A DNA stretch of 64,000 nucleotides, taken from NCBI GenBank assembly GCA_022749995.1, contig JAKIWO010000001.1, positions 90,330 to 154,329 of the forward strand. The letters are read 5' to 3'. Positions 1 to 64,000 of this stretch are shown here, piece by piece. A program made the position numbers and the translations under genes. The stretch's first letter is position 1, and the number at the start of each line of letters is the position of its first letter. Origin of the DNA: Thermoplasmata archaeon. Its GTDB lineage: Archaea > Thermoplasmatota > Thermoplasmata > Lutacidiplasmatales > UBA184. The notes beneath the pieces are model-generated. The model saw only the letters and a program-made list of their open reading frames with translations, searched no databases and had not been told where the DNA came from.

Positions 1-10
1 AAGGGAGGCT

Positions 11-376
11 ATGCCGCTGGCGAGTCCGAGGAAGTCATCGACCTCGTCCGGTAAGCCGCCTCGCCGACGCTCCCGCTACCTCGGGCTCGAGGTCACGGGA
101 GCGCCCCTTTCCCCCCGGGGCTTGGAGATCCTCCTCCGCGCGAGTTCGCCGGCGGCCCCCGGGGGCTCTGGGCCGCGTCTCATCCGCTTCTCGGGGCGTA
201 AGGCGCTGGTCGAAGTCGCCCACCGGGAGGTACCCGAGGCGCGACGCCGATGGAACGCCACGATGGAGACGTCTTCGGGGGAAGTGCAGCTCGCGACGCG
301 TCGGAGTTGGGGTACCCTTCGCAAGGGCAAGCAGTGGTTGGTTCGACCCACGGGACCCGCGGACCGACGGCCGTAG
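11..376 (+). CDS. rnp2: RNase P protein component 2 (Pop5/Rpp14-like)
   Basis: KPPRRRSRYLGLEV, LIRFSGRKALVEV and WGTLRKGKQWL match the remembered archaeal Pop5 pattern (LPPxLRxKxRYIxF ... SGTIKRxK). The start lies close to the window edge. Confidence 0.55.
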   Translation: MPLASPRKSSTSSGKPPRRRSRYLGLEVTGAPLSPRGLEILLRASSPAAPGGSGPRLIRFSGRKALVEVAHREVPEARRRWNATMETSSGEVQLATRRSWGTLRKGKQWLVRPTGPADRRP

Positions 377-397
377 CTCGTCGTTCGCTGTGCCCAC

Positions 398-408
398 GTA
401 TAAATACC
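398..408 (+). promoter_or_regulatory. TATA-like box (GTATAAATACC) upstream of the 449 ORF
   Basis: An A+T-rich 11-mer in a G+C-rich background, about 40 nt upstream of the GTG at 449. The same TATAAATAC core precedes the SRP RNA gene. Confidence 0.4.
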
Positions 409-448
409 GGACGGCGGCGTAATTAGCCTGCAACGGGGGTTTCCTCTC

Positions 449-1984
449 GTGCGTTCCTGGATGACCCTCCGCCAGCGTTGGCGCCGCTCTCGCCGGGCGC
501 AAGTGAGCGCGGTGGCGGTGGTCCTCGGACTCCTCCTGGTCACCACGTACATTGCCAACTTCCTGTCGCAACAGCTCCCGAGTCAGATGCAGGAGCTCGA
601 ATTCGAGCACACCCTGCTGGTGGAGGACCAGTTGGGCCGGGTCCAAACCGCAGTCCTCGCGGAGGCGCAGAACCCGACGCTACCGATCACCATCACCTCG
701 CCCGTTACGCTGGGCTCTGGCTCGGTCCCGCCGTTCGCACCGGCCTCGACGGGCGCGCTGACCCTCGACCCGGCCTCGGACCTGGTCCGGGCGCAGTACT
801 CGATCGCCAAGGTGCTGCCCCGTGCGCCGGTGTGGGGGTCCGGCTCCGCCTGCCTTGCCGGGGGGAGTGGCACCTGCGTCCTTGGCGCCGGGGTGTTCTT
901 CTACAACGCCTCGGCCAACAGCTCGACCTACACGGTGATACTCTCGGGCGCCACGAGTACGCTCTTCTACAATCTCTCGGGCAACCACGACACCCTAACC
1001 GTCACGCAGAGCGGGCCCGATGCGTTGTACCTCCAGATCATCGTCGTGGGCTCGAACGATACCGTGACCGTCTCCGAGACGGGCGCCCTCGTGGGTAGCT
1101 CCCACTACGACGTGGAGTTCTACGGCCAGAACGACCGCTTGAACTCGCTCATTGCCGGAGCCCACACCGGCGCAGGCTCCACGAGCTTCCTGACCCGCTT
1201 CGTCGGCGACCAGGGGTCGTTCTGCCCCGCCGCGAACTGGTCGGCGACCGATTCGCTCAACCTGGTCGACACCAGCAATGCGTTCAACGCCAACACCACT
1301 TGGTGGAACAACGTGGGCTACACGAGCCCGCCCGTCACGCACGCCCTGTTGGCTCCTGGGAGTTCGGCGACCTTCTCCAACCGGACCGGCTTCCTAGGGT
1401 GCGGGTTCAGCCATGCCTCGGTCATGAGCTACACGAGCGATTTCCAGTCCGGGCTGAGGGTGCACCTCGCCAACCGGTACAACCCGCCGGAGGACGTCGT
1501 CTACGAGGACGGCGCAGTGATCCTCTCCCACCCGGCCTCGGGCACCTTCATGACCGGGCCACCCACGATCTCGATCACGCGCTCGCTGACGGGCTTCTAC
1601 ATCGCCAATTTCACGATCGTGAACATGGTCGTGAGCAATGCCCAGAACGGTACCTCCGAGGAGGGAGGGAGCACCGCCGGCGTGAGCACCCATCTCATCG
1701 GCTTCGACCAGTTCCAGGTGCTGGACAACGTGAGCACTGGCAACGCCGTCGCTGGCCTGTGGCTCAACTTCACCACCCCGTACCCCGGCGCCTGGGAAGG
1801 CTACCTCGAGCAATTCCCGGCGACGGTGCTCGTCAACGACGCGGTGACCTGCACGACGGGCCCGCTACCCCCGGGCTTCACCTGCCTCATCCCGCCGCAG
1901 GGCCAGATCTCCCACCTCTCGGCCGAGTTCCTCGTGACCGAGTTCGAGTTCACCGCCATCACCATCTCCACGACGATCTCCTAG
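449..1984 (+). CDS. Secreted or membrane-anchored hypothetical protein with a prepilin-like (class III) signal and many N-glycosylation sequons
   Basis: The N-terminus RRSRRAQVSAVAVVLGLLLVTTYI is a basic stretch, a small residue, then a hydrophobic helix. There are numerous N-x-S/T sites and no catalytic motif. The alternative start is the ATG at 461. Confidence 0.6.
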   Translation: MRSWMTLRQRWRRSRRAQVSAVAVVLGLLLVTTYIANFLSQQLPSQMQELEFEHTLLVEDQLGRVQTAVLAEAQNPTLPITITSPVTLGSGSVPPFAPASTGALTLDPASDLVRAQYSIAKVLPRAPVWGSGSACLAGGSGTCVLGAGVFFYNASANSSTYTVILSGATSTLFYNLSGNHDTLTVTQSGPDALYLQIIVVGSNDTVTVSETGALVGSSHYDVEFYGQNDRLNSLIAGAHTGAGSTSFLTRFVGDQGSFCPAANWSATDSLNLVDTSNAFNANTTWWNNVGYTSPPVTHALLAPGSSATFSNRTGFLGCGFSHASVMSYTSDFQSGLRVHLANRYNPPEDVVYEDGAVILSHPASGTFMTGPPTISITRSLTGFYIANFTIVNMVVSNAQNGTSEEGGSTAGVSTHLIGFDQFQVLDNVSTGNAVAGLWLNFTTPYPGAWEGYLEQFPATVLVNDAVTCTTGPLPPGFTCLIPPQGQISHLSAEFLVTEFEFTAITISTTIS

Positions 1985-2036
1985 TCAGCGTCGACAGGGT
2001 TATCCTGCCTCCGGGCTCCGCTCTCAGGGTAAGGGA

Positions 2037-3602
2037 GTGGCCCCCGAAGCTACCGGACGGATCCCCGTCCGACGGGCCCTCGTCGCGGTCGACGACAAGC
2101 GGGCGTTGCCCGAGTTCGCCCGCGAGTTGATTCCTTTTGGCATTGAGCTCTGGGCTACCTCGGGCACGCTGAAGGCCCTCTCCGCGGCGGGGGTGGCGGC
2201 CCAACCGGCCGAGCAGCTCACCGGCATCGCCGACTGGTTCGGCGGCCGGGTCAAGACGTTGCATCCGGGGGTGCTCGGCGGCGTACTGGCGCCGGCGACC
2301 GCCGAGGGCTCGAAGGAGCTGAAGGCCCGCGGGCTGCTCGCGTTCGACCTGGTCGTGGTCAACTTCTACCCGTTCGAGGCACGCGCCCGGGAGCGACCGA
2401 CCGACCCGGGGCTCGTCGACTCCATCGACATCGGCGGCGTCACCCTGGCCCGGGCCGCCGCCAAGAACCACGCGCGAGTCGCCGCCATCAGCGACCCCGA
2501 GGAGTATCCGGTCGTCGCGGCCGAACTGGCCCAGCTCAAAGGCCACCTGTCCGCCGAGCTGCGTCGTGCCCTCGCCGCACGGACATTCCTGCGGGTCGAG
2601 GCGTATGATCGCGCCATCGCCCGGGCGTTTACGATGGCCGAGTCTGCCGGAACGCTTCCCGGCCATCTCGAGTTCGAGCGGGAGGAGACACCTCTCCGCT
2701 ACGGGGAGAATCCTCACCAGGCGGCAGCGCGCTACGTGGCCAGCGACCGAACCGCCGGCGCGCTCACCCCGCTTCCCTTGCGGGTCCTCAAGGGCGCTTC
2801 TCTGTCCTACACGAACCTGCTCGACCTGGAGACCGCGCTCTCCGTCGTCGCCGAGTTCCCGACCCCCACGGCCGCGGTGGTCAAGCACGCCACCCCCGTC
2901 GGGGTAGCCTCAGGGCTCACGCCCGCCGAGGCAGTGCAGCGGGCGCTCGCGACGGACCCGGTCGCCCGTTATGGCTGCGTGCTTGCGCTCAACCGGCCGT
3001 TCGACGCGGCGACAAGCGCCGAGTTGCACGGGGTGTTCGTGGACCTACTGGCCGCCCCCTCGTTCTCTCCAGAGGTGATGCCGCTCCTCGAGCGCCGGAG
3101 CAAGCTCAAGGTGCTCGAGGTGACGCCCCCGGCCATCGACCAGCGCCGATGGGAGGGCCGGACGGCGCTCGGCCGTCTCCTGCTGCAGGAGTACGACCTC
3201 CGTCAACTCGCTCCCGGGGAACTGAGACCCGTCACCGGCCGGACCGCCAGCCCCGAGGAGCGGTGCGCACTCGATTTTGCCTGGAGGGTGGTGCGCCACG
3301 CCCGCTCGAACGCGGTCGTGATCGCGCGCGGCTCGGCCACGGTGGGCATCGGCTCCGGTCAGCCCTCGCGCGTCAAGGCCGTGGAGGACGCGGTGGCCGT
3401 GGCGGGGGATCGGGCCCGTGGGGCGGTGCTCGCCTCGGATGCGTTCTTCCCGTTCGCCGACGGGATCGAGGCCGCCGGCCGCGGCGGCGTGGCGGCGATC
3501 CTCCAACCCGGCGGCAGCGTCCGGGACGCCGAAGTGATCGCAGCGGCCGAGCGGCTCGGCATCGCGATGTTCGTCACGGGTTGGCGCGTCTTCCGCCACT
3601 AG
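2037..3602 (+). CDS. purH: Bifunctional AICAR formyltransferase / IMP cyclohydrolase
   Basis: MGS-like N-terminus (ALVAVDDK ... TSGT), the GGRVKTLHPGV motif, and full-length similarity to PurH. Confidence 0.95.
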   Translation: MAPEATGRIPVRRALVAVDDKRALPEFARELIPFGIELWATSGTLKALSAAGVAAQPAEQLTGIADWFGGRVKTLHPGVLGGVLAPATAEGSKELKARGLLAFDLVVVNFYPFEARARERPTDPGLVDSIDIGGVTLARAAAKNHARVAAISDPEEYPVVAAELAQLKGHLSAELRRALAARTFLRVEAYDRAIARAFTMAESAGTLPGHLEFEREETPLRYGENPHQAAARYVASDRTAGALTPLPLRVLKGASLSYTNLLDLETALSVVAEFPTPTAAVVKHATPVGVASGLTPAEAVQRALATDPVARYGCVLALNRPFDAATSAELHGVFVDLLAAPSFSPEVMPLLERRSKLKVLEVTPPAIDQRRWEGRTALGRLLLQEYDLRQLAPGELRPVTGRTASPEERCALDFAWRVVRHARSNAVVIARGSATVGIGSGQPSRVKAVEDAVAVAGDRARGAVLASDAFFPFADGIEAAGRGGVAAILQPGGSVRDAEVIAAAERLGIAMFVTGWRVFRH

Positions 3603-3616
3603 GCGAGCGCGCTCGG

Positions 3617-3958
3617 CTAGAACGAGAAGTACCGCTTGAGCACCGTGCGGAACTCGGTGGGGGCCGAGAGCGCGAGCTCGCGGCCCCGCTCCTGGCCTTT
3701 CTCGACGAACAGGTAGGTCGGGATCGAGTGGATGCCGTAGGACCGGGTCAGGCTGCCGCTCTCGTCGACGTTCACCTTGGTGAACTTGACGCGGCCGGAC
3801 AGGTTCAGGGACAGCTGCACCAGCACCGGCTCGGCGGCCTTGCACGGGGCGCACCAATCCGCGTAGAAGTCCACCAGCACCGGAAGTGGCGACTTGAGCA
3901 CCTCCGTCTCGAACGTATCGTCGGTGACGTGGACGAGGGTCGGCGCATCGTTCGTCAT
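3617..3958 (-). CDS. trxA: Thioredoxin
   Basis: WCAPCK active site in a roughly 110-aa thioredoxin-fold protein. Confidence 0.9.
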   Translation of the reverse strand: MTNDAPTLVHVTDDTFETEVLKSPLPVLVDFYADWCAPCKAAEPVLVQLSLNLSGRVKFTKVNVDESGSLTRSYGIHSIPTYLFVEKGQERGRELALSAPTEFRTVLKRYFSF

Positions 3959-4015
3959 TTGCTGTCGTAACGAGACGGGTGGGGGGCTTAAGCCCTCTGC
4001 CCGTCCCGGCCCCTC

Positions 4016-5140
4016 GTGGAGCGCGATCGAGCTAGAACCTCCCTACGCGCACCGGCACCGGCCGGTCCGGCCCTGCTCGCGTGGTGGGACGACCACCGAC
4101 GTCCCCTCCCCTGGCGGCGCGACCGTTCCCCGTACCGGATCTGGGTCGCCGAGGTGCTGCTGCAGCAGACCCGGGTCGCGCAAGCGGTGCCGTACTACGA
4201 GCGGCTCCTGCGACGCTACCCCTCCCTGCGCTCGCTCGCTGGCGCGCGCACCGACGAGCTGCTCAAGCTCTGGGAAGGAGCCGGCTACTACCATCGCGCG
4301 TGGAACCTTCACGCGACCGCCCAAGAGCTGGTCGGCAGACAGGGCGGCCGATTCCCTCGAACCCCGGCAGCGTTGGAGCAGCTGCCCGGAGTGGGACCGT
4401 ACATTGCCCGGGCGATCGCGAGCCTCGCGTTCGGCGTGCCGGTCGTCGCCCTCGAGGCGAACGGGCTCCGGGTCGCCGCTCGTCTCACCGGGGAGCGGGG
4501 TGACGTACGAACGGCCAAGGTCCGCCAGCGACTGCTGCGTTTCCTAGAACACGAACTGCCGCGCGAGGCCCCGGGAGCGTTCAACGAGGCGCTGATGGAA
4601 CTGGGAGAGACCGTCTGCACGAGCCACGCCCCCCAGTGTCGGGTGTGTCCGCTCGGCTACCGGTGTGCCGCCTTCCAGACCTTGGCCGACCCGGGCCGGC
4701 TCCCGACCCGTAGGCGACGGCCGCCCAAGCCCCACCACGTGGCGGCGATCGTGGCGCTCGAACGCGGTGGCCGATGGTTGATGCAGCGCCGCGTCGAACC
4801 GGGACTACTCCGTGGACTGTGGGAATTCCCCGGAGGTCGCCCCGAGGCCGGAGAGAGTCTCCTGGCGGCCGCCCGGCGGGAGCTCCGTGAGGAGACAGGA
4901 GTGCGGGCGGGCACGCTGCGGCCCGTAGGCACCGTGCACCACGCCTACAGCCACTTCTCGGTCGAGTTGCACGTCTACCGTGGCACCGTACGCCGTGCGT
5001 CCCCGTTGCCGGCGAACGCGCGCTGGCTTGGCCCGGAGGATATCCGAAGGCATCCCCTTCCGAGGGCGACGGTGAAGGCGCTCCGCTTGCTGGGAATCGG
5101 AGAGTCGCTCGGTCGCTCGAAGGCCCGACCGACGCGCTAG
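4016..5140 (+). CDS. mutY: A/G-specific adenine DNA glycosylase
   Basis: HhH-GPD N-terminus (PWRRDRSPYRIWVAEVLLQQT), a 4-Cys cluster loop (CTSHAPQCRVCPLGYRCAAF), and a C-terminal NUDIX-like domain (WEFPGG ... RELREETG). Confidence 0.9.
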   Translation: MERDRARTSLRAPAPAGPALLAWWDDHRRPLPWRRDRSPYRIWVAEVLLQQTRVAQAVPYYERLLRRYPSLRSLAGARTDELLKLWEGAGYYHRAWNLHATAQELVGRQGGRFPRTPAALEQLPGVGPYIARAIASLAFGVPVVALEANGLRVAARLTGERGDVRTAKVRQRLLRFLEHELPREAPGAFNEALMELGETVCTSHAPQCRVCPLGYRCAAFQTLADPGRLPTRRRRPPKPHHVAAIVALERGGRWLMQRRVEPGLLRGLWEFPGGRPEAGESLLAAARRELREETGVRAGTLRPVGTVHHAYSHFSVELHVYRGTVRRASPLPANARWLGPEDIRRHPLPRATVKALRLLGIGESLGRSKARPTR

Positions 5141-5538
5141 GGCGGCGGCTCGCTCACGACCGCCGCCTCGCGCCGGGCTCCCGAGCGCGAGGTATCCCCA
5201 TCGATCGCTTGGGCGAACTCCTCCGTTCGGAACGGGCGCGACAGCACGCGGGTTCGCCGCGGGGCTCCCTCGTCGGCCGGCGGAACCGGCTGGCCTCGAG
5301 GCTGAAGCAGGACCACGTCGGCGCTCGGCCAGCGGGCTCGGGCGCGGGCCACGATGTCGGTCCATCCTCCGGTCGTGCCGTCGATGAGCAGCACCGAAGG
5401 TGTCCGACCGGAGGGGACCGCGCCCAGGGCCGACGGCGAGTCGGCCTCGCCCATCACCTCGTGGTGATGCATCCGCAACAGTCCCTGGAGCGCGGCGCGG
5501 CTGTCGCGACTGCCACCGAACAGCACTACCCCGACCAT
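5137..5538 (-). CDS. Receiver(CheY)-like domain protein, atypical
   Basis: MVGVVLFGG ... VLLIDG ... DVVLL follows the beta-alpha pattern of a receiver domain, but the N-terminal acidic pair is absent. An alternative start lies at 5574. Confidence 0.4.
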   Translation of the reverse strand: MVGVVLFGGSRDSRAALQGLLRMHHHEVMGEADSPSALGAVPSGRTPSVLLIDGTTGGWTDIVARARARWPSADVVLLQPRGQPVPPADEGAPRRTRVLSRPFRTEEFAQAIDGDTSRSGARREAAVVSEPPP

Positions 5539-5773
5539 CGTTCGCGAAGCGCTAGGCGCGCGTCGGAGCGTCAAGCTTCCTACCCGACTCAGCGGAGTTC
5601 ATCCTCCGGACCCCCCCGAAACTATATAGTGTCCATAGGGCATGACGGAGTTGGCCTCGGGCCCCGGCGATCCGGTAGGGGCGGCACCGTCCACAAGGCC
5701 CCTCCCCGGACCGCCGGGAGCCATTTTCGTTTCCAGAGGAAGGTTTTAGGGCTCCCTCCGGCGAGCCGAGAGC

Positions 5774-6358
5774 GTGCGCGCGGCCGGTCGGGAGGGTCCC
5801 TACTCCCGGGATCACCGGCTGCTGAGCTTCCTCCATTTGCGCAGGGAGCGAGCCGCACCAGTACCGGCGCTGAGCGCGGCGTCCTACGCAGACCCCTCCA
5901 CGGCCCCCTCCCCACTCGCTCCCCTCCCGCCGGTATCGGTCCGCTCCGGCACGAGTTCTGCCGTGGGCACCGTGAGCTCTGCCGTCAGCACTTCCTCTCG
6001 GCGCAGCCCGGTCAGCGGTTCACCGGTGGTCGGCCCGGAATGTCCCACCTGTCGCCTCCCGACCTTGGCCACCGAGACCCCCGGACGGTTCGGCTGCCCG
6101 CTCTGCGGACATCATCTGGGCGCCCCGCAAGCCGCAGCCTCCGCCCCCGCCTCCCCCGCTCCGGCCCCGGGCTCACGGCGCTCCGAGGAGCTCTTGGCCG
6201 CCTGGCTCAGCGGGAGCGCGATCCCCTGCCCGAAGTGTCGCACGCCGCTCGGCCACGCCGGTCCGGGAGAGTTCGTCTGCCGGAAGTGCGGCGAGCGCCG
6301 CTCGGTCGGCGCTCTCGGAGTGGCCCCACCCCGGGGCTTGGGCGCGGCCGCGCCCTAG
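5774..6358 (+). CDS. Hypothetical protein with two C-terminal zinc-ribbon motifs
   Basis: Two CxxC-N-CxxC motifs: CPTC...CPLC and CPKC...CRKC. The N-terminal half is low-complexity. A TATA-like AGGTTTTAGG sits about 30 nt upstream. Confidence 0.45.
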   Translation: MRAAGREGPYSRDHRLLSFLHLRRERAAPVPALSAASYADPSTAPSPLAPLPPVSVRSGTSSAVGTVSSAVSTSSRRSPVSGSPVVGPECPTCRLPTLATETPGRFGCPLCGHHLGAPQAAASAPASPAPAPGSRRSEELLAAWLSGSAIPCPKCRTPLGHAGPGEFVCRKCGERRSVGALGVAPPRGLGAAAP

Positions 6359-7875
6359 TGCTGGGCCCGCACGCGCCGCAACAGCGTGCCGTCGGCGATC
6401 GCGCCCGCGACCCTTTCGATATCCGGAGCGAGCGGCCGGTCCCGGTCGAGCGCCGGCACCAGGCCGCGCAGTGCGCGCAGCGCCGCCTCCGACCCGCGGC
6501 CACCGGTCTTCGGCCGCCGAAGCTCGAGGGCCCGGCCCGCCACAAGCCACTCGACGGCGACCACGCGGCGACTGTTCTCCAGGATCCGGCGCAGCTTGGC
6601 ACCGGCCCAGGCCCCCTCGCTGTTGTAGTCCTCCTGGTCGGCGGAGGTCGGCAGGCTGAACGCGCTTGCCGGATGGAGCAACCCGGCGTTCTCCACGACG
6701 AGCGCCGAGGCGAGGTACTGCCCGATCATGTAGCCGGAATGCGTGCCGGGTTCCGGCGAGAGGAACGCGGGCAGGCCACCGTTCAAGCCGGGGTGGAGCA
6801 GTCGGGCGGTCCGACGTTCGGAGAACCCGGCCACGTACTGCACGCCGATCGCCAGGGTGTCGAGCGCTAGGGCGAGGGGTTGGCCGTGGAAGTTCGCGCC
6901 GGAGAGGAACTGGTCCCCGGGTAGCACGATCGGGTTGTCACTAACCGCGTTGAGCTCGGTGGCGAGCAATCCTTCGGCCCAGCCGAGGGCGAGCTCCACG
7001 GCCCCGAGCACCTGCGGCAGCGCGCGCAGCGTGTACGGGTCCTGCGGGTGCACGGCCCCGACCGGAGAGGTGAGGCCGCTGCCCGCTAGACGCTCCCGCA
7101 TGCGCTCCGCGACCCGGCGCTGCTCGGCGAGCCCCCGGGCGGCCTGCATCCGGTCGTCGAGCGGTTCGAGCGAACCCCCGAGCGCGTCGTAGGCCATCGC
7201 CGCGGCGGACTCGCAGGCGCTCAGCAGCTCGCGCCCGTCGGCGACGCCCAGGGCGAGATAGCTCGTCATCAGCGCCGTGCCATTGACGAGTGCGACCCCC
7301 TCCTTCTCGGCGAGCTGGAGCGGATGGAGTCCGGCCGCCTCGAGCGCCTCCCGGGAGGGTTGGATGCCGCCTTGGCGGTCGACGCAACTCCCCTCACCGA
7401 TGAGGGCGAGCGCCAGGTGCGCGAGCGGCGCGAGATCTCCCGATGCCCCGACGGATCCCTGCTCCGGCACCAGCGGCAGGATCCCTTGGTTCAGGCAATC
7501 GGCGAGCAGCCGGGGAAGCTCCGGACGGACGCCGGAGAGCCCCCGACACAGGCTGTTGAGCCGGAGCAGGAGCAGTCCGCGGACGAGCTCGGCCGGCAGG
7601 GCGGGACCAGTGCCCGCGGCGTGGCTCCGAACGAGGTTGAGCTGGAGCTCCTGGGCGCGCGCCGGCGCCACGGCCGTGCCGGCGAGCGCTCCGAATCCCG
7701 TGGTGACGCCGTAGACCGGGCGACCCGCGGCCACGGCGCGCTCGACCGCGGCCCGGCCCTCGCGCACGGCGGCCAGCGCCTCCGCTGTCGGTTCGACGGC
7801 GCAGCGCCCGCGCACGACGGCGAGGAACGACTCGAGGGTCAGGGAGCTCCCGTCGACCGGGAGGCTCTCCGTCAC
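6355..7875 (-). CDS. hutH: Histidine ammonia-lyase family (MIO-dependent) enzyme
   Basis: GSVGASGDLAPLAHLAL (the Ala-Ser-Gly MIO motif) and YGVTTGFG. The ORF was trimmed to the GTG at 7875, because the upstream 108 codons are Arg/Gly/Pro junk overlapping sodN. Confidence 0.9.
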   Translation of the reverse strand: MTESLPVDGSSLTLESFLAVVRGRCAVEPTAEALAAVREGRAAVERAVAAGRPVYGVTTGFGALAGTAVAPARAQELQLNLVRSHAAGTGPALPAELVRGLLLLRLNSLCRGLSGVRPELPRLLADCLNQGILPLVPEQGSVGASGDLAPLAHLALALIGEGSCVDRQGGIQPSREALEAAGLHPLQLAEKEGVALVNGTALMTSYLALGVADGRELLSACESAAAMAYDALGGSLEPLDDRMQAARGLAEQRRVAERMRERLAGSGLTSPVGAVHPQDPYTLRALPQVLGAVELALGWAEGLLATELNAVSDNPIVLPGDQFLSGANFHGQPLALALDTLAIGVQYVAGFSERRTARLLHPGLNGGLPAFLSPEPGTHSGYMIGQYLASALVVENAGLLHPASAFSLPTSADQEDYNSEGAWAGAKLRRILENSRRVVAVEWLVAGRALELRRPKTGGRGSEAALRALRGLVPALDRDRPLAPDIERVAGAIADGTLLRRVRAQH

Positions 7876-7892
7876 GGAAGGGGACGGCGCGC

Positions 7893-8423
7893 CTAGGCAG
7901 CCGGCAGGACGAGCTCGTGTCCGGCCTTGCTCTTCGAGGGGACTCGGACCGTCTTGGTGTCCTTGGTCTTCCAGAACAGCTCGGCGACGCCCTGGACCTG
8001 GACCAGCGCGTCCTCCGCCTCGGCGACCGCCGTGCCGCGGCGGGCCTTGCCGATCGCCTGCAGGGTGTTCCAGACCTGGGAGGTCAGGTCGGGGAATTTC
8101 TTGACGTGGTCGGCGGTGAAGTAGTCCGCCCAGAGGGTGACGATCTCGCTCTCGGCGCGGTCGCTGTGCCGCTCCTTGACGAGCACGTACCGGGCGCACT
8201 GGCTGTGGTACTTCTCGATCTCCCCCGCCGGGGCGCCCTCGGGCGGTGCCTTGAGCTCGGCGAGGAGCTGGTCCATCCGGAGGACGGTGAGCGCGGCGAG
8301 CTGCGCCTCGTGAGGGTCATAAATTCCGCAGGGAATGTCGCAGTGGGCGTGGACGGGAACGGGCGGGGCGATCCAATCCCCAACCTCGATCCCGAGCCGC
8401 CGTAGCACGGTGCTGACGAACAT
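7893..8423 (-). CDS. sodN: Nickel-containing superoxide dismutase precursor
   Basis: The Ni-hook HCDIPCGIYDP lies directly after a roughly 26-aa leader ending VHA. Only the last 176 codons of the 532-aa ORF are used. Confidence 0.9.
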   Translation of the reverse strand: MFVSTVLRRLGIEVGDWIAPPVPVHAHCDIPCGIYDPHEAQLAALTVLRMDQLLAELKAPPEGAPAGEIEKYHSQCARYVLVKERHSDRAESEIVTLWADYFTADHVKKFPDLTSQVWNTLQAIGKARRGTAVAEAEDALVQVQGVAELFWKTKDTKTVRVPSKSKAGHELVLPAA

Positions 8424-8453
8424 GGGCCGCAGAACCCGGACCGAGGCATAAAG

Positions 8454-8882
8454 GTGCCGAGGAGCGCCGCCTCCGACGGAGAATCGACCCTCGCGCGCTG
8501 GCGGCGACGCCGCCGCAGCCGCCGCGTGGAGGTGTTCGAGCAGAGCATGGCGCCGGCGTTGCAGCCCGGGGACCGGCTGCTGGTGGACCCGTGGGCGTAC
8601 CGGGAGCGCCCCCCCGGCCGGGGCGATGTCGTGGTGCTGCGCGACCCGGAGTCGCCGACCCGGTTTCTGGTCAAGCGCGTGGGGGCCGTCGGCGGGGAGA
8701 TACCGCCCGGGGGCACCCTGCCGCTCGCACCGGGCGAACTCTGGCTCGAGGGGGACTGGGGAACGGTCAGCCGGGACAGCCGGCGCTTTGGCGCCGTGCC
8801 GTTGGCCGCCGTGCTGGGACGCGCCTGGTGGCGGTACTACCCCGTGGATCGACGGGGACCCCTCGACGATGCCGTACCTTAA
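8454..8882 (+). CDS. sodX: NiSOD maturation protease (signal peptidase S26 family, SodX-like)
   Basis: S26 motifs SMAPAL (Ser nucleophile), GDVVVL, KRVGAVGGE (Lys) and SRDSRRFG. The gene is divergent from sodN with only about 30 bp between them. Confidence 0.8.
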   Translation: MPRSAASDGESTLARWRRRRRSRRVEVFEQSMAPALQPGDRLLVDPWAYRERPPGRGDVVVLRDPESPTRFLVKRVGAVGGEIPPGGTLPLAPGELWLEGDWGTVSRDSRRFGAVPLAAVLGRAWWRYYPVDRRGPLDDAVP

Positions 8883-8884
8883 GT

Positions 8885-8905
8885 GATGTGGCAAAATGCC
8901 ACATC
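8885..8905. promoter_or_regulatory. 21-bp perfect palindrome GATGTGGCA-AAA-TGCCACATC upstream of wtpA
   Basis: Read directly. The 9-bp arms are exact reverse complements and unusually A+T-rich for this genome. The palindrome lies 17 nt upstream of the ATG at 8922. Confidence 0.3.
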
Positions 8906-8921
8906 TGTGTCGCCCCGTTCG

Positions 8922-9986
8922 ATGCAGGTACTGGCGCTGCTCGCCGTCGTCGTCGCCCTGGGCGCCGGTCTCGCTGCGGGGTGGTTGGCCCGCGGGCCCG
9001 GCGCTAGCTCGAACTCCTCCGGCTCGCCCGCCTCGACCTCCACGCTCCAGATCGTCGGGGCCGGCAGCCTCAACGCCGTCCTGCCTCCCATCGCCTCCGC
9101 CTTCGCCAACCAGACCCCCGGCGTGAGCGCACCGGCGGCCGCCCAGACCTACGAGGGCAGCATCACCGCGCTCAACTCGATCGCGCAGACCCACCAGGCC
9201 TACGACGTGGCACTCGCCGCCGATTACCGCCTCATCCCCCAGATCCTCGAGCCTACCTACGCCAGCTACGAGGTGATCTTCGCCTCCGACCCCGTCGTGC
9301 TGGCGTTCAGCCCCTCGGCAAGTGCGCTCGCCGGGATCACGGCCGGCAACTGGGCGACCAAGATCCAGTCCTCGGGCGTGATGCTCGGCGTGAGCAACGC
9401 CTCGACCGACCCGCTCGGGTACGCAGCGATCTTCACGCTCCAGCTCGAGGGCGAGCTGCAATCGAGCGACCTCACTTCCGTCTACTCCCACTTCTTCTCC
9501 GGGGCCCCCGGCAGCTTCGCGGTGCCGCTCTCCTCCTCCACACGGCTCTCACCGGAGACCCAGGCGGCCACCGAGCTCATGGGCGGCACGGTCCAGGTGT
9601 TCCTCCTCTACCAGTCGTACGCCGAGTCGGCGCACCTGAGCTTCCTCTCGCTCGACTGGAGGGTGAACCTGGGCTCGCTCAATGCGAGCGCCCTCTCCTA
9701 CTACGCCCAGGCCAGCACTGGCATCCTCAACGCGAGCCGGGCGGTGCACGTCGTCACCGGCGCACCGGTCCTGTTCGGCGCGACCGTGCCCACGAACGCC
9801 CCGAACCCCGCCCTCGGCCAGCTGTTCCTCGCCTTCCTGCTCTCTCCGGCCACGGCGCCCCAGCTCGCGAACGCCGGATTCGTTCCACTCCCCACCCCGT
9901 GGACGGACCACCTGTCCGCGCTGCCGAACGCGCTGGCGGCCACGACGCAGGCGCTGCCGGCGTCGCTCGCTTCGACGCTCCCTTGA
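8922..9986 (+). CDS. wtpA: Tungstate/molybdate ABC transporter substrate-binding protein (WtpA/ModA type)
   Basis: Signal/anchor MQVLALLAVVVALGAG, then LQIVGAGSL ... DVALAADYRLIP ... VSNASTDPLGY, which resembles the remembered Pyrococcus WtpA. The alternative start is the GTG at 8883. Confidence 0.8.
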   Translation: MQVLALLAVVVALGAGLAAGWLARGPGASSNSSGSPASTSTLQIVGAGSLNAVLPPIASAFANQTPGVSAPAAAQTYEGSITALNSIAQTHQAYDVALAADYRLIPQILEPTYASYEVIFASDPVVLAFSPSASALAGITAGNWATKIQSSGVMLGVSNASTDPLGYAAIFTLQLEGELQSSDLTSVYSHFFSGAPGSFAVPLSSSTRLSPETQAATELMGGTVQVFLLYQSYAESAHLSFLSLDWRVNLGSLNASALSYYAQASTGILNASRAVHVVTGAPVLFGATVPTNAPNPALGQLFLAFLLSPATAPQLANAGFVPLPTPWTDHLSALPNALAATTQALPASLASTLP

Positions 9987-10834
9987 GCACGGCTGCCCGG
10001 GCGCGCGCGGCCGCCCCGGGCGCGCTCGCGGGTGTCCTCTCGGCCTCCTTGCTCGGGCTCTTCCTCCTGCCGGTCTGGGCGCTCCTCGGTTTCGCCACGC
10101 CGGCCGGCATCGTCCACGAAAGCTCGGACCCGCAGTTCTGGGCCGCGCTGGACGTCACGCTCCAGGCGAGCGCCATCGCGGTCGCGGCCTCCCTCCTGCT
10201 CGGGGTGCCGCTCGGCTACCTGCTCGCCCGCAAGCGGTTCCCGGGAAAGGCGGTGATCCGCTCGGTCGTGCTGCTCCCCGTGATGATCCCGCACCTGGTG
10301 GCCGGGCTCGCGCTGTTCCTGTGGATCGAGCCGGGCGGGACGGTCTACCGGATCGCCCATTGGGCCGGGGTGCCGCTGCTCGACTCGATCTGGGCGGTGG
10401 CGCTCGTGATGGTGTACGTCGGGGCCTCCTACACCGTCCTGGCCAGCGAGTTCGCCTTCCGGTCGGTCGAGGAGGACGCGCTCGAGGCAGCCCGCTCGCT
10501 GGGGGCGAGCCGGACCGACGCCTTCCTCGACGTCACCTTGCCGACCGCCGGACGGGGGATCCTGACCGGAGCGCTCCTCACCTGGGCCCGCGGCGTGAGC
10601 GAGATCGGAGCGTTCCTCATCCTGGCCTACGCGGTCTATCCGGGAGCGGGCTACACTGGTCCCGTGACGAGCCCGGTCTCGGTCTACATCTACAATCTGT
10701 ACGGGCTCAACCTGCACGCGGCGGCCGCGGCGGCGTCCCTGCTATTGCTGCTCGCGCTGGCGGCGTTCCTGGCCGTCCAGCTGTTCGAGCGCTGGGGCCG
10801 GCTACCCTGGCGCCGCGGGGAGGTGGGGGCGTGA
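9983..10834 (+). CDS. wtpB: Tungstate/molybdate ABC transporter permease
   Basis: Multi-TM protein with an EAA loop ([22 protein letters not shown]). The TTG start at 9983 overlaps the wtpA stop (TTGA). Confidence 0.85.
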
Positions 10835-11832
10835 GCGGGCTCGAGGTGGAAGATCTCGTGGTCCCGCGAGGGGCGTTCCGCCTAGGACCCACACGACTAG
10901 CGACCGCACCGGGAACGGTCACGGCGCTGATCGGGCCGAACGGAGCGGGCAAGACGACCCTGCTCCGGGCCATCGCGGGATTCGAGCGCCCGACTCAGGG
11001 GACGGTCCGCCTGGACGGGAAGGAACTCGGTCCGCTCCCGCCCGAAGAGCGGGGCATCGGCTGGGTCCCGGCCGGCCTCGGGCTCCTGGCGCACCGGCGG
11101 GTCGAGGAGAACGTCCGGTACGGTCTTGATCTTCGGGGCGACCCCGCCGCGCGGGAGAAGGGACGCGCGTGGACGGAGCGGCTCGGGCTTTCCGAGCTCG
11201 CGCGCCGGTATCCCCGTCAACTGAGCTCTGGGGAACGGCAACGGGTGGCAATCGCCCGTGCGCTGGCCGTCGAACCTTCGCTCCTGCTGCTCGACGAGCC
11301 CACCGCAGCGCTCGACGCCGATGCGCGGGAAGCCCTGGTTCGGACCCTGCGCGAGCTGCTCGCAGGGGAGTCGGTGGCGTTGCTACTCGTCGCCCACGAC
11401 GCGCCCACCGCGCTCGCATTGGCCGACCGCGTGCACCTGCTCGAACGGGGGGCGAGCCGATTCGACGGCACGCTCTCGGAGCTCCTCGAGCGACCCCCCA
11501 ATCGTTTCGCCGCCCGCTTCCTCGGGTTCGAGAACGTGCTGCCTCCCGAGGCCCTCAGCGCTCCCACGGCAGGGGCGATCGAACGACGGCTGTCGGCGCT
11601 GGCCGGTCCGGGCGGAGTGGCCGTACCGGCGCGCTCGCTCCGGGTCCGTGCCGGAGGAGACGGACCGGAAGCCCGGCTTCGCGCCCGTCGCGGCGGCCCC
11701 CGGACCGTGCTCGTTGAGCTCGCGGGCCTCTCCCTCTTGGGGGAGGCCGATCCAGCGCAGCCGCTTCCTTCCGTGGGCGGTACGGTGCACCTCGAGCTGG
11801 AGGAGGGGGAGGTCCGTGCCATCACCGCCTAA
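10831..11832 (+). CDS. wtpC: Tungstate/molybdate ABC transporter ATP-binding protein
   Basis: Walker A GPNGAGKT, signature LSSGERQRV, Walker B LLLLDEP. The GTG at 10831 overlaps the wtpB stop (GTGA). Confidence 0.9.
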
Positions 11833-12484
11833 CCGACGGGGCCGAGCGGACCGGGTCCGTCCCTGGCTGACGCCCGTCGATCGGCTCCTCCTCGAATCGT
11901 TGACCCGTTCCCCTTCGGTGGCCGCGGCCTGCCGCCGAGCGGGCCTCACCCGGGATCGAGGAAACTACCGGCTCCGGCGGCTCGCCTCCGGCTTCGGTGG
12001 GCCGGTGGTCCACGGACGCCGGGGCGGACGGGGGGTCGGGGGCTCGCAGCTGACCCGCTTGGGTCGGACGCTGCTGGCGCGGGCCCGCGAGGGCACCCCG
12101 GCTACCGCCCGCCCGAACCGGTTCACCGGCACGTACCGGAGCGGGCCTCCACCCCGGCTCGAGTTGGAGGGAGGACCGGCCTTGGTGGTTGCGTTCCGCG
12201 CGCCGGAGGGAACGCGGCAAGCCGTGCGGTTCGACCCGGAGACGATCCTCCTCGCGCGGAGGCGCTTTGAGTCGAGCGCGCGCAACGTGCTCGAGGCCCG
12301 CGTGGTCCATGTGCGAGGTCGGGGAACCGAGCGGGTGGAGCTCACGCTGGGGGTGGGAGGCCAGCGGCTACGCGCTGCGATCACGCCGGCCGCCGTGGAG
12401 CGGCTCGAGGTGCGGTCCGGCCGCCGGCTCTGGATCTATCTCAAGGCGACCGCGTTGCACCGGGAGGCGGCGGGGCCGCGCTAG
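11816..12484 (+). CDS. ModE-like regulator (N-terminal HTH plus C-terminal TOBE/Mop domain)
   Basis: The HTH region is [39 protein letters not shown]. The TOBE-like region is [13 protein letters not shown]...[16 protein letters not shown]...[10 protein letters not shown]. The start (GTG at 11816) is uncertain. Confidence 0.7.
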
Positions 12485-13464
12485 TCCCGGATCCCCTCGG
12501 CGGTCACCGAGAAGACCGCCTCCCCCTCGGGGAGGTTGGGCGAGTCGATGAGCCGGGCGATCCGCTTCGGCGGCTTGGACTTGCGGAGGTAGACCCGGTA
12601 GGTCGCCGCGTGGGCGACGATGTTCCCGCCAATGGGCCGGGTCGGGTCGCCGAACATGATGTCCGGCCGCGCCGAGACTTGGTTCGAGACGACGATGGCG
12701 GCGTTGTACGTATCGGCGAAGCGCAGCAGCTCGTGCAGGTGCTTGTTCAGCAGCTGCTGGCGGGGCGCGAGCTCGGCACGACCGGCGTACTCGGCGCGGA
12801 AATGCGCGGTCAGCGAGTCGACCACGAGGAGCCGGATCGGCTTGGTCCGGGCAAGCTCCTGCGCCTTGGTGACGAGGAGCATCTGGTGGTTGGAGTTGAA
12901 CGCACGGGCGATGTGGATGCGCGAGAGCGCCACCTCCGGCTCGAGGCCCACGGCATTGGCCATGTCCACGATCCGCTCCGGCCGGAACGTGCTCTCGGTG
13001 TCGATGTACACGACCTCGCCGGCGAGCCCGCCCTGGTCGGCGGGGAGTTGCACCATCACGGCGGCCTGGTGACCGATCTGGGTTTTGCCGCTCCCGAACT
13101 CTCCCGCGAACTCGGTGATCGCCTGGGTCTCGATCCCGCCGCCCAGGAGCTCGTCGAGTGCCTTGGAGTTGGAGCTGATCCGGCCCAACAGTCGGCGACG
13201 CTCCAGGAGCGCCGTGCCCGCCTCGAAGCCTCCGACGTCGGCCTGCCGCCGCGCCTCGCCGATGATGTGGAGCGCGATCTGGGTCCCGATCTCGGCCGCC
13301 TCGGCCACATCTCCGGGGGAGGCGACGGCGAGCTCCATCAGGTCGGTGTACCCCGCCTCGCGCAGCTTCTCGGCAGTGGTCGGGCCGACGCCGGGCAGGT
13401 CCTCGAGGGCGACGGTGTGCTTCTCCTCCTCGACCGGGGGCCGGCTCGCGGCCTTGGCGGGCAT
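12481..13464 (-). CDS. radA: DNA repair and recombination protein RadA
   Basis: N-terminal HhH ([20 protein letters not shown]), Walker [10 protein letters not shown], and full-length RadA architecture. Confidence 0.95.
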
Positions 13465-13495
13465 GGGGCGATGGACTCGGTTTTACGGTATAAGG

Positions 13496-14476
13496 CTAGG
13501 CGGGAGGGCGAGAAACGCCCGCCCCGTCGGGGGCCGCCAGGGGGTGGAATGCGGTGCCGGTGAGCCGCTGGAAGACGGTCGTGTACAGTCGACTCACCTC
13601 GTCCACCAGGAGCGGTGGGAGCGCCGGGATGGGGGGCTCCTCGCCCCCGTTCTCCCGCGCCTTCTGCAACTGCTCGAAGTAGCCGGTGGTTCGGTAGTGC
13701 TGCCGGACGAACTCCTTGGAGAACTCCACGAACCGACCCCGCTCGAAAGCGCCGCGGTCCCAGAACCGGTCCTCGTCGGCCGTGCCGAAGGTGTCGACCA
13801 GCATCAGCTGGCCCGAGGGGTCGACGGCGAACTCCTTCTTCCCGTCGACGTGCAGGAGCCCCCGCGGCTCCACCTCGCGGCTCATCGCCGCATCGATCTT
13901 GAGGATCGCCTCGCGGATCTCCTCCTTCTGCGCCGTCTCGAGTACGGCCAGCTCGAGCGCCTCGGGCCACTCGAGCGGACGGTCGACCGGCTCGAGCTTG
14001 GTGGTGACCTCGAACATCGGCTCGGGCAGCACGTCGCCGTACTGCACGGCCCTACCGGCCGGGAAGCCGATCGCCTCCGGCCGGATCTTGCCGGCCTTGA
14101 ACCGGTCCCACAGTGAACCGGCGACGTAGTAGCGGACGATGAACTCGAGCGGCACCAGATAGTCGACGGGCTTGGGTCCCAGCGACCGCGGCTTCGGCAC
14201 CACCCGGACCCGCCGTACCCGCATCGCCGTGGGGCCCGACAGTTCGAGGAAGTGGTGGGGGAGGCCGAGCTTCGAGCAGAGCTCGAACCAGTGGGCGCTC
14301 GTCCGGGCGAGCGTCTCGCCCTTGTGCGGGATCTCGCTCGGGATGTGCTTGTCGAACACCGAAATGTCGTTCGTGAACCGGAACTCGAGCTCGCTTGGCG
14401 AGAGCTCCCAGACCTCCTTGACCTTCCCGCGGCGGAGATACTTGGGCGCGCCCGGCGGCGTTGCGCGGGGAACCAT
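13496..14476 (-). CDS. purC: Phosphoribosylaminoimidazole-succinocarboxamide (SAICAR) synthase
   Basis: GKVKEVW...FTNDISVFD...LVPLEFIVRYYVAGS...HVDGKKEF...LVDTFGTADEDRFW. The ORF was trimmed to the ATG at 14476. Confidence 0.9.
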   Translation of the reverse strand: MVPRATPPGAPKYLRRGKVKEVWELSPSELEFRFTNDISVFDKHIPSEIPHKGETLARTSAHWFELCSKLGLPHHFLELSGPTAMRVRRVRVVPKPRSLGPKPVDYLVPLEFIVRYYVAGSLWDRFKAGKIRPEAIGFPAGRAVQYGDVLPEPMFEVTTKLEPVDRPLEWPEALELAVLETAQKEEIREAILKIDAAMSREVEPRGLLHVDGKKEFAVDPSGQLMLVDTFGTADEDRFWDRGAFERGRFVEFSKEFVRQHYRTTGYFEQLQKARENGGEEPPIPALPPLLVDEVSRLYTTVFQRLTGTAFHPLAAPDGAGVSRPPA

Positions 14477-14592
14477 GCGCGGGGAGCCGAGCCGGACTAC
14501 TTGAGCGTACGGCCCTGGTTTCCCGGGATAGGTTGAATACGACGCCGCACGGACGCTACCCCGTGACGCCCACCGCAACCGGCGGCGTCACG

Positions 14593-15228
14593 ATGGAGTC
14601 GCTCCGCCCCGGCTCGCTCGCCGAGATCTCCGGGCAGACGGCCGCGATCGACCGGCTGCGTTCTCTCGTCGAGGGAATGCGTCGAGGCACCGTGGTCCCA
14701 CCTCACCTGCTCCTGGTGGGACCGCCGGGGGTCGGCAAGACCACGGCGGCCCGGGCGTACGCGCGGGAGGTGCTCTCCGGCGACTGGGAGAACAGCTTCC
14801 ACCAGCTGGCCGCCTCCGACGACCGGAGTTTCCGGCTCATCGCGGACCGGATCCTTCCACTGACCCGGCGGGCACCGAGTCGCGGCGCCCGGCTGCGGAT
14901 CATCTTCTTCGACGAGGCGGACCTGCTCCCGCCGGAATCCCAGGATGCGCTGCGACCGGCGCTCGAGGTCGACGCCGGAGTCTGCCAGTTCGTGCTGGCA
15001 TGCAACGAGGTGGAGCGACTCTCGCCGCCGATCCGCTCCCGGTGCGTCGAGCTAGAGTTCCACACGATCGGTGAGGCCGAGATGCATCGGCTGCTGCGCA
15101 TCGCCCTTGCCAAGACACGGTTCCAGGTCGGGGAATCCGAGCTCGCCGCGATCGTTTCGGCCGCCGGCGGAATCCCACGCGAGGCGGTCAAGCTCCTCGT
15201 GGAGCAGTTCGCCCGGCTCCCCACCTGA
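14593..15228 (+). CDS. Replication factor C small-subunit-like AAA+ protein lacking the C-terminal collar domain
   Basis: Walker A GPPGVGKT, Walker B FFDEAD, and the SRC motif (IRSRCVELEF). It stops after the lid domain at 211 aa. Confidence 0.75.
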   Translation: MESLRPGSLAEISGQTAAIDRLRSLVEGMRRGTVVPPHLLLVGPPGVGKTTAARAYAREVLSGDWENSFHQLAASDDRSFRLIADRILPLTRRAPSRGARLRIIFFDEADLLPPESQDALRPALEVDAGVCQFVLACNEVERLSPPIRSRCVELEFHTIGEAEMHRLLRIALAKTRFQVGESELAAIVSAAGGIPREAVKLLVEQFARLPT

Positions 15229-15249
15229 CGGGGCAATCGCTGGGCGAGG

Positions 15250-15765
15250 CTAGAGCGTCTTGGCGTGCAACGCGGTGATCGGGCGGAAGCCCCGTTTGGC
15301 GTAGAACTTCCCCGCGATCTCGTTCTGGTTGGGGAACTCTGCGGTGACGATCCCGGCGCCCAGCTCGGCCAGCCGCCGAGTCGTCTCGCCGAGCAGGTAC
15401 TCCCCCACGCCGTGGCGGCGGTAGAGCGGAAGTAGGTAGATGTCGAGGATGACGCCCTCCTTCTCGGGCGTGTAGAAGGGCCGCTCGCGCACCGTGGCGC
15501 GCACGACGCCGACCAGCTTGCCGTGGTCCGGCCCACTTCCTTCGGCGGCGAGCAGCACCGATTGCGGGTTCTCCAGGTCCGCCGCGAGTACCGCGGCCGC
15601 CTTCTCCTCGGCGTCCGCGCGGACCTTGAGCAGGGGGTCGAACTCCTCGTTGAGCCGCTTGAGCCGCAACAGGAGCGGCACCAGGTGCGGCAGATCCTCC
15701 CTCCGCGCGGGCCGCAGCCGTATCCGGTCCCCTCCGCCGTGGTCGCCGGCGTGCGGTTCGCTCAT
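15250..15765 (-). CDS. GNAT family N-acetyltransferase
   Basis: The acetyl-CoA motif region YRRHGVGEYLLGETTRRLAELG, ending in the typical FYAKRGFRP. Confidence 0.8.
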   Translation of the reverse strand: MSEPHAGDHGGGDRIRLRPARREDLPHLVPLLLRLKRLNEEFDPLLKVRADAEEKAAAVLAADLENPQSVLLAAEGSGPDHGKLVGVVRATVRERPFYTPEKEGVILDIYLLPLYRRHGVGEYLLGETTRRLAELGAGIVTAEFPNQNEIAGKFYAKRGFRPITALHAKTL

Positions 15766-15772
15766 GGAACGT

Positions 15773-17170
15773 TCACCGATTCCCCTCCTCCGGCATCGAG
15801 CGGATGAGGCCCGCGTCGCTCAGCGCCTTGGCCAGCGCCGCAGGTCGGGCCATCCGGGTGCGGGCTCGCTCGAGGAACTCCTCGTGGGAGAGCTTGCGCC
15901 GCGCGATCCCGAGGCGCACCGCTTCGGTCGCCACCGCGGCGGCCACGAACGGGAACACCTCCCGCTCCTCCATCGTGGGGAGCAGGTGCTCGGGGGTCAG
16001 GCCCTGGTCGGCCGCGTGCCGGGCGAGCTCCTGGGCCGCCGCGAGTACGATCTCGTCGGGGATGCGGCTCGCCCGCGCATCGAGCACTCCGCGGAAGACG
16101 GCGGGGAAGACGAGGGAGTTGTTCACCTGGTTCGGGAAGTCGCCTCGGCCCGTCGCCACGATGGCGGCGCCGGCCTCGCGGGCGGTCGCCGGCCAGATCT
16201 CGGGGACGGGGTTGGCGAGCGCGAACACGACCGGACCCGGGTGCATCGACCGGACCATCTCCGCGCGGACCGTGTTCGGGTCGGGCGTGGAGGCAGCGAT
16301 CAGCACGTCGGCATCGACGAGCGCGTCGGCGAGGCTCCCGCGCCGTCCCCCGCCGCGGGTCTGCAGGGCGAGCCGGTACTTCCACGGATTGCGCACCGAG
16401 AGCTCGTCCAAGTCCTCCCGCTCGGCGTCGAGGATCCCCTTGTGATCGACCACCGAGAGGAGATGCGGGTCGTGGCCCAGCGCGACGAGGAGCCGCGCGG
16501 TGACGACGTTGGCGGCTCCCGCGCCCAGCAACACGCTCCGGACCTCCTGGAGCGAGCGTCCGGTCAGCGTCAGGGCGTTCAGCAGCCCGGCGACGGTGGC
16601 CGCCGCCGTACCGAGCTGGTCGTCGTGCCAAACCGGGATCGGCAAGCGCCGCGCCAGCTCCTCGAGCACGTAGAAGCACTTCGGCGAGGCGATGTCCTCG
16701 AGATTGATCCCCCCGAAGGCCGGGGAGAGCCGGAGCACTGTCTCGACGAGCTCCTCGGCCGATTTCACACGGATCGGAATGGGCACGGCGTCGACGCCGC
16801 CGAGCGTCTTGAACAGCAGCGCCTTGCCCTCCATGACCGGCAGGGCCGCCTCCGGACCGATGTCGCCCAGGCCCAGCACCCGGCTGCCGTCGGTGACGAT
16901 CGCGATGGTGTTCGCTCGGCCCGTGAGCTCGAAGGCGAGGTCGGGCTCCTGCCGGATCTCCTCCGATACGGAGGCGATGCCGGGGGTGTACCATACGGAG
17001 AAATCCTCGAGGCTGCGGACCGGCACCGTGGGCACCGTCTCCATCTTGCCGTGGTAGAAGCGGGCCAGCCGGACCGCGCGGCGGCCGAGCTCGAGCGTCT
17101 GGTTCGCCTCCGCCTCGGCCGAGGAGGGCTCGGCGCTGTCGGTCGGAGGGGAACGGGCAGTCCCTCCCAT
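15773..17170 (-). CDS. NAD(P)-dependent malic enzyme
   Basis: VWYTPGIA...AIVTDGSRVLGLGDIGPEAALPVMEGKALLFK...GGINLEDI...LGAGAA is the typical short-type malic enzyme pattern. Confidence 0.9.
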   Translation of the reverse strand: MGGTARSPPTDSAEPSSAEAEANQTLELGRRAVRLARFYHGKMETVPTVPVRSLEDFSVWYTPGIASVSEEIRQEPDLAFELTGRANTIAIVTDGSRVLGLGDIGPEAALPVMEGKALLFKTLGGVDAVPIPIRVKSAEELVETVLRLSPAFGGINLEDIASPKCFYVLEELARRLPIPVWHDDQLGTAAATVAGLLNALTLTGRSLQEVRSVLLGAGAANVVTARLLVALGHDPHLLSVVDHKGILDAEREDLDELSVRNPWKYRLALQTRGGGRRGSLADALVDADVLIAASTPDPNTVRAEMVRSMHPGPVVFALANPVPEIWPATAREAGAAIVATGRGDFPNQVNNSLVFPAVFRGVLDARASRIPDEIVLAAAQELARHAADQGLTPEHLLPTMEEREVFPFVAAAVATEAVRLGIARRKLSHEEFLERARTRMARPAALAKALSDAGLIRSMPEEGNR

Positions 17171-17319
17171 CTTGGAGCCCGAAAAGCACCCGGGACGGAC
17201 TTAACCGTTTGCATTTCGACGAATCCCTCCTTCGTCGATTGACGATTCTCGGGACGGAAGGGGGCCCCTGCGGGACCCCTCCCCCGGAACGCTAAGGCCG
17301 CGACGTCGTAGACGCCGTT

Positions 17320-18402
17320 GTGCCCGAGGAGCACGCGCTCCCCCATCCGTTCCCTCGCGCGCCGTCGGAGGAGCCGGTCCGGCTCGTCGCCGCCGCCGAG
17401 CTGGTGCGTGAGATCGATGGACCCGACCCGCCGGTGCTGGTGGACGTCCGCCCGGCGTTCGAGCGAGCGATCACCCACCTCGAGAGGGACCGGTCGATCC
17501 CCCTAGCGGAACTTCCGTCCCGGCTCTCGGAGCTCCCGCGCGGCCATCGGATCGTGGTGTACGACCACCTCGGAGCGGTGGCGGTCCGAGCGGCGCAGTT
17601 CCTGGCAAGGGCCGGGTTCGCTTCGGTCGCCGCGCTCGAAGGAGGCATCGATGAGCTGGCCCGGCTCGAGCGACCCGAGCTCGGGCGATATGCGGCCCCC
17701 GGAGCAGCCGATGGGGTGTTCCTGGTGCAGCTGCCTCGGCCGTCCACCGGATGCCTGGCCTACCTGCTCGCGGACCTGGACGAGCGACGTGCGATCATCG
17801 TCGACCCCGGCGCCGAGCCGGAGCCCTACCTCGGCTGGCTCAAGGAGCGAGCGTGGACCCTGGGGGCGATCGTGGAGACGCACACGCACGCCGACCACCG
17901 GGCCGGCCACGCCGCGCTCTCGGCGCGTACGGGGGCGCGGATCTACCTCTCGGCCCAGTCGCCTGCGGCCTACCCCCACCTGCGGCTCTCCCAGGGGGAA
18001 GAGCTTCGGTTCGGGCGCCACGCGATGGAGATCCTCGAGACCCCCGGCCACACGCAGGACCATCTGTCGTTGCGGGTGGGCGGGCGAGTCTTCACGGGCG
18101 ACACGCTGCTGCTCGGCTCCTGCGGGCGCACCGACCTCGGGGACGGAGACCCGGAGCGGCTCTGGGAGAGCCTGACCCAGAAGCTGCTCGCCTTGCCGGC
18201 GGCGACCGAAGTGTACCCCGCGCACTACGGACCCCGGCATGCGCTCCCGCAGCGCTACGTCTCGACGATCGGTATCGAACGGAGCACCAACGAGGCGCTG
18301 ACCCAAGGCTCCCGCGAGGCGTTCCTGCAGTACATGACCTCGGGATGGCCACCCAAGCCCGAGGAGTTCGACCGGATCGTCCACGAGAATCTCTCTGGGT
18401 AG
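17320..18402 (+). CDS. Rhodanese-homology domain fused to an MBL-fold hydrolase (persulfide dioxygenase/ETHE1-like)
   Basis: The N-terminal rhodanese-like fold lacks the active-site Cys (IVVYDHLGAV). The MBL motif ETHTHADH is present, followed by TPGHT and GDTLLLGSCGRTDL. Confidence 0.8.
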   Translation: MPEEHALPHPFPRAPSEEPVRLVAAAELVREIDGPDPPVLVDVRPAFERAITHLERDRSIPLAELPSRLSELPRGHRIVVYDHLGAVAVRAAQFLARAGFASVAALEGGIDELARLERPELGRYAAPGAADGVFLVQLPRPSTGCLAYLLADLDERRAIIVDPGAEPEPYLGWLKERAWTLGAIVETHTHADHRAGHAALSARTGARIYLSAQSPAAYPHLRLSQGEELRFGRHAMEILETPGHTQDHLSLRVGGRVFTGDTLLLGSCGRTDLGDGDPERLWESLTQKLLALPAATEVYPAHYGPRHALPQRYVSTIGIERSTNEALTQGSREAFLQYMTSGWPPKPEEFDRIVHENLSG

Positions 18403-18483
18403 GCGCCTTGTCGCCGGCGCAACCGCGTTTCTCGGGCTGCCGGCGGCGTCACGGTTAAACGGCTCCTCGCCCGGCTCTCCCTC

Positions 18484-19464
18484 GTGATCCCCCTCGCGAC
18501 GAGCCTCACCGGCCCGTTCCCCCGCCCGGAGACCGTCGTCGCCGCGACGCGCGACCTGGACCGGGGACGCGCCCGGCCGGAAGAGGTGGAAGCCGCCTAC
18601 CGTGCGGCCGAGCGGGAACTCGTCGGCCTCGAACGGGAGCTCGGCCTACTCCCCAGGACCGGGGGGTACCTCCGCTGGCCGGATCTGTTCCGGCCGTTCG
18701 CGAGCGGCTGGCGCGGACTCGAGGTGGGCCCGCTCACCCGCTGGTTCGAGACGAACACGTTCTATCGACAACCCATCCTGCGTCACCCCCCCGAACGTAC
18801 GCCGGGTGCCCTGAGCGCCTGGCTGCCCGCCGCGACGACGTCGCTGCCGGCGTCCGAGGCCAAGGTCATCCTTCCCGGACCGTACACGTTCGCCGAACTC
18901 CTCGACAACCAGTCCGGCGAGACCTCGCTCTCGCTGATCCATCGGCTGGGTCGCCTGCTGTCGGAGGAGATCCGGGAGCTGCGGTCGCTCGGCTACGGCC
19001 AGTTCCAGTTCCAAGAGCCGCTCCTCGTACTCCGGCCACCGGAAGGACCGGCGGCCGAGAGCGTCCGGGCCGCCTACCGGGCGCTCGCCGATGCGCTCGG
19101 CCCGTCGGAGAGCGCGTTGTGGACCTTCTTCGGGGATGCCGCTCCCACCTTCCCGCTGCTCGCGTCGCTGCCGGTCAGCTACGTCGGCATCGACCTCGCC
19201 GAGACCGACCCCGACGCCCTCTCGGCGCCGCAGGGCCTTCCCGGGCTGGGCCTGGGCTGCATCGACCCCCGGACCACGCTCGTCGAGGAGCCGGCCGAGC
19301 TGGCTCGGATCGTCGCCCGGACGGTCGAGCGGCTACACCCGCGACGCATCACCTTGGGCCCGGGCGCGGCGCTCGACCTGCTGCCGTGGCCTGCGGCGGT
19401 GCGCAAGCTCCGCATGCTGCCGAAAGCGAGGGCCGAGATTGTGTCCACCGGAGCGGCCGGATGA
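18484..19464 (+). CDS. Cobalamin-independent methionine synthase family protein, N-terminal-half-like and lacking the Zn ligands
   Basis: A UROD/MetE-like barrel pattern (GPFPRP ... TRWFETNTFYRQP ... ILPGPYTF) with no HxC / C zinc ligands. Confidence 0.65.
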   Translation: MIPLATSLTGPFPRPETVVAATRDLDRGRARPEEVEAAYRAAERELVGLERELGLLPRTGGYLRWPDLFRPFASGWRGLEVGPLTRWFETNTFYRQPILRHPPERTPGALSAWLPAATTSLPASEAKVILPGPYTFAELLDNQSGETSLSLIHRLGRLLSEEIRELRSLGYGQFQFQEPLLVLRPPEGPAAESVRAAYRALADALGPSESALWTFFGDAAPTFPLLASLPVSYVGIDLAETDPDALSAPQGLPGLGLGCIDPRTTLVEEPAELARIVARTVERLHPRRITLGPGAALDLLPWPAAVRKLRMLPKARAEIVSTGAAG

Positions 19465-20603
19465 GCCGCCCTCTGTTCCCGGCGCAGGAGATCGGCTCCC
19501 TCGCTCGTCCCCGCTGGCAGCTGCTGGGACAACGGGGCGCAGCGCTGGACGACGCGGCGCGCCGGGAGCTCCGGCGGTGGAACGACCGGCTCGATTTCCT
19601 GCCGAAGACCGACGAGCGGCTCCAGCAGTTCCTCTCCTCCGGGGCCGGGGCGTTCCCGGCGGAGACCGTCCGGGAGTGGGGATCGCTCTTCGGTCTACGG
19701 TACCTGGAGGGGGTGGGCCTCGACCGGGTCTACGATGGCGAGGCCCGACGCGTCGAAATGTACGAGGCGGCCGTCCGCCACATGCGCGGCTTCACCTTCG
19801 AGGGTCACGTCCGGTCGTTTGACCAAAAGTACTACCGCAAGGCCGCGGCGAGCGGGCCGGTCGGTCTCGAGGCGCCCTACCACCTCGAGGAGTTCCGGTA
19901 CGCCAAGGAGCACGCCCGACGCGAGCTCAAGCTGCCGGTCACCGGGCCGTACACGATCGCCGACTGGTCGTTCAACGAATACTACCTGGGCCGACGACCC
20001 GGCTGGAAGCACCGGGCGGCCCGTCGGGAGGCGCAACGGGAGTTCGTGGAGGCGGTGGCGCGGGAGGCCATCCGGCCCACGCTCCAGGCGCTCGTCGCGG
20101 CCGGCTGCCGGGTCATCCAGGTCGACGAACCGGCCGCCGGGACCCATCCGGACGAGGCCGAGCTCGTCGCGGCGGGCTTCAACGCCGCCACCGAGGGGAT
20201 CGACGCCGAGTTCTCGATACACATCTGCTTCTCCGACTACCGATCGCTCTTCCCGGCGCTGCTCGAGGCCAAGCGGTGCCGGCAGTGGGCGCTCGAGTTC
20301 GCCAACCGGGACACCGACCACCACGACGCCTACGCCGAGCTGGCGATGCTCCGGGAGTACGGCGACGAACGGGAGGTGGGGCTGGGCGTGCTCGACGTGC
20401 ACCGCGATGCGGTGGAGCGTCCCGAGCAGGTCCGCGACCGGATCCTCCGCGCCTCCCGAGCGCTCGGGGACCCTGGGCGGATCTGGGTGAATCCCGACTG
20501 TGGGCTGCGCACCCGCAGCCTCGAGGTCGCCTGGGCGAAGCTCGAGAGCCTGGTCAGCGGCGCGCGACTTGCGCGCGAGAGTCTCGCCGGCTCCGCGGGC
20601 TAG
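19461..20603 (+). CDS. metE: Cobalamin-independent methionine synthase, catalytic (C-terminal-type) half
   Basis: Zn-ligand motifs IHICFSDY and WVNPDCGL, plus IQVDEPA. The ATG at 19461 overlaps the upstream stop (ATGA). Confidence 0.85.
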   Translation: MSRPLFPAQEIGSLARPRWQLLGQRGAALDDAARRELRRWNDRLDFLPKTDERLQQFLSSGAGAFPAETVREWGSLFGLRYLEGVGLDRVYDGEARRVEMYEAAVRHMRGFTFEGHVRSFDQKYYRKAAASGPVGLEAPYHLEEFRYAKEHARRELKLPVTGPYTIADWSFNEYYLGRRPGWKHRAARREAQREFVEAVAREAIRPTLQALVAAGCRVIQVDEPAAGTHPDEAELVAAGFNAATEGIDAEFSIHICFSDYRSLFPALLEAKRCRQWALEFANRDTDHHDAYAELAMLREYGDEREVGLGVLDVHRDAVERPEQVRDRILRASRALGDPGRIWVNPDCGLRTRSLEVAWAKLESLVSGARLARESLAGSAG

Positions 20604-21490
20604 TCCGTCAGCGCCGTGAGCAGCTCAGCGCCCTGCGGGCCGACGAGCACCGTGTGCTCCATCTGCGCCACGACGCCCCCGCCGGCTTCCTCGAAGACCG
20701 GATAGGTCTGCAACCAGCGACGCGCTCGCCGCAGCCGCTTCCGGTCCTCCTCGTCGTCCACCCAGCGGAGCGTGAACGGGAGCGTGCGGAACCGTGCGAA
20801 CAGCGCGGCGAGCCGGGGATCGCTCGGGCCGGGGTCCTCGCGAAAGCGTTGGATGTTGCCGAACGGGCCATTCGCGATACGACCGGCGCCGTTGGTGACG
20901 AACGGTTCGATGGCGACCACCTCCCCTTCCTCGAGGGTCACCGTGGAGAGGCCCCCGACGTTGGGGATGGACTTGCCGGCGTGCAGGAGGTACCGCTGGA
21001 TGGTGTGGCCGCTCAGATCCCGGATCGGCTTCAAGCCGTACCGGTGCGCGGCGGCTTCCACCGCGCTGCCGATTCGGTCCACGCTCACGCCCGGCTGGAC
21101 CTGAGCGATGCCGGCCCGGAGCGCCTCCTCCACGGCGCGGCGCAGGGTGGCGAACTTCTGGCCGCCCCCGACCTCGACCGTCGCCGCGGTGTCCGCTATC
21201 GCGCCGTCCAGGTGCGCCCCGACGTCGACCTTGAGCAAGTCACCGGCCTGCAGCACCTCCTCGTCCTCCCGCGACGGGGTGTAGTGGGCCGCCTCGACGT
21301 TCCGGGAGAGGTTGGCCGGGAACGCCGGCTCCGCGCCCTGGGACCGGATGAATCCCTCCACCCGGTCGGCGATCGCCCGGCGGGAAGCGCCGGGAACCGC
21401 GAGAGAGATCCCGAGCTCCCGGGCCTTCGCCGAGATGCGAGCGGCGGCGCGCCAACGATCCAAGTCGGGCGGATACGCCAGGGAGTTCAC
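20600..21490 (-). CDS. map: Methionine aminopeptidase, type 2 (archaeal)
   Basis: AFPANLS.N..AAHYTP, KVDVGAHLDGAIADTA, and a C-terminal HTVLV. Confidence 0.9.
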   Translation of the reverse strand: MNSLAYPPDLDRWRAAARISAKARELGISLAVPGASRRAIADRVEGFIRSQGAEPAFPANLSRNVEAAHYTPSREDEEVLQAGDLLKVDVGAHLDGAIADTAATVEVGGGQKFATLRRAVEEALRAGIAQVQPGVSVDRIGSAVEAAAHRYGLKPIRDLSGHTIQRYLLHAGKSIPNVGGLSTVTLEEGEVVAIEPFVTNGAGRIANGPFGNIQRFREDPGPSDPRLAALFARFRTLPFTLRWVDDEEDRKRLRRARRWLQTYPVFEEAGGGVVAQMEHTVLVGPQGAELLTALTD

Positions 21491-22047
21491 CGCCCCCGTG
21501 CGCGAACGCGAACACCGGTGAGGTCCACGATCTTCGAGGGCCGTCCGCTCGGGGGGGGTCCACCGCCCAGGTAGACGGCTACGGATCGGCCGAGCTGGGA
21601 CCGCACCCCGGCGAGGCTCGACGCTGTCGGTTCACCGTGTCGGTTCGCTGAAGTGGCCGTGATGGGGCCCGCGCGCCGGGCGAACTCCCTCGCGACGGGG
21701 TGGTCGGGAATCCGCACTCCGAGACATCCGGAGTTTGCGATGAGCCCGGAGAGTCGGTGCCGCGCACGCGACGAGGGGGGGAGCAACGCGGTCACCGGGC
21801 CCGGCACGTGGCGTCGCAGGAACGACCGGTGGGAGGGCAGGAGGTCTGCGAGCGGCTCGAGCTCCGCCCAGGAGCTGACCGCCACGGAGACCGGTTGCCC
21901 TGGGGGCCGGTGCTTCGCCCGGAAGAGCCGTCGGAGCGCCGACGGGTCATCGGCCCGTGCGGCGAGGCCATAGAGCGTGTCGGTGGGGTAGACCACCAGC
22001 TCTCCTTCCTCGAGGGCGCGGAGCGCCGCCTCCATCGCCGCGCCCAT
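21487..22047 (-). CDS. tsaC: L-threonylcarbamoyladenylate synthase (Sua5/YrdC/TsaC family)
   Basis: VVYPTDTLYGLAA ... RLFRAKHRPPGQPVSV ... GPITATSANRHGEP. The ORF was trimmed to the ATG at 22047. Confidence 0.85.
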   Translation of the reverse strand: MGAAMEAALRALEEGELVVYPTDTLYGLAARADDPSALRRLFRAKHRPPGQPVSVAVSSWAELEPLADLLPSHRSFLRRHVPGPVTALLPPSSRARHRLSGLIANSGCLGVRIPDHPVAREFARRAGPITATSANRHGEPTASSLAGVRSQLGRSVAVYLGGGPPPSGRPSKIVDLTGVRVRARGR

Positions 22048-22054
22048 GGTGCGC

Positions 22055-22513
22055 TTAGAGGAACTTCTCGTCCGAGCGAGTGTAGGCGAGGTAGTCCTCG
22101 GCGTGGAAGTACAGCCCGAGCTCCCGCTCGGCCGAGGCCGGTGAGTCCGACGCATGCAGGAGGTTGGGGGTGATCGCGAGGCCGAAATCACCCCGGACGG
22201 TGCCGGGCGCTGCTACCTGCGGATTGGTGGCACCGGTGAGCAGCCGGGTGACGGCGATGGCGCTGCGCCCTTCGAGCGCGAGGGCGAGCACCGGGCCCGA
22301 GGTAATGTGCTGCACGAGACCGGGGTAGAACGGTTTCCCCTCGTGCTCGGCGTAGTGACGGGCCGCTAGCTCCGGGGTCACTTGGACCAACCGAACCGCG
22401 ACGACCTTGAGCCCCTTGAGCTCGAACCGGTCGAGGATCTTCCCCATCAGCCCACGCTTGACCCCGTCCGGCTTCACCAGCACGAGCGTCCGCTCGAGGG
22501 TCCCTTCCGCCAT
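22055..22513 (-). CDS. ndk: Nucleoside diphosphate kinase
   Basis: ERTLVLVKPDGV ... YPGLV..ITSGPV ... TVRGDF ... NLLHASDS (active-site His). Confidence 0.95.
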   Translation of the reverse strand: MAEGTLERTLVLVKPDGVKRGLMGKILDRFELKGLKVVAVRLVQVTPELAARHYAEHEGKPFYPGLVQHITSGPVLALALEGRSAIAVTRLLTGATNPQVAAPGTVRGDFGLAITPNLLHASDSPASAERELGLYFHAEDYLAYTRSDEKFL

Positions 22514-22585
22514 GGGCTCGGAGTTGTTCCCGCCGACAAAACGTTACCGGGCGGAACTTTTCCCTCCGACCGACCTCCCTCCTCG

Positions 22586-23392
22586 ATGCCGGTCGCGGCG
22601 GTCGCCGCCCAGGGGTTCACGTCGGCCGTGGGGGCGTACGACCGTTCCCGACCGGGATACTCCGACGCCGTCGTGCAGCGCTTGTTCGGCGAGCTCGGGC
22701 TCTCCCGCAGCTCCCGCATTCTGGAGCTCGCCGCAGGTACGGGCAAGTTCACCCGCGCCCTGGTCGCTGCGGGTGTTCGTCCGATCGCGGTCGAACCGCT
22801 CCGGCGATTCTCCGCTCCGCTGCGCGCTAGCTTCCCCGGTGTGCCGCTGGTGGCGGCCCTCGCCGAGTCGCTGCCGTTCGCGGACCACCGGTTCGACGCC
22901 GTGATGGCGGCGCAGGCCTTCCACTGGTTCGATCCGGAACGCGCACTGTGCGAGATCCACCGAGTGCTGCGAGCGGACGGCGGCCTTGCCCTACTCTGGA
23001 ACCAGCGGGACGACGCGCACCCGCTCCACGCGAACATGAGCCGGCTGCTCGAGGAGGTCGATCCGGGAGTTCCCCGTCACCGGACGGGCCAATGGCGGAA
23101 GGCCCTCGAACGGTCGAGGGGCTTCTCGGCCCTCTCGGATTTCCGCATCCCGTTCGAGCTCGAGATGGATCTGGAGGGGGTCGTCGACCGCGTCGCCTCG
23201 GTCAGCTTCGTTGCCGCCCTGCCCGAGGAACGCCGGACCGCACTGCTCGCCCAGGTCCGGGAGGCCGGCCTCGAGGACCCGGAGCTTCGCCGTCGGGGAC
23301 GGGTCCGATTGCCCTACCAGACCGAAGTGTACTGGGCTCGGACACTCCCCGCGGACGGCTACGCCGCCCGGACATCGCAACCCCCGCGGTAG
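22586..23392 (+). CDS. Class I SAM-dependent methyltransferase
   Basis: Motif I ILELAAGTGKFT and the post-I/II pattern FDAVMAAQAFHWF. The ORF was trimmed to the ATG at 22586. Confidence 0.8.
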   Translation: MPVAAVAAQGFTSAVGAYDRSRPGYSDAVVQRLFGELGLSRSSRILELAAGTGKFTRALVAAGVRPIAVEPLRRFSAPLRASFPGVPLVAALAESLPFADHRFDAVMAAQAFHWFDPERALCEIHRVLRADGGLALLWNQRDDAHPLHANMSRLLEEVDPGVPRHRTGQWRKALERSRGFSALSDFRIPFELEMDLEGVVDRVASVSFVAALPEERRTALLAQVREAGLEDPELRRRGRVRLPYQTEVYWARTLPADGYAARTSQPPR

Positions 23393-23871
23393 CGACAGCG
23401 CCGGCAGCGGGCGGGACTCGGCCGCGCCCGGCCGTCGTACGGGGCCTCAATCCCTGCGCGGAGCGAGAGGAGCTCGCGCCGAGCCGACGCATCCCAGGGG
23501 AGGTCGACCACCGTCCCGTCCCCGTACCTGAGACGCCCGAACGGCGGCGCGCGTCCCAAGTTCTCCTCAAGGAGCAGGCAGTACGCCCAGAGCTGGATCC
23601 GATGGGACCAAGGAGGTCCGCCGCGCGGGAGGGGCCGGCTCTTCCACTCCACCGGGATCCATCGCCCGTCGGGCAGTTCGCGAAGTTCGTCGGGACGACC
23701 GGTCAGCCGGTACCGCTCCGAACGCAGGACGGGTCCGGGCGCGGAAGGCAAGTCCACCGAGCGCAATCGACCGGGTCCCCGCCGAGACCGTCGCGCGGCA
23801 ACGAGGAAGAGCAGCCACAGGGCGACGCCCATCAGGAGGAGCGCCAGCAGCTCGAGGTCGAGGGGGTTCAT
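23359..23871 (-). CDS. Cas4/RecB-family PD-(D/E)xK nuclease, C-terminal part, with an N-terminal TM helix
   Basis: TM helix LLALLLMGVALWLLFLVAA, then GRPDEL...DGRWIPVEWKS (D..ExK), the QxxxY-type IQLWAYCLLLEE, and the terminal Fe-S Cys triad CRRCRYRGGC. Confidence 0.75.
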   Translation of the reverse strand: MNPLDLELLALLLMGVALWLLFLVAARRSRRGPGRLRSVDLPSAPGPVLRSERYRLTGRPDELRELPDGRWIPVEWKSRPLPRGGPPWSHRIQLWAYCLLLEENLGRAPPFGRLRYGDGTVVDLPWDASARRELLSLRAGIEAPYDGRARPSPARCRRCRYRGGCDVRAA

Positions 23872-24146
23872 CGGATCCCTCCGAAGTACAGCAGCAACAC
23901 GGCCAGCAGGAGCAGCGCGAGCGCGACGCCCGCGAGGCCGGCTCCGCTGCGTTCCTCGACCACTCGGCGCGAGAGTTCGCGCGTATGGTAGGCCCGGCCG
24001 CGTACTTCCTGGGCCAGATCCTCCGGGGCCGTCGGGATCCCGGTCGGGTGGTCCCGGTAGTACCACGCCCGTTCGCAGAACGCGTACTCCGCGAGCTCGC
24101 TGGCACTCCTCCAGGCCGGCGCGCCCGGGCCTGGCCGGCGCGGCAC
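23868..24146 (-). CDS. Cas4/RecB-family nuclease, N-terminal part, with a C-terminal TM helix
   Basis: SASELAEYAFCERAWYY carries the first Fe-S Cys motif of the Cas4/DUF83 type. GRAYH follows, then the TM helix AGLAGVALALLLLAVLLLYF. The stop overlaps the next start (ATGA). Confidence 0.65.
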   Translation of the reverse strand: MPRRPGPGAPAWRSASELAEYAFCERAWYYRDHPTGIPTAPEDLAQEVRGRAYHTRELSRRVVEERSGAGLAGVALALLLLAVLLLYFGGIR

Positions 24147-24207
24147 CTGCGCGCGAGCCGAGCGAGGGAGCTTCTACTTTCGTGCGTGGCGGAACGCAGC
24201 CGACGAC

Positions 24208-24633
24208 CTAGGGGGGCGGGGAGGCAGCGCTCTCGGCCGAGGCTTTGCGCGGAGCTCGGGCGCGGGCCGGCTTCTTCGCAGGAACTGCCGGCACGGGCGT
24301 CGTGTCTGCCGGCGTGGCCGGCTCCGTAGCCGACTTAGATGCGGGGCTCGGTGGCGCCTTCGAGGCTGCCGCGGGTGCGGGCGTTCGGGGTGACTTGGAA
24401 GCAGACGCCGGGACCGCCGGCGCGGCACGGGCCTGGGCGTGAGCGGCGGCGCGCTTGACCGCGTGGGCGTGGGTCCACTTGATCCGGTGGCCCACCCGGC
24501 CCAGTACGACCTGCTGCTTGCGGCAGGAGGAGGAGCAGAAATTGTAGACCGACCCGTCCCGGCGGACGTACATGAGCCCCGTGCCGGGCTCGATCTCACC
24601 GGCGCAGAAGGAGCACTGTCGCTTGAGCACCAT
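24208..24633 (-). CDS. rpl24e: 50S ribosomal protein L24e with a roughly 75-aa Ala/Pro-rich C-terminal extension
   Basis: The zinc-ribbon core is CSFCAGEIEPGTG...NFCSSSC, followed by a low-complexity tail (AAPAVPASASKSPRTPAPAAASKAPPSPAS...). Confidence 0.9.
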   Translation of the reverse strand: MVLKRQCSFCAGEIEPGTGLMYVRRDGSVYNFCSSSCRKQQVVLGRVGHRIKWTHAHAVKRAAAHAQARAAPAVPASASKSPRTPAPAAASKAPPSPASKSATEPATPADTTPVPAVPAKKPARARAPRKASAESAASPPP

Positions 24634-24639
24634 AGTTGA

Positions 24640-24852
24640 CTACCGCACCGAGAGCTTTCGGGCCTCGCGCGCGGTCTCTCGCAGCAGCAGCACGTCCCCG
24701 ACCCGAATCGGGCCGGTGACGTTCCGGGTGATGATCTTGCCCCGATCGCGTCCCGCGAGGACGCGAACCTTGACCTGGGTGGCCTCCCCGGCCATCCCCG
24801 TTCGGCCGATGAGCTCGACGACCTCCGCCGGCGAGCCCTTCTCCTCGGCCAT
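24640..24852 (-). CDS. rps28e: 30S ribosomal protein S28e
   Basis: [25 protein letters not shown]...[22 protein letters not shown]. Confidence 0.95.
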
Positions 24853-24871
24853 GGACGGGTCCTCCGGGCGC

Positions 24872-25243
24872 CTAGGCCTTCAGCAGGCCGGCCGCCTGGG
24901 TGATCTCTTCGAGCAGTCCCTTGGCCTCGCCCGGCTCGACCACGGCGACGCTCGCTGCGCCCTTGGAGAGCCCGGCGGCCGCCCCGAGCCGCGCCTTCTT
25001 GGGGACGTAGACGTACGCGATGTGCTTCTCCTCGCAGAGCATCGGGATGTGCACGAGGATCTCCACCGGGTCCACGTCCTCGGCCATCACGACGAGCTTG
25101 GCCTCGCCCCGCTCGCTCGACTTCGTGACCTCGTTGGTGCCCACCCGGACCTTCCCGGTCTCCTGGGCCACTTGCACCAGCTGGAGGGCCTTGTCGGCGA
25201 GTTCGGCGGGAGTCTCGAACCGGATGTAGATCGCGCGCGCCAT
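24872..25243 (-). CDS. rpl7ae: 50S ribosomal protein L7Ae (K-turn binding)
   Basis: [46 protein letters not shown]. Confidence 0.95.
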
Positions 25244-25317
25244 CGTTTTCCTCGCGTCAGCGGGCCCCGTACGGGGTCCTCAGCTCACGGGTAGAGGGCG
25301 GCTAATGCCGTCGGTAT

Positions 25318-26388
25318 TTATCCTTGCGCAACCGCGCTCGTCGACGCGGCGAGCGCCGCGAGCGTCTCGGGATGCGCGCGGAAGTGCCGCTCGACCGGAG
25401 CCAGCACCCGCACGAGCATCTCGGCCACGGCGCCTTTGAGGTCGGCCGGGTGGAGCGCGCCGGTGCTCCAGGCCGCGAGGAACTCCTCCTCGGTGGGGTA
25501 GGCGACCGTGCCGCCGTGCTCCGAGGACCGCTCGACCGTCAGTGCGCCCTCGTAGGCAAAACCGACGGAGCGCGCGATCTCGACCACAGGGTTCCCCTCC
25601 ACCGTCTTCGACGGGCAGAACGCCCCACCGATCCGGGCGCGGATCTCGAGTTCTGGGGAGGGCAACAGGATGGCCGTGCGCGGGTCGGACTTGGACATCT
25701 TCCCCTCGAACTCTGGTCCGGCCGGATTCATCCGCGACCCGCCCGCGAGCGAGCTGATGAGCGGGGTGTGCACGGCGACCGGTAGCGACCAGCCGTGGGC
25801 GTGGGCCGTCTCACGGGCCAGGACGTGGGCCCGGCGCTGGTCGAGACCGGCGTAGGCGAGCTCGACGGGCAGTTCGAAGATGTCCGCCGCCTGCATCGCG
25901 GGGTAGAACAGCTTGGCCGTGTCGAGGCTGGCCTCCTCCTCGCTTCGGCCCAGGATGGCCATGGCCCGGCGGGTGCGGGCGAGCGACAGCCCCTTGGCGA
26001 TCCGGACCACCCGCGTCCAGTACTCCGTCGAACCGGTGAGCTCGTGGGCCCAGCGCACGCGCAGCCGGTCGGAGCTCACCCCGAGGGCGGCGAACGCTTC
26101 GACCATGTACTGGCCGGCGGCGGTGATCCGCTCCATCGAGCCGCCGAGCTTGTCGTTGATCCAGGCGTGCCAATCGGCCAAGAACAGCGTGAGCTCGCAG
26201 TCGGCGGCGAGCAGCTCCCGCATCTTGCGGGCGCAGACGAGGTGCCCGATCGTCAACTGGCCGGATGGCTCAAAGCCGATGTAGGCCCGCGGCCGCTCGT
26301 GGGTGGCGAACAGGCTCGATAGCTCGGGCTCGGTGAGCACTTCCACCGTCCCACGGCGCACCAGCTCTAGGCGTCGGGCGCTGTCCAC
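25318..26388 (-). CDS. tyrS: Tyrosine--tRNA ligase (archaeal type)
   Basis: YIGFEPSGQLTIGHL (HIGH region), KMSKS, and collinear similarity to the remembered M. jannaschii TyrRS (LADWHAWIN, FYPAMQAADI, EGNPVVEIA). Confidence 0.9.
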   Translation of the reverse strand: MDSARRLELVRRGTVEVLTEPELSSLFATHERPRAYIGFEPSGQLTIGHLVCARKMRELLAADCELTLFLADWHAWINDKLGGSMERITAAGQYMVEAFAALGVSSDRLRVRWAHELTGSTEYWTRVVRIAKGLSLARTRRAMAILGRSEEEASLDTAKLFYPAMQAADIFELPVELAYAGLDQRRAHVLARETAHAHGWSLPVAVHTPLISSLAGGSRMNPAGPEFEGKMSKSDPRTAILLPSPELEIRARIGGAFCPSKTVEGNPVVEIARSVGFAYEGALTVERSSEHGGTVAYPTEEEFLAAWSTGALHPADLKGAVAEMLVRVLAPVERHFRAHPETLAALAASTSAVAQG

Positions 26389-26594
26389 GTCTCTCCAGGG
26401 TCGCCCCGCCCTTAAAGCGCGACGGGAGGCGGCGGCATCGACACGAGTACGGCCCCGAAGGCGGTCGGAACGATCGTACGCAATCTATCTGCCATGAATG
26501 AACCCGGAAGGAGGGGTGAGGTGCCAACTCGTGGCCCAGAATCGCTAGAAATCTCGCCGGAGCGAAGATTCTCTCCACCGCCGACGTGCCGCAC

Positions 26595-26602
26595 GGTTTA
26601 AG
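26595..26602 (+). promoter_or_regulatory. TATA-like box GGTTTAAG
   Basis: It lies 28 nt upstream of the ATG at 26630. The same octamer occurs upstream of the 39809 ORF. Confidence 0.35.
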
Positions 26603-26629
26603 CCCCGAGGAGCGGTTTCTTCCGGGGAG

Positions 26630-28786
26630 ATGGGGCAACCCGCCGAGGCGGTCGCCCCGGCGACGGTGCCGGAGGAGCCGGCCGACGCCCTCGCCCGGGC
26701 GCTAGCCATCGAGACCGACAGCGCCCGCGCGTTGGTTGCCGCCGGACTGTCCACCCCCGAGCAAGTCCGCGGCGCCCCCGGGACCCGGTTGCTCGAGGCC
26801 GGTCTTACGCCCGAGACGGTCGGGCGGATCCAGAATCCCCCCGCGGCGGCCGAGCCGGAACCCGCCACGGGTTCTCCCGTGGAGAAATGGATGCGGGCGG
26901 CCCGCAAGCCGGATCGCTCCCGACGCCGTCCCCGCACCAGCTCGGCCGGTTCTACGGACGTCGTCAAGCGCTGGGTGGGCGGGGACGACCGGGCGCTCGA
27001 GGGATGGATCAAGCAGTCGGAGGACAACACCCCGAACCTTTCGCCGGCGCCCTCGGGGTCTGAGTCGGGCATGCCCGAGTCACCGGGTGCGCCGACCGGT
27101 CCGAGCGCCGCCGAGCCGTTACCGGCCAAGCTCATCGCCCGAGAGGAGACGGTCGTGCACTGGCTCACCGACCTCCTCGACCGAGTGAAGAGCGAGTCGT
27201 TCGACCCGGCCTCGCTCCTGCAGGAATCGCAGGAACTACACCGGGAACTCTTCGACGAACGGGAGCGCCGCAAGGTCATCGAGGAGGAGCTCGAGCACGT
27301 GAAGCGGGGATCGATCGCCGTCATCAAGTACGTCCGCACCCGCGAGGCCAAGTCGCGGGAGGAGCTGCTCCAGCAGAAGGACAGCGAACTCGTCGAGCTG
27401 CAGAAGAAGCTCGATGAGATCGTGGGCCGTCTGAACGCCAACCAGGCCGGCTCGGCCGGCGTCGAGGGACTCCCGGCGGTGGAGGCCCGCCTCAAGGGCG
27501 AGTACGCGGCGCGCGAGGAGGAGATCCTCTCCCGCGAGTCGGAGCTGCGCCGGCGGGTGGTGGCGCTCGAGGGCGAGCTCCGCACCGCCCGCGCCGGCGC
27601 CGAGACACGACGGCCGCTCGCCGACGGGATGCCGAGCGCGGATGAACGGGAGCGGGAGATCGTCCGGCGGGAGAACGAGCTGCGCAGCCGGTTCGAGGAG
27701 ATCCGGATCCGCGCCGAGGAGATCGACCGCAAGCGGGAGCCGCTCGCCTACAAGGAACGGGAGCTCGGTACTCGCGAGTCCGAGCTCGCGCTCAAGCAGA
27801 AGACGCTCGAGGTCGAGGCCCGACGACTGGAGGAGGCGCGCGCGTCGCTGCCGTCCCCCTCTGCGCGCAAGTCGGTCGAGTCCGACCGGCTCGAGGACCG
27901 GGCCGAGGAGCTCCGCAAGCACGAAGAGGAGCTGCGCACGCGCGAGGCGTTCCTCTCCCAGCGGCTCAAGGAGGTCGAGGGGCTCGAGAAGCAGGCCGCC
28001 GAGAAGGAGGCCGAAACGCTGCACGCCGAGGCCATCGAGTCGGTCCGGGAGAAGGGTGCCAAGGTCCGCACCGGCGTCCGGCGGCTGGACGACCTCCTCT
28101 TCGGCGGGTTGCCACCGGGGAGCCAGGTGCTGGTCAACGGGCCGGCGCACACGGGCAAGGACCTGCTGGGCCGGTTCTTCCTGGTCGAGGGACTCAAGCA
28201 GGGCCAGGGCGCGCTGCTCGTGATCACCGACCGGACGTACACGGCGGTCCGCGAGGAGATGACCGGGCTCTTGCCCAACTACGCCGAGCTCGAGCGGCGC
28301 GGGCTCGTCCGGTACATCGACCTGTACTCCCGGAGCCTCGGCGTGACCGAGGCCGAGCGGAGCGTCAAGCTGCTCTCCTCCACCGACAAGAACCTGCTCG
28401 AGCAGCTCCCGCAGGCGGTGAACAGCTTCGCCGCCGAGCTCAAGGAGAAGGCGAGCGGCTACCGGTTCCTCTTCGAGAGCGTCTCGACCGTCACCGCCTA
28501 CCTGGACAGCAGCCAGGCCTTCCGCGTCCTCCAGCCGCTCATCGGCCGACGCAAGCTCGACGGCGCGTCCGGCTACTACGAGATCGAGACCGGTATGCAC
28601 TCGGAGAGCGACCTGCAGACGCTCGAGCACATGATGGACGGTTCGCTCAACCTGAAGGTGGACCAGCTGAAGACGTTCCTCTCGGTGCGCGGCATCACCG
28701 ACGTGCAGTCCCGGGCGTGGGTCGGCTACACCTTCTCCAAGCGCGCCTTCTCGCTCGGTTCCTTCTCGCTCGACCACATCCGCTGA
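26630..28786 (+). CDS. HhH N-terminus / long coiled coil / C-terminal KaiC-ArlH-like RecA-superfamily domain protein
   Basis: N-terminal helix-hairpin-helix-like repeats, a roughly 300-aa E/R/L-rich heptad region, and a C-terminal RRLDDLLFGGLPPGSQVLVNGPAHTGKDLLG...ALLVITD. Confidence 0.75.
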   Translation: MGQPAEAVAPATVPEEPADALARALAIETDSARALVAAGLSTPEQVRGAPGTRLLEAGLTPETVGRIQNPPAAAEPEPATGSPVEKWMRAARKPDRSRRRPRTSSAGSTDVVKRWVGGDDRALEGWIKQSEDNTPNLSPAPSGSESGMPESPGAPTGPSAAEPLPAKLIAREETVVHWLTDLLDRVKSESFDPASLLQESQELHRELFDERERRKVIEEELEHVKRGSIAVIKYVRTREAKSREELLQQKDSELVELQKKLDEIVGRLNANQAGSAGVEGLPAVEARLKGEYAAREEEILSRESELRRRVVALEGELRTARAGAETRRPLADGMPSADEREREIVRRENELRSRFEEIRIRAEEIDRKREPLAYKERELGTRESELALKQKTLEVEARRLEEARASLPSPSARKSVESDRLEDRAEELRKHEEELRTREAFLSQRLKEVEGLEKQAAEKEAETLHAEAIESVREKGAKVRTGVRRLDDLLFGGLPPGSQVLVNGPAHTGKDLLGRFFLVEGLKQGQGALLVITDRTYTAVREEMTGLLPNYAELERRGLVRYIDLYSRSLGVTEAERSVKLLSSTDKNLLEQLPQAVNSFAAELKEKASGYRFLFESVSTVTAYLDSSQAFRVLQPLIGRRKLDGASGYYEIETGMHSESDLQTLEHMMDGSLNLKVDQLKTFLSVRGITDVQSRAWVGYTFSKRAFSLGSFSLDHIR

Positions 28787-28818
28787 GCCTCCTGCCGGAC
28801 GCGCCGGGAGGCTCCGGG

Positions 28819-29478
28819 TCATCTACCGGCGGGATAGCGCCGCCGCCAAAGGAGCGCCGGCACGACAGCCGCCCCAAGGACCGCCGCGACGTACGCTGGC
28901 AGGTAGGAACTCGCGCCGGAGAGCAGGCCCGGCGCGATCGAACGCGCCGGGTTGAGCGAGCTTCCGCTCAGCGGGCCGATCAGGTAGGTCGCGATTCCCA
29001 CCACCGTGCCGGGGAGCAGGAGCGGCCCTGCACCCCATCGGCTCGACACGTCCGATACGACGAAGACGGATAGGACCAACAGCGCGGTGAACACCGCCTC
29101 TGCGAGGAGGGCCAGCCCGAGCTGCCCCGCGGCTGGCAGGGTGGCTCCCAGATGAGCGCCCGGACCGAGCGCGGCCCAGACGACCAGACTACCCAGGAAC
29201 GCGCCGGACAGCTGGGCCAGGATGTATGGCGCGAGCCAACGGGACGGCGTCCGTCCGCTGAGCACCAGGGCGAGGCTGACCGCCGGATTGAGGTGAGCCC
29301 CCGAGCGGGAAGCCACGAGGAGGATCGGCAGCGTGACCGCCGCGAACCAGGCGAGGGCCAGCAGGAACTGTGGCGTCCCCCCCGCTCGCGCTCCCCCGAC
29401 GATCGCGGCCGTGCCGATCCCGACGAGGAGCGCGGTACCTACGAGCTCGGCCAGAGCGCGTCGCGCGAGCTCCCTCAT
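28819..29478 (-). CDS. MIP-family channel (aquaporin/aquaglyceroporin)
   Basis: Two NPA boxes (HLNPAVS and SLNPARS) and six predicted TM segments. The start overlaps the arsC stop (ATGA). Confidence 0.9.
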   Translation of the reverse strand: MRELARRALAELVGTALLVGIGTAAIVGGARAGGTPQFLLALAWFAAVTLPILLVASRSGAHLNPAVSLALVLSGRTPSRWLAPYILAQLSGAFLGSLVVWAALGPGAHLGATLPAAGQLGLALLAEAVFTALLVLSVFVVSDVSSRWGAGPLLLPGTVVGIATYLIGPLSGSSLNPARSIAPGLLSGASSYLPAYVAAVLGAAVVPALLWRRRYPAGR

Positions 29479-29927
29479 CTCCCCGGCGGTTCTGGAAGTG
29501 AGCTCGAGCCCTTCCCGGGAGCTCCGTCGGCCGTGAGCTCCCGGACGAGGGCGTGGACCCGCTCTTGGATCTCCCCGCGGACCCGTCGGAACCCCGCGTC
29601 ATCGAGCCGGGCCGGGTCCGGCAGCGCCCAGTCCCGGATCGATCCCATCGCGAGATAGGCCGGGCAGCTCTCGTCGTCGAGGCATCCCATCGACACCCGG
29701 AGGTCGGCCGCACGGCTTTGCTCAGGGGTCACCGCGCGCGGGGCATGCGCTGGGACGCTGAGCCCGATCTCGGCGAGCATGGCCGCCAGCCGCGGGTTCG
29801 CGTGAGCTGCCGGTCGAGTGCCGGCCGACTCGGCGTGCCAGCCGGCGGGAGCCTCGGCGTTGAAGATCGCCTCCGCCATGAGCGAACGCGCGGCGTTCCC
29901 GACACACAGGAACAGCACGACGGGCAT
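29475..29927 (-). CDS. arsC: Arsenate reductase, LMW-PTPase type
   Basis: P-loop LFLCVGNAARS (CxxxxxRS), with downstream Cys residues in MGCLDDESCP. Confidence 0.85.
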   Translation of the reverse strand: MPVVLFLCVGNAARSLMAEAIFNAEAPAGWHAESAGTRPAAHANPRLAAMLAEIGLSVPAHAPRAVTPEQSRAADLRVSMGCLDDESCPAYLAMGSIRDWALPDPARLDDAGFRRVRGEIQERVHALVRELTADGAPGKGSSSLPEPPGR

Positions 29928-29937
29928 GCCGGTGGGA

Positions 29938-30753
29938 TCATCCCTCCGTGGGCCGCTGAGCGAGGATGTCAGCGGCGACGACGCCGAGGGACGCTGGGCC
30001 GGCGGGCGACGCACGCGGTTCGGACGCGGAACGGAAGTGGAGCTCGACCGCGGTGAACCCGGCGGCGACGAGGAGCGCTCGCACCTGTTCGGCCTCGATC
30101 GCCCCCGACGAACAGGAGGGCCACTGCGATGGGTCCGCCCGCTCCCGCGCGGAGATCGGCCGCGTGGCCACGACATCGGAGAGCGCGAGCCGCCCGCCGG
30201 GTCGCAGCACCCGGAACGCCTCCCGGTAGACCTGCGCCTTGTCCGGCGCGAGGTTGATGACGCAGTTGGAGAGCACCACATCGACGGAATGGTCCGCGAC
30301 GGGCAGGTGCTCGATCTCTCCCAGGCGGAACTCGACCTGGGTGTGGCCAGCGCGCCGTGCGCTCCGTCGCGCTCGGGCGATCATTTCCGGCGTCATGTCG
30401 ACGCCGATCACCTTGCCCTGCGGGCCGACGCGAGCGGCCGCGAGGAAGCAATCGATGCCGGCCCCGGAGCCCAAGTCGAGGACCGTCTCCCCCGGCCGCA
30501 GCGAGAGGAGCGCCGAGGGGTTGCCGCAGCCGAGGCCCAAGTCGGCGCCCTCCGGCAGCATCGCGAGCTCCGAGCTCGAGTAGCCGAGCACCGTCGAGCT
30601 TCCGTCCCCGCAATCGGAGGATCCGGAGCAACAGGCGCTCGTCTCGGAGGAGCCTCCGCAGCAGCCCCCTCCGCGAGCGATCTGGGCGTACCGCTCTCGC
30701 ACCTCCTGCCGGATCTCGGCGTCTCCCCGGCGCCCCGGTGGGGTCTCGCTCAT
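29938..30753 (-). CDS. arsM: Arsenite S-adenosylmethionine methyltransferase
   Basis: A Cys-rich N-terminus, LGCGNP, SAM motif VLDLGSGAGID, and SNCVINL. Confidence 0.85.
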   Translation of the reverse strand: MSETPPGRRGDAEIRQEVRERYAQIARGGGCCGGSSETSACCSGSSDCGDGSSTVLGYSSSELAMLPEGADLGLGCGNPSALLSLRPGETVLDLGSGAGIDCFLAAARVGPQGKVIGVDMTPEMIARARRSARRAGHTQVEFRLGEIEHLPVADHSVDVVLSNCVINLAPDKAQVYREAFRVLRPGGRLALSDVVATRPISARERADPSQWPSCSSGAIEAEQVRALLVAAGFTAVELHFRSASEPRASPAGPASLGVVAADILAQRPTEG

Positions 30754-31118
30754 GGCAGCGGCATCCGGCTGTCGTTGCTGAGCCGATAGTACAACCACTT
30801 GCCCTTGCGACGGGAGCGGACGAGGCCGGCGGCGACGAGCACCCCCATGTGGTGGCTCACCGTGGGATGGGTGAGCCCCGTCGCGGCCTGGATCTCGCAG
30901 GCGCAGAGCTCGCCGCGTCGCTGCAGGAGTGAGGCCGCCAGGAGCCGGTTCTCATCGGAGAGCGCCTTCACCCGGCGCAGTGCGCTCGGGAAGGCGGCGG
31001 AGCTCCGCACCTCTTTCGCGATCCGCTGGTACTCGGGGACGCAACAGTCGGACTCCCTGCCCCCCAGCCGCACGAGCCGCTCGGGCAGCCCGTCCTCGAC
31101 CCGCGTTCGCGTCATCAT
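30750..31118 (-). CDS. arsR: ArsR/SmtB family metalloregulator
   Basis: ALSDENRLLAASLL.RRGELCACEI ... HPTVSHHMGVL is a wHTH with the ELCxC metal site. The stop overlaps the arsM start. Confidence 0.85.
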   Translation of the reverse strand: MMTRTRVEDGLPERLVRLGGRESDCCVPEYQRIAKEVRSSAAFPSALRRVKALSDENRLLAASLLQRRGELCACEIQAATGLTHPTVSHHMGVLVAAGLVRSRRKGKWLYYRLSNDSRMPLP

Positions 31119-31184
31119 GTAGACGCAGGTCTACACCATATATGTAGATGCTGATGGACATGACTGGGCCGCCCGGGCGGCCCG

Positions 31185-32186
31185 CTACCGGCGCTGCGAG
31201 GTCGCGAGCAGGCTGCCCAGCCCATCGGCGGTGAGCGCCACGGCGATCCCGAACAGCACGACGGCGAGCGCCGGGAACGCGTACATCCACCAGAAGTTGG
31301 TCTCGGCGAGGGGGGACCAGCCGTAGCAGACGCCCCGCGCGAGCAGGTTCCCCCACTCGGGAAAGCTGGTGGACGGCAGCGGAGAGAGCAGCGAGTCGTT
31401 GCCGAAGCAGGCGAGGAACGGGAAGACGGTGAGGACGAAGAACACCTGGTAGACATCGATCGGCAGCTGGGCGAGCGCCGGTCCGAGGGAGTTCGGCAGC
31501 ACGTGGCGCCAGAGCGTCCGGGACGGAAGGCTGCCACTCGCCCGCGCGGATTCGATGTACGGCTCGGCCGTGACCGACTGGGCCCGGGCGCGCACGGGCC
31601 GGGCGTAGTACGGCCAGAGCACGAACGCGAAGAGCAGGACGAAGAGCGTGAGGTGGTCGGCGATCGGGACGAACAGCACCGTGCCGAGGTACAGGATCAC
31701 GACGAGGAAGAACGGGGGTACGGCGAGGAGCAGGTCGACGAGGCCGGTCACGACCCAATCCAGCGGGCCCCGGAAGTAGCCGGCGCTGGCGCCGGCGAGC
31801 GTGCCGGTGAGCGCCGCCACCCCGAGGATGGAGCCGAGGATGCCGATGTCCCACGGAGTGGCCACCAACAGGGCGTGGGCGACGTCCACGCCGAGGCCCG
31901 CCATGATCCCGAACGGGTGAGCGCGGGACGGACCCGGAGGGTACGGGTTTACCTGCCAGGCGAACCGGCCGAGGAGTTGCTCCGGCAGGCCGAACAGGGC
32001 GAACGAGTACAACGCAAGGACGCCGAACCCAACGAGGAGCGCGGTCCCCATGAGCAGGGGCGGCGTGCGCGCCAGCCCTTCGATCGTCCGGTACGCGAGC
32101 CCACGGGTCCGGGCCAGCGCCGCCAGCGCGGCCGGATCCCACGGGTCCGACGCTTCCTCGACAGTGGCCTCGGCCGGTGCGAGCAC
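31185..32186 (-). CDS. ABC transporter permease, DppC/OppC type (copy 1)
   Basis: YYARPVRARAQSVTAEPYIESARASG (EAA-loop region) and the C-terminal MYAFPALAVVLFGIAVALTADGL. Confidence 0.85.
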   Translation of the reverse strand: MLAPAEATVEEASDPWDPAALAALARTRGLAYRTIEGLARTPPLLMGTALLVGFGVLALYSFALFGLPEQLLGRFAWQVNPYPPGPSRAHPFGIMAGLGVDVAHALLVATPWDIGILGSILGVAALTGTLAGASAGYFRGPLDWVVTGLVDLLLAVPPFFLVVILYLGTVLFVPIADHLTLFVLLFAFVLWPYYARPVRARAQSVTAEPYIESARASGSLPSRTLWRHVLPNSLGPALAQLPIDVYQVFFVLTVFPFLACFGNDSLLSPLPSTSFPEWGNLLARGVCYGWSPLAETNFWWMYAFPALAVVLFGIAVALTADGLGSLLATSQRR

Positions 32187-32234
32187 GGGGTTACCGACCC
32201 GCCTCGAGAGCCCCAGGCCCGTGGAGCAGGGCGC

Positions 32235-33248
32235 TCACCGCGCCATCCGGGACTGGAACTGAGCCGAGAGCCCATCGGTGGTGAGCGCCACCGCCACGCC
32301 GAAGAGGATCAGCACGAGGGCGGGGAAGGCGTACATCCACCAGAGATTGGTCGAGCTGCCGGGCACGAGCCCGTAGCAGACACCCTGGGCGAGCAGGTTC
32401 CCCCACTCCGGGAAGTTGGAGGTGGGCAGCGGGGTGAGCCAGGTGAACGTGTGGGAGGGGCTCGTCCGGTTCCAGCAGCCGAGGAACGGGAAGACGGTGA
32501 GCACGAAGAACACCTGGTAGACGTCGATCGGCACCTGCGCGAACACCGGGTCGAGCGAGTTCGGTAGCACGTGCCGCAGCAGGGTACGCCACCGGCTCGC
32601 CCCGGCCGAGCGCGCGGCCTCGACGTACGGCTCGGCCGTCACCGACTCCGAGCGCGCCCGCACCGGTCGGGCGTAGTACGGCCAGAGCACCGCGGCGAAC
32701 AGGAGGACGAACAGCAGCAGCGTGTCCTGCACCGGCACGAAGTTGTACAAGCCCACGAACAGGATGATCACCAGGAAGAACGGGGGGACGGAGAGCAGCA
32801 GGTCCACCGCGCTCGTCACCACCCAGTCGAGCGCGCCGTGGGCGTAGCCGGCCCAGCTCCCGACGAGCGTGCCGACGGCGGCGGCGAGCAGCAGGATCCC
32901 TCCCACGATGGCGAGGTCCCACGGGATCGACTCGTACAGCGCGCTCGCGAGGTCGACCCCGATCACGTTCATCACCCCGAACGGGTGCGCAGCGCTCGGA
33001 CCCGGTGGCAGCGCGGAGTTCGCCCAGGTGTACGAGATCGCGAGGGTCCCCACGCCCGTGCCGTACTGCACCAAGGCGGCGAGCCCCAGCCCGAGGAACG
33101 TCCCGAGCAGCACCACGCCCGCGAAGAGCGAGGGGTTGCGCACGAGCGCGCCGAGGAGCCGTCGCGCCAGCGCCCGCTCGCCGCGCAGCACGCGGAGGCT
33201 CTCCTCCGACCACGGTTCGGCGAGCGCCGGCTCGACGAGCGCGCTCAT
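32235..33248 (-). CDS. ABC transporter permease, DppC/OppC type (copy 2, tandem paralogue)
   Basis: It shares the motif set of copy 1 (YYARPVRARSESVTAEPYVEAARSAG ...). The ATG at 33248 overlaps the upstream stop (ATGA). Confidence 0.85.
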   Translation of the reverse strand: MSALVEPALAEPWSEESLRVLRGERALARRLLGALVRNPSLFAGVVLLGTFLGLGLAALVQYGTGVGTLAISYTWANSALPPGPSAAHPFGVMNVIGVDLASALYESIPWDLAIVGGILLLAAAVGTLVGSWAGYAHGALDWVVTSAVDLLLSVPPFFLVIILFVGLYNFVPVQDTLLLFVLLFAAVLWPYYARPVRARSESVTAEPYVEAARSAGASRWRTLLRHVLPNSLDPVFAQVPIDVYQVFFVLTVFPFLGCWNRTSPSHTFTWLTPLPTSNFPEWGNLLAQGVCYGLVPGSSTNLWWMYAFPALVLILFGVAVALTTDGLSAQFQSRMAR

Positions 33249-36208
33249 CGTCCCTCGGGCAGGAGCCGCGGGTCGAGGTACCGCGCGACCACGTCGGCGA
33301 GCAGGTTCCCCCCGAGCACGAGCAGGAACAGGAATAGGATCGCCACCTGGTACAGGTTGCCGGCGCTGAACCCGCCGCCGTGCGTGAGGCCGAAACCGCT
33401 CGAGGCGACCTGCGTCATCTCCGTGAGCAGCACATTGCCCACCCCCGGGTCGCTGAACAGCGCCTCGGCGACCGCCTGGGTGCCGATGTACACGGGCAGC
33501 GTGATGGCGAACAGTAGCACGAACTCCGGCAGCGCTCGCCGGCCGGTATGGTGCCACAGCAGTCGTCGCTCCGGCACTCCGCGCGAGCGCGCGGCCACCA
33601 CCGCGAGCGCCCGCGCGTGCTCGGCGGCGGCGTGGCGGGCGTACCGCAGGAAGATGGCGACGTACACGATCGCGATCAGCGTCGCCTGGAACAGCGTCTT
33701 GGCGAACACTACCTCAAAGAATGGCCAGTCGGAATGGTAGGCGCTGTCGAGCAGCGGAAAGCCGGTCGGCAGCGTGTTGCCGCCGATGCCGATCCAGCCC
33801 GGCGCCGAGCCCCCGTGGCTGTCGTACCAGTTCAGGTTCGGCAGGATGCCATACGGCGTGTCGCCGACGGCGTGGATGAAGTAGGTGTACGTGCCGCCGA
33901 GCACGAGCAGGATGACGAGGAAGCTCGGCAGCAGAAGGCCGAGCAGCGAGGCCATCCGGCTCCCGATGTCGAAAGCGCCGTCGGAGCGCCAGCCGGCGAG
34001 GAGCCCGACGGCGTAGCCGAGCGCCGCGGAGATCGCGAGCGCGAAGGCCATCAGTTCGAGGGTGTACGGCAGCCACCACTGGATGTACGTGGTCACCGGC
34101 TCGATGAGGTGACCGTAGGAGGCATACCCCCAGTTCACCGTGACCATCGAGTACGCGAAGCTGAACAGGTTGAGGAAGAAGTTCTGCAGCATCGCTCCCG
34201 TGTCGGCGGTGGAGATGGCGTGCTCGGCGACCTGCGGCAGGAAGCTACCGAAGACGTACAGCAGCGCGAGCAGGCACAGCAGCTGCACCGGCATCAGGCT
34301 CGCGCGCATCAGCACGTACCGGCCGAACCGCGACAGGAGCCGGCCCGACAGACCCCGGTCGCGGCGCCGCCGGGAGACCTCGGCGAGCCAGGCCACGAGT
34401 GCCCCGGCCACCAGCACCAGCAAGAGCAGCGTCACCTCCGTGCTCGCCGGGTAGGGTGTCGTGGACAGGCCGACCGGGCTCAGTTCGATGACCAGCCCGA
34501 GCAGCGGGACACCGCTCACCTGGACGTGCTCGGCGAAGCCCGCGTAGGCCGAGAGCCCGCCCACCGTCAGGTAGTCGGTGCCGTTGGGGGCCCGGAGCGC
34601 AAAGCTCCCGTCGGGAGCCGTGAGCGTCGAGCGCGTGTAGCCGCCGCTGCCGATGATCGATACGAACGCGCCGCCCACGGCCCGCGCGCTCGCCCCATCG
34701 ATCAGACGACCGTCGACCGGGAAGAGCGTGAGGGGCCGGACCACGACGCGCAGCCCGTGGATGGGACCGGTGATCGTGAGCGGGAGGCTCGTGGTCTCGG
34801 TGGCCGGGCCGGCGGCGAGCAGGGTGTAGGTGCCGTTCGGCGCGTAGAGCGTGAAGCTGCCGTCGGCGGCGCTGGTCGTGAGCCGGGAGTTGAGCTCGAG
34901 CGTGATGTTCGGCAGCGGCGTGCCGTTCGGGTCGACGGTGAGCCCCGTGACCGGCCAGCTCGCGAGCGTCGAGGCCGCCGCGAAGTAGTCGACCACTCCG
35001 TCGTCGGTGCCGATGACGAGGCCGCCGGCGATGACCGCCGGAGAGGAGTACACGGTGAGGCCACCGTACTCGTAGCTCCAGCGCAGCGCCCCCGTCTCGG
35101 GGTTGAAGTCGTCGAGCGACTCCTGCCCGTCGATCAGGTAGAGACCCGTCGGCGTGAGGACGGGCGCCGAGAGCAGTGGGTAACCGGCCGAGCCGCCCAC
35201 CGAGCCGTTGGTGACCCAGCGCAGGCTCCCGTTACTCACATTGAGAGAAAAGACCGTTCCACCGTCGGAGATCCAATCGACCGACCGGCCGTCGGAGGCG
35301 GGCGGCGCGTCGATCGACCCGCCCCCGGCGTACCGGTCGCTCGAGAAGCTCCAGCGTACGCTCCCGTTCGATGCATCGAGCGCGGTGAGGTTCCCGTTCG
35401 TCGCTCCGAGGAACAGCGTGGAACCGGCGACCGCCGGACCGGCGTTGAGCCGGCTCTGGGAGAGGTTGGTCGACCAGAGCAGCGAGCCGGCGAGCGTGGC
35501 CGCCCGCAGCCCACCCGTGGTGGTCGCGGCGTAGACGGTCCCGTTCTGCTCGGCCGGGGCGCCGGCGCTCGCGCCGCCGAGCGGCAGGCTCCACCGCACC
35601 GCGCCGCTGCCGTCGTCCAGCGCGAAGAGCTCGCCGGCCTCGGTTGCCGCCAGGAGCTCTCCGCCGATGTCGAGGGTGCCCTGGATAACGGCGGAGCCCA
35701 GGCTCCGGTTCCACAGGGTGCGACCGGTGCTCGCGTTCAGCGCGTACAGTACCCCGTTGTCGCAACCGACGTACAGGCGGCCCCCGGCCAGCGTAGGCGT
35801 GGTCGGGTTCGCCCAGAGGCTCGCGTTCCACAGGACGGTCCCGTTCAGTCGGGAGATCGCCACGACCCTCCCGATGATGTCCGCCACGAAGATCCGGCTC
35901 GCGTTCACGGCCGGGCCGGCGCGGATCGGCAGCGTCGAGGCACCCACCGGTGCCCAGGCCTCGCCGGTCCCGGACGGGCCGGAGACCGGGGTGTAGCCGG
36001 ATCGATTGTCGGAGCCGTGGAAGGTCGCCCAGTCGAACAGGCCGGGAGGCGGGGCGCTGTATCCCGGGCGCGTGAGCTCCGCCGGCGCTACCCCCGCCGG
36101 GTGCGTACCTACTGCGGCCCCGGTAGCGCCCGCCGGAGTCAGCAGCAGAACGAGCAGCAGCCCCCATCCGAGTGCGAGCCCAAGCCCGCCGGCGAGCGGA
36201 TGCCGCAC
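33245..36208 (-). CDS. Fusion protein: signal peptide + PQQ-like beta-propeller + CarboxypepD_reg-like beta-sandwiches + DppB/OppB-type ABC permease
   Basis: The N-terminal approx. 430 aa contain repeated G.vyv....G.l.Alda..G...W units. Next come SFTLYAPNGTYTL / GSFALRAPNGTDYL beta-sandwich-like repeats, a TM segment, and the permease core ending LLADVVARYLDPRL. Confidence 0.8.
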   Translation of the reverse strand: MRHPLAGGLGLALGWGLLLVLLLTPAGATGAAVGTHPAGVAPAELTRPGYSAPPPGLFDWATFHGSDNRSGYTPVSGPSGTGEAWAPVGASTLPIRAGPAVNASRIFVADIIGRVVAISRLNGTVLWNASLWANPTTPTLAGGRLYVGCDNGVLYALNASTGRTLWNRSLGSAVIQGTLDIGGELLAATEAGELFALDDGSGAVRWSLPLGGASAGAPAEQNGTVYAATTTGGLRAATLAGSLLWSTNLSQSRLNAGPAVAGSTLFLGATNGNLTALDASNGSVRWSFSSDRYAGGGSIDAPPASDGRSVDWISDGGTVFSLNVSNGSLRWVTNGSVGGSAGYPLLSAPVLTPTGLYLIDGQESLDDFNPETGALRWSYEYGGLTVYSSPAVIAGGLVIGTDDGVVDYFAAASTLASWPVTGLTVDPNGTPLPNITLELNSRLTTSAADGSFTLYAPNGTYTLLAAGPATETTSLPLTITGPIHGLRVVVRPLTLFPVDGRLIDGASARAVGGAFVSIIGSGGYTRSTLTAPDGSFALRAPNGTDYLTVGGLSAYAGFAEHVQVSGVPLLGLVIELSPVGLSTTPYPASTEVTLLLLVLVAGALVAWLAEVSRRRRDRGLSGRLLSRFGRYVLMRASLMPVQLLCLLALLYVFGSFLPQVAEHAISTADTGAMLQNFFLNLFSFAYSMVTVNWGYASYGHLIEPVTTYIQWWLPYTLELMAFALAISAALGYAVGLLAGWRSDGAFDIGSRMASLLGLLLPSFLVILLVLGGTYTYFIHAVGDTPYGILPNLNWYDSHGGSAPGWIGIGGNTLPTGFPLLDSAYHSDWPFFEVVFAKTLFQATLIAIVYVAIFLRYARHAAAEHARALAVVAARSRGVPERRLLWHHTGRRALPEFVLLFAITLPVYIGTQAVAEALFSDPGVGNVLLTEMTQVASSGFGLTHGGGFSAGNLYQVAILFLFLLVLGGNLLADVVARYLDPRLLPEGR

Positions 36209-36269
36209 ATCGGCGGAATCCCGGCACCCCAGATATGGGGTATGGGTTTTCGGCGGGGCTCAAACCTAG

Positions 36270-36278
36270 TTATAAATA
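36270..36278 (+). promoter_or_regulatory. TATA box TTATAAATA for the SRP RNA gene
   Basis: A strong A+T box about 24 nt upstream of the predicted SRP RNA 5' end. Confidence 0.5.
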
Positions 36279-36301
36279 CGGTCCGGCCGCTCCCCGCTCC
36301 T

Positions 36302-36612
36302 GCTAGGCTAGACCGGGGGGTTGGGCGTCCCCTTTTACACCGAAACCGTCCTCAGCGGGGGTGACAGGCCGGAGCGACGTTCGGGAGAGCGATCCGTCTC
36401 GTAGGGTTCCGTAGAAGCTCTGTTCCATCGGGCCGCGGGCATCGCGACGAGCGCCTGGAGGGGCGCCCTAGCGGTTATCCATCACGGGCACCGGGTTAGG
36501 TCCTGACGGGAGCAGCCTTACCGTGACTCGTCGACGCTGGTGGGGCGACGGGGCCGAGGAGCCCGCGGGAACCACGGACCGCTTTCCCGGACGGCCATCC
36601 GGCTGGCCTAGC
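36302..36612 (+). ncRNA. Signal recognition particle (7S) RNA, archaeal type
   Basis: The 5' GCUAGGCUAGACCGGGGGGUUGGGCGUCCCC... closely matches the remembered M. jannaschii 7S RNA 5' end (GGCUAGGCCGGGGGGUUCGGCGUCCCC). The helix-8 motif is AGGUCCUGACGGGAGCAGCC (compare AGGUCCGGAAGGAAGCAGCC). The 3' CCGGCUGGCCUAGC pairs with the 5' end. There is no ORF, and the ends are good to +/- a few nt. Confidence 0.85.
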
Positions 36613-36629
36613 ACCGATCCCCCACGTCC

Positions 36630-37178
36630 ATGACCTCATCGGAACCGCCCCGAACGGACCCGAACCCCCCTCCGCAGCGCCCGGACCCGCCGTCCCCCTT
36701 CGTCCACTCGCTCCACGTGAAATCCGAGCGGCCTGGGGAGCGGGGTCTGCCCAAGTCGTCGGTGGAGGAGGTCGAGCTGGAGGCCGGCGGGGTCCGCGGC
36801 GACTTCAACCGGTACCGTCACGAGCTCCTCGCCGACGAGCCCACCTCGGCCGTACTGGTCATGCCGCTCGAGATGCTCGAGACGCTGCGGGCGGAAGGCT
36901 GGCCGGTGGCGCCGGGGGACCTCGGTGAGAACCTGACCTCTTCCGGAGTGCCGTACGAAGAGCTCCAGCCCGGCGTCGTGCTCGCGATGGGCAGCGCCGC
37001 GGCCCAGATCACCCGCCCGTGCGACCCGTGCCGCCAGCTGTACGGTCTGCCGTACGTGGGAAAGGACCGGGGGCCGGAGTTCGTCCGCACCCTGCTCGGA
37101 CGACGCGGCTGGTACGCCCGCGTTCTGCGGCCCGGTCGCGTCCGGCGGGGCGATGCCATTCGGGTCACTCGCACGTAG
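36630..37178 (+). CDS. MOSC domain-containing protein
   Basis: GVRGD...H......AVLV...E........PGDLGENL...G ...TRPCDPC is the MOSC beta-barrel pattern with the conserved Cys. Confidence 0.85.
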   Translation: MTSSEPPRTDPNPPPQRPDPPSPFVHSLHVKSERPGERGLPKSSVEEVELEAGGVRGDFNRYRHELLADEPTSAVLVMPLEMLETLRAEGWPVAPGDLGENLTSSGVPYEELQPGVVLAMGSAAAQITRPCDPCRQLYGLPYVGKDRGPEFVRTLLGRRGWYARVLRPGRVRRGDAIRVTRT

Positions 37179-37222
37179 ACGGAGGGCGCGGGCCCCCCTG
37201 GACCTCGGCGCTCGCCCCGGGG

Positions 37223-37233
37223 CGTCCCGGGCG
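37223..37233. repeat. Direct repeat CGTCCCGGGCG (left copy), putative target-site duplication
   Basis: A perfect 11-mer repeated at 39749-39759, immediately outside the inverted terminal repeats. Confidence 0.5.
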
Positions 37234-37251
37234 GCTTTGTAGGGGAAACCC
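37234..37251. repeat. Left terminal inverted repeat
   Basis: GCTTTGTAGGGGAAACCC compared with the reverse complement of 39731-39748 (GCTTTGTAGGCTAATCCC). Confidence 0.5.
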
Positions 37252-37290
37252 GGTGGTGTAGGAGAATCGACACGGTTGTAGGAGAAACCC
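37238..37290 (+). repeat. Three direct copies of TGTAGG(G/A)GAA at 19-20-bp spacing (subterminal repeats)
   Basis: TGTAGGGGAAACCC starts at 37238, TGTAGGAGAATCGA at 37257 and TGTAGGAGAAACCC at 37277. Confidence 0.5.
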
Positions 37291-37336
37291 CCGGGGGCTC
37301 CGGTCCTTGGGGGCGGGCTAGATTCTCAGCCAGCCG

Positions 37337-37618
37337 CTAGATTCGCTCGTACTCTCCAGGCTGAACCTGCGTGATCTTTCCCCGGCGAACGCACTTGTCG
37401 AGGACTCGCATGGCGAAGTCACCGGCCACCTTTGTCACATCGCTCGACGGATCCGCCTTTGGTCGGCCCGGTTCGCGAGGTCTGTCAGTGACATAGAAGC
37501 TGAAGACTCGCTCCAGCGATTGCCAAAGTGCCCCGGGCCGAACCTCACTCCCTTTGACGGGACAAGATCCATCGTGTGATTCAGTGCGTAGTTGAAAGGA
37601 TCGGCAGCGTCGGGGCAC
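37337..37618 (-). CDS. Hypothetical small protein, possibly the 3' part of a frameshifted gene; C-terminus wHTH-like
   Basis: It ends VLDKCVRRGKITQVQPGEYERI, a wing-like G..Y motif. The overlapping frame 37435-37644 reads plausibly upstream (MVETMFGVVCPDAADPFNYALNHTMDL). Confidence 0.3.
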   Translation of the reverse strand: MPRRCRSFQLRTESHDGSCPVKGSEVRPGALWQSLERVFSFYVTDRPREPGRPKADPSSDVTKVAGDFAMRVLDKCVRRGKITQVQPGEYERI

Positions 37619-37946
37619 ACCACACCGAACATCGTCTCGACCATCAAGCCTGAATCTCGACAGAGGACAAGAAACCGGCGGCTAGTGAGCCGGCGAACTG
37701 CATTGTGGTCATTTGGGCGTCCCAGCCCCCAGCACAATCCCGGCTGGGCGCCGGGATTGCGTCGCCAGCCGGGCGTCACCGGGTGGCCCCCACATCGCGC
37801 CGAGGGTCGCGGCCTGAAGCCCGCGCTGGCCGATCTGGCTGGCCGGCATGCCCGCGTTCGGTGCGGAGAGGAGACATTGTTGGCCCCCATTCACCAGCGG
37901 GGTCGACGTGGCGTGCGGTCTAGAAACCCCAGCACTTACGTCTCAT

Positions 37947-38642
37947 CTAGCTCTTCTCGAGGTAGCGATTCAGGAATGCCGGTTTGACCACCTTCACTCT
38001 GGGGAATCTGGCTTCGATCTCTGCCTTGTGAGCATACATGGCCCGTTCAAGTATCAGAAAGGCGACTGAAACGCCCTCCTTGTCGCCTATCTCTTGGCAC
38101 GCCCGGAGATGAGCCAAATCGGGCCCATTGACCTCACGTATTTCTGGATTCAGCGGAGTGTAATCGGGCTGGGGCCAGTTCAGGAATTCCACAGCGCTTG
38201 GGCAGCTAGCGAGTTTAGCAGACTCTTTCCAGTGGAGCGCGCTCGCAGCGACGTAGGCAAAGACATTTCTCAGTGGGGCCGTCGGATTGCTCGTCACAGC
38301 CCTTGAAACCTCCTCCTCGATTGCGTCCAAGAAAAGCAACCTTGGGTAGCCCTTCTTCGCACGGACAGCCATAAGGAGCTGTTCAGCCCCCTCAAGTGCC
38401 GCTGGAGAGCCGTTCTCAATGGGAATGGCTGAAGTCACCACCTGCAGATCCTCGTAGACTTGGTCAAGAAGGTTGAGTTTTCGCACCCGCTCGACATCGA
38501 CACTCGGGGGTGCTACTACCTTGACTCCGGCGGCGACTGCGCGCGATAGTGCGCTGGCCGCCATCGCAGATTTGGGATCCTGGGGCCCGAAGCCGATAGC
38601 CAGCAGGATACCGGTGTCAGGAACTAGTATTCCAACACTCAC
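37947..38642 (-). CDS. PIN-like nuclease-fold protein with a large internal insertion
   Basis: GILVPDTGILLAI carries the PIN beta1 Asp (D9). VKVVAPPSVDVERV carries E51. NGPDLAHLRACQ carries D175. FLILERAMY has E199 where PIN domains usually have T.D. The end is VKVVKPAFL. The start overlaps the upstream stop by 4 nt. Confidence 0.55.
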   Translation of the reverse strand: MSVGILVPDTGILLAIGFGPQDPKSAMAASALSRAVAAGVKVVAPPSVDVERVRKLNLLDQVYEDLQVVTSAIPIENGSPAALEGAEQLLMAVRAKKGYPRLLFLDAIEEEVSRAVTSNPTAPLRNVFAYVAASALHWKESAKLASCPSAVEFLNWPQPDYTPLNPEIREVNGPDLAHLRACQEIGDKEGVSVAFLILERAMYAHKAEIEARFPRVKVVKPAFLNRYLEKS

Positions 38643-39646
38643 GCAGGGGCCTCGTTCGCGAGGGCCTCCGCAAGTGCTCGGCCGAATAGGGAAAGGGAGT
38701 CCGGGTCCCGGGTGGCTTCGCTGACTCTCGAGCGACCGAATCGGGAGAGAAGTGCCGCTTGCAATCCCTTTGTGGCTTCCGTGACCTTCGCCTCTACCGG
38801 GCGAAGCTCCACACCTTCGAGCCGTGCTTGTTTCCAGGCCTTGGAGATGTGAAGGTCTTCAATCGACTCGGAGTTCCAGGCGTCTACCGTGAGAACGAGC
38901 CGAGAGTACGCATCCTGCACACGGTCTCCAAAGATGCCCAGCTCAAGGATTGCCTTCCTCGCAGCGCGGCGTTCGTTGTCGAGAGCGCGCCGGGATGTTG
39001 ACTCAACCACGGAATCGAGGGCCTGAGGCAAGACAGCCTTCTCGGCTGCGTCGAACAGCGCCGTCTCCCAGAAGTGCGCAGCCGCGAGAGAGTCTGCGAG
39101 CTTTGTTGGCAGATCGCCGCTAACCAGGCAAACAAAACCCCAGAGAAAGCTGCGGTCTCGTTGCACACGCAGCAGAGCAAACCGTCGACGGAAGGATTCG
39201 ACCTCGATTCTAAACGACCGAACGCCGTCGTCGATTAGTTCCTGACTTCGGCGAGGTCCCTCGGAGTTAGTCCACGACTCAATTATGTTTACAGTCTCGA
39301 TGTCAATCTTCTGCCGAAGCTCTCGGTGGGGGTCCTTGTCGTTGAGCTCCTTCAGCCTGGAGAATACAGATTCGAGATTGAACCGGGGAGGGAGATTCAG
39401 TCCTTGGAGACGCTCCTTCATGAGAAGCGTGTCCTGATTGGCAACAAGCGCTAGCAGCTCTTCGTGCGATTGCCTATTCGGGACAGAAGTCCGCGTCCGC
39501 AGACGGCTTTTCTGGCGGCCCAATGGCAGATCGTGCATGGCCCCAGTCGACCAGGAAGTCGCCATTCCGATGTCACTGAAGTCAGCATTTGGATGGACAG
39601 CCAGCAATCTGCACCCGCACTCAACACACCCCCCACTGCCTATCAA
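38639..39646 (-). CDS. Hypothetical, predicted all-helical protein (up to 335 aa), no recognised domain
   Basis: A long ORF with a TTG start at 39646. Alternative ATG starts lie at 39565 and 39538. It is charged and helical with no motif I can assign. Confidence 0.6.
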   Translation of the reverse strand: MIGSGGCVECGCRLLAVHPNADFSDIGMATSWSTGAMHDLPLGRQKSRLRTRTSVPNRQSHEELLALVANQDTLLMKERLQGLNLPPRFNLESVFSRLKELNDKDPHRELRQKIDIETVNIIESWTNSEGPRRSQELIDDGVRSFRIEVESFRRRFALLRVQRDRSFLWGFVCLVSGDLPTKLADSLAAAHFWETALFDAAEKAVLPQALDSVVESTSRRALDNERRAARKAILELGIFGDRVQDAYSRLVLTVDAWNSESIEDLHISKAWKQARLEGVELRPVEAKVTEATKGLQAALLSRFGRSRVSEATRDPDSLSLFGRALAEALANEAPA

Positions 39647-39730
39647 ATCTGCTTCCAGCGCGGTCTTGTCACTTTGGGACCTATCGGCCCACGTTTGCGC
39701 GACGTAGCACGACGGGAGGGACCCCCTCAG

Positions 39731-39748
39731 GGGATTAGCCTACAAAGC
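39731..39748. repeat. Right terminal inverted repeat
   Basis: GGGATTAGCCTACAAAGC. Confidence 0.5.
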
Positions 39749-39759
39749 CGTCCCGGGCG
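39749..39759. repeat. Direct repeat CGTCCCGGGCG (right copy)
   Basis: Identical to 37223-37233. Confidence 0.5.
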
Positions 39760-39762
39760 CAT

Positions 39763-39770
39763 GGTTTAAG
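39763..39770 (+). promoter_or_regulatory. TATA-like box GGTTTAAG
   Basis: It lies 39 nt upstream of the ATG at 39809. Confidence 0.35.
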
Positions 39771-39771
39771 T

Positions 39772-39790
39772 AAGCGAGATTCGCTTTTTT
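39772..39790 (+). terminator. Hairpin AAGCGA-gat-TCGCTT followed by a T-run
   Basis: A perfect 6-bp stem plus TTTTTT. If the insertion is removed, it would lie about 70 nt downstream of the MOSC stop codon. Confidence 0.35.
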
Positions 39791-39808
39791 CTATCCTCAC
39801 GGACCCCC

Positions 39809-40111
39809 ATGCATACGTACGTCGACCTCTACTTCTCCCCCAACGGGGAGAACCCGCTCGCCATCGCCGACCGCCTGCGGCGCCAGGCCGGAGTCTCTCT
39901 GATCGTCGGGCCGCACGACATCGCCTTCGACTGGCAGACGGTGGAGGAGTTCCGCACGAAGCTCTCGGCGATCCACGACGCCCTCCAGGGCTCGGACGCC
40001 AGCTACCGGGTCGAATCGGTGGAGGAGAGCCCTGAATTCATCGAACCGACCACCTGGCCGCCGACGATCGTCCGCAGCCAACCCTCCCATCCGGGCTACA
40101 GCCCGGCCTAG
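39809..40111 (+). CDS. Hypothetical small protein
   Basis: A 100-aa ORF with host-like composition and an upstream TATA-like box. No motif was recognised. Confidence 0.5.
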   Translation: MHTYVDLYFSPNGENPLAIADRLRRQAGVSLIVGPHDIAFDWQTVEEFRTKLSAIHDALQGSDASYRVESVEESPEFIEPTTWPPTIVRSQPSHPGYSPA

Positions 40112-40141
40112 ACCCCCACCCCCCCGCTGCGAGTGGAACCT

Positions 40142-40633
40142 TTAGCGGGGGCTCCAGCCCTCGCTTTCCAGAGGAATTGCGTCGGTGGCGAGCCGCGCGC
40201 GCACCGCCGGGACGATCGGTTTCTTCTCTCCCTTTTCGTAGTCGTAGCAGACGATCACCGTTCGACCCCGGGCGTAGAGCGAGGTGGAGTCCTCCGGGCG
40301 ATGAAAGCGATACACTAGTGAGAAGCTGGTCCGTCCTATCGGAGCTGCCGGAGCCACCTCCCCTACCATCTCCGTACCATACCCTGCCGGTGCCAGGTAC
40401 CTACAGCTTGCTTCCGCCAGGATGATGTCGAGCTCCCTCGGGTCACTCGCTCCGATGAGCGGCATGTAGTACGCGCAGCGCAGCGTTTCCATGAACGGAA
40501 AGTAGGTGGCATGGTTGAGATGGTTGAGCGCGTCGACGTCGTGATACGTGACCACGAACCGTTGCCGCAGGGGCCACGGATCGGTCCGCGGGGCACTCGG
40601 AGCCGTCGGACTGTCGCTCACGGCGGCGCGCAC
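40142..40633 (-). CDS. Acyl-CoA thioesterase (4HBT/YbgC-like hotdog fold)
   Basis: V.YHDVDALNHLNHATYF.FME.....Y is the typical hotdog thioesterase N-terminal motif. Confidence 0.8.
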   Translation of the reverse strand: MRAAVSDSPTAPSAPRTDPWPLRQRFVVTYHDVDALNHLNHATYFPFMETLRCAYYMPLIGASDPRELDIILAEASCRYLAPAGYGTEMVGEVAPAAPIGRTSFSLVYRFHRPEDSTSLYARGRTVIVCYDYEKGEKKPIVPAVRARLATDAIPLESEGWSPR

Positions 40634-40737
40634 CGGGGGTAGCTATATGGGCCGAACGGCCTCCCACGCCATTCCCGCCGTGAACCGCGAGCCTCCCCGC
40701 ACCGTTCGAGTGGAAACGGGGGGGTGGGGGGGTAGCC

Positions 40738-42063
40738 GTGGCTGACCCGAGCGCCCCGCCGCGGGAGGAGATGGCTCAGGTGGTCGAGCGGATCCGTTCG
40801 GCCGTCAAGGCCCACTCCGCCCGGTTCGAGCGGTCGATCCCGCTCATCGCGAGCGAGAACCTGTTGAGCCCGTACGCGAAGGAGCTGCTGATCTCCGACT
40901 TCCATTCGAGGTACGCCGAGGGGCTGCCCGGCGAGCGGTACTACGAGGGGAACGAGCAGGTCGACGAGGTGGAGCGAATCTGCCTCACCCTGGCGAAGGA
41001 GCTGTTCCGCTGCTCCTTCGCCGACGTCCGGCCGATCTCCGGCACCGTGGCCAACCTGGCCGTCCTCAAGGCGCTCGCCGCCCCTGCCGATCCCGTGGGC
41101 ACCACGCGCCTCTCCGACGGCGCGCACATCTCGAGCGCCGTCTTCGGCGCCTTCGGGCTGCGTGGCGTCAAACCCGTCTACTACGCCTGGGACGAGGAGC
41201 GGATGACGATCGACGTGCCGAAGACACAGGCGATCCTCCGGGAGGCACGGCCGAAGCTCTGCCTGTTCGGCCTGTCGCTGTTCCTGTTCCCGCTCCCGGT
41301 GCGGGAGCTCGCGCCGACACTCCAGGAGATCGGCGCGACCGGCTGGTACGACGGCGCGCACGTCCTCGGTCTGATCGCCGGCGGAGAGTTCCAGGACCCG
41401 CTGCACGAGGGCTGTTCGGTCCTCTCCGCCTCCACCCACAAGACGCTGCCCGGGCCGCAGCACGGGATCCTCTTGGGGGAGAGCGCCGACCCGGAGCTGT
41501 ACCGCAAGCTCGGCTCCGCCGCCTTCCCCGGCGTCACGAGCAATCACCACCTGCACGCGATGGCGGCGCTCGCGGTGAGCCTCGCCGAGGCCCGCGCGTT
41601 CGGCCGGGCGTACGCCCGGCAGGTGATCGCCAACGCACGTGCGCTGGCCGGGGCGCTCGCCGAACGCGGGTTCGACGTGCTCGGTGAGAAGCTGGGCTAC
41701 ACGGCGAGCCACACGATCGCCGTCCGGGTCGGACGGGAGGGGGGTGGCGCGCCGGTGGCCGCGCGGCTCGCCGAGGCCGGCCTCATCACGAACAAGAACC
41801 TGCTCCCGGGCGACAAGAGCCCGAAGGAACCGCAGGGGGTCCGGCTCGGCACGCCCGAGGTCACGCGCCTCGGGATGACCGAACCGGAAATGGTCCGCAT
41901 CGCCGAGCTGTTCGACGCCCTCCTGCACCGCAACGCTCCGGCGGAACGGATCGCACGGGAGGCCGGCGAGTTGAAGCGGGAGTTCACCCGGTTGCAGTAC
42001 TGCTTCGCCGCCGGCGAGGCGGCGTACCGGTACTACGACCTCGTCGGCCGGCCGGCCGCCTAG
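40738..42063 (+). CDS. glyA: Serine hydroxymethyltransferase
   Basis: LIASENLLSP, RYYEGNE.VDEVE, and STHKTLPGPQHG (PLP Lys). Confidence 0.95.
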   Translation: MADPSAPPREEMAQVVERIRSAVKAHSARFERSIPLIASENLLSPYAKELLISDFHSRYAEGLPGERYYEGNEQVDEVERICLTLAKELFRCSFADVRPISGTVANLAVLKALAAPADPVGTTRLSDGAHISSAVFGAFGLRGVKPVYYAWDEERMTIDVPKTQAILREARPKLCLFGLSLFLFPLPVRELAPTLQEIGATGWYDGAHVLGLIAGGEFQDPLHEGCSVLSASTHKTLPGPQHGILLGESADPELYRKLGSAAFPGVTSNHHLHAMAALAVSLAEARAFGRAYARQVIANARALAGALAERGFDVLGEKLGYTASHTIAVRVGREGGGAPVAARLAEAGLITNKNLLPGDKSPKEPQGVRLGTPEVTRLGMTEPEMVRIAELFDALLHRNAPAERIAREAGELKREFTRLQYCFAAGEAAYRYYDLVGRPAA

Positions 42064-44816
42064 GGCGGCTCTCCGCCTTCGGCGAGCGCGCGGTCGAGCT
42101 CGGCCGCATCGAGTTCCACGCGGGGCAGGGCCGAATCGCCGGTCACCGTCGCACGATAGAGCGTCGTGCCTCCCGGACCCTCGGCGGCGAGGATCGCGCC
42201 CTCGGCCACGAGCGAAGCCAGCCATTCGGCCAGCTCCTCCCGTTCGGGCACCGGTTCCGGCCAGCCGGTGCGCAACTTCTCCAGACTCGTCGGCCCGGCA
42301 ACGGTCAGCTGCTCGAGGATCCGGTCCCTCCCCAGCGCGGTGCGACGCAACTCGGCCTCCGTGACCGCAGAGGCTGGTCCGCCCGGCGGTGGGGTCGTAC
42401 GGCCGCGGCGCACCCACAGTACGCCTCCCCCGAGCGCGATCAGGCCGGCGAGTCCGCCGAGGGCGATGGACACGATCGGCACCTCCCCGACCGGCGCCGC
42501 CGGGACCTCGATCGGGCCGAGCACCAGCTGGCCCGTGCTGCTCCAGACCCGCACCGTCCCCGAACCCGGGACCGGTGCCGAGAAGTTCACCCACGCGAGC
42601 GAACCGTTCGCGGTCGACTCGACCGGCGCCGACAGGTTGGACTCGGTAGCCCCGAACCGGCTCTCGACCCAGAGGGAGCCGGCGCCGCCCGGATTGCCGT
42701 ACTGGTCGGCGAGGCGATACTCGGTGGCGTTGGTGCGGTCGCCGGAGACTACGGTGTGCGCGCCCGTGAGCGCGAGCGAGTACGGGTCGGCGCCGAGCAC
42801 GAGCGCCAGGCCCTCGCCCGTACCCGCCTCGAGCGGGAGGCCGGCGGTCAACGAGACCGTGTACGCTCCGGCGCGCACTCCCTCCAGGCTCAGATTGAGG
42901 TAGCCCGAGTACCACGCGCTCGCGGGGACGGCAAATGCGCCGCCGACCGGCCGAAGGCTGCCGACGATCGCCGAGTCGAGGCTCACGGGTGCCCCCGTCG
43001 GCCCGCTCACCGCGAGCGTGAGTGCGCGGGCAAAGTCGGTCACCCGTTCGCCGTCGGGTGCGTGGGCCACGAACGAGTACGGTACCGGAACACCGGCATA
43101 GCCGGTGCTCGGGAATGGGCCGGCGCCCGAGGCGAGACCAATGGCGGGACCCGCCGTGACGTACAGTTCGATCTCGCTCGCGACCCGGCTGCCGAGCGCG
43201 TCAAGGCAAGTGAGCGTCACCGTGAGTGACCCGGCACCGGCCGGAAGGAAGCTCGCCTCGAGCACGCCCGAGGGGGGCACGAGGCCGCTCGCGAAGGTGC
43301 CGCCGGGCGCGCTCGCGTTCCACCAGTACTGGACCGGAGCCACGCCGCCCAGGAGCTGGCCGCCGAACACGCTCCAGCTCCCCTCGGTCGGGGGACCCCC
43401 GGCGATCGAGATCGAGGGCAGGGTGGGCCGCTCGGCGACCGTGACGATCCCGTCGGCGGAGCCAGAGCGGTTCGCCGCGTCGGCGACACTGGTCTGGAGC
43501 GAGTAGTTGCCAACCATCGGATACGGGAGCGCGAAGGACCAACTGGGCCCGGGCGCATCCGAACAGATCCGCTGCCCCCGCCCGGGCTCGACGCAGGCCG
43601 GGCCGAACGGGGCCGTACCGGTCCCGTTCGCTACGCTCACGGTGAACGGCAGCGGTAGGTCGGTGTAGGTCGCGAGCGGCCGCGGGGCGAGGGCGAGCGC
43701 CAGCGCCGGGTTCACCCGCTCGCTCGGGAGCGACCGGGTCGCATTCGAGTAGCCGTTGCTCACGGTGACGGTGGGGTTGGCGGTCCCGGTGCTGGAATAC
43801 GTCCAACTCGCCGTGCAATGGATCGCCACCTCCTCCTCCGGAGCCCCTACGGCGGTGCAACTCGTGTTCACCGACGCCACGCCGAGCGTCGGTTGAACGC
43901 TCGCCCAGTACGCGTATCCCGGCGCCCCGGCACCGGTCACCGAGAGCGTGACTGGCGCGCCGACGTCGGCCGGCGACGGCAGCAGGACCGCCGAACCGAC
44001 ATTGGTGCTGACGGCCAGGAGCGCCACGTGGAGCGCGCTCGAGAACGGGACTCCCCCGAAGGAGCCGTTGACGTCCACGCCGAGCAACGCCGGACCGGCC
44101 CCTTCCATCGCGGTCGCGGTCACGGTGCGGTTGGAGGCGGTGGGGGAGAGGCTCCATCCGGCCGTCGCGAGCTGCCAGGCGAAGGCGAACAGGACGGGCG
44201 AGGGGGCGCCGTCGGCGGCCAGCGGTTCGGCGGTGAACTCCCCCGGTGCGGCGACGCTGAGCAGCACCGGGCCCGGTGGGTTCACCGTCAGTGTGGTGAA
44301 CGCCTCGGCCACGGCGACACTGGCCCGGCCGCCGCTGACGTTCCCGTGGACGAAGTACCCGGCCGGTGGCGGGCTACTGAATCCGAACCGGATCGCACCG
44401 AACGGGCCGGCGTAGCTGGTGCAGCCGTGCAGGTCGCATCCGCCCGAAGGGAGCGCCACCGCGATCGCGAACGCTCCGGAGCCGTTGGTGCTCGCAGCGG
44501 AGTCGGCCGGCACGCAGCTCACCTGGCGGTTCCCCCCGCCGGAGGGTTGGTAGTCGCTCTCGACCGAGTAGTAGTACACTACCCCGACCCCAGCGACGGT
44601 CGGTACCGGGCTCAGAGTCCCGAACTCGGTGAGCGTCCCCGGGAAGCGGCTCGCGTCGGAGACGCCGCACGGCGAGGCGTGAGGCTGTGGGCCGAGCAGG
44701 ACGGCGGGCACGGCCCCCGCGTCGGATGGGCGACCGGTGGTGGCCGGTGCCAGCGCACCGCTAAGGCATAGGCTGGCGCCCAAGAGGACGAGCGTGAGCG
44801 CCCGGCTCGGTCCCAT
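42060..44816 (-). CDS. Large surface (glyco)protein with a signal peptide, Ig-like repeats, a C-terminal TM anchor and a roughly 115-aa cytoplasmic wHTH-like tail
   Basis: Signal peptide MGPSRALTLVLLGASLCLSGALA. It has many N-x-S/T sites, the TM segment IVSIALGGLAGLIALGGGVLWV, and a tail RILEQLTVAGPTSLEKL...LVAEGAILAAEGPGGTTLYRAT. Confidence 0.7.
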   Translation of the reverse strand: MGPSRALTLVLLGASLCLSGALAPATTGRPSDAGAVPAVLLGPQPHASPCGVSDASRFPGTLTEFGTLSPVPTVAGVGVVYYYSVESDYQPSGGGNRQVSCVPADSAASTNGSGAFAIAVALPSGGCDLHGCTSYAGPFGAIRFGFSSPPPAGYFVHGNVSGGRASVAVAEAFTTLTVNPPGPVLLSVAAPGEFTAEPLAADGAPSPVLFAFAWQLATAGWSLSPTASNRTVTATAMEGAGPALLGVDVNGSFGGVPFSSALHVALLAVSTNVGSAVLLPSPADVGAPVTLSVTGAGAPGYAYWASVQPTLGVASVNTSCTAVGAPEEEVAIHCTASWTYSSTGTANPTVTVSNGYSNATRSLPSERVNPALALALAPRPLATYTDLPLPFTVSVANGTGTAPFGPACVEPGRGQRICSDAPGPSWSFALPYPMVGNYSLQTSVADAANRSGSADGIVTVAERPTLPSISIAGGPPTEGSWSVFGGQLLGGVAPVQYWWNASAPGGTFASGLVPPSGVLEASFLPAGAGSLTVTLTCLDALGSRVASEIELYVTAGPAIGLASGAGPFPSTGYAGVPVPYSFVAHAPDGERVTDFARALTLAVSGPTGAPVSLDSAIVGSLRPVGGAFAVPASAWYSGYLNLSLEGVRAGAYTVSLTAGLPLEAGTGEGLALVLGADPYSLALTGAHTVVSGDRTNATEYRLADQYGNPGGAGSLWVESRFGATESNLSAPVESTANGSLAWVNFSAPVPGSGTVRVWSSTGQLVLGPIEVPAAPVGEVPIVSIALGGLAGLIALGGGVLWVRRGRTTPPPGGPASAVTEAELRRTALGRDRILEQLTVAGPTSLEKLRTGWPEPVPEREELAEWLASLVAEGAILAAEGPGGTTLYRATVTGDSALPRVELDAAELDRALAEGGEPP

Positions 44817-44874
44817 GCGGCCACCCCGCGCCGGGCCGAGGCCCCGCGCGTGGGCACAGCGGAGCCCCGGGTCA

Positions 44875-45420
44875 TTAAGGAACGGGTGGCGTTGGGAGCT
44901 GCCCGCCCGGTCCCGTGAGGGGAACCGAATGCAGCCGTTCGTGGATTGGCCCGGTCGACGTGAGACGGCTCGAGTGCAGGTCGATCCGGTCGATCGGGAC
45001 GGAGCCGAACGAGCTCGCCGAAAGCTGTCGGAGCGCAGCCAGTGCCTGCTCCCGAGTCGTCCCGGATCGCACACGGAGCAGCGTCAGGTGGGGCGTGAAT
45101 CGGCGGGGCTCTGGGGGGAACCCCCGCCGGCCGAGAGCGTCCAGGAGCGAACTCTCGAGCGCCCGGAGAGGCAGTTCACCGACCCCCACTCCCGCCCAGA
45201 GCACGCGGGGCCGCGCCGCCGACGGGAACGCCCCCAGCCCTCGGATCTCGAGATCGAAGCGCGCGTTCGCCCCGCCGGTCTCGTCCATCGCCTCCCGCAC
45301 GCGGGGCAGATCTGGATCGGAGAGCTCCGCCCAGAATCGAACGGTCAGGTGCAACTCCGGCGGTGCCGGCAGCCCGACGAGCCGCTCGAGGTCTATCGGG
45401 ACGGAAAGGAACGCCCGCAT
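44875..45420 (-). CDS. thpR: RNA 2',3'-cyclic phosphodiesterase (2H phosphoesterase, LigT/ThpR family)
   Basis: Two H-x-T/S motifs: HLTVRF and HLTLLR. The length is 181 aa. Confidence 0.85.
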   Translation of the reverse strand: MRAFLSVPIDLERLVGLPAPPELHLTVRFWAELSDPDLPRVREAMDETGGANARFDLEIRGLGAFPSAARPRVLWAGVGVGELPLRALESSLLDALGRRGFPPEPRRFTPHLTLLRVRSGTTREQALAALRQLSASSFGSVPIDRIDLHSSRLTSTGPIHERLHSVPLTGPGGQLPTPPVP

Positions 45421-45443
45421 CGTGGGGGGAGAGCCCCCCCGCC

Positions 45444-47963
45444 CTAAGCCCCGCCGGTGGCCGCCGAGGGAAGCGTCCAGACCATCGTCTCCGAGCGCGT
45501 GGCGCCAGCTGCTGCGAGCGCGGCCCGGACGCGTCGCGCCCGCCGCGCGTCCGGGACCAGGAACAGGACGAACGCCCCCTCCCGCCGGGCCTTCGCGAGC
45601 CCGTGGCGGATCCGTTCCGGTCGGAGCGCACCGGAGACTTCCGCCTCCACGAACAGGTCCTTGCCGTGGAACAGCTTCCAGGCCCATCCGCTGCGGGCCG
45701 TATCGAGCGCCGCGGCGAGGTCCTGCGGTCGGCCGGTCGCGGAGTGGCCGAGCTGACGCCACCGGCCGTCCGGCATCTGCCGGTCGAAGCCGCCCTGTCG
45801 GGGCAGCTCGAGCAGGTAGCCGCGACGGGCGAGTATCCGGGCCGCACCCAGCAACAGCGCCCGGTGCGCCGCACTCTCGCGCACCGCCCCCGTCCAGGTG
45901 AGTGCCTCCGCGGCCCGCTCCCCCTCCCGCGTGAGCTCCGGCCCGTGGGTACCCTCGTTCGCCCACCCGCGCCGGCGGAGCTCTCCCGTGGCGGAGCCCC
46001 CGCCGGGGGTAGGCAGGCGCAGGAGCGCGAGGCGCACCTCCTCCTCGGGTGGTTCTCCCTCGGCCGGCTCCACGTCGAACTCGTCGCCGCTGCGTCGCTC
46101 GAGCTCCGACCACGCGGACGGATCGGCCGGTAGCGGCGGAGCGACCGAGCGCAGCCGCCGCGGAGCCCGCGGGCCCACCACGGCTTCCACGCAGCTCCCC
46201 GGAGGGAGCGACGGGAGCAGGGTCTCGGCCAGTGCCCCGTCGAGGCCGGCCCACCGGCCCGTCTCCCGTGCGACGGCGCGGGGAAGCCGGAACAGGAGGT
46301 GCCGGTTCGCCGCTCCGGCGGCCGCGGCGCGGGCTTGCGGGTCGAGCCGGTCGGGGTACTGGCTGGCGGCCACCACCCCGAGCCCGAACTTCCGCCCTTC
46401 GCCGAGCATGTCCGCGAGCAGGTGGGGAGAGAGCCGGTGGGCCTCGTCCAGGACGAGCAGCACCGGTGGGCGAGGGGGAGCACCGGGGGGCGACGGGCGG
46501 GTCAGTTCGAGGAACACGCGGGTCAGGAGCAGCGTGGCGAGCAGCTCGGCGCCCTCCGGGCCGATCTCGCCGATCGGCAGCCGGAGGATCAGGCTGCGCC
46601 CGGCGGCGAACAGCGCGAGCGGCTCGATCCCCGGTCCGCGCGGTGCCACGCAGGCCAGGAGCCGGGGGGAGAGCAGCAGCCGTCCGAGTCGCGCCGTGGC
46701 GGGCCACAGGAATTCCGGGTTCCGCCGGAGCAGCCCGGGCAGCTCCTCGAGGAATGCCGCGAGCGTGGGAGAACGGGTGCCGAGACGCGCCAGCTCGCGG
46801 CGGTGGGGGTCGGTGAGCAGCCCGCCCAGCGCGCGGAGGTCCCCGCCCGACTCCTGGGTCAGCGCGAGGAAGCAGTCGAGCACCCGGTCGATCCGGAACC
46901 CCCAGTACACTTCCCCGTCGCGCGCGCCGAGGCGTCGGAACGCCGCTAGCAGCTGCGCCCGCTCGAGTTCGGCGGCCGGGCCGCTGCCGCCGCGCAGCAG
47001 CGCGAGGCCGGGGCTGCCGAAGGGAGACGTCGGGTCGATCGCGACCATCCGTCGGCGTTCCGCCTCCGTGAGACCGGCGAGCAGCTCCGGTCCGAGCGAG
47101 CCGTGGACATCGAGCACCACGCTGGGCCGGCCCGCCCGCACCCTTTCCCGCGCGATCTCGGCGAGGAACGCGCTCTTGCCGGAACCCGAGGCGCCGAAGC
47201 AGATCGTGTGCCGCAGCTCGGCGCTCCCCTCCGCCGGCCCCGGCACTCCGGCCGCGAGGAGCCGCCCGACGAGATCCGACCGCACGGTGAATGGCCGGGC
47301 CGAGCGGAACCGGCGGACCGCACCGCTCTCCCATTCCCGGCGAGTCCGGCCCCCGGGCCGGATCGAGCGCAGCTCGGCGACCGGCAGCCCCTGCAGCGAG
47401 CCGCGCGCGCCGAGCTCCGGCGCGATCCGCTCCACCGCGGAGGCCGAACCCGGTGGGCCCGCACCGCGCAGCCGCATCCAGAGCTCGACGGTTCCCCGGC
47501 CATCGGGCCGCAGGTGCGTCTGCAACCCGAACCAGAGCCCGGCGGCCCCGGCCCGGGGCTCGGCGAGCGGCACCGCGACAGGACCTAGCCGCTCCTCGGC
47601 CGTGGCCGGTTCGATGGCCCGCTCCGGTCGCCCGACCGGCTCGACCGGCGCCACCGGTTCGACGACGGCGAACTCCTCGCAGCCCATCACGCGGTCCGGG
47701 AAGTGGGCCGGGCCCGTAGCCACCGGCGCAACGTCCACGCCGCATTCGGAGAATCGCGCAGCGAGCAGCTCGAGCAGTCCGGCTCGGCCCGTCAGGCGCA
47801 GCTCCCAGCCGGGCGGGCCCTGACGTTCCTCGGCCAGCAGTGCGCTCTCCCGCGGCAGGCGGGCGAGCTCGAGCGTCGCCCGGGCGAGCGCCTCGCCGAC
47901 CCGCTCGGGGGGATTGGAGGGAGCCACGGAAAGCGCGGCGAACGACGGGCTACGGAGCGGCAC
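45444..47963 (-). CDS. HerA/DUF87-type P-loop ATPase with a C-terminal PD-(D/E)xK-like domain
   Basis: Walker A FGASGSGKS, LDVHGS (compare HerA D.HGEY), Walker B LLVLDEAHRL, and GRKFGLGVVAASQYPDRL. The C-terminal roughly 170 aa contain ESAAHRALL...MPDGRW...DLFVEAEVSG. The start is a GTG. Confidence 0.75.
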   Translation of the reverse strand: MPLRSPSFAALSVAPSNPPERVGEALARATLELARLPRESALLAEERQGPPGWELRLTGRAGLLELLAARFSECGVDVAPVATGPAHFPDRVMGCEEFAVVEPVAPVEPVGRPERAIEPATAEERLGPVAVPLAEPRAGAAGLWFGLQTHLRPDGRGTVELWMRLRGAGPPGSASAVERIAPELGARGSLQGLPVAELRSIRPGGRTRREWESGAVRRFRSARPFTVRSDLVGRLLAAGVPGPAEGSAELRHTICFGASGSGKSAFLAEIARERVRAGRPSVVLDVHGSLGPELLAGLTEAERRRMVAIDPTSPFGSPGLALLRGGSGPAAELERAQLLAAFRRLGARDGEVYWGFRIDRVLDCFLALTQESGGDLRALGGLLTDPHRRELARLGTRSPTLAAFLEELPGLLRRNPEFLWPATARLGRLLLSPRLLACVAPRGPGIEPLALFAAGRSLILRLPIGEIGPEGAELLATLLLTRVFLELTRPSPPGAPPRPPVLLVLDEAHRLSPHLLADMLGEGRKFGLGVVAASQYPDRLDPQARAAAAGAANRHLLFRLPRAVARETGRWAGLDGALAETLLPSLPPGSCVEAVVGPRAPRRLRSVAPPLPADPSAWSELERRSGDEFDVEPAEGEPPEEEVRLALLRLPTPGGGSATGELRRRGWANEGTHGPELTREGERAAEALTWTGAVRESAAHRALLLGAARILARRGYLLELPRQGGFDRQMPDGRWRQLGHSATGRPQDLAAALDTARSGWAWKLFHGKDLFVEAEVSGALRPERIRHGLAKARREGAFVLFLVPDARRARRVRAALAAAGATRSETMVWTLPSAATGGA

Positions 47964-48333
47964 GACCCTCCTCCCGCCGCGCGAGGAGCTCGCGGATCTC
48001 GGACTCGAGGTGCGCGAGCCCGCTGCGCCGGGCGTAGGCGAGCAGCGTGGAGGTGCCCACGCAGCGGCGGACCGGCCGGTCCGCCTCCCACAACCGAAGG
48101 CAGAACAGGAGTCGGTGGTCGGGCAGTTCGTACAGCGTGGCCCATGGCGCGTGCCCGAGGGTGAGGGGGACGCGCACTCGTCCGAGCTGGCGCAGGCGCG
48201 CCGGCGCGGGGAGAGACACGGGGTGTTCGGGTCGGCGCGGAAACGGTTCCGAGACGGTGCGGGTGCTCCCGCCAGTGCTGCTCATCGACAGCTCCCGGCT
48301 CCCACCCCGCGGGTCCCCGGGGGAGGAGCCCAC
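47950..48333 (-). CDS. Hypothetical small protein overlapping the ATPase start by 14 nt
   Basis: The ORF has a GTG start at 48333 or an ATG at 48285. The core is PLTLGHAPWATLYELPDHRLLFCLRLWE ... LAHLESEIRELLARRE. No family was recognised. Confidence 0.4.
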   Translation of the reverse strand: MGSSPGDPRGGSRELSMSSTGGSTRTVSEPFPRRPEHPVSLPAPARLRQLGRVRVPLTLGHAPWATLYELPDHRLLFCLRLWEADRPVRRCVGTSTLLAYARRSGLAHLESEIRELLARREEGRAAP

Positions 48334-48850
48334 GAGTGGCGGTGGGGGCCCCTCCCCGTGCGTGGACCCCGCCCGGTACTCGTTGGGACCGGACGTCGCC
48401 CTCGGGGAGGACCGGTCGTTGGACCGGGAAGGGCTTGCCGGGCGGCAGGCCGGAACGGGAACGGGGCGGTCGAGCCGCTCCGCTATCCGCGCCGACGACC
48501 GGAGAGCATTCCCGTGCTCGTCCGGGCCGTCAGGGCAAGACGTTGGGATCCGCGCGGCGTTCGGGTCCTACGGAGGAGGACCGGAGCTGGCGCAGGAGCC
48601 TCGGCAGGTCGGGGTCGATCGTCCGCGAGGGGGGTTCGCGCGCGGGAGGGGGCGGGAATCCGGGCTCGGGGGAGTGGAGGATCGACCGGGGTTGTGTGAG
48701 AGCAGAACCTCCCGCACGGGGTCGACGGCGTCGGCCCGGGTGGAAGGTGAACGAAGGCGCGCCCACAGCCGGACCGGTTCCAGCTGGGAGGTGGTTCGAC
48801 CATCTGCCGGCCGGGCCCATCCCGGGCCCCGATGCTGGCCACCCGCACCT

Positions 48851-49362
48851 TCACACCGGGGCCTGGCGCAGAGTCATCGCCGAGCACTTTCCCTGATCCA
48901 GCATCCGGTGCGGATCGAGGAGCTGCTCCCCAGCGCGTACCGAGCGGCCTCGCCGGGTGGCTTCATGCGGCAGCCCGCGGGCGAGAACCCTAACCATTGC
49001 GAGGCGAACCGGTCGACTCGCCGGTGGGGAATCTCGTCCGTTCGACGTTCCGCACCGCAGGATCGTCCGGGGTACTCTCCAGACCCAGCCTACGGCCCGG
49101 ACCCGGAGCCGTTCCGTGCTCCCGGTCGTGCCCGTCATGACGACGTGGGCGTCGTTCCACCGGTTCGAGAGGTAGGCGACGTGGTGCCGGTGCAGGGGAA
49201 TCTCTCCCCCGACTCGAGCACCGGCTCCCAGCCCCCGACTCGGCGGTTTCGCACGAGCAATCTCTGGGGCAACGGGACGCCATGGAGGAACGGAGCCGAA
49301 AGTGGACCTCGCACGAGGTCGATGGAGTCCTCCATGCCGGCCATGATCGGTCGCGGAACCAA
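48851..49362 (-). pseudogene. Cupin-like gene interrupted by a -1 frameshift in a G5 run (about 49206-49210)
   Basis: Frame A reads MEDSIDLVRGPLSAPFLHGVPLPQRLLVRNRRVGGWEPVLESG. Frame B continues GEIPLHRHHVAYL...RLRVRAVGWVWRVP...N.G. Adding one G joins them, and G/C at third codon positions is high across the junction. Confidence 0.35.
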
Positions 49363-49430
49363 CGGACGGTAGACCGCAGCGTTGGGTCCCGCCGGTACGG
49401 CTAGGGACCCGTTTCACGGAGTCTCCCGGC

Positions 49431-49439
49431 GGTTTATCC
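49431..49439 (+). promoter_or_regulatory. TATA-like box GGTTTATCC
   Basis: It lies 54 nt upstream of the ATG at 49493. An 8-bp-stem hairpin (CTCAGCGG...CCGCTGAG, 49450-49485) lies between the box and the start. Confidence 0.3.
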
Positions 49440-49492
49440 CCCCGCGACACTCAGCGGGTTCTGCTACAGTACGTAACCGCTGAGATCTAACC

Positions 49493-49960
49493 ATGCCCGA
49501 GGTGTTTGTCGATCTGCCGCCGATCCCGGTGCTTCGCCTCCGGGCCGACTGGAACGGTGGAGGGCCGGCGGCGGCCATGGCGAACGTGGAATCCAAGCTA
49601 CCCACCCTCAAGGGGCGCAAGTTCTACGGAACGTTCCGGCCCACCCCGGAGGGCGAGGAGTACTTCGCCTGCGTGGCCCGCGTCGAGGGGGACGACGCGG
49701 CACAGCTGGGGCTGGAAGCTGGAGAGATCCCGGGAGGCTGGTACGCACGGCGAAAAATTCGAGATTGGGAACGGGACATCACCCAGCTGGCAGTCCAGTT
49801 CAAAGACATGGTCCGCGTCCTCGGGGACAACGTGGACCCGGACCGACCTGAGATCGAGTTCTACCGAAGTCAGGCCCAGATGCTGGTGTTCGTGCCCGTG
49901 CGGTCCCCGCCGCGCCCGACACCCCGCGATCCGCGAACGGCACCCCCAGGCCAGGCCTGA
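49493..49960 (+). CDS. GyrI-like small-molecule-binding domain protein
   Basis: R..W.G......A.......L.....K.YG.F......EY.ACV ... G.IPGG.YA....G follows the remembered GyrI-like/SOUL-type pattern. Confidence 0.65.
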   Translation: MPEVFVDLPPIPVLRLRADWNGGGPAAAMANVESKLPTLKGRKFYGTFRPTPEGEEYFACVARVEGDDAAQLGLEAGEIPGGWYARRKIRDWERDITQLAVQFKDMVRVLGDNVDPDRPEIEFYRSQAQMLVFVPVRSPPRPTPRDPRTAPPGQA

Positions 49961-50003
49961 CGCGTGCCCCCCCCGCTGGAATGGAAGCAGCTGTCTAGAC
50001 GGC

Positions 50004-50083
50004 CGGGGGTAGAAGGTCCCCGCTGCACGCAGGAGACGCGGTGCCGTCTCCCTATTGCGATCTGGGCGGGGACCTTCGGGGTG
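50004..50083 (+). repeat. 80-bp hairpin repeat, copy 1
   Basis: It is identical to 50249-50328 at 79 of 80 positions. It contains a perfect 12-bp stem GAAGGTCCCCGC (50012-50023) / GCGGGGACCTTC (50066-50077), with an inner 7-bp stem GGAGACG/CGTCTCC. Confidence 0.8.
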
Positions 50084-50248
50084 ATGAAGGAAAAGTCGAA
50101 CGCTCCTTAATGGGGCCCGTTTCGGATCGGATAGGTCCTCACCTGGACTGCCCTGGGCCGGCCGCTGCATCGGGAAGTTCGATGCCGGTACTCGCGAGCG
50201 TCTCCGCGGCCAAGGAGAGCAGGGCTTGCGCACTCCATTCGAAACACA

Positions 50249-50328
50249 CGGGGGTTGAAGGTCCCCGCTGCACGCAGGAGACGCGGTGCCGTCTCCCTAT
50301 TGCGATCTGGGCGGGGACCTTCGGGGTG
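50249..50328 (+). repeat. 80-bp hairpin repeat, copy 2
   Basis: Offset exactly 245 bp from copy 1. There is one mismatch (A50011 versus T50256). Confidence 0.8.
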
Positions 50329-50351
50329 GTGATGGGAAGATTCCCGGCCCG

Positions 50352-50942
50352 CTATTTGAACCGGGACGGAGGAGGTCGGGAAACGCTCCGCCGAGAAGCC
50401 GTTTCACGGTGTACGGGTGCCGGAGGAGACGAGGGGGCGGCGATGGCACCAGGCACGTGTACTCGGGTGGGGGGCATCTCGGTCGTCGTCGGCGCCGGTA
50501 GCGCCGGCTCGATGTCGTGGCTGACCGCGGGCGTGTGGACCGCGTCGACCGCGGAGCGCGGACGGAGCCAGCGCAGCCCCCAGTCGCGGAGCTCCTTGGC
50601 GGCCGGCGCGAGGCCGAACCCCATCTCGGTGAGCGAGTAGGTGACGACGAACGGTTGCGTGCTCACGACCGTGCGCTGGACGACGCCGGCACCCTGGAGG
50701 AACTTGAGCGTGGCCGAGAGCGTCTTGGCGTTCAGGTGCGGGTTGGAGCGGAGGAGCTCACTGAACCGCTGCGGACCCTCGAGGAGCCGATGAATGATCG
50801 CGAGCCGCCACTCGGTGCCGATCACGCCGATCGCGGCGACGACCGGACACATCGAGCGGCTCTCCTCTGCGCACGGAACGCGACGGGAACCATCGGCGAC
50901 GGGACCGAGATGAGGCATCGAAGGGGATGGGGCAACGGGCAT
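50352..50942 (-). CDS. HxlR-family transcriptional regulator with a Pro/Ala-rich C-terminal tail
   Basis: CPVVAAIGVIGTEWRLAIIHRLLEGPQRFSELLRS.P.LNAKTLSATLK.L...GVV.R. Confidence 0.8.
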   Translation of the reverse strand: MPVAPSPSMPHLGPVADGSRRVPCAEESRSMCPVVAAIGVIGTEWRLAIIHRLLEGPQRFSELLRSNPHLNAKTLSATLKFLQGAGVVQRTVVSTQPFVVTYSLTEMGFGLAPAAKELRDWGLRWLRPRSAVDAVHTPAVSHDIEPALPAPTTTEMPPTRVHVPGAIAAPSSPPAPVHRETASRRSVSRPPPSRFK

Positions 50943-50980
50943 GGTCTTCCTCGGGTAGGCTAGGGAGCCGGGGCTATTAA

Positions 50981-51014
50981 AGTTACCCAAGGTAACTGGG
51001 TAACCGAAGGTAAC
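50981..51014. promoter_or_regulatory. GGTAAC-repeat operator candidate, including the 17-bp perfect palindrome AGTTACCCAAGGTAACT
   Basis: The palindrome spans 50981-50997. GGTAAC recurs at 50991, 50999 and 51009. The TATA-like CTATTAAAG lies immediately upstream, between the divergent hxlR and the 51084 ORF. Confidence 0.4.
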
Positions 51015-51083
51015 TCTAGGTCGAGTACACCGTCGTTCTGCGAGGGCGCAACGGCCTTCTCCCCGCCCCCGCTCGGACGACAG

Positions 51084-51686
51084 ATGGCCGAGCGGCCGAG
51101 GCCCTGGCGGGTGAGCGTCGAGCGGGATCTTGCCCTTCCCGGCGCGGCAATCCCGGAGCGGGTGCGCTTGAGCCGTGAGCTGCAACCGGACGCGGAGGGC
51201 CGTTGGGATCCGGAGACGGTGGGCCGGGAGATCGCTGAGCTGCGCTCCGCGCTGGACGCGGCGCTCCGATCCGCCCAACTCACGCCGAGCGCTCCGCGAG
51301 AGCGGTCCGTGGAAGAACTCCTCGAGACCTATCGGCCGCGCCAGGGGGAGCTCGTCGAGTTGCTCCGGGAGGACGGCGAGATCACCGAGACCGAGTACAC
51401 GCGCCTGCGCAGCCACCTCGCCGTGACCGAGCCCGGCGCGCCGGCGAGCGCCCCAGGTCACTCCCGGCCGGGGCCGGCGCCGAACCAACCGCTCGCGGCC
51501 GCGCCGCTCGAGCGGGACACCGCCCCGACGCACGCTCGGCCAGTGGAGGATCTGCTGCGCGCGTACGAGATTGCCTCGCTCAAGCAGGCGGGCGCGGTGC
51601 GCGCACGCCGCCAGATCTCCTACGACGAGTACATGTCGCTGAAGCGCCATTTCTCTCGCCCGGTCGAGCCTGCGGCGCCTCCGTAG
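51084..51686 (+). CDS. Hypothetical protein with an internal duplication
   Basis: RSVEELLETYRPRQGELVELLREDGEITETEYTRLRSHL is echoed by RPVEDLLRAYEIASLKQAGAVRARRQISYDEYMSLKRHF. Confidence 0.55.
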   Translation: MAERPRPWRVSVERDLALPGAAIPERVRLSRELQPDAEGRWDPETVGREIAELRSALDAALRSAQLTPSAPRERSVEELLETYRPRQGELVELLREDGEITETEYTRLRSHLAVTEPGAPASAPGHSRPGPAPNQPLAAAPLERDTAPTHARPVEDLLRAYEIASLKQAGAVRARRQISYDEYMSLKRHFSRPVEPAAPP

Positions 51687-51707
51687 GGTGACGCAGCCCG
51701 GCCGACG

Positions 51708-52973
51708 CTAGCGATCGGGAGCCGGTAGGAGCAGCACCGCCAGGAACCCCACGTCGGTGATTCCCTCGCGCATGGGAAGCGGGCTCGGTGCGGGCCGACC
51801 GGGTGCGAGCGATTGCAGGAACGCGCCGGCGCGCTCGGGCGTAGCGGCGCCGGCACTCGGCAGCAGCGCGACGACCGCTTCGCGCCAGGGCAGCGCCCGG
51901 TAGGCGGCATCGAGAAAGGCCGAGGCCGCGCCGGCCGGCGGCGCGCCCTCGACGCCGCCCAGCGTGACCCCCGCGAACACGGCAAGCCCCGCCGAGCTCC
52001 CGGAGCCGCGTCCGCCGCTCCGGGGCAGCCGGCCGCCCAGCGCGCGCAACTCCTCTTCGCTCCGGCGCACGAGCAGCTGAGCGGCCTCCTCCGGCGGACG
52101 GTCCGTGGTGAGGATGCCCAGCCGGGTGATCCACCGGCGATCGACCAGCGCATCGCCAGCCGAGCGAATGGCGTCGGCCGGCGAGGCGACCACGACCGGA
52201 CGGGAGAGCGCCGGTACCGGCCTAGCCAACGGCTCCGGCGCGGGGGTTCGAAGACTTTCCGGAAGTCCCGGTAAGGTCGAAAGCTCGGCACGGAGCTGAA
52301 GCCGTTCGGCAGGGTCCGGGCGGAGGGTCGGGGCACCGCCGATGCTCGCCCCGCCCGAGCCGTCCTCCACGACCAGGGTCTCGAGCCGCGCGGAGGTGAC
52401 GGCCGCGAGCCGCCCGCCGGTCGCTCCGCGCCCAGCGACTCGGGCGAGTCGGCTCGCGAGGGCCGGGCCGTGCTCGCGTGCGAGGCGTTCCAGGAGCCGG
52501 CCCCAGGCCGGGCCATCGAGCCCCTCCGGCGGGAGCGAGAGCGCGCCGAGGGCGCCCGGGCTCAACAGCACGACGAGCAGGTCCGACTCCCCCAGATCGC
52601 CCGCGAGCTCGAGCACCGCGTGGGCGCTCTCGGCGCCGGCGGCCGAACCGGGGAGCGCGCTCGGGAGCCGGACCGACCGGAACGGCACGCTCTCCGGCAG
52701 CGCCACGGGCCCCGCGACGAAGCCCTGCGTGAGCCGCTCCCCGAGCGACTCGCTGGCCGCGAGGGCGAGCGAGGCGGAGGCATTGCCCAGGGCGAGGAAC
52801 GCGATCTCGCGCACCCGCGAGGCCGGGAGGAACCGGTTGCCCACCCGCAGTATCCCACGGTCGATCCGCAGCGCCGAGCGCACCGCCCGGTACGCGTCGG
52901 CCCCCGTGACCGCGGCGCGGTAGCCCGCGGCCAGGATCAACCCAGGGTTCCACTCCGGGCGTTCCTCGGGCAC
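51708..52973 (-). CDS. Glycerate kinase (DUF4147 + MOFRL)-like protein with substituted signature motifs
   Basis: It is collinear with the remembered glycerate 2-kinase motifs, but GKAA becomes LGNASA, SGGGSAL becomes SPGALGAL, KGG becomes TGG and SDV becomes EDG. The start (GTG at 52973) is uncertain. Confidence 0.6.
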   Translation of the reverse strand: MPEERPEWNPGLILAAGYRAAVTGADAYRAVRSALRIDRGILRVGNRFLPASRVREIAFLALGNASASLALAASESLGERLTQGFVAGPVALPESVPFRSVRLPSALPGSAAGAESAHAVLELAGDLGESDLLVVLLSPGALGALSLPPEGLDGPAWGRLLERLAREHGPALASRLARVAGRGATGGRLAAVTSARLETLVVEDGSGGASIGGAPTLRPDPAERLQLRAELSTLPGLPESLRTPAPEPLARPVPALSRPVVVASPADAIRSAGDALVDRRWITRLGILTTDRPPEEAAQLLVRRSEEELRALGGRLPRSGGRGSGSSAGLAVFAGVTLGGVEGAPPAGAASAFLDAAYRALPWREAVVALLPSAGAATPERAGAFLQSLAPGRPAPSPLPMREGITDVGFLAVLLLPAPDR

Positions 52974-53072
52974 GGGCCGCTCGAGGCCGGTCGGCGCATA
53001 GCCGTTATGCGAGCGTGGCGGCCGGCGGGGCAAGCCGCTTAACTCCGGCCCCGTCCCTGCCACCGGTCGACG

Positions 53073-53930
53073 ATGCCGAACCGCTCCCGTACCCGTCGGC
53101 CCCGAGTCGCGGCCCACCGCGGGGGTACGGCGCCGGTCGGCGACCCTCACGCGCGCGTGCACGTGGCCGCAGTCGGGTTCGAGGTGGAGCGGGTGGTCGA
53201 ACCGCTGCTCACCGAGCGGGCCGACCGGGTCTACCTGCTGACCCGCCGCACCGAGGATGCCGCACGTCCGTTCCTGGAGGAGGTGCTGCGGCGGCTCGAG
53301 CGCGCGCCGTGGCCGGTGGAAGTGCGTGTGGTGCGCACCGAGATCTGGGACGTCTTCGGCGCCCTTGCCGAGCTGCGCGCCATCTTCACGGCCGAGCGCC
53401 GGGTCGACCGGAACGCCGGCGACGTGCTGCCGATCCGCGTGAACGTCTCTACCGGCACCAAGATCACCGCGATCGCCGGGACGCTCGCCTGCATGCTCTG
53501 GAAGGGGGAGCCGTACTACGTGCAGGTCTCCCAGAGCTGGTACTCTCGTCGCACGCCCCGCGTGCAGCCGGTGAACGACGTCGTGCGTCGGATCGAGCCC
53601 GTAGCGGTCTACGAGTTGCGCTCGCCCTCGCGTGAGCTGGTCGAGGTGCTGGAAGCGCTCGAGCGCCACGGCGGCCGGTTGCGCAAACGCGAGCTGATCC
53701 GGGAGCTGGGCCTCGACCGACCGGGCGAGGGCGCCTCCGGTCCCCCGTCCCCCCAAGCGCAGCACAGCCGGCTACGCAACCGGCTCGAGCCGCTCGAACA
53801 TCGCTGGCGATTCATTGCGGCGGAGCCGACCGGTGCGCGGGGACGGGTGGCGATCACCGAGCAGGGCCGGCTCGCGCTCACGCTCTTTGGCGAGTCGGGA
53901 CGGGGCGTCCGGCCGGCGGCCGCAGAGTAA
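53073..53930 (+). CDS. CARF/Csa3-like Rossmann domain plus C-terminal wHTH regulator (HFX_2341-like)
   Basis: VHVAAVGFEVERVVEPLL..ADRVYLL and VNVSTGTKITAIAGTLACML form a CARF-like core. The wHTH is VEVLEALERHGGRLRKRELIRELG ... GRVAITEQGRLAL. The alternative start is the GTG at 53157. Confidence 0.55.
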   Translation: MPNRSRTRRPRVAAHRGGTAPVGDPHARVHVAAVGFEVERVVEPLLTERADRVYLLTRRTEDAARPFLEEVLRRLERAPWPVEVRVVRTEIWDVFGALAELRAIFTAERRVDRNAGDVLPIRVNVSTGTKITAIAGTLACMLWKGEPYYVQVSQSWYSRRTPRVQPVNDVVRRIEPVAVYELRSPSRELVEVLEALERHGGRLRKRELIRELGLDRPGEGASGPPSPQAQHSRLRNRLEPLEHRWRFIAAEPTGARGRVAITEQGRLALTLFGESGRGVRPAAAE

Positions 53931-54195
53931 CCTATTAAACGGATTTAACGTGAATATGGCTAAGTAGCCCGCCTCCCGTGGTGTCCTCGTGACGTCGCGG
54001 GACGGCCGGGCCAGTACGGTGCTGGACCGGACGCGAGCGGTCGGGCGCCGGTGCACTAGGCGGTCTTCGGACCGCGGCCAACGCGCTCGCCTGCTCCGCG
54101 GCCCACCCTGGCCGGCCCGGTACGCGCCGTCCGGGGGAGCCCTCCGCCCCGCCGCGTCGTCAACGGCATAGCCCGGGAGTCGCTCCGCTCCTGCG

Positions 54196-54672
54196 GTGGA
54201 GCTGCGTTCCTTTCGCACGAACCTCTCGCTGCTGCGCCAGGGCGTTGTGATCGGCTGGGCGTTCGGCGGCCGCTCGCTCGCCGGGCTCGTCCGGACCGCC
54301 GAGCTGCTCCAGTCCAACATGCTCGAACCTGGCTCCTTCTTCGCGGCGCCGGACGGCCTGCGCTTCCAGATCCGCAACCCGCCCTTGCGGGTCGGCGCCT
54401 TCCGATCGCTCGCCGCGCGCGTCGACGGCCGCACCCTACCTCCCGACCACGCGTTCATCGACGTCGGTTGCTCCGGCCCGGAGCGGAGCTTTGCGAGCGT
54501 GGTGGCCGGGGCGCCGGTGGCACTGCCGATGGGCATTCGCCACGGGCTTCGACTTTGCGCCGTCACCCCGTTCGGCCCGGGGGAACACACGGTTCGGCTC
54601 GAGCTGCGCAGCGTGGCGATTCCCCTCACCTCCTGGCTCGAGTTCACCGAGCGGTTCGAGCGTCCGGCGTGA
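54196..54672 (+). CDS. Hypothetical protein, translationally coupled to the GDE-like gene
   Basis: A 158-aa ORF with a GTG start. Its stop overlaps a possible GTG start of the next gene (GTGA). No motif was recognised. Confidence 0.5.
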   Translation: MELRSFRTNLSLLRQGVVIGWAFGGRSLAGLVRTAELLQSNMLEPGSFFAAPDGLRFQIRNPPLRVGAFRSLAARVDGRTLPPDHAFIDVGCSGPERSFASVVAGAPVALPMGIRHGLRLCAVTPFGPGEHTVRLELRSVAIPLTSWLEFTERFERPA

Positions 54673-54674
54673 CG

Positions 54675-56888
54675 ATGGGCACCTCATCGCCGGCGGCGAG
54701 GCCACGGGAGGCGCCGCTGTGGGTGGCGAGCCGTGCCGAGCCCGAGCAGCCGGTGCTGCTCGCCGGGCCCCGATCGGCGGCCGTGCTCTCCGGCGCGGGC
54801 GAGTTCCACTGGCTCCGGGAGTGTCGTGGGGAGAGGACCGAATGCGCCGAGGTGACGGCGGTCGGCCTCCGGCTCGTCAGCCGTTGGACGGTCCGATTCG
54901 GTACCGGCACACCGCTCACGCCGCTCGAGAGCTCGCTGCGGGCGCTCACGGTACGACGCGGCGTGCTCGAGAGCCGGCACGAAGCGGACGGGGTTCGGCT
55001 CGAACAGCGCGTCTACCCGGTGGGGGAACCGCCGGGGGTGGCGCGCGAGTTCCGGCTGCAGGCCGAGGAGCGCAGCCCGGCGCACGCGCGGCTCGAATGC
55101 TCGCTGCGCCCGTTCCTCGCCCCGATCCTGCTCGAGGGAGTGAAGCCGTACGAGTACGCGTTCGCACTCTCCGCCCGCGGGCTCCGGGTCGAGAGCTCGG
55201 GCTTCGGACTGCGACTGGAATCCGAGCCGGAAGCGGCGCGCTGGTTCCGGGACGGGGCGGCGTGGGACGGCCGGCCGGCGAGCGGCGAACTCGGGGAGAT
55301 GGGGGCGCGCTGGGCGCTGGAGATCCCTGCGGGAGGATCGGCCTCGGTCCGGATGTGTCTGTGGGGGGGTGCCGAGCGGGCCGTGCGGCTCGGCTCGGGT
55401 CCGGCCCGGGTTCCGATCCCCTGGGACGCCGGCGCCGCCTCGGAGGCGTACTATGCACAGTGGTTGGCGAGCACGCCGGAGCTTGCGCTGCCCGACGCCC
55501 CGGCGCTGGAGGCCGGCTATCGGCTCGCCCGCTCGGCCCTGCGGGCCCTGTACTACGCGCCCGAGCGCGGATGCACCGGAGTCCGGGCGGGGGTTCCCTG
55601 GTACGCCGCGCTGTGGTGCCGGGACCTGGCGTGGGCGCTCCCGGCCATCCTGTGGATGGGGGACCTCGCGTGGGCCGAGGAGTCGCTCCGGTGCGTCTAC
55701 GGCTACCAGGCTCCTGCCCGCATCCCGCTGCTGGGAGCGGAGGCCGGCGAGTTGCCGATGCAGGTAGCGCCCGGACCGGTCTTCCTGTTCGGCACCTCGG
55801 ACACCAGCCTGTACTACCCGGCGCTGCTCGCGAGGCAGGTCGCGCACTCGGGGTCGACCCAGCTGCTCGCCGACCTGGGGGACGCGCTCGAACTGACCCG
55901 CCAGTACCTGCTCGGTCGCCAGGACCCCCGCACCGGACTGTTCCGTCACGGAGGGGAGGTGGCCGCCCTCGAGGAGGCCACCGAGGGACTCTCTCGAGTC
56001 CGGTTCGGGATCGACGCGACGGACACCACCATCTGGGACTCGGCCGACCGCCGGGACTCCGCGATCGACATCCAGGTGTTGGGCGTGGCGGCCTGGCGCG
56101 CCCTCGCTGAGCTCGAGGCCCACGCCGGCCGCCGGAGCGAGGCTTCCGACGCCCGAGCGCGGGCCGGGGCGCTCGCGGCCCGTCTCGAGCCGACCTACGG
56201 CTGGTCCGAAGAGAGCTACCTCGCCGATTCGATCCGAGGCGGCGTACCCGTGCGCCAGCTCCGGCCGAACGCGCTGCTCGCGGTCTCCGCCGGTCTGCTG
56301 AGGCCCGAGCTCGCGCGCCGGATGGTGCACCGGGCGGCCCAGCCGGACCTGTCCACCCCGTGGGGAGTGCGGACGCTCTCGAGCCGGGACGCCGAGTACG
56401 ACCCGCTCGCCTACCATGGTGGGCAGGTCTGGCCGCTCGCCACGGGCTGGGCGGCGGAGGCCGCGTTCGCCGCCGGGGAGGAGGAGCTCGCCCTCGGGTA
56501 CCTCGAGCGGCTCGCCCAGACCCTGATCGAGGAGCGAGGGTATGCCAATGAGTGCTACCGGGGCGACCGGTCCGAACCGTGGAACTCCTGCTTCCTGCTG
56601 GGCTTCTCCGTCGCTCCGTTCCTCACGGTACTGTTCGAGCGGCTCTGGGGCGTGCGTCCTCGGCTCGGTGAGGGCCGCGTCGAGCTCGCGCCGCAGCTGC
56701 CCCGGCGCTGGGAGCACGGTGCGCTCCGGGGGATCCGGCTCGGCGGCGGGCGACTGGACCTCGAGTTCGACGCGCGGCGATATCGAGCGAGCTACGCCGG
56801 CACGGCGCCGCTCACCCTCGTCGGTCCGGGCGGGGAGCGCTCCGCCACCGGCCCGTCGGTGAGCCTCGAGCTGCTGCGTTCCCGCTAG
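54675..56888 (+). CDS. Glycogen-debranching-enzyme-like amylo-alpha-1,6-glucosidase (GDE_C family)
   Basis: GVPWYAALWCRDLAW, GTSDTSLYY and YHGGQVWPLATGW form an (alpha/alpha)6-barrel GDE_C-type pattern. The alternative start is the GTG at 54669. Confidence 0.8.
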   Translation: MGTSSPAARPREAPLWVASRAEPEQPVLLAGPRSAAVLSGAGEFHWLRECRGERTECAEVTAVGLRLVSRWTVRFGTGTPLTPLESSLRALTVRRGVLESRHEADGVRLEQRVYPVGEPPGVAREFRLQAEERSPAHARLECSLRPFLAPILLEGVKPYEYAFALSARGLRVESSGFGLRLESEPEAARWFRDGAAWDGRPASGELGEMGARWALEIPAGGSASVRMCLWGGAERAVRLGSGPARVPIPWDAGAASEAYYAQWLASTPELALPDAPALEAGYRLARSALRALYYAPERGCTGVRAGVPWYAALWCRDLAWALPAILWMGDLAWAEESLRCVYGYQAPARIPLLGAEAGELPMQVAPGPVFLFGTSDTSLYYPALLARQVAHSGSTQLLADLGDALELTRQYLLGRQDPRTGLFRHGGEVAALEEATEGLSRVRFGIDATDTTIWDSADRRDSAIDIQVLGVAAWRALAELEAHAGRRSEASDARARAGALAARLEPTYGWSEESYLADSIRGGVPVRQLRPNALLAVSAGLLRPELARRMVHRAAQPDLSTPWGVRTLSSRDAEYDPLAYHGGQVWPLATGWAAEAAFAAGEEELALGYLERLAQTLIEERGYANECYRGDRSEPWNSCFLLGFSVAPFLTVLFERLWGVRPRLGEGRVELAPQLPRRWEHGALRGIRLGGGRLDLEFDARRYRASYAGTAPLTLVGPGGERSATGPSVSLELLRSR

Positions 56889-56921
56889 AGGTCTTAAGGC
56901 CAAGCGGCTCGCCGGTCGCCG

Positions 56922-57851
56922 ATGCCGGACGCCATCTGCGTGGAGGGGCTCGCGAAGCGGTACGGCACCCTCCGTGCCGTCGATGGCGTGAGCTTCACGG
57001 TGCCCGAGGGACGGGTGTTCGCCTTCCTGGGCCCGAACGGCGCCGGCAAGACCACGACGGTGGAGATTCTGGAGGGGCTGCGCAACCGCAGCGCCGGTTC
57101 GGTCCAAGTGCTCGGGCTCGACCCGTGGAAGGACGGTCCGGAACTGCACGAGCAGATCGGTGTGATCCCGCAGGAGTTCCGGTTCTTCGACAAGATCCAT
57201 CCTCGCGAGGCGGTCGTGTACTACGCGCGGCTGTTCGGCTCGACCGTCGACCCGCTGGCCATCCTCCGGCGGGTCTACCTCGAGAAGAAGGCCGACGCAC
57301 GCTTCGACACCCTCTCCGGCGGGCAGAAGCAGAAGCTGGGCCTCGCCCTCTCCCTCGTCAACAACCCGCGGGTGCTGTTCCTCGACGAACCGACCACGGG
57401 GCTCGACCCCCAGGCCCGCCGGGGGATCTGGGAGGTGATCCGTGCGCTCCGGGCCGAGGGCCGCACGGTGTTCCTCACGACGCACTATCTCGAGGAGGCC
57501 TCGCTGCTCGCCGACCAGGTGGCGATCATCCACCGCGGCCAGATCATCTCCTCCGGAACCCCCGAGCAGATCATCGCCGCCCACGGCCGGCCCGACCGGC
57601 TGCGGTTCGAGGCGGGACCGGAGGTGGCCCGGTATCTCTCCGGGAAGCTGCCGTTCGCCGTCACGAACGAGCCGCCGTACGTCGACGTGGAGCTCCGGCG
57701 CAAGCAGGACGCGCTGCAGGTGCTCACGGTGCTCGAGGCGAGCCAGCTCGGCTGGGACCACCTGTCGGTCGCGCGGGACACCCTCGAGGATGTGTTCGTC
57801 CGTCTGGTGGGGCGGATGGACGACGGCGTGATCAAGTCGGAGGCGTCGTGA
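56922..57851 (+). CDS. ABC transporter ATP-binding protein (ABC-2/DrrA type)
   Basis: Walker [10 protein letters not shown], signature LSGGQKQKL, Walker B VLFLDEPT. Confidence 0.9.
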   Translation: MPDAICVEGLAKRYGTLRAVDGVSFTVPEGRVFAFLGPNGAGKTTTVEILEGLRNRSAGSVQVLGLDPWKDGPELHEQIGVIPQEFRFFDKIHPREAVVYYARLFGSTVDPLAILRRVYLEKKADARFDTLSGGQKQKLGLALSLVNNPRVLFLDEPTTGLDPQARRGIWEVIRALRAEGRTVFLTTHYLEEASLLADQVAIIHRGQIISSGTPEQIIAAHGRPDRLRFEAGPEVARYLSGKLPFAVTNEPPYVDVELRRKQDALQVLTVLEASQLGWDHLSVARDTLEDVFVRLVGRMDDGVIKSEAS

Positions 57852-58948
57852 AGCTCCGTCGCATCGCCGCGGACCTGCCGATCGTCAGCCGGCAGTTCAC
57901 GCGCAACCCGATCGGGTTGTTCTTCTCCCTGGTGTTCCCGATCATCCTGATCGGGCTGTTCGGCCTCATCTTCCAGAACACCGGCAACAACTCGGTGAAC
58001 CTGCCCGTCCTCTTGCTCGACCACTCCAACGAGAGCAGCTCCTTCCTCGACGCGCTCAACGCCACGGGACTCGTCAACGTCCAGATCTGGAACAACGTGA
58101 GCGCGTCGGAGTTCTCGAGCAAGCTCTACGCCGCCGAAGCTCCCGTCGGTCTCGTCATCCCTCCCGGGTTTGGCGCCGGCGTCGCCGCCCATACCTCGAT
58201 CAACGTGACCCTGTACACGGACCCGGGGAATCCGGCCGCCTCCGGCACCGTCTACGCGGCGGTGAACTCGGCGGTCACGCAGCTCAACTTCCGCGCGGCC
58301 GGCGCCCACCCCGTGATCGGCGTGCACGCGCTCACCGTCGGCAGCAAGTCGTTCGCGTACATCGACTACCTGATCCCGGGCCTGATCGGCTTTGCGATCC
58401 TGACGAGCCCGATGTTCTCGATGGTCGAGCTCGTCTCGACCTACCGGAAGGACGGCTTCTTCCGGCAGCTCTCGCTCACGCCGCTCACGCGGGCCGAGTG
58501 GCTCTCCTCCCGCATCCTGTGGTACATCGGGCTCACCTTGGTCTCCGCGGCGCTGATGCTGCTGGTCGGGATCGAGGGGTTCGGCGCGAAGGTCAACATC
58601 CCGCTCGCCATGCTGCCGTTCCTGTTCGTCGGGCCGTTCCTCTTCGTCTCGCTCGGCATGCTCGCCGGTTCGGTGGCCAAGAGCCCGGAGACCGCCGCGG
58701 TGATCGGGAACGTGGTCACCTTCCCGATGATGTTCCTCTCGGGGACGTTCTTCCCCACGTCGACCTTCAGCCCCCCGCTGCTGGCCATCGCCAAGGTGCT
58801 GCCGCTGTACTACGTCATCGACGGGCTCAATTCGGTGATGCTGTTCGGCAACAGCACCCGTGCGCTCACCGACTTCGGCATCGTGCTGGTCATCTCCGTC
58901 GTGATCTTCCTGGCCGCGATCGTGACCTTCAAGTGGAGGGAGGAGTGA
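57848..58948 (+). CDS. ABC-2 type transporter permease
   Basis: An N-terminal TM segment, a roughly 150-aa extracytoplasmic loop, then 5 TM segments. The GTG at 57848 overlaps the ATPase stop. Confidence 0.85.
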   Translation: MKLRRIAADLPIVSRQFTRNPIGLFFSLVFPIILIGLFGLIFQNTGNNSVNLPVLLLDHSNESSSFLDALNATGLVNVQIWNNVSASEFSSKLYAAEAPVGLVIPPGFGAGVAAHTSINVTLYTDPGNPAASGTVYAAVNSAVTQLNFRAAGAHPVIGVHALTVGSKSFAYIDYLIPGLIGFAILTSPMFSMVELVSTYRKDGFFRQLSLTPLTRAEWLSSRILWYIGLTLVSAALMLLVGIEGFGAKVNIPLAMLPFLFVGPFLFVSLGMLAGSVAKSPETAAVIGNVVTFPMMFLSGTFFPTSTFSPPLLAIAKVLPLYYVIDGLNSVMLFGNSTRALTDFGIVLVISVVIFLAAIVTFKWREE

Positions 58949-59460
58949 GCGCCGAGCCGGCCCGGTTCCGCGCTTGGATGGGCCGGTGGCCCACGGGCGT
59001 CAGCATCGTGACGGCCGCGGAGGCCGGGCGTCGCCACGGGCTCACCGTCAACGCGTTCCTCTCCGTCGCGCTCTCGCCACCGACCGTGCTCGTCTCGCTG
59101 TCTCGGGACACCGACACGGAGCCGGTGATCGCGCGCACCGGCCGGTTCGCGGTGAACCTGCTGGCCTATGACCAGCGCCCGCTCTCCGAGCGGTTTGCCC
59201 GCCAGGTGCCGCCCGAGGAGAAGTTCGAGGGGCTGCCGATCCGCGAGGGACGTCTCGGGATTCCCCTCCTCGAAGGTACCCTGGGGAGCCTCGAATGCAC
59301 CCTGGCCCAGAGCTTCACCTCCGGCGACCACCAGCTGCTGCTCGGCACGGTCGAGCAGATCGTGGAGGGACGGGAGGCTCCGCCGCTCCTGTTTTACCGC
59401 AGCCACTACGGCGAGAGCGACCCGGCCGGGCGGCTCACGCTGGCCGGCGCGCCACCGTAG
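58945..59460 (+). CDS. Flavin reductase domain protein (HpaC/NADH:FMN oxidoreductase-like)
   Basis: FR..MGRWPTGVSIVT......HGLTVNAF.SV.L.PP.VLVSL ... GDH.LLLG.V. Confidence 0.85.
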   Translation: MSAEPARFRAWMGRWPTGVSIVTAAEAGRRHGLTVNAFLSVALSPPTVLVSLSRDTDTEPVIARTGRFAVNLLAYDQRPLSERFARQVPPEEKFEGLPIREGRLGIPLLEGTLGSLECTLAQSFTSGDHQLLLGTVEQIVEGREAPPLLFYRSHYGESDPAGRLTLAGAPP

Positions 59461-59498
59461 GCCGAAGGGTTATCCCGCACTCCCCGGTGCATCGCACG

Positions 59499-60440
59499 AT
59501 GGCCGCGCAGGAGCCGGTGCATCATCGACTCGTCATCGTCGGGAGCGGCCCGGCGGGCCTCACCGCGGCGATCTACGCGGCGCGGGCCGAGCTCGCCCCG
59601 CTCGTCATCGCCGGGGTCCCGGCCGGCGGGCAGCTGATGCTCACGAGCGACGTGGAGAACTATCCCGGATTCCCCGAAGGGATCCTGGGACCGGAGCTGA
59701 TGGACAAGTTCCGGGCGCAGGCGGCGCGGTTCGGCACCACGTTCTGGGACGCGCACGTGCGTGCGGTCCGCTTTGACCGCCACCCGTTCGAGCTCGACGC
59801 CGGTTCTTCGGGCACGGTGCTCGCTGACGCCGTGATCCTGGCCACGGGCGCCAACGCCCGGTGGCTCGACCTGCCCTCGGAACAGCGGCTGCGGGGTAAG
59901 GGGGTCTCGGCGTGCGCGACCTGCGACGGATTCTTCTTCAAAGGTCAGGCGCTCGCGGTCGTCGGCGGGGGCGACTCGGCGATGGAGGAAGCGACCTTTC
60001 TCACCAAGTTCGCGAGCCGCGTGACGGTGATCCACCGCCGGCAGGAGCTGCGGGCGAGTCGCATACTGGAGGCCCGTGCGCGCGCCAACCCGAAGATCGA
60101 TTGGCGTCTTTCCAGCGAGGTGGTCGATGTGCTCGGTGCGGACCGCGTGGAAGGGGTTCGGGTTCATGATGACCGAACGGGCGCGGTGGAGACGCTACCC
60201 GTGGGAGGCCTCTTCGTGGCCATCGGCCATGACCCGGCGACCGAGGTCTTCCGCGGCGTGCTCGACCTGGACGAGCGCGGCTACGTGCGCACGCACGAGA
60301 TCACCCGGACGAGTATCGAAGGAGTGTTCGCGGCCGGCGACGTCTACGACCACCGGTACCGCCAGGCCGTCTCGGCGGCGGGACTCGGATGCATGGCCGC
60401 GCTGGACGCGGAAAAGTGGCTCACCCACCAGTCCGAGTAG
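59499..60440 (+). CDS. trxB: Thioredoxin-disulfide reductase
   Basis: GSGPAG, the redox site CATCDG, GGGDSAMEEA, and GVFAAGDV. Confidence 0.95.
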   Translation: MAAQEPVHHRLVIVGSGPAGLTAAIYAARAELAPLVIAGVPAGGQLMLTSDVENYPGFPEGILGPELMDKFRAQAARFGTTFWDAHVRAVRFDRHPFELDAGSSGTVLADAVILATGANARWLDLPSEQRLRGKGVSACATCDGFFFKGQALAVVGGGDSAMEEATFLTKFASRVTVIHRRQELRASRILEARARANPKIDWRLSSEVVDVLGADRVEGVRVHDDRTGAVETLPVGGLFVAIGHDPATEVFRGVLDLDERGYVRTHEITRTSIEGVFAAGDVYDHRYRQAVSAAGLGCMAALDAEKWLTHQSE

Positions 60441-60471
60441 GGCAGGGGCCGAGCGCTCGATCCTGGGCTCC

Positions 60472-61062
60472 CTAGGGGAGCGGAGCCAAAGGACCTCGGG
60501 TCTTCGAGGGATGCGTTGAATCCAGCGGGCGACGGTACGCGAGGTACACTCCGAAACTCCGGCCCACGAGCAGACCCGTGCTCACCGCGAAGAGCGCGTT
60601 GACGACCTGAAGGATCACGAGGGCCCCGGTCGAGAGAGAGCCGGTGACCGGCGCGAACTCGAGCACTCCCGGCCCGAGCACGGCTACCGAGACCCCGATC
60701 CGCGCGAAGAAGAGCAGGAGGTAGGCGAGCGGGATCCACGGCTCGAGCCGATCGTACAGCGCCGGGGAGGGCGGGCGGCGCTCGAACCGGACATGGCGGA
60801 GGACGTACTGGGTCGAGAGGAAGGAGGAAAGGACCAGCAGCCCGAGGTCGAGCCCCACGAAGTACAGCGGCGACTGCGCGGCTCCGACACCGACGGTGAA
60901 TGCAAACAGCAGCACCACCAGGCCGGCGGTGGCGAACAGCCGCGCAGGATTCACCACCGTCCCGCGGATCATGAGGTAGATCCGGCGAACGAGAATGAGG
61001 CTCACCAGCACGAGGACGATGATCGCCGTCGGCTCTGCGGAGGATGGGGGCGGTCCGCTCAC
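60472..61062 (-). CDS. Hypothetical integral membrane protein (5-6 TM)
   Basis: Consistently hydrophobic segments. No family motif was recognised. Confidence 0.6.
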   Translation of the reverse strand: MSGPPPSSAEPTAIIVLVLVSLILVRRIYLMIRGTVVNPARLFATAGLVVLLFAFTVGVGAAQSPLYFVGLDLGLLVLSSFLSTQYVLRHVRFERRPPSPALYDRLEPWIPLAYLLLFFARIGVSVAVLGPGVLEFAPVTGSLSTGALVILQVVNALFAVSTGLLVGRSFGVYLAYRRPLDSTHPSKTRGPLAPLP

Positions 61063-61267
61063 CCCTGTCTCCGCCGGGCCCCGCCTGCTCTGACGCCTAG
61101 GGCGTGCGTCCGCTCCGTGCTCCCTCGGGTTGGCGGCTGGGGTCGCTGACGTCCGCTCCTACGCCCGACCCACCGGGCGTATCGGTGCCCGGTCGGAGCG
61201 CCGTGCTGCCTCGGGTCCCGTGGGAACATTTCTCGTCGAGACCGTCGCTCGGAAGTCTTTAAGTGGG

Positions 61268-61492
61268 ATGGGGGCGGTCCAACGCGGAGGCCCCCGGTTG
61301 CCCCCCTCCAAGCGCAGCCTGCACATCGAGTCGAGCGGCCAGCTCTGCATTTATTGCGGGGCGTGCGTCGGGATCTGCCCGCTGAATTGCATCTACCTGG
61401 ACGAGACACGGATCACCTTCGACGAGACGGTCTGCACGCGCTGCGAGATCTGCGTGAAGGCCTGCCCCGTCGGGGCGATCGCGATCGGCTAG
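61268..61492 (+). CDS. 2x[4Fe-4S] ferredoxin
   Basis: CIYCGACVGICP and CTRCEICVKACP. It lies immediately upstream of geranylgeranyl reductase. Confidence 0.8.
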   Translation: MGAVQRGGPRLPPSKRSLHIESSGQLCIYCGACVGICPLNCIYLDETRITFDETVCTRCEICVKACPVGAIAIG

Positions 61493-61500
61493 GCCCCCCC

Positions 61501-62688
61501 ATGGAAACCGTACGCACGGACGTGCTCGTCGTCGGCGCCGGGCCGGCCGGCTCGATGACCGCCAAGTGGGCGGCCAAGCACGGCGCCAAAGTGCTGATGA
61601 TCGAGAAGCGCCAGGAGATCGGCTCCCCGGTCCGCTGCGGCGAGGGGATGAGCAAGGACTGGCTCGAGGAGGTCGGCATCCGCCCCGGCAAGTGGATCAA
61701 TGTCGAGGTGGAGGGCGCCCGGATCTACTCTCCCAGCGAGAAGTGCCTCGAGATCAACGAAAAGCACGCCGGCAACGAGGTGGGCTACGTCGTCGAGCGG
61801 GACGGCTTTGACAAGGCGCTCGCCATCGATGCGGCCAACGCCGGCGTGGATGTGTGGCTCAAGACCGCCGCGACCGCCATTCTCAAGGAGAACGGCACGG
61901 TCGTCGGTGTCAAGGCCAAGCGATTCGGCGAGCCGCTCGAGATCCGCGCGACGGTCACCATCGGCGCCGACGGCTTCGAGAGCCAGGTAGGCCGCTGGGC
62001 GGGCCTTCCGACCAACTTGCAGCTGCGGGACATGGACACGTGCCTGCAGTACCGGATGACCAACGTCGAGAGCGACGTCCGCTACTGCGACTTCTATCTC
62101 GGTACCTGTGCGCCCGGCGGCTACGTCTGGATCTTCCCGAAGGACGAGGGGCTCGCCAACGTCGGGATCGGCGTGCAGGTCAGCAAGGTCCAGAGCCCGG
62201 CCGATGCCAAGTCCTACCTCGACCGGTGGATCGACAAACACCCGGGCTACGCCAAGGGCAAGAAGATCGACATGGTCGGCGGCGGTGTCTCGATTTCGCC
62301 CCCGATCAAGCAGTCGGTGACCGACGGCTTCCTCCTCGTCGGCGACGCCGCGCGGATGATCGACCCGCTCACCGGCGGGGGGATCGCCAACGGCTGCATC
62401 GCCGGCAAGATCGCCGGGGAGGTGGCGGCCAAGGCCGCGATCGCGGGGGCGGCGCCCCGCAGCGTGCTCGAGGTCTACGACCGGGCGTGGCGGCTGCGCC
62501 TGGAGGAGAAGCTGTACCGCAACTGGCTCGCCAAAGAGAAGCTCTGCTCGCTCTCCGACGAAACCTTCGACAAGGTGGTCGACGCGCTCCAGGGCGTCAA
62601 GCTCGAGAAGCTCACCGTCCACAACATCCTCAAGGCCGTGCACACCAAGTACCCCGAAGTCACGCGCGAGTTCGAGGCGTTCCTCTAG
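61501..62688 (+). CDS. Digeranylgeranylglycerophospholipid (geranylgeranyl) reductase
   Basis: DVLVVGAGPAGS, RCGEG, YVWIFPK, and LVGDAARMIDPLTGGGI. Confidence 0.95.
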   Translation: METVRTDVLVVGAGPAGSMTAKWAAKHGAKVLMIEKRQEIGSPVRCGEGMSKDWLEEVGIRPGKWINVEVEGARIYSPSEKCLEINEKHAGNEVGYVVERDGFDKALAIDAANAGVDVWLKTAATAILKENGTVVGVKAKRFGEPLEIRATVTIGADGFESQVGRWAGLPTNLQLRDMDTCLQYRMTNVESDVRYCDFYLGTCAPGGYVWIFPKDEGLANVGIGVQVSKVQSPADAKSYLDRWIDKHPGYAKGKKIDMVGGGVSISPPIKQSVTDGFLLVGDAARMIDPLTGGGIANGCIAGKIAGEVAAKAAIAGAAPRSVLEVYDRAWRLRLEEKLYRNWLAKEKLCSLSDETFDKVVDALQGVKLEKLTVHNILKAVHTKYPEVTREFEAFL

Positions 62689-62691
62689 ACC

Positions 62692-63318
62692 ATGCCCGGG
62701 GCGCCGAACAAGCCGCCGGATTCCGCCGCGGCGGTTCCGGCGCCTCCTACCGATTCCACCGCGAAGCTCCTGCGGCGCCTGGTGCCGAGCCGCATCGCGC
62801 TCCGTCTCGACAGCTGGCGGCAGCCGCTCTCCCCCGAGCTGCTCGGCCCCTACCTCGAGGCGGAGGCTTGCCTCGGCCGGGGCGATATCGAACTGGCGTC
62901 CGGGTGCCTGGACCAGCTCGCGATCCGGTTCGCCGAGCCGCGCTGGCCCACGCTGCCCGCGCCGTTCCAAGTGCTCCAAGTACAGGTCGTGCGGCCGCAA
63001 CCGCCCCACTGGGATCCCGATCACGGGGTGACTCCGGAAGAGAAGGCGACGCGCAAGGCACGACGCGCGCTCGAGGGGCACGCCGGCCTCGTGAAGGCGG
63101 CGCTCGAACTCGAGACCCGCAAGGGAACTCCCACCGCCGACTTGGCCGAACTCGCCGCGGCGGTCGAGGCGGCGCTCGCCGCCGGGGAGACGGAAGCGTT
63201 CTGGTCGGCGGCCGACCGCATCTGGGCGGCGCTGCGCGATCGCGTGCCCGTGCCGGCGGCGCCCGCCCGGGCAGCGAGCGCTCCCCGTGAGCCGGAAGCC
63301 GGTGACGCCCCCGCGTAG
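62692..63318 (+). CDS. Hypothetical protein
   Basis: An ORF 3 nt after the GGR stop with a plausible helical sequence. No motif was recognised. Confidence 0.45.
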   Translation: MPGAPNKPPDSAAAVPAPPTDSTAKLLRRLVPSRIALRLDSWRQPLSPELLGPYLEAEACLGRGDIELASGCLDQLAIRFAEPRWPTLPAPFQVLQVQVVRPQPPHWDPDHGVTPEEKATRKARRALEGHAGLVKAALELETRKGTPTADLAELAAAVEAALAAGETEAFWSAADRIWAALRDRVPVPAAPARAASAPREPEAGDAPA

Positions 63319-63991
63319 GCGCTCGGACCGCGGGGGGGCGGCCGAGCTCGAAGGATTCTTCGCCGGCGTTCAACACGAGCTGTCGGTCGCGCGCCGGGAG
63401 GGCCACGCCTTCCCGGGAGCGGAGCGGGATCTCGATCACGCCCGACGACTGTTGTCGCGTGGAATCTGGCGCGAGGCCGAGTCGGTGCTGTTGCGCCTCG
63501 ACTCCGAGCTCAAGGACCGCGCTCCGCCGGACCGCGTCCTCGAGCCGCCGCGCGGCCTGGTCGGCTACACGCCGAGCGGAGGCCCGGCGGAGAGCCCGCC
63601 CCTCGATGTCGAACGACTGCGCAACCGGATGGAGCTCGTCGGACGTCTGCTGGGCTTCGGCGTGCGCAGCGACGCCGAGATCCTTCGCGCCCGGCGCGCG
63701 CTCGCGCAGGCGCAGACCGAACTCGCCGCGGGCCGGTTCGCCGAGGCGAAGGAGCAGGTGGACCGCGCGCACGCGCTGGTCGAGCCGGAGTCGACTAGCG
63801 TTATCCCGCCAGCTCCCCCTGCGGACGGCGCATGGGGCCCAGGTTCGGGACCTTCTCGATCGTTGCGGCGGACCCGGAAACGGACACCTGGGGCGTTGCC
63901 GTCCAGTCCAAGTTCATCTCCGTCGGAGCCGTCGTCCCCTGGGCCGAAGCGAAAGTCGGCGCCCTCGCGACGCAAGCGCACGCCAACGTGA
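63287..63991 (+). CDS. Hypothetical protein; the 3' third is doubtful
   Basis: The first approx. 165 aa read as helical protein. The last approx. 55 codons are Ser/Pro/Arg junk overlapping the DUF1028-like gene and its TATA-like box. Confidence 0.3.
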
Positions 63992-64000
63992 CGTACGGCC
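63832..64000 (+). CDS. DUF1028-family (Ntn-hydrolase-like) protein, 5' fragment running off the window
   Basis: [52 protein letters not shown] matches the typical DUF1028 N-terminus (TFSIVA.D ... GVAV.S). Confidence 0.7.

What the first reader, a model, noticed from the sequence alone, without database searches (positions are those of the whole stretch)
23359..24146. Cas4-family nuclease split into two overlapping ORFs, each with a transmembrane helix at the break
ORF 24146-23868 carries the N-terminal Cas4/DUF83 signature SASELAEYAFCERAWYY (first Fe-S cysteine) and GRAYH. It ends in a hydrophobic helix (AGLAGVALALLLLAVLLLYF). ORF 23871-23359 starts with another helix (LLALLLMGVALWLLFLVAA). 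It then carries the rest of the nuclease: GRPDEL...DGRWIPVEWKS (D...ExK), IQLWAYCLLLEE, and the terminal cysteine triad CRRCRYRGGC. The two ORFs overlap as ATGA, which is the same coupling seen in bona fide operons in this window. The four cysteines that bind one [4Fe-4S] cluster would therefore lie on two polypeptides, joined or anchored through a TM hairpin. No CRISPR array or other cas genes are in the window. Solo Cas4-like genes are known in archaea. I am not aware of a membrane-inserted or split form.
Basis: partly seen in the sequence, partly recalled or inferred. Interest (0 to 1): 0.6.

Follow-up and report, generated by a model that had tools for sequence, protein, structure and literature searches.

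The report
Two-gene membrane-anchored Cas4-type nuclease
Two small overlapping genes of a soil archaeon each encode one membrane helix plus half of a Cas4-type iron-sulfur DNA nuclease; this split is real and conserved, belongs to a phylum-wide family of membrane-embedded, non-CRISPR Cas4 enzymes that I could not find described, and its cellular job is unknown.

Summary
ORF1 (24146-23868, 92 aa) and ORF2 (23871-23359, 170 aa) overlap by ATGA. ORF1 ends in one hydrophobic helix and ORF2 starts with one. Together they make exactly one Cas4 domain.

The split is not a sequencing error or a pseudogene:
- The same pair occurs in 23 of 24 sampled genomes of the window's family and in 73 of 78 evaluable named loci, mostly acid-soil and peat Thermoplasmata MAGs.
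- The first cysteine was kept in every N-half aligned. The catalytic residues and the Cx2Cx5C triad are invariant in the C-half alignments.

In sister lineages the same protein is one polypeptide with 2, 4 or 8-9 membrane helices inserted at the same point of the fold. Such a C-domain was found in 145 of 201 Thermoplasmatota genomes. Fission inside the helical hairpin happened at least twice.

No cas genes or CRISPR array are nearby, and no Cas1 was found in this 87%-complete genome.

Best reading: a two-subunit, membrane-tethered solo-Cas4 nuclease on the cytoplasmic face, whose [4Fe-4S] ligands and metal site are shared between the chains. The biological role is unknown.

This scan has reached the same reading before on other genomes (44 earlier notes). 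I found no paper that describes this architecture. I rate it a new variant of a known kind.

The parts
24171..24181 (-). A/T-rich TATA-like box (GAAAGTAGAAG), about 25-35 nt upstream of the ORF1 start. Inferred own promoter, giving a leaderless transcript.
   Evidence: A comparable A/T-rich box lies at the same distance upstream of the N-half start in most of the 15 family loci inspected, all in about 70% G+C DNA. Inferred only; no transcript data.
23868..24146 (-). ORF1, the N-half subunit (92 aa). It is the N-terminal Cas4 segment with the first Fe-S cysteine and the conserved His, followed by one C-terminal membrane helix.
   Evidence: Homologous stand-alone small ORFs lie upstream of every split C-half. 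The N-half profile finds 224 representative clusters, and nearly all of the best 150 are 67-130 aa.
24075..24077 (-). Codon of Cys24, the first [4Fe-4S] ligand by homology.
   Evidence: Kept in every N-half aligned and in the N-termini of the unsplit relatives. In one search it aligns with the Cas4 N-terminal Cys, but that alignment is weak.
23985..23987 (-). Codon of His54 (GRAYH). It is equivalent by position to the His that ligates the catalytic metal in SSO0001.
   Evidence: The G..(Y)H motif is nearly invariant. The role of His62 in 4IC1 is quoted from PMC13621843. The equivalence itself is inferred.
23883..23939 (-). Transmembrane helix of ORF1 (residues 70-88, GLAGVALALLLLAVLLLYF).
   Evidence: Hydropathy 2.66 over 19 residues. 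A hydrophobic tail is present in all N-halves.
23878..23882 (-). GGAGG Shine-Dalgarno-like element, 6 nt upstream of the ORF2 ATG and inside the ORF1 coding sequence.
   Evidence: Read from the sequence. A G-rich SD-like element precedes a candidate C-half start in 20 of 28 split loci. This is weak evidence in G+C-rich DNA.
23868..23871 (-). ATGA stop/start overlap. ORF2 lies in the -1 frame relative to ORF1.
   Evidence: The same frame relation holds in 28 of 28 family loci and in 70 of 73 split named loci, with overlaps of 1 to 46 nt in the 28 family loci.
23359..23871 (-). ORF2, the C-half subunit (170 aa). It is one N-terminal membrane helix followed by the RecB/Cas4 catalytic core and the Cys triad.
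   Evidence: The AlphaFold2 model has pLDDT 92.2. The top Foldseek hits are Cas4 8D3L, Cas4-Cas1 7MI5, MGME1, SSO0001 and AdnAB.
23794..23850 (-). Transmembrane helix of ORF2 (residues 8-26, LLALLLMGVALWLLFLVAA), followed by the RRSRRGPGR positive patch on the predicted cytoplasmic side.
   Evidence: Hydropathy 2.80. AlphaFold2 models a helix over residues 3-29.
23641..23691 (-). Catalytic PD-(D/E)XK motif: D61 (GRPD) to E75-W-K77.
   Evidence: Invariant in alignments A1, A3 and A4.
23581..23595 (-). QxxxY motif (Q93-L-W-A-Y97) of RecB/Cas4 nucleases.
   Evidence: Invariant in A1 and A3.
23377..23406 (-). C156-x2-C159-x5-C165, the three C-terminal [4Fe-4S] ligands by homology.
   Evidence: Invariant in A1, A3 and A4. 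It aligns with the Cas4 C-terminal cysteines.

Best explanation
The two ORFs are a conserved two-gene operon. It encodes the two subunits of one membrane-tethered nuclease of the Cas4 (RecB-like PD-(D/E)XK, [4Fe-4S]) family that has no CRISPR role, i.e. a 'solo-Cas4'.

The ancestral protein, still present in sister lineages, is a single chain. In it a bundle of 2, 4 or 8-9 membrane helices is inserted between the N-terminal helical segment (first Cys, metal-binding His) and the catalytic core. In the window's family the insert is a two-helix hairpin, and the gene has been cut in the external loop of that hairpin.

ORF1 is predicted to be a tail-anchored protein with its N-terminus in the cytoplasm. 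ORF2 is predicted to be a signal-anchored protein with a short external N-terminus and a cytoplasmic nuclease core. ORF2 is translated from its own start codon by coupling to ORF1.

I infer that the two helices pair in the membrane and bring the soluble parts together on the cytoplasmic face. The Fe-S cluster (1 Cys from ORF1, 3 from ORF2) and the metal site (His from ORF1; Asp, Glu and Lys from ORF2) would then form only in the heterodimer.

The assembled enzyme most likely cuts or trims DNA ends next to the membrane. Whether that serves repair, uptake of DNA or defence against incoming DNA is not known.

Shown here: the gene structure, its conservation, the homology, the fold of ORF2 and the absence of cas genes. 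Inferred: the topology, heterodimer assembly, a shared cluster, the substrate and the role.
For: - Together the ORFs make one collinear Cas4 domain.
- The ORF2 model has pLDDT 92.2 and its best fold matches are Cas4 structures. The unsplit relative also matches Cas4.
- Conservation of the split: 23 of 24 family genomes have a strong C-half match. All 28 distinct family loci examined have a separate N-half ORF. In the named loci, 73 of 78 evaluable ones are split. The N-half profile finds 224 representative clusters, and the best 150 are nearly all 67-130 aa.
- Selection on function: the N-half Cys was kept in every N-half aligned. D61, E75, K77, Q93, Y97 and the three C-terminal Cys are invariant in the C-half alignments.
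- Unsplit relatives have the helices at the same insertion point. They pass the PF01930 and TIGR00372 cut-offs.
- Separate translation: a start codon overlaps or abuts the N-half stop in 28 of 28 loci, and none has a slippery heptamer. Other lineages use other junctions: frame +1 in L049, L051 and L052, and an in-frame TAG|GTG in L145.
- At least two independent fissions appear on the tree.
- Charge distribution fits both soluble parts lying in the cytoplasm (sequence).
- No Cas1 was found in the genome, and no cas neighbours were seen.
Against: - Nothing here shows that the two proteins are made, inserted into the membrane or bind each other. No complex model could be run.
- The model of the unsplit relative is only moderate (pLDDT 67), and its N-terminal segment is not confidently docked.
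- ORF2 alone is below the curated cut-offs of PF01930 (19.6 against 22.7) and TIGR00372 (44.4 against 65). Even the composite stays below TIGR00372 (56.8).
- Papers quoted report that the Fe-S cluster is dispensable for cleavage in M. mazei Solo-Cas4 and in Leptospira Cas4. ORF2 might therefore act without ORF1.
- One genome of the same genus (G005, 97% complete) has no pair in its assembly, so the genes may not be essential.
- No conserved neighbour points to a pathway.
Confidence: 0.75

Rival explanations
1. ORF2 is a self-sufficient membrane-anchored nuclease. ORF1 is a separate small membrane protein, for example a regulator or inhibitor, that does not complete the fold or the Fe-S cluster.
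For: - All PD-(D/E)XK catalytic carboxylates and the Lys lie on ORF2.
- ORF2 folds confidently on its own.
- Published work reports that some Cas4 enzymes cut DNA without the cluster (PMC13621843 citing Rentz 2025; PMC8610317 abstract).
Against: - ORF1 is homologous, residue for residue, to the N-terminal segment of the unsplit proteins, with the Cys kept throughout and the His nearly so.
- Three cysteines alone do not normally hold a [4Fe-4S] cluster (established knowledge).
- The pair stays adjacent and coupled in every split lineage.
Confidence: 0.1
2. A single fused polypeptide is made by programmed -1 ribosomal frameshifting near the ORF1 stop codon. The apparent split would then exist only at the DNA level.
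For: ORF2 is in the -1 frame in 28 of 28 family loci and in 70 of 73 split named loci. The ORF2 frame is open upstream of its ATG. A fused two-helix product would be topologically sensible, and natural unsplit two-helix forms exist (L062, L064-L066).
Against: - No X XXY YYZ slippery heptamer lies in the last 60 nt of any of the 28 N-half genes.
- Every locus has an ATG, GTG or TTG at the junction, often with an SD-like element.
- Overlap length varies from 1 to 46 nt in the 28 family loci.
- Other split lineages use the +1 frame or an in-frame stop followed by GTG.
- The constant frame is explained by descent from one fission event and by the locking effect of overlapping reading frames.
Confidence: 0.03
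3. The split is a local artefact: an assembly frameshift, or a recently broken pseudogene of an ordinary Cas4.
For: High-G+C MAG assemblies do contain indel errors. One long-read MAG (L096) shows an aberrant fused frame, and another (L126) shows a decayed N-half. A decayed paralogue also exists in G009 (L041).
Against: The same two-ORF structure, with intact motifs, is seen in independent assemblies from many studies and down to about 50% protein identity. No fused form appeared among the 120 best hits to a fused query.
Confidence: 0.02

Closest known systems
Canonical Cas4 (PF01930/DUF83, TIGR00372, COG1468). Structures: SSO0001 4IC1, Pcal_0546 4R5Q, type I-C Cas4 8D3L, Cas4-Cas1 7MI4/7MI5.
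   Same: - The RecB-like PD-(D/E)XK core with D...ExK and QxxxY.
- An N-terminal Cys plus a C-terminal Cx2Cx5C.
- The N-terminal G..H motif.
- These are the best fold matches, and the profile alignment is end to end.
   Different: - Canonical Cas4 is one soluble chain of about 180-220 aa and is usually encoded next to cas1 and cas2.
- Here the fold is interrupted by membrane helices and encoded by two genes.
- There are no cas genes nearby, and no Cas1 in the genome.
- ORF2 alone is below the curated Cas4 cut-offs.
Archaeal solo-Cas4 (Hudaiberdiev et al. 2017, PMC5704561; M. mazei Solo-Cas4, Rentz et al. 2025, PMC12501428)
   Same: - Encoded outside cas loci.
- Mostly vertically inherited within lineages.
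- Present in genomes without CRISPR-Cas.
- Role unknown; repair or defence has been proposed.
   Different: The described solo-Cas4 proteins are soluble. Neither paper contains the word 'transmembrane'. One has no use of 'membrane' at all, and the other has only an unrelated use in a figure legend.
Unsplit membrane-embedded Cas4-like proteins of Thermoplasmatota. These are database entries auto-named 'CRISPR-associated protein Cas4', for example from Euryarchaeota archaeon RBG_13_57_23 and Methanomassiliicoccus MAGs.
   Same: Same family and same insertion point of the helices. The N- and C-terminal motifs are the same.
   Different: These are one polypeptide of about 270-600 aa with 2, 4 or 8-9 helices. 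The window has two genes with one helix each. The window's clade also lacks the HRNH motif before the Cys triad and has PYDGRA instead.
Fe-S ('iron staple') nuclease domains of AddB and AdnAB, and the related MGME1, Exo5 and ACE1 nucleases
   Same: Same superfamily fold. These are lower-ranking fold matches. As established knowledge of AddB and Cas4, the cluster ties the N-terminal segment to the C-terminal end of the domain.
   Different: In those proteins the domain is part of helicase-nuclease machines or of soluble enzymes. None is membrane-inserted or split at this point.

Membership tests
Cas4 family (PF01930 / TIGR00372 / COG1468) | RecB-type catalytic motifs D...ExK and QxxxY | tested here: met
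   D61, E75, K77, Q93 and Y97 of ORF2 are invariant in A1, A3 and A4.
Cas4 family (PF01930 / TIGR00372 / COG1468) | Four cysteines: one N-terminal plus a C-terminal Cx2Cx5C | tested here: met
   C24 lies on ORF1, and C156, C159 and C165 on ORF2. All are conserved, but they sit on two polypeptides. Cluster binding itself was not tested.
Cas4 family (PF01930 / TIGR00372 / COG1468) | Profile score over the curated cut-off | tested here: inconclusive
   - ORF2 alone: PF01930 19.6 against 22.7, and TIGR00372 44.4 against 65.
- Composite without the helices: PF01930 24.1 (passes), TIGR00372 56.8 (fails).
- PF12705 PDDEXK_1 passes (36.2 against 22).
- The unsplit relatives L017 and L006 pass both Cas4 models; L016 passes PF01930 only (TIGR00372 63.5 against 65).
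Cas4 family (PF01930 / TIGR00372 / COG1468) | Cas4 three-dimensional fold | tested here: met
   The ORF2 model (pLDDT 92.2) has Cas4 as its top Foldseek hits: 8D3L at E 5e-6, 7MI5 and 4IC1.
CRISPR-associated Cas4 (adaptation module) | Encoded next to cas1/cas2 or a CRISPR array | tested here: not met
   The neighbours are L7Ae, S28e, L24e, a methyltransferase, NDK and Sua5. No Cas1 (PF01867) was found in the 87%-complete genome.
Solo-Cas4 (Hudaiberdiev et al. 2017) | A Cas4 homologue outside cas loci that follows the organismal lineages | tested here: met
   The context is free of cas genes. The C-domain tree groups by genome family.
Programmed -1 frameshift genes | Slippery heptamer X XXY YYZ in the overlap | tested here: not met
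   None of the 28 split loci has one.
Integral membrane protein | Hydrophobic helix of about 19 or more residues, with flanking charges obeying the positive-inside rule | tested here: met
   Hydropathy is 2.66 and 2.80 and the ORF2 model has a helix over residues 3-29. RRSRRGPGR follows the ORF2 helix. No dedicated topology predictor was available, and localisation was not tested.

The most novel reading that the evidence does not exclude
The membrane-embedded solo-Cas4 family is a housekeeping 'gatekeeper' nuclease of Thermoplasmatota that processes or destroys DNA as it crosses the cytoplasmic membrane (virus injection, conjugation or uptake). In the split forms, the catalytic site and the Fe-S cluster exist only after two separately inserted membrane subunits meet. 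That would make nuclease activity depend on membrane assembly. It would be a natural 'split enzyme' whose complementation is driven by helix-helix pairing in the membrane.
Probability: 0.2. Interest if true: 0.8.

Novelty: new variant of a known kind. Interest (0 to 1): 0.6.

Why it matters
Cas4 enzymes outside CRISPR loci are common in archaea, and their role is an open question. This finding bears on that question in three ways.

- **A location.** In one whole phylum the solo-Cas4 is built into the membrane, so the search for its role narrows to DNA transactions at the cell envelope.
- **A natural split enzyme.** An iron-sulfur nuclease has been cut into two genes at least twice in evolution, at the loop of a membrane hairpin. 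It is a ready-made test of whether membrane helices can hold a split enzyme and a shared metal cluster together.
- **Annotation.** Databases label the C-halves and the unsplit forms 'CRISPR-associated Cas4'. That wrongly suggests CRISPR immunity in genomes where no Cas1 is found. The 90-aa N-halves carry no Pfam domain or name in the three related loci inspected.

Tried and rejected
- **Reads.** Conservation across assemblies replaces this check.
- **Complex model.** I did not attempt a model of the two halves. The structure tool takes one natural sequence only, so I folded a natural unsplit relative and ORF2 instead.
- **Fused form in the window's clade.** A search with a fused ORF1+ORF2 query found only C-halves among the 120 best hits. 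The longer hits, P0022 and P0042, are out-of-frame N-terminal extensions in G+C-rich DNA.
- **Locus scans.** A smaller alignment worked.
- **Functional link to the ribosomal cluster.** Rejected. The L7Ae-S28e-L24e...NDK position holds only in part of the family, and unsplit forms sit elsewhere.
- **Conserved partner gene.** All-against-all comparison of flanking ORFs from 28 loci found none beyond a PF14811 'TPD' gene in a few lineages.
- **Programmed frameshift.** Rejected.
- **Literature.** Three full-text searches and two key Cas4 papers gave no description of a membrane-inserted or split Cas4. The library lacks most subscription journals, so this is not proof that none exists.
Full report
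**1. What is in the sequence**

On the minus strand, ORF1 (24146-23868, GTG start, 92 aa) and ORF2 (23871-23359, ATG start, 170 aa) overlap by ATGA.

ORF1 reads ...SASELAEYAFC24ERAWYY...GRAYH54... and ends in GLAGVALALLLLAVLLLYF-GGIR. ORF2 begins MNPLDLE-LLALLLMGVALWLLFLVAA-RRSRRGPGR. It then carries GRPD61, E75-W-K77, S89-H90..Q93xxxY97 and C156-x2-C159-x5-C165.

Hydropathy gives one strong transmembrane segment in each ORF, scoring 2.66 and 2.80 over 19 residues.

The profile matches are collinear and do not overlap. ORF1 covers positions 3-43 of PDDEXK_1 and 3-47 of cas4 TIGR00372. ORF2 covers 120-246 and 60-178 of the same models. I joined ORF1 residues 1-66 to ORF2 residues 30-170, leaving the two helices out. 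This composite aligns end to end with TIGR00372 (3-178 of 180, 56.8 bits) and with PF01930 (4-158 of 160, 24.1 bits, over its cut-off). The two ORFs therefore add up to exactly one Cas4 domain, with a two-helix hairpin inserted after the N-terminal helical segment.

**2. The split is real and conserved**

A database search with ORF2 gave 419 relatives. The best 120 are almost all 165-178 aa and come from Thermoplasmata metagenome bins. The two long hits are out-of-frame N-terminal extensions, not fusions.

In three unrelated contigs the gene upstream is a separate ORF of 79-87 aa. It carries the same SASDLAEYAYCPRAWYY...G.RYH...hydrophobic-tail pattern.

Within the window's taxonomic family, 23 of 24 other genomes have a strong match. 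The exception is G005, of the same genus and 97% complete, which has only a different, soluble Cas4-like gene. All 28 distinct family loci I fetched have the separate N-half ORF.

A scan of one genome per species returned 80 named loci. Of these, 73 are split, 5 are not and 2 are cut by contig ends. The record titles include Thermoplasmata archaeon UBA184, Candidatus Lutacidiplasma silvani, and many acid-soil and peat bins.

A profile of four N-halves, run against 1.84 billion representative proteins, finds 224 clusters. Nearly all of the best 150 are stand-alone proteins of 67-130 aa. A query made of the fused pair found no fused relative among its 120 best hits.

The N-half cysteine was kept in every N-half aligned, and the His nearly so. 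The catalytic residues and the Cys triad of the C-half are invariant. Together this excludes a sequencing error or a pseudogene.

**3. Two genes, not a frameshifted one**

In the window's family the C-half is always in the -1 frame (28 of 28 loci). The overlap varies from 1 to 46 nt.

Every locus has ATG, GTG or TTG at the junction, and none has a slippery heptamer. In 20 of 28 loci a G-rich Shine-Dalgarno-like element precedes the start. In the window this is GGAGG, 6 nt upstream. This last point is weak evidence in 70% G+C DNA.

Other split lineages use other geometries: the +1 frame in L049, L051 and L052, and an in-frame TAG followed directly by GTG in L145.

The constant frame within the family is best explained by descent from one fission event. 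Once two reading frames overlap, an indel at the junction would damage one of them.

An A/T-rich, TATA-like box lies about 25-35 nt upstream of the N-half start in most family loci inspected. This suggests the pair has its own, probably leaderless, transcript. That is inference only.

**4. The membrane insert is older than the split**

In sister families of the same order and class, the homologue is one ORF of about 325-340 aa. It has the same N-terminal motif (SAxDLEKYxYCPLSWWL..G..H), four hydrophobic helices, and then the same catalytic domain. Of three such proteins scanned, all pass the PF01930 cut-off and two pass TIGR00372; the third scores 63.5 against 65. A search with one of them gave 1088 relatives. 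The sources that name them call them 'CRISPR-associated protein Cas4'.

A C-domain profile hits 145 of 201 sampled genomes of the phylum, and 98 of 139 high-quality ones. It hits none of 19 genomes in family f8.

Loci from further families show several forms:
- unsplit with two helices (L062, L064, L065, L066);
- unsplit with four helices;
- unsplit with 8-9 helices (L057 at 510 aa, L059 at 596 aa);
- one form without helices (L053, 207 aa);
- more split pairs (family f31; family f15, genus g35; and second copies in G116 and G037).

On a maximum-likelihood tree of the C-domains, the window's family forms a clade with 100/100 support. It is sister (98/92) to unsplit forms from three other families. 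The other split pairs lie in a different, supported group (97/93). Fission at the hairpin therefore happened at least twice.

Two bins labelled as bacteria (Chloroflexota L145, Pyrinomonadaceae L144) also carry split pairs on short contigs. I did not test whether these contigs are truly bacterial.

**5. Structure**

ORF2 was folded with 55 homologues. The model has pLDDT 92.2, with a long N-terminal helix (residues 3-29) followed by an alpha/beta core. Its best Foldseek matches are type I-C Cas4 (8D3L, E 5e-6), Cas4-Cas1 (7MI5), MGME1, SSO0001 (4IC1), AdnAB and ACE1.

An unsplit four-helix relative folds less confidently overall (pLDDT 67). Its nuclease domain scores 80-93, and residues 58-191 form four long helices. 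Its best matches are also Cas4 structures. In that model the N-terminal segment is not confidently docked, so the model does not by itself show the cluster geometry.

**6. How it most likely works**

In SSO0001 the catalytic metal is held by His62, Asp99, residue 113 (written Asp113 in the quoted text) and Lys115 (text of PMC13621843). In Cas4 and AddB the four cysteines tie the N-terminal segment to the C-terminal end of the domain (established knowledge).

By position, ORF1 supplies the His and the first Cys. ORF2 supplies the carboxylates, the Lys, QxxxY and three Cys. Neither product should be a complete enzyme alone.

The charge pattern fits both soluble parts lying in the cytoplasm and the cut ends lying outside. 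ORF1 has ...RELSRRVVEER before its helix. ORF2 has an acidic MNPLDLE before its helix and RRSRRGPGR after it.

I therefore propose a heterodimer held together by the two helices in the membrane. It would rebuild the Cas4 fold on the inner face of the membrane and act on DNA there. Assembly, cluster sharing, activity and substrate are all inferred.

**7. Context and role**

In the window and in several genera of the family, the pair sits between rpl7ae-rps28e-rpl24e and a convergent methyltransferase, followed by ndk and a Sua5/YrdC gene. Other genera of the family and all unsplit forms sit elsewhere. One clade of unsplit forms follows a PF14811 'TPD' gene near glmS.

No neighbour is shared across the 28 loci compared. 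No cas gene is nearby, and Cas1 was not found in the 87%-complete genome.

The gene thus behaves like the vertically inherited 'solo-Cas4' of Hudaiberdiev et al. 2017, for which repair or defence roles have been proposed but not shown. The membrane location is the only new functional clue.

**8. Comparison with what is known, and novelty**

By motifs and fold this is a member of the Cas4 family. It is not a CRISPR-associated Cas4.

Two features set it apart from described Cas4, solo-Cas4, AddB, AdnAB, MGME1, Exo5 and ACE1: the transmembrane insertion, and the two-gene split within it. I found neither feature in the searchable literature. That library lacks most subscription journals.

Earlier notes of this same scan reached the same reading on other genomes. 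I saw them only after my own analysis. They are not independent evidence. Their lead that bacteria also carry split pairs was partly checked here.

**9. Verdict**

I rate the finding a new variant of a known kind. The interest is moderate to high: the architecture is unexpected and directly testable, but the biological role remains unknown.

Noticed in passing
window 22382-23392 (+) against 23359-23871 (-): The convergent class-I SAM methyltransferase gene overlaps the 3' end of ORF2 by about 34 nt. The same methyltransferase follows the pair in many, but not all, family loci.
   Followed up: partly
window 24208-24633 (-): The ribosomal protein L24e gene directly upstream has a long Ala/Pro-rich C-terminal tail (141 aa in total). 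In some related loci no Pfam domain is recorded for the product of this gene.
   Followed up: no
L096 (OY970259.1, long-read Thermoplasmata MAG), about 1040-1880: This is the only family-type locus where the N- and C-parts lie in one open frame (279 aa). The first helix is replaced by a charged stretch that looks like out-of-frame sequence, which leaves a single helix. It is either an assembly indel or a broken gene. L126, from the same kind of assembly, has a decayed N-half.
   Followed up: partly
L041 (G009:C54) and L042 (G024:C92): These are second copies of the pair in one genus. The L041 copy has lost the N-terminal Cys segment and the C-terminal Cys triad, so it is probably a decaying paralogue.
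   Followed up: partly
L053 (G060:C2), 207-aa ORF: This is a helix-free, unsplit, soluble member. On the tree it nests as sister to the split pairs of family f31. That suggests either loss of the helices with re-fusion, or repeated fission around it.
   Followed up: partly
L145 (Chloroflexota-labelled MAG contig, 5.7 kb) and L144 (Pyrinomonadaceae-labelled, 9.8 kb): These are split pairs on contigs binned as bacteria. In L145 the two genes are in the same frame, separated only by TAG and then GTG. Whether the contigs are truly bacterial was not checked.
   Followed up: partly
L043 (G005:C65), 285-aa open frame: The one genome of the window's genus without the pair carries a different, soluble Cas4-like protein with a long insert between the N-terminal Cys segment and the core.
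   Followed up: no
L044-L046 at 5200-5976, and L006, L008, L140: A PF14811 'TPD' protein of unknown function lies directly upstream of, and co-oriented with, the unsplit four-helix gene in several families, including Methanomassiliicoccus.
   Followed up: partly
own genome, G000:C56:26643-27416: The genome also encodes a full-length PDDEXK_1 protein elsewhere (E 1.3e-39, open frame 393 aa), with a second weak hit 9 kb further on.
   Followed up: no

What the first reader, a model, noticed from the sequence alone, without database searches (positions are those of the whole stretch)
37223..39759. 2.5-kb lower-G+C insertion bounded by inverted repeats and an 11-bp direct repeat, with no recognisable transposase
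The left junction reads ...GG[CGTCCCGGGCG][GCTTTGTAGGGGAAACCC]... (37223-37251). The right junction reads ...[GGGATTAGCCTACAAAGC][CGTCCCGGGCG]CATGG... (39731-39759). The 18-nt ends are inverted repeats: the first 10 nt are perfect and 15 of 18 match overall. A perfect 11-bp direct repeat flanks them immediately, which is the classical TIR plus target-site-duplication geometry. Hand counts of 60-nt samples give 52-55 % G+C inside (38041-38100, 39241-39300) against 73 % outside (40741-40800). All interior ORFs are on the minus strand, and none reads like a transposase or integrase. Removing the element and one repeat copy would put the MOSC stop (37178) about 70 nt upstream of a hairpin plus T6 (39772-39790). 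That restores a plausible terminator and supports a secondary insertion. There is an alternative reading. Because CCCGGG is itself palindromic, the same bases can be read as a 21-nt imperfect inverted repeat (18/21) with no duplication. Either reading gives a TIR-bounded cargo element mobilised in trans. I do not know of this type being described for archaea carrying this cargo.
Basis: partly seen in the sequence, partly recalled or inferred. Interest (0 to 1): 0.8.

Follow-up and report, generated by a model that had tools for sequence, protein, structure and literature searches.

The report
Transposase-less cargo transposon in an archaeon
A 2.5-kb piece of foreign DNA in a Thermoplasmata archaeon has the end sequences and target duplication of an IS903-type insertion sequence but carries a previously unannotated two-gene cassette with a PIN-like nuclease instead of a transposase, so it is most likely a hitch-hiking "mobile insertion cassette", a known bacterial kind of element that I could not find described for archaea.

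Summary
A perfect 11-bp direct repeat flanks 18-19-nt inverted ends at the stated coordinates. The enclosed 2,517 bp are compositionally foreign: G+C 0.595 against 0.713 ± 0.018, and GC3 0.62-0.65 against 0.87-0.94.

I refine the boundaries to 37233-39749. Both ends then read GGCTTTGTAGG…, and the first 8 nt are identical to the IS903 inverted repeat. The duplication becomes 9 bp (GTCCCGGGC), the IS903-group length.

No transposase or integrase is detectable in the element or elsewhere in the window.

The cargo is a conserved, translationally coupled gene pair:
- A is about 322 aa and matches no known domain.
- B is 231 aa and is a PIN-like nuclease. Its AlphaFold2 model has pLDDT 93.5, its acidic residues are invariant, and its top fold hits are PIN-like but weak.

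The pair recurs in metagenomic contigs beside MmeI-like restriction enzymes, recombinases and transposases.

The only syntenic relative found, at 62-83 % amino-acid identity, lacks the element.

Best reading: a non-autonomous cargo transposon with IS5-family (IS903-group-like) ends, i.e. a mobile insertion cassette, carrying a toxin-antitoxin or defence-like module.

Not shown: a second copy, a cognate transposase, or a precise empty site.

Verdict: a new member of a known kind, of moderate interest.

The parts
37224..37232 (.). Left copy of the target-site duplication, GTCCCGGGC (9 bp). Read maximally, the direct repeat is 11 bp (37223-37233, CGTCCCGGGCG).
   Evidence: It is identical to 39750-39758.
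37233..37251 (+). Left terminal inverted repeat, GGCTTTGTAGGGGAAACCC.
   Evidence: It matches the right end at 16/19, with the first 11 nt perfect. The first 8 nt equal the IS903 inverted repeat and the end of the IS5-family IS in L298.
37238..37288 (+). Three direct copies of TGTAGGRGAAWC, at 37238, 37257 and 37277 (spacing 19-20 bp). The first copy lies inside the terminal inverted repeat. They are candidate multiple transposase-binding sites and occur at the left end only.
   Evidence: 3 exact copies here and no other exact copy in the window; 0 of 100 shuffles reached the observed count..
37252..37946 (-). Left arm, 695 bp, with no recognisable gene. It holds ORF fragments 37337-37618 and 37435-37890 (minus strand), two copies of GCTAGATTC (37317, 37336) and the hairpin 37736-37758. 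It may be decayed coding sequence or regulatory DNA.
   Evidence: No gene is called in the GenBank record. There are no family hits, no Rfam hit, no excess RNA folding and no similarity to IS5 transposases.
37947..38642 (-). Cargo gene B, 231 aa (GenBank L3K04_00675). It is a PIN-like putative nuclease with a helical insertion.
   Evidence: The family has 29 representatives among 1.84 billion proteins. D9, E51 and D175 are invariant and position 199 is E or D in 24/24 sequences. The AlphaFold2 model has pLDDT 93.5. Top Foldseek hits are HARP, VapC and 'PIN like domain', but weak: E 0.03-0.07, probability 0.77-0.96. PIN/PIN_12 appear weakly in 6 of 24 members.
38639..39607 (-). Cargo gene A, about 322 aa from a TTG start at 39607. 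GenBank calls only 260 aa (38639-39421). It is the predicted partner of B; its stop overlaps B's start by 4 nt (GTGA). It matches no known domain.
   Evidence: It is homologous to the gene immediately upstream of B homologues: L303, 35 % identity, E 4e-44; L298, E 8e-12. A seven-member alignment supports the upstream start. There is no Pfam or PDB hit.
39608..39730 (-). Right arm, upstream of A. It contains a TATA-like TTTGATAG (plus-strand CTATCAAA at 39640-39647), about 32 nt before the TTG start. This is an inferred promoter of the A-B operon.
   Evidence: Read directly from the sequence. The promoter assignment is inference only.
39731..39749 (-). Right terminal inverted repeat. On the minus strand it reads GGCTTTGTAGGCTAATCCC.
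39750..39758 (.). Right copy of the target-site duplication, GTCCCGGGC. The 11-bp reading is 39749-39759.
39765..39790 (+). Flanking host DNA, not part of the element. It holds a TATA-like TTTAAGTA (39765-39772) and a hairpin AAGCGA-GAT-TCGCTT followed by a T-run (39771-39790), upstream of the native 100-aa ORF 39809-40111.
   Evidence: The ORF has a native GC3 of 0.91.

Best explanation
The segment 37233-39749 is a non-autonomous DNA transposon of the 'mobile insertion cassette' kind. It keeps only the two ends that a DDE transposase of the IS5 family (IS903-group type) would recognise, and in place of a transposase gene it carries passenger genes.

Inferred mechanism. A transposase made by a related autonomous IS elsewhere binds the GGCTTTGTAGG… termini. 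The left end offers three TGTAGGRGAAWC repeats as possible binding sites. The transposase cuts at the ends and joins them to staggered nicks 9 bp apart in the near-palindromic target GTCCCGGGC. This target lay in the intergenic spacer between the MOSC gene and the 100-aa ORF. Gap repair then produced the 9-bp duplication.

Cargo. The passenger is a translationally coupled operon: A (about 322 aa, unknown fold) followed by B (a PIN-like nuclease). This operon most likely acts as a toxin-antitoxin or defence-type module and could stabilise the insertion.

What is shown: the end and duplication geometry, the foreign composition, the absence of a transposase, the conservation and pairing of A and B, and the absence of the element from a syntenic relative.

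What is inferred: trans-mobilisation, the identity of the transposase family, the promoter, and the toxin-antitoxin or defence function.
For: Geometry:
- The inverted ends match 16/19 and directly abut a perfect 9-bp (maximally 11-bp) direct repeat. The chance expectation is 0.015 per window.

Family of the ends:
- The first 8 nt, GGCTTTGT, are identical to both inverted repeats of IS903B, GGCTTTGTTGAATAAATC (1057 bp).
- They are also identical to the end of an IS5-family IS in L298. That boundary is defined by where L298 and L300 diverge. The IS's 435-aa transposase best matches NF033579, the model that IS903B transposase hits at 1.5e-106.
- Related IS5 elements end in GGCGTTGGTG.
- All eight IS903-group ISs captured in Paracoccus make 9-bp duplications (PMC3281130, Table 2).
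- GGCTTTGT occurs only at these two places in the window.

Foreign origin:
- G+C has z = -6.5 and tetranucleotide distance has z = +9.4.
- GC3 is 0.62-0.65 against 0.87-0.94 in the neighbouring genes.

Synteny:
- L016 has the MOSC stop and the thioesterase stop only about 46 bp apart, with no element between them.

No recombinase:
- Pfam, NCBIfam, PADLOC and PHROGs give nothing for any ORF in the element.
- tblastn with two IS5 transposases finds nothing in the window.

Cargo:
- The A-B pair is conserved in seven other distinct loci, mostly with a 4-nt overlap. It lies next to MmeI-like restriction-modification genes, a serine recombinase, DDE transposases and an AbrB/MazE-like gene.
Against: - Only one copy is known. 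The end pattern found only chance singletons in JGI metagenome and IMG/VR contigs.
- No homologue-bearing locus carries the same ends.
- No IS5-type transposase was found in the 64-kb window, and the rest of the genome could not be searched.
- The relative L016 is distant and also lacks the adjacent 100-aa ORF, so there is no exact empty site. Exact-protein look-ups found no strain variant.
- An 8-nt identity to IS903 is short. Beyond it the repeats diverge: my own count of the two 18-nt strings gives 13/18.
- The 9-bp and 11-bp duplication readings cannot be told apart from one copy.
- The PIN assignment rests on weak Foldseek E-values (0.03-0.07) and sub-threshold Pfam hits.
- A has no assignable function.
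- 695 bp of the element are unexplained.
Confidence: 0.62

Rival explanations
1. Fossil of a once-autonomous transposon. The element originally encoded its own transposase in what is now the 695-bp left arm and carried A-B as passenger genes (a 'transporter IS'). The transposase gene has since decayed or been deleted, so the element is now an immobile relic rather than a cassette designed for trans-mobilisation.
For: - The left arm (37252-37946) has no called gene. It does contain overlapping ORF fragments whose codon-position G+C pattern resembles that of the cargo genes: o93 is 0.66/0.51/0.61, A is 0.65/0.46/0.65.
- Only a single copy is known.
- In L298 an IS5-family transposase gene with the same GGCTTTGT end lies 470 bp downstream of an A-B pair.
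Against: - The arm shows no residual similarity to IS5 or IS903 transposases or to any family.
- 695 bp is too short for an IS5-family transposase without a large deletion.
- The left end of the L298 IS could not be placed upstream of A-B, and no duplication was found there.
- Both ends of the window's element and its duplication are still intact.
Confidence: 0.2
2. Site-specific integration. A tyrosine or serine recombinase encoded elsewhere inserted a small circular element by recombination at an 11-bp attachment core, CGTCCCGGGCG. The adjacent inverted sequences would then be recombinase-binding arms rather than transposon ends.
For: - The direct repeat is perfect over 11 bp and nearly palindromic (CCCGGG core), like some recombination cores.
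- An A-B homologue in L303 lies next to a serine recombinase gene.
- The left end has repeated motifs like arm-type sites.
Against: - There is no integrase in the element or the surrounding window genes.
- There is no tRNA or other typical target.
- The inverted repeats abut the direct repeat exactly and start with the IS903-type GGCTTTGT, and 9 bp is the IS903-group duplication length.
- An 11-bp core is short for known archaeal integrases (my own knowledge, not tested).
Confidence: 0.06
3. Chance repeats around a laterally acquired gene pair. The A-B genes arrived by some other route, such as recombination or an old island remnant, and the inverted and direct repeats are coincidental matches around a CCCGGG palindrome in G+C-rich DNA.
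For: - Looser versions of the geometry are common in this 71 % G+C window: a 9-bp repeat with a 9/10 inverted repeat gave 5 hits.
- CGTCCCGGGCG alone occurs at least twice in 17 of 100 shuffles.
- No second copy exists.
- A-B occurs elsewhere without such ends, for example in L317.
Against: - The full geometry is expected 0.015 times per window.
- It coincides with the compositional boundaries to within the resolution of the profile: left flank 37179-37232 has G+C 0.87, the interior 0.57-0.63.
- The A/T-rich end motif is unique in the window.
- The end matches a known IS terminus at its first 8 positions.
- It is repeated three times subterminally.
Confidence: 0.07

Closest known systems
Mobile insertion cassettes (MICs), e.g. 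MIC231 of Bacillus cereus, as defined by ISfinder/ISsaga
   Same: Both have IS-type terminal inverted repeats and a flanking target duplication. Both lack a transposase and carry passenger genes unrelated to transposition. Both are presumed to be mobilised by the transposase of a related IS. The definition is in PMC3129680; MIC231 is cited in PMC2266710.
   Different: MIC231 has IS231 (IS4-family) ends, lives in a Firmicute and was shown experimentally to be trans-mobilised (my own knowledge of Chen et al. 1999). Here the host is a Thermoplasmata archaeon, the ends are IS5/IS903-like, the cargo is a PIN-like two-gene module, the left end has three subterminal repeats, and mobility is not demonstrated.
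IS903 and the IS903 group of the IS5 family
   Same: The terminal 8 nt, GGCTTTGT, are identical to both IS903B inverted repeats. The inverted repeat is about 18-19 nt. A 9-bp duplication fits, matching the 9 bp in all eight Paracoccus IS903-group ISs (PMC3281130).
   Different: There is no DDE transposase, the defining gene. The element is 2.5 kb rather than about 1.05 kb. The repeats diverge after position 8. The host is an archaeon.
Transporter ISs (tIS) and the IS5-family IS beside the A-B pair in metagenomic contig L298
   Same: An IS5-family element ending in GGCTTTGTTAAAG lies 470 bp from a homologous A-B pair. tIS are ISs that carry passenger genes (PMC3129680, PMC7986276).
   Different: In L298 the passenger pair could not be shown to lie inside the IS, because its left end is undefined. 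The window's element has no transposase at all.
PIN-domain (VapC-like) toxin-antitoxin modules and HARP-type PIN_5 nucleases
   Same: B has a β-α-β core with invariant D9, E51 and D175 and an E or D at position 199. Its top fold hits are HARP, a VapBC complex and a 'PIN like domain' protein. The upstream partner gene overlaps B by 4 nt.
   Different: The partner A is about 322 aa with no DNA-binding antitoxin domain, whereas VapB is about 70-90 aa (my own knowledge). B carries a roughly 100-residue four-helix insertion. Neither A nor B reaches any Pfam, NCBIfam or PADLOC threshold.
Archaeal MITEs and casposons
   Same: These are archaeal elements bounded by terminal inverted repeats and target duplications. 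MITEs, like this element, lack a transposase.
   Different: MITEs are non-coding and usually shorter than 300-500 bp. Casposons encode Cas1 and a polymerase and make roughly 14-15-bp duplications (my own knowledge). Neither fits a 2.5-kb, two-gene, Cas1-less element with a 9-bp (maximally 11-bp) duplication.

Membership tests
Mobile insertion cassette (non-autonomous IS derivative with passenger genes) | Terminal inverted repeats of the type used by a known IS family | tested here: met
   The ends match each other at 16/19. The first 8 nt are identical to the IS903B inverted repeats and to the end of the L298 IS5-family IS.
Mobile insertion cassette (non-autonomous IS derivative with passenger genes) | Flanking direct target duplication of the family's length | tested here: met
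   A 9-bp GTCCCGGGC lies on both sides, and the repeat is maximally 11 bp. The IS903 group makes 9 bp.
Mobile insertion cassette (non-autonomous IS derivative with passenger genes) | No transposase gene inside; passenger genes unrelated to transposition | tested here: met
   No transposase, integrase or resolvase hit was found in four HMM libraries or by tblastn. The cargo is the A-B pair.
Mobile insertion cassette (non-autonomous IS derivative with passenger genes) | A cognate autonomous IS with matching ends in the same host | not testable with these tools
   Only the 64-kb window of the source MAG is available, and it holds none.
Mobile insertion cassette (non-autonomous IS derivative with passenger genes) | Evidence of mobility: several copies with different duplications, or a precise empty site | tested here: inconclusive
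   No further copy was found in the JGI or IMG/VR scans. The element is absent from syntenic L016, but that genome is distant and also lacks the neighbouring ORF. No strain variants were found.
IS5 family, IS903 group (as an insertion sequence) | Encodes a DDE transposase of the NF033579 / PF01609 type | tested here: not met
   The element is therefore not an IS903-group IS; at most it is a derivative that uses such ends.
IS5 family, IS903 group (as an insertion sequence) | Ends beginning GGC, with an inverted repeat of about 15-27 nt and a 9-bp duplication | tested here: met
PIN-domain nucleases (protein B) | PIN-like α/β/α fold | tested here: inconclusive
   The model is confident: pLDDT 93.5, pTM 0.88. 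The best matches are PIN-like (8ssf, 7vwo, 8kd9, a BFVD 'PIN like domain' protein) but with E 0.03-0.26 and TM 0.28-0.49.
PIN-domain nucleases (protein B) | Conserved acidic active-site residues | tested here: met
   D9 is present in all 23 sequences that cover the column. E51 and D175 are present in 24/24. Position 199 is E or D in 24/24, and E87 is present in 23/24. Their spatial clustering in the model was not checked.
PIN-domain nucleases (protein B) | Passes the curated Pfam PIN-clan threshold | tested here: not met
   The window protein has no hit. PIN_12 or PIN appears in 6 of 24 family members, at E 0.016-0.05 only.
Type II VapBC toxin-antitoxin | Small upstream antitoxin with a DNA-binding domain | tested here: not met
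   The upstream partner A is about 309-329 aa in its homologues and has no recognisable domain.
Casposon | Cas1 integrase (casposase) and a family B polymerase | tested here: not met
   No such hits were found, and the element holds only two genes.
Integrase-mediated integrative element | Tyrosine or serine recombinase gene, and an attachment site in a tRNA or a conserved gene | tested here: not met
   There is no recombinase and no tRNA in the window.

The most novel reading that the evidence does not exclude
This would be the first documented archaeal mobile insertion cassette. It would be a still-mobilisable, transposase-less element with IS5/IS903-type ends, through which Thermoplasmatota transposases move a previously unrecognised two-gene toxin-antitoxin or defence system (a PIN-like nuclease plus a ~320-aa partner) between genomes. 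That would show that archaeal DDE transposons do carry passenger genes, a class that a 2019 survey listed among those not detected in archaea (PMC6563490).
Probability: 0.3. Interest if true: 0.55.

Novelty: new member of a known kind. Interest (0 to 1): 0.4.

Why it matters
Cargo-carrying DNA transposons are a main route for spreading accessory genes in bacteria. A 2019 survey of integrated mobile elements listed them among the element classes not detected in archaea (PMC6563490). A clean archaeal example with IS903-type ends would show that the same trans-mobilised cassette mechanism operates there. It would also give a concrete sequence motif, GGCTTTGTAGG plus the TGTAGGRGAAWC repeats, to search for in Thermoplasmatota genomes.

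Separately, the cargo defines a small, entirely unannotated two-gene family. Protein B gives a confident PIN-like model. The pair sits repeatedly beside restriction-modification and mobile genes, which makes it a candidate new toxin-antitoxin or defence system.

The finding also corrects a likely N-terminal truncation in the GenBank annotation of gene A (260 aa called, about 322 aa supported).

Tried and rejected
Homology of the cargo:
1. Direct homology for both cargo proteins returned only self hits or nothing. This covered Pfam, PADLOC, NCBIfam, PHROGs, PDB sequence search, the k-mer-indexed protein search and tblastn against plasmids.
2. Only the exhaustive HMMER scan found the B family.
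3. Single-sequence AlphaFold2 of B was useless, with pLDDT 39. The prediction worked once the family alignment was supplied.

Searches for further copies:
4. Scanning JGI metagenome contigs and IMG/VR for GCTTTGTAGGNNAANCCC returned about 240 loci. All were single chance matches: no paired inverted copy, no duplication, no cargo or transposase similarity.
5. Looking for the same ends around A-B homologues (L298, L303, L304, L307, L310-313, L317) found none. A weak GCGCTTTGT/GCGGCTTTAC pair in L317 has no duplication, and I treat it as chance.

The IS in L298:
6. I tried to place its left end so that A-B would be inside it.

Empty site and strain variants:
7. Exact-protein look-ups for MOSC, the 100-aa ORF and A found only the source contig.

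The left arm:
8. I tested it as a non-coding RNA (Rfam, folding z-scores), as a transposase remnant and as a homologue of genes next to other A-B pairs. All were negative.

Other:
9. A search of viral contigs for B found nothing.
10. I rejected casposon, Tn7-like and integrase models because the defining genes are absent and the duplication length does not fit.

Full report

Yes. The sequence reads …GGGG[CGTCCCGGGCG][GCTTTGTAGGGGAAACCC]… at 37223-37251 and …[GGGATTAGCCTACAAAGC][CGTCCCGGGCG]CATGG… at 39731-39759.

- The 11-mer occurs only at these two places in the window.
- The 18-mer has its only match at up to 3 mismatches at the other junction, inverted. None of 100 shuffles gave two matches.
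- The repeat finder lists the pair as the longest inverted repeat of the region.

I tested the joint geometry explicitly. The test was a 9-bp direct repeat directly abutting an inverted repeat of at least 16/19, with the two copies 0.3-10 kb apart. This is expected 0.015 times per 64-kb first-order Markov sequence and occurs exactly once in the real window. Weaker versions of the pattern are common in this G+C-rich DNA. Geometry alone would therefore not be conclusive.

**2. Composition**

- The element has G+C 0.595, against 0.713 ± 0.018 for all other windows of equal size (z = -6.5).
- Its tetranucleotide distance from the rest of the window is 9.4 SD above the mean.
- The 38-40 kb bins are the lowest of the whole window.
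- Third-position G+C is 0.65 and 0.62 for the two cargo genes. It is 0.87 for MOSC, 0.91 for ORF 39809-40111 and 0.94 for SHMT.

The insert is clearly foreign. The 100-aa ORF to its right is native.

**3. Host and context**

An archaeal SRP RNA lies at 36301-36613. The window is part of contig JAKIWM010000001.1 of a Thermoplasmata archaeon MAG, GCA_022750025.1.

Among 57 genomes that encode a MOSC homologue, only L016 is syntenic. L016 is a Thermoplasmata MAG from the same study, with 62-83 % amino-acid identity. In L016 the MOSC stop and the thioesterase stop are about 46 bp apart. It lacks the 2.5-kb element, but it also lacks the 100-aa ORF, so it is supportive rather than an exact empty site. 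Exact-sequence look-ups found no strain variant.

**4. What the ends are**

Both junctions read GGCTTTGT when one more base is included, at 37233-37240 on the plus strand and 39742-39749 on the minus strand. These are the only two occurrences in the window.

This is the terminus of IS903. I checked that on plasmid Rts1, where IS903B is 1057 bp long. It is bounded by GGCTTTGTTGAATAAATC at both ends, and its transposase matches NCBIfam NF033579 at 1.5e-106.

Independently, a metagenomic contig with a homologue of the cargo (L298) has an IS next to it. The outer boundary of that IS is defined by where two assemblies diverge, and it reads GGCTTTGTTAAAG. Its 435-aa transposase has NF033579 as best hit, at 8.7e-32, which is below the curated cut-off. 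Plasmid relatives of that transposase are annotated as IS5 family and end in GGCGTTGGTG.

With the element defined as 37233-39749:
- the inverted repeats are 16/19, with the first 11 nt perfect;
- the duplication is the 9-bp GTCCCGGGC, at 37224-37232 and 39750-39758.

Nine base pairs is the duplication made by all eight IS903-group ISs captured in Paracoccus (PMC3281130, Table 2). The apparent 11 bp would then be 9 bp plus one coincident base on each side. One copy cannot distinguish the two readings.

The left end also carries three direct copies of TGTAGGRGAAWC, 19-20 bp apart. No shuffle reached the observed count. The right end has one copy.

**5. What is inside**

No ORF matches a transposase, integrase or resolvase in Pfam, NCBIfam, PADLOC or PHROGs. 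tblastn with IS903B and the L298 transposase finds nothing in the window.

*Gene B (37947-38642, minus strand, 231 aa)*
- It had only itself as a hit in the indexed search.
- The exhaustive HMMER scan found 29 representatives, of which the full-length ones are about 230 aa.
- The alignment shows D9 in all 23 sequences that cover the column. E51 and D175 are in 24/24 and E87 in 23/24. Position 199 is E or D in 24/24.
- With this alignment AlphaFold2 gives pLDDT 93.5.
- The best PDB matches are the PIN-like HARP RNase P proteins, a VapBC complex and Rrp44.
- The best viral match is annotated 'PIN like domain', with probability 0.96.
- All these matches have weak E-values (0.03-0.5). This is consistent with a PIN core interrupted by a four-helix insertion.
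- Pfam PIN/PIN_12 appear only sub-threshold, in 6 of 24 members.

*Gene A*
- It is homologous to the gene immediately upstream of B homologues: 35 % identity and E 4e-44 to L303, E 8e-12 to L298.
- A seven-member alignment supports a TTG start at 39607, giving 322 aa. The GenBank call is 260 aa.
- A has no Pfam or PDB relative.
- A's stop overlaps B's start by 4 nt, as in most homologues.

*Contexts of the A-B pair elsewhere*
- MmeI-like type IIG restriction-modification genes (L303, L310).
- A serine recombinase (L303).
- DDE transposases (L298, L310).
- An AbrB/MazE-like gene (L298).
- Housekeeping genes of an archaeal-looking contig with CDC48 and MutS/MutL (L317).

None of these loci has the window's ends.

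**6. Unexplained part**

The 695-bp left arm (37252-37946) has:
- no called gene and no family hit;
- no Rfam hit;
- no excess RNA folding (z = -0.65 and -0.01);
- no similarity to transposases or to the neighbours of other A-B pairs.

It may be decayed coding sequence. This keeps open the rival that the element is a fossil of an autonomous transporter IS.

**7. Search for further copies**

The end pattern returned only chance singletons in JGI metagenomes and IMG/VR. B has no relative in viral contigs or plasmids.

**8. Interpretation**

The best-supported reading is a non-autonomous cargo transposon with IS5-family, IS903-group-like ends. ISfinder calls this kind of element a mobile insertion cassette (definition in PMC3129680). 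It inserted into the MOSC/ORF 39809 spacer and carries a translationally coupled PIN-like module of the toxin-antitoxin or defence type.

- Shown: the geometry, the foreign composition, the absence of a transposase, the conserved cargo pair, and the absence from a syntenic relative.
- Inferred: trans-mobilisation, the transposase family, the promoter, and the cargo function.

Rivals, with my confidence in each:
- a decayed autonomous element (0.2);
- integrase-mediated insertion at an 11-bp core (0.06);
- chance repeats around laterally acquired genes (0.07).

**9. Novelty**

The mechanism is that of a known bacterial element type, so I rate this a new member of a known kind. I found no archaeal MIC in the searchable literature. 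A 2019 survey listed composite transposons carrying passenger genes among the classes of integrated mobile element not detected in archaea (PMC6563490). The key archaeal IS review (Filée et al. 2007) could not be read, so the claim that this is the first archaeal example is unverified.

I score interest at 0.4. It is a tidy and somewhat unusual example, with an unannotated cargo family worth testing, but it is not a surprise to specialists.

Noticed in passing
window 36301-36613 (+): An archaeal signal recognition particle RNA (Rfam RF01857, 138.5 bits) lies directly upstream of the MOSC gene. It is the only Rfam hit above the gathering score in the window, and it shows that the host is an archaeon.
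   Followed up: yes
window 38639-39646 (-): GenBank calls gene A (L3K04_00680) as 260 aa. Alignment with six homologues supports a TTG start at 39607, giving 322 aa. The deposited annotation is therefore probably truncated at the N terminus by about 62 residues.
   Followed up: yes
window 39809-40111 (+): This 100-aa ORF has native codon bias (GC3 0.91) and no family hit. It is absent from the only syntenic relative (L016), where MOSC and the thioesterase are about 46 bp apart. It is either a lineage-specific gene or was lost in L016.
   Followed up: partly
window 40142-40633 (-): The thioesterase gene has noticeably lower G+C (0.64, GC3 0.76) than its neighbours, even though it is conserved in L016 at 72.5 % amino-acid identity. 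The low-G+C trough therefore extends about 900 bp beyond the right end of the element.
   Followed up: no
window 37317-37344 and 37736-37758: Inside the unexplained left arm there are two copies of GCTAGATTC, 19 bp apart, and a perfect 9-bp hairpin, AATCCCGGC-TGGGC-GCCGGGATT. A GGCTAGATTC 10-mer also occurs about 200 nt downstream of B in L310 and L311, which may be coincidence.
   Followed up: partly
L298 9160-10537 (also L299-L302): An IS5-family IS with a 435-aa transposase ends in GGCTTTGTTAAAG. It sits beside an A-B pair and an AbrB/MazE-like gene. Two assemblies diverge exactly at its outer end (L298 10537, L300 5947), which suggests IS-mediated rearrangement or several insertion sites. 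Its left end was not identified.
   Followed up: partly
L303 4252-7113 and L310 2490-5786: Large MmeI-like type IIG restriction-modification genes (N6_Mtase, MmeI_Mtase, Eco57I domains) lie within 1.5 kb of the A-B pair in two unrelated contigs. This hints that A-B belongs to defence islands.
   Followed up: no
window 42801-42819 and 43685-43703: This is the only other pair in the window with a 9-bp direct repeat (GAGCGCCAG) abutting a perfect 10-nt inverted repeat (GCCCTCGCCC). It does not extend to 13/19, lies in G+C-rich DNA and looks like chance.
   Followed up: partly
window 49001-51000 and 57001-59000: These are secondary dips in G+C (0.66-0.68, against about 0.72). They are much weaker than the dip at the element and were not examined.
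   Followed up: no
window 33245-36208 (-): A 987-aa protein combines PQQ-like β-propeller repeats with a C-terminal ABC-transporter permease domain (BPD_transp_1). It is followed by two more permease genes. This is an unusual fusion, and it is conserved in L016 at 68 % identity.
   Followed up: no

Follow-up and report, generated by a model that had tools for sequence, protein, structure and literature searches.

A candidate toxin-antitoxin or defence module in a Thermoplasmata archaeon: a PIN-like protein with a helical insert and its coupled 322-residue partner

We describe a pair of minus-strand genes within a 64-kb stretch of DNA from a soil archaeon of the Thermoplasmata (64,000 nucleotides, hereafter the window), which on balance, and with modest confidence, we interpret as a horizontally acquired toxin-antitoxin or defence module that resembles VapBC but departs from its canonical form. 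The downstream gene (37947-38642, GTG start) codes for a 231-residue protein that is probably a PIN-like nuclease, because it has a conserved acidic quartet, this quartet occupies the expected positions in a structural model, and PIN folds top the structure searches. The upstream gene (38639-39607) codes for a 322-residue partner without resemblance to any known family. About a dozen other metagenomic contigs carry the pair too, frequently with antiviral genes as neighbours, and we therefore regard an undescribed toxin-antitoxin or antiviral module as its most likely identity. Both ORFs lie where a preliminary description, made from the sequence alone, had placed them, and they are real genes rather than chance reading frames, since the nuclease has full-length relatives and homologs of the partner lie directly upstream of those.

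The PIN-like protein and its helical insert

The nuclease family is very rare. An exhaustive HMMER search of 1.84 billion representatives gave 29 matches at E<=1e-3, of which 18 reach E<=1e-10; almost all have a length close to 230 residues and align from end to end, and about 25 are full-length. The members come from archaeal-type and soil metagenome contigs and all of them are single-copy singletons. Two long repetitive sequences (P0022 and P0025) matched only in the helical region, over numerous segments, and were set aside as an effect of composition. Word-indexed protein searches with either protein, and also with the family profile, recovered self matches only. Across 25 family sequences E51 never varies, D9, T10, D22, E87 and D175 each have a conservation of at least 90%, and Asp or Glu occupies position 199 in every one. 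The putative active-site residues are D9, E51, D175 and E199, the same landmarks, correctly numbered, that the preliminary description had singled out, and the quartet is kept across the family; other acidic residues that the family conserves are D22, E87 and E109.

The structure of the protein was modelled with AlphaFold2 by using the family alignment (pLDDT 93.7, pTM 0.88), the model from the single sequence being unusable (pLDDT 39). Members of the PIN superfamily show a Rossmann-like alpha/beta/alpha fold with a parallel sheet formed by S1-S5 and a crossover helix H4, in which S1, S2, H4 and S4 show the highest conservation, and carry a set of 3-5 acidic residues consisting of an Asp ending S1, a Glu on the helix after S2, an Asp starting H4 and an Asp or Glu after S4 (PMC5499597). 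The predicted structure agrees with this fold: strand 1 (3-8) is followed by two helices, strand 2 (41-44), a helix (46-72), three additional helices (82-97, 103-118 and 124-145), a two-residue element in strand position (151-152), a helix (173-189) preceding the next strand (192-196), and then a helix, a last strand (216-219) and a final helix. In the model D9, E51, D175 and residue 199 are placed on the matching elements. The quartet follows the canonical D-E-D-(D/E) order of VapC, with canonical spacings of 42 residues between the first pair and 24 between the last pair, compared to 37-38 and 18-21 in VapC (PMC5499597), and a Glu as the fourth acidic residue is also known from VapC1 of H. 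influenzae and VapC2 of R. felis (E120) (PMC5499597). The spacing between E51 and D175 is 124 residues versus 54-56 in canonical VapC, and therefore about 70 residues are extra in sequence. An insert of about 100 helical residues had been claimed at this place; it is real, helical in the model (helices 46-72, 82-97, 103-118 and 124-145) and conserved across the family, and spans roughly 70-100 residues, although the sequence additional to VapC amounts to some 70.

Searches with the model by Foldseek returned PIN folds at the top for both the PDB and BFVD. The higher-probability PDB matches were HARP (8ssf, 8kd9), 7vwo_A, 5k36_K, 1w8i, 1v96 and 4chg, with a probability of 0.82 (TMt 0.47) for 7vwo_A, a toxin-antitoxin complex of M. 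tuberculosis, 0.75 for the PIN domain of Rrp44 (5k36_K) and 0.63 for HARP 8ssf_A. The best BFVD match was a phage protein annotated as 'PIN like domain' (probability 0.95, TMq 0.41). The E-values in these two databases are weak (0.02-0.09, the best 0.02-0.06) and the TM scores are 0.27-0.47, so that the structural support is moderate and not decisive. At the sequence level the window protein has no Pfam match at E<=10. Sub-threshold matches to Pfam PIN or PIN_12, in the correct N-terminal register, are found in 6 of the 25 family members (best E-values 0.016 for PIN and 0.05 for PIN_12), and at E<=1 nothing else, PIN_5 included, is matched by any of the 25. The family consensus reaches 11.3 bits against a Pfam cut-off of 23.6 bits and misses the gathering threshold. 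No match to the nuclease was obtained in NCBIfam, PADLOC or PHROGs, nor among PDB sequences by phmmer and the family profile search. The PIN-like identity put forward in the preliminary description is upheld by the conserved quartet, the confident model and the leading position of PIN folds in both structure searches, although no single search reaches conventional significance. Within the superfamily, four members show weak in-register matches to PIN_12/DUF4935, a VapC-like cluster of unknown function (E 0.05-0.09), far below the gathering score (13-14 bits versus 32). Proteins with DUF4935 occur almost only in bacteria, and their C-terminal region is alpha/beta (Matelska et al., PMC5499597); unlike them, the present protein has its PIN core interrupted by a helical insert and is accompanied by a separate partner.

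The partner and its coupling to the nuclease

The longest ORF for the partner runs from a TTG at 39646 to 38639 on the minus strand and gives the maximum of 335 residues quoted previously; the alignment of homologs, which begin with ML(S/V/T)L, supports instead a start at TTG 39607 and a protein of 322 residues, while the NCBI call has 260 (ATG 39421). Homologs located directly upstream of the nuclease relatives are 19-33% identical to it, and the complete ones measure 309-333 residues. The partner was remarked to be far larger than a typical VapB-type antitoxin, and its size is indeed 3-4 times that of such proteins. In the numbering of the 335-residue ORF the conserved motifs are an Arg-rich patch at about 45-55, LPPRF at about 88-92, W193-E194, S218-R219...D223, D255-x-W257-N-S259, K269-x-W271 and a C-terminal PFAR(323)xLF...EEA, in which the near-invariant R323 belongs to a conserved putative C-terminal helix. 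The protein was said to be highly charged, and it contains 28-29% of charged residues, positive and negative ones in balance, a modest excess over the 23-26% of neighbouring genes. The statement that it matches no family holds for Pfam, NCBIfam, PADLOC, PHROGs and PDB sequences. Among its homologs, none has a DNA-binding or antitoxin family in Pfam, NCBIfam or PADLOC, and neither they nor their consensus match any Pfam family above noise, DUF5830 included. Matches of homologs to CARF and Cas_APE2256, each seen in one sequence at E 0.002-0.014, were judged to be due to chance.

The two genes overlap by 4 nt (38639-38642), as first described: the minus strand reads GTGA, in which the TGA stop of the partner overlaps the GTG start of the nuclease, an arrangement that suggests translational coupling. 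The same GTGA overlap is present in 7 of 10 loci. A GAGG sequence (38650-38653, minus strand), located 7 nt upstream of the nuclease GTG and within the codons of the conserved C-terminal ...EEA of the partner, may act as a Shine-Dalgarno element, and GAGG or GGGG occurs at an equal distance in the junctions of loci L002, L008, L069, L070, L071 and L072. A homologous partner lies upstream in all 11 nuclease-family members whose contig extends there; the pair co-occurs in every informative context, and its overlapping junction is conserved. Pairwise identities of nucleases and partners correlate strongly (r = 0.92, Mantel p about 0.002), and the two proteins co-evolve. In the syntenic loci L069 and L070 the nucleases are 44% and the partners 42% identical, compared to 93% for CDC48 and 73-82% for the other neighbours; the pair turns over fast at conserved chromosomal sites. 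A third gene kept together with the pair was looked for, but no similarity connects the leftmost 700 nt of the island described below with the small genes adjacent to the pair elsewhere.

In VapBC operons the antitoxin gene directly precedes the toxin gene, the two being co-transcribed and overlapping by 1 or 4 nt (PMC5499597), and both gene order (11 of 11 contexts) and GTGA overlap (7 of 10 loci) follow this layout. The PIN-like fold at the toxin position and the scattered, horizontally transferred, single-copy occurrence of the pair are also VapBC-like. However, the nuclease is larger than VapC (231 versus about 130-140 residues), with some 70-100 extra helical residues after the Glu and before the third acidic residue, and is below the Pfam PIN thresholds, and the 322-residue partner, unlike VapB, has no detectable AbrB, RHH, HTH or Phd domain and no similarity to any antitoxin family. 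The partner homologs, of comparable length where complete and without a match to a DNA-binding or antitoxin family, differ in this from VapBC antitoxins, and the helix bearing R323 is only suggestive of such a role. No VapC-type ORF was found in about 860 kb of retrieved loci.

The island and its genomic context

The pair is contained in 2.93 kb of extra DNA (37179-40111), delimited by comparison with the sister Thermoplasmata genome L026 and by the GC profile. L026 is without the pair and shows the order PQQ-MOSC-[about 74 nt]-thioesterase-SHMT; both genomes share the junction motif CCCCCACCCCCCCG(T/C)TGCGAGTGGAAC (7505-7530 in L026, 40112-40141 in the window). Besides the gene pair, the extra DNA comprises about 700 nt that are apparently non-coding or degenerate (37252-37946) and an ORF of 100 residues (39809-40111), situated beyond the right repeat arm and with 68% GC. 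Because of the empty site in L026 and a GC content of 0.58 versus 0.71 for the genome, the island was acquired horizontally, in agreement with the preliminary description. In the GC-rich part (37690-37946) Rfam detected no structured RNA, and the fold z-scores were -0.7 and -0.8.

The island was also described as bounded by terminal inverted repeats, and of this claim one imperfect 30-nt inverted repeat stands. Its left arm (37222-37251) coincides with the left GC transition and is followed by TGTAGGAGAAACCC-like direct repeats up to about 37293; its right arm (39731-39760) could equally be a promoter or operator element, because it falls within the 160 nt that precede the partner gene. The arms are 80% complementary (24 of 30 positions) and sit at the GC boundaries of the island. 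Across the 64 kb the repeat core GGCTTTGTAGG is present just twice, once at each island border, and two matches are reached in 2 of 100 shuffles. However, no target-site duplication is visible beside the arms, no transposase or recombinase is encoded within 37179-40111, six other loci have no inverted repeats flanking the pair, and the extra DNA extends beyond the repeat. The window holds no second copy of the island, and no DNA similarity to its ends was found elsewhere.

In the window the island is surrounded by housekeeping genes and not by a defence island. Relatives of the pair elsewhere are often beside defence or mobile genes, as the first description had suggested should be looked for: a Type IIG restriction-modification system (1.5e-282), a HEC-01A ATPase (6.5e-52) and SoFic (3e-115) are found nearby, together with PDC-S09 and methyltransferases, and in loci L002 and L003 a resolvase, a DDE transposase and MazE. 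In L069 and L070 the pair occupies a stable chromosomal position beside CDC48. Neither window protein was matched in PADLOC-DB v2.0.0 at E<=10, and for 25 nuclease and 10 partner family members this database gave scattered single matches only (E 0.002-0.025). Tblastn with both proteins found no match in phage and plasmid records, and locus searches of metagenome and IMG/VR contigs with the single protein or a five-sequence alignment found no relatives. The association of the pair with mobile elements is indirect because of its absence from the phage, plasmid and IMG/VR collections.

Proposed mechanism and alternative explanations

We propose a mechanism in which the downstream gene product would be a PIN-fold endonuclease that belongs to the VapC-like structural group, requires metal and most likely acts on RNA. 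Four residues would make up its active site: D9, which closes strand 1, E51, which opens the helix following strand 2, D175, which opens the crossover helix, and E199, which comes behind the subsequent strand. The conserved helical module of about 70-100 residues is predicted to sit between the second and the third catalytic elements. The 322-residue partner would be made from the same mRNA, its translation being coupled to that of the nuclease via the GTGA overlap and the internal GAGG, and would bind the nuclease, holding it inactive or controlled. In this mechanism the C-terminal helix of the partner (PFAR-x-LF...EEA, with R323) may plausibly lie in the nuclease cleft, as the antitoxins VapB and FitA do. 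Loss or degradation of the partner, or a rearrangement triggered by a virus, would free the nuclease, which may then cut cellular or viral RNA so that growth stops. We infer in this way the nuclease activity, the RNA substrate, the interaction between nuclease and partner, the direction of neutralisation and any antiviral role.

The partner might also be the sensor or activator of a two-component antiviral defence system and not an antitoxin, both proteins being needed and the nuclease alone being non-toxic. We consider this rather unlikely, while recognising that it is a substantial alternative. It differs from our favoured explanation only in the role of the partner. The large size of the partner (322 residues), its many own conserved motifs and the lack of an antitoxin-type DNA-binding domain speak for it, as do the defence neighbours in several loci and the quick turnover of the pair at a syntenic site. 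It has moreover a precedent in DS-5, a PIN-based antiphage system with a large non-antitoxin partner, for which it is reported that both proteins are needed and that the nuclease alone is not toxic. DS-5 and DS-3, the latter with a split PIN domain, were validated experimentally in E. coli, and defence by either system depends on the catalytic PIN residues (DefensePredictor preprint, 10.1101/2025.01.08.631726); both are also a precedent for our favoured explanation. The resemblance to DS-5, compared by description only, consists in two genes coding for a PIN RNase and for a larger, defence-essential second protein. The DS-5 partner has a DUF5830 and an AcrIF4-like domain, whereas no Pfam domain, DUF5830 included, is detectable in the scanned partner homologs or their consensus, and DS-3 and DS-5 are known from E. 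coli, the present family from archaeal-type and soil metagenome contigs. It also speaks against this alternative that PADLOC gives no match and that the partner-first order with its 4-nt overlap is the classic antitoxin-toxin layout.

Improbable, in our view, is that the protein is a non-toxic enzyme of RNA processing or turnover, similar to HARP/RNase P, Fcf1/Nob1 or Rrp44, with the partner as scaffold or specificity subunit, forming accessory cellular machinery and no conflict system. HARP and the exosome Rrp44 PIN domain are among the top PDB fold matches, HARP (8ssf, 8kd9) being the best by E-value, and HARP likewise combines a PIN domain of about 190-230 residues and a four-stranded parallel sheet with a helical domain inserted into the nuclease domain (PMC8266387); the location of the L069 and L070 pairs beside CDC48 points in the same direction. 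Yet the catalytic set of HARP (D7, D138, D142 and D161 in Aq880) includes a DxxxD pair (PMC8266387) that is missing here, D175 being followed by L-A-H-L with Leu at +4, and the quartet is D-E-D-E with a VapC-like E51 and without a PIN_5 match. The HARP insert consists of two helices serving dimer and dodecamer formation, compared to three or four in our model, and HARP is a stand-alone housekeeping enzyme acting as a homo-oligomer, whereas the nuclease is always coupled to its partner and here resides on foreign DNA. A role in RNA processing or turnover also agrees poorly with the patchy and very rare distribution, the foreign GC content of the island, the absence of the pair from L026, the 42-44% identity where neighbours are 73-93% identical, and the Pfam results, limited to sub-threshold PIN and PIN_12. 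Less probable still is that the pair represents the mobility or maintenance machinery of a small repeat-bounded element, with the PIN-like protein as a DNA nuclease or transposase-like enzyme and the partner as its cofactor. This would account for the imperfect inverted repeat at both GC boundaries, the insertion relative to L026 and the lack of another recombinase in the 2.9 kb, and some PIN-like nucleases, such as FEN-like enzymes, do act on DNA. The absence of flanking repeats in the six other loci and the unconserved ends of the island speak against it; so do the lack of a visible target-site duplication, the single-copy state of all family members, the syntenic rather than scattered position in L069 and L070, the reach of the extra DNA past the right arm to include the 68% GC ORF, and the separate recombinases (resolvase, DDE transposase) near the pair in L002 and L003.

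A further interpretation can be put forward tentatively, in which the pair would be an undescribed, mainly archaeal antiviral system. Its 'split' PIN nuclease would be under the control of a large helical protein with a fold of its own, serving as sensor or regulator, and the conserved insert with E87 and E109 would be a regulatory or substrate-selecting interface. If this is true, PIN effectors would gain a class of partner that differs from both the VapB-type antitoxins and the DS-5 partner.

No class of prokaryotic toxin is more abundant than the PIN nucleases, whose role as antiphage effectors has been validated only recently. To our knowledge, almost everything established on PIN effectors concerns small VapC proteins with small DNA-binding antitoxins from bacteria. 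The design of the present pair, which lives in soil archaea, is different: a conserved helical module splits the PIN core, and the coupled partner has 322 residues and matches no known family. Although the immediate reach is limited, the family counting about 30 representatives in 1.84 billion protein clusters and the host being uncultivated, if the partner is a new nuclease inhibitor or a sensor of infection, the pair would be among the few candidate innate-defence modules specific to archaea and would reveal a new regulatory principle for PIN effectors.

Gene layout, family and predicted fold of the nuclease

The ORF of the nuclease (37947-38642, minus strand, 231 aa, GTG start) lies directly downstream of the partner ORF (38639-39646, minus strand, TTG start, at most 335 aa), and the two share 4 nt, as the preliminary description had reported, in which the partner TGA stop and the nuclease GTG start combine to GTGA on the minus strand. 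A GAGG is located 7 nt upstream of this GTG (38650-38653, minus strand). Of 10 junctions at loci carrying the pair, 7 show the GTGA overlap, and the nuclease start is preceded by GAGG or GGGG at a distance of 7-8 nt.

Neither protein matched Pfam, NCBIfam, PADLOC or PHROGs at E<=10, or any PDB sequence, and a word-indexed search among 5.8 billion proteins gave self matches alone, annotated 'hypothetical protein'. An exhaustive HMMER search of 1.84 billion cluster representatives yielded 29 relatives of the nuclease at E<=1e-3 (18 at E<=1e-10), nearly all of 226-250 aa and aligning end to end with 24-55% identity. In a 25-sequence alignment E51 is invariant, D9, T10, G19, D22, E87, D175 and V216 are at least 90% conserved, and residue 199 is Asp or Glu in every relative; E109 is likewise strongly conserved. 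The acidic landmarks D9, E51, D175 and E199, each found at the position first assigned to it, thus form a putative quartet that is a family trait. The conservation of the middle region similarly indicates that the 'insert' between the second and third landmarks is a part of the family and not a quirk of the window protein. Sub-threshold matches to Pfam PIN and PIN_12, in the correct N-terminal register, were obtained for 6 of the 25 members.

The fold was explored with AlphaFold2, which gave an unusable model from the single sequence (pLDDT 39) and a confident one from the family alignment (mean pLDDT 93.7, pTM 0.88). The latter comprises a strand (3-8), helices 10-21 and 25-37, a strand (41-44) and helix 46-72, followed by helices 82-97, 103-118 and 124-145 and a short bridge (151-152), which agree with the helical character first ascribed to the insert, and then by helix 173-189, strand 192-196, short helices, strand 216-219 and helix 221-228. 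These predicted elements map onto the PIN core, in which conservation is highest for S1, S2, the crossover helix H4 and S4 (Matelska et al., PMC5499597). In the model D9 follows S1, E51 starts the helix after S2, D175 starts the crossover helix and E199 follows S4. The spacings D9-E51 (42 residues vs 37-38 in VapC) and D175-E199 (24 vs 18-21) are close to those of VapC, whereas E51-D175 is 124 residues vs 54-56, and therefore the nuclease has about 70 extra residues. A Glu as fourth acidic residue has precedents in H. influenzae VapC1 and R. felis VapC2 (PMC5499597).

Foldseek against the PDB gave nothing below E = 1e-3; however, the matches with appreciable probability were almost all PIN folds, including the minimal RNase P HARP (8ssf_A, E 0.056; also 8kd9), a M. 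tuberculosis TA complex chain (7vwo_A, prob 0.82, TMt 0.47), the Rrp44 PIN domain (5k36_K, prob 0.75), AF1683 (1w8i), PH0500 (1v96) and VapC15 (4chg). The search against BFVD was led by a phage protein carrying the annotation 'PIN like domain' (prob 0.95, TMq 0.41, E 0.021); flap endonuclease and XRN ranked lower. The PIN-like identity proposed initially is thus supported, and the protein very probably belongs to the PIN-like superfamily. It falls outside every curated PIN family, and represents a new, rare family within the superfamily.

The partner protein and its association with the nuclease

We inspected the contigs of 11 distinct nuclease family members for the gene upstream. On every contig reaching that far a Pfam-less gene precedes the nuclease gene, and its product is homologous over its full length to the window partner (19-33% identity), so that the pair co-occurs beyond the window. 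Complete homologs have 271-333 aa (L002, 327; L003/4/5, 309; L006, 328; L008/9, 323/329; L069, 322; L071, 271; L072, 333), and truncated copies are found on L007, L010, L070 and the contig of the family member P0012. The homologs begin with ML(S/V/T)L, which aligns with TTG 39607 in the window; thus the partner likely has 322 aa, and the 335 aa first suggested stands as the maximum of the ORF. The alignment covers the N-terminal region absent from the NCBI 260-aa call (L3K04_00680, 38639-39421), which appears about 62 residues short at its N-terminus relative to the TTG 39607 start.

An Arg-rich patch close to the N-terminus is conserved in the partner, as are the motifs LPPRF, W193-E194, S218-R219...D223, D255-x-W257-N-S259 and K269-x-W271, and a C-terminal PFAR-x-LF...EEA with a near-invariant R323. 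No homolog matches a Pfam, NCBIfam or PADLOC family above noise and, as anticipated in the preliminary description, the partner is a family with no detectable relatives. Pairwise identities of nuclease and partner correlate across eight loci (r = 0.92, Mantel p ~0.002), and therefore the pair is inherited and diverging as a unit. A search for a third conserved gene at the pair loci found none.

The low-GC island and the loci elsewhere

The pair lies in a low-GC pocket (0.55-0.60 vs ~0.71 in the rest of the window). In the sister MAG L026 (Thermoplasmata SubAcS15-67) the order PQQ-MOSC-thioesterase-SHMT is the same as in the window, only ~74 nt separate MOSC from the thioesterase, and the junction motif CCCCCACCCCCCCG(T/C)TGCGAGTGGAAC is common to both; thus the window contains 2.93 kb of extra DNA (37179-40111), which together with its foreign GC indicates the acquisition that had been claimed. 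A TIR-bounded element, also claimed, is at best weakly supported. A 30-nt inverted repeat (24/30; 37222-37251 and 39731-39760) is located exactly at the GC transitions, with an 11-nt core restricted, within the 64-kb window, to its two arms; but there is no transposase, integrase or target duplication at the island, no tRNA gene in the window and no comparable repeat flanking the pair at six other loci, and the extra DNA runs past the right arm, taking in a 100-aa ORF at 68% GC. An equally plausible reading of the right arm is that it regulates the operon from within its promoter region.

Several further features were observed around the pair. Three direct TGTAGG(A/G)GAAACCC-like units (TTGTAGGGGAAACCC, GTGTAGGAGAATCG, TTGTAGGAGAAACCCCC; 37236-37293) lie just inside the left arm and a related copy (TTGTAGGCTAATCCC) within the right arm on the opposite strand; they could be protein-binding sites. 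The 100-aa ORF (39809-40111, plus strand), also called by NCBI, lies between the right arm and the thioesterase gene, is missing from the L026 empty site, has a GC of 0.67-0.68, near that of the host (island 0.58), and gives Trypco2 (E 0.22) as its sole family hint; it may have been acquired separately, or may belong to the host and have been lost from L026. The ~700 nt downstream of the nuclease gene (37252-37946) hold no clean gene, a weak DUF5817_CT match (E 0.18) and no relative at other pair loci. Two overlapping minus-strand ORFs there (37337-37618, 93 aa; 37435-37890, 151 aa) resemble a remnant with a frameshift, since '...MVETMFGVVCPDAADPFNYALNHT...' in one frame runs on as '...FYVTDRPREPGRPKADPSSDVTKVAGDFAMRVLDKCVRRGKITQVQPGEYERI' in another. 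Although within the low-GC island, the stretch 37700-37900 has 71% GC and contains a perfect 8-bp hairpin (AATCCCGG...CCGGGATT); as a structured RNA it was rejected, with no Rfam match and with z-scores of -0.7 and -0.8, so that it folds no better than shuffled sequence. On both flanks of the thioesterase gene a C-rich motif, CCCCCACCCCCCCG.TGCGAGTGGAA, is present in inverted orientation (40099-40154 and 40689-40744; 56-nt arms, 71% complementary) and kept at the matching intergenic position in L026 (7505-7530), and may be a regulatory or terminator element common to both.

At loci other than the window the GC of the pair matches its surroundings, and defence or mobile genes often adjoin it: a full-length Type IIG restriction-modification enzyme (L008, 1.5e-282), an MmeI-type methyltransferase and resolvase (L002), SoFic (L069, 3e-115), a PDC-S09 nucleotidyltransferase (L071), a type II methyltransferase, DDE transposase and MazE-like gene (L003) and, directly upstream of the pair, a 431-aa HEC-01A-type AAA_15/AAA_21 ATPase (L072, PADLOC 6.5e-52). 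On L072 this ATPase and a 176-aa protein without known family (132-1963) precede the pair on the same strand, and all four genes might belong to a single defence locus. The pair occupies an equivalent site adjoining CDC48 on two related archaeal contigs of high GC (L069, 1955-3615; L070, 2-1350). The CDC48 proteins of these contigs share 93% identity and two hypothetical neighbours 82% and 73%, whereas the nucleases share only 44% and the partners only 42%, a pattern typical of conflict systems, via rapid evolution or cassette replacement, which suggests a hotspot exchanging module variants or very fast evolution. Relatives of either protein were absent from phage and plasmid records and, by pattern scan, from IMG/VR.

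Proposed function

The best-supported reading of the pair is a putative toxin-antitoxin or abortive-defence module. The first interpretation is largely upheld, except for the TIRs and for the function, which stands as a proposal. In this proposal the nuclease would be a PIN endonuclease that requires metal and, in line with the VapC-like group, most likely cleaves RNA. It would be produced in a fixed ratio with the upstream partner, which would bind and restrain or regulate it. In VapB and FitA a C-terminal helix sits in the PIN cleft (PMC5499597), and by analogy inhibition would most plausibly reside in the conserved C-terminal helix of the partner with R323. Two conserved acidic residues of the helical insert, E87 and E109, may join the partner interface, or bind substrate or metal. 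The binding, inhibition and interface steps are what we infer.

In a close variant the partner would be a sensor or activator and both genes would be needed for defence, as reported for DS-5, an antiphage system in which a PIN RNase has, like the window nuclease, a large partner, one that does not act as an antitoxin (10.1101/2025.01.08.631726). In DS-3, from the same preprint, the PIN domain is interrupted by an intervening region and works as an antiphage effector. A HARP-like housekeeping role in RNA processing is less likely, given the patchy and rare distribution of the pair, its absence from the sister genome, the obligate partner and a nuclease without the DxxxD motif of HARP. Transposition machinery is also less likely, the pair being single-copy and free of flanking repeats at six other loci. 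The interest of the proposed toxin-antitoxin or abortive-defence module is limited by its familiar logic and the very small size of the family; the two-gene arrangement is a new form of a known theme, that of PIN-based toxin-antitoxin and defence systems.
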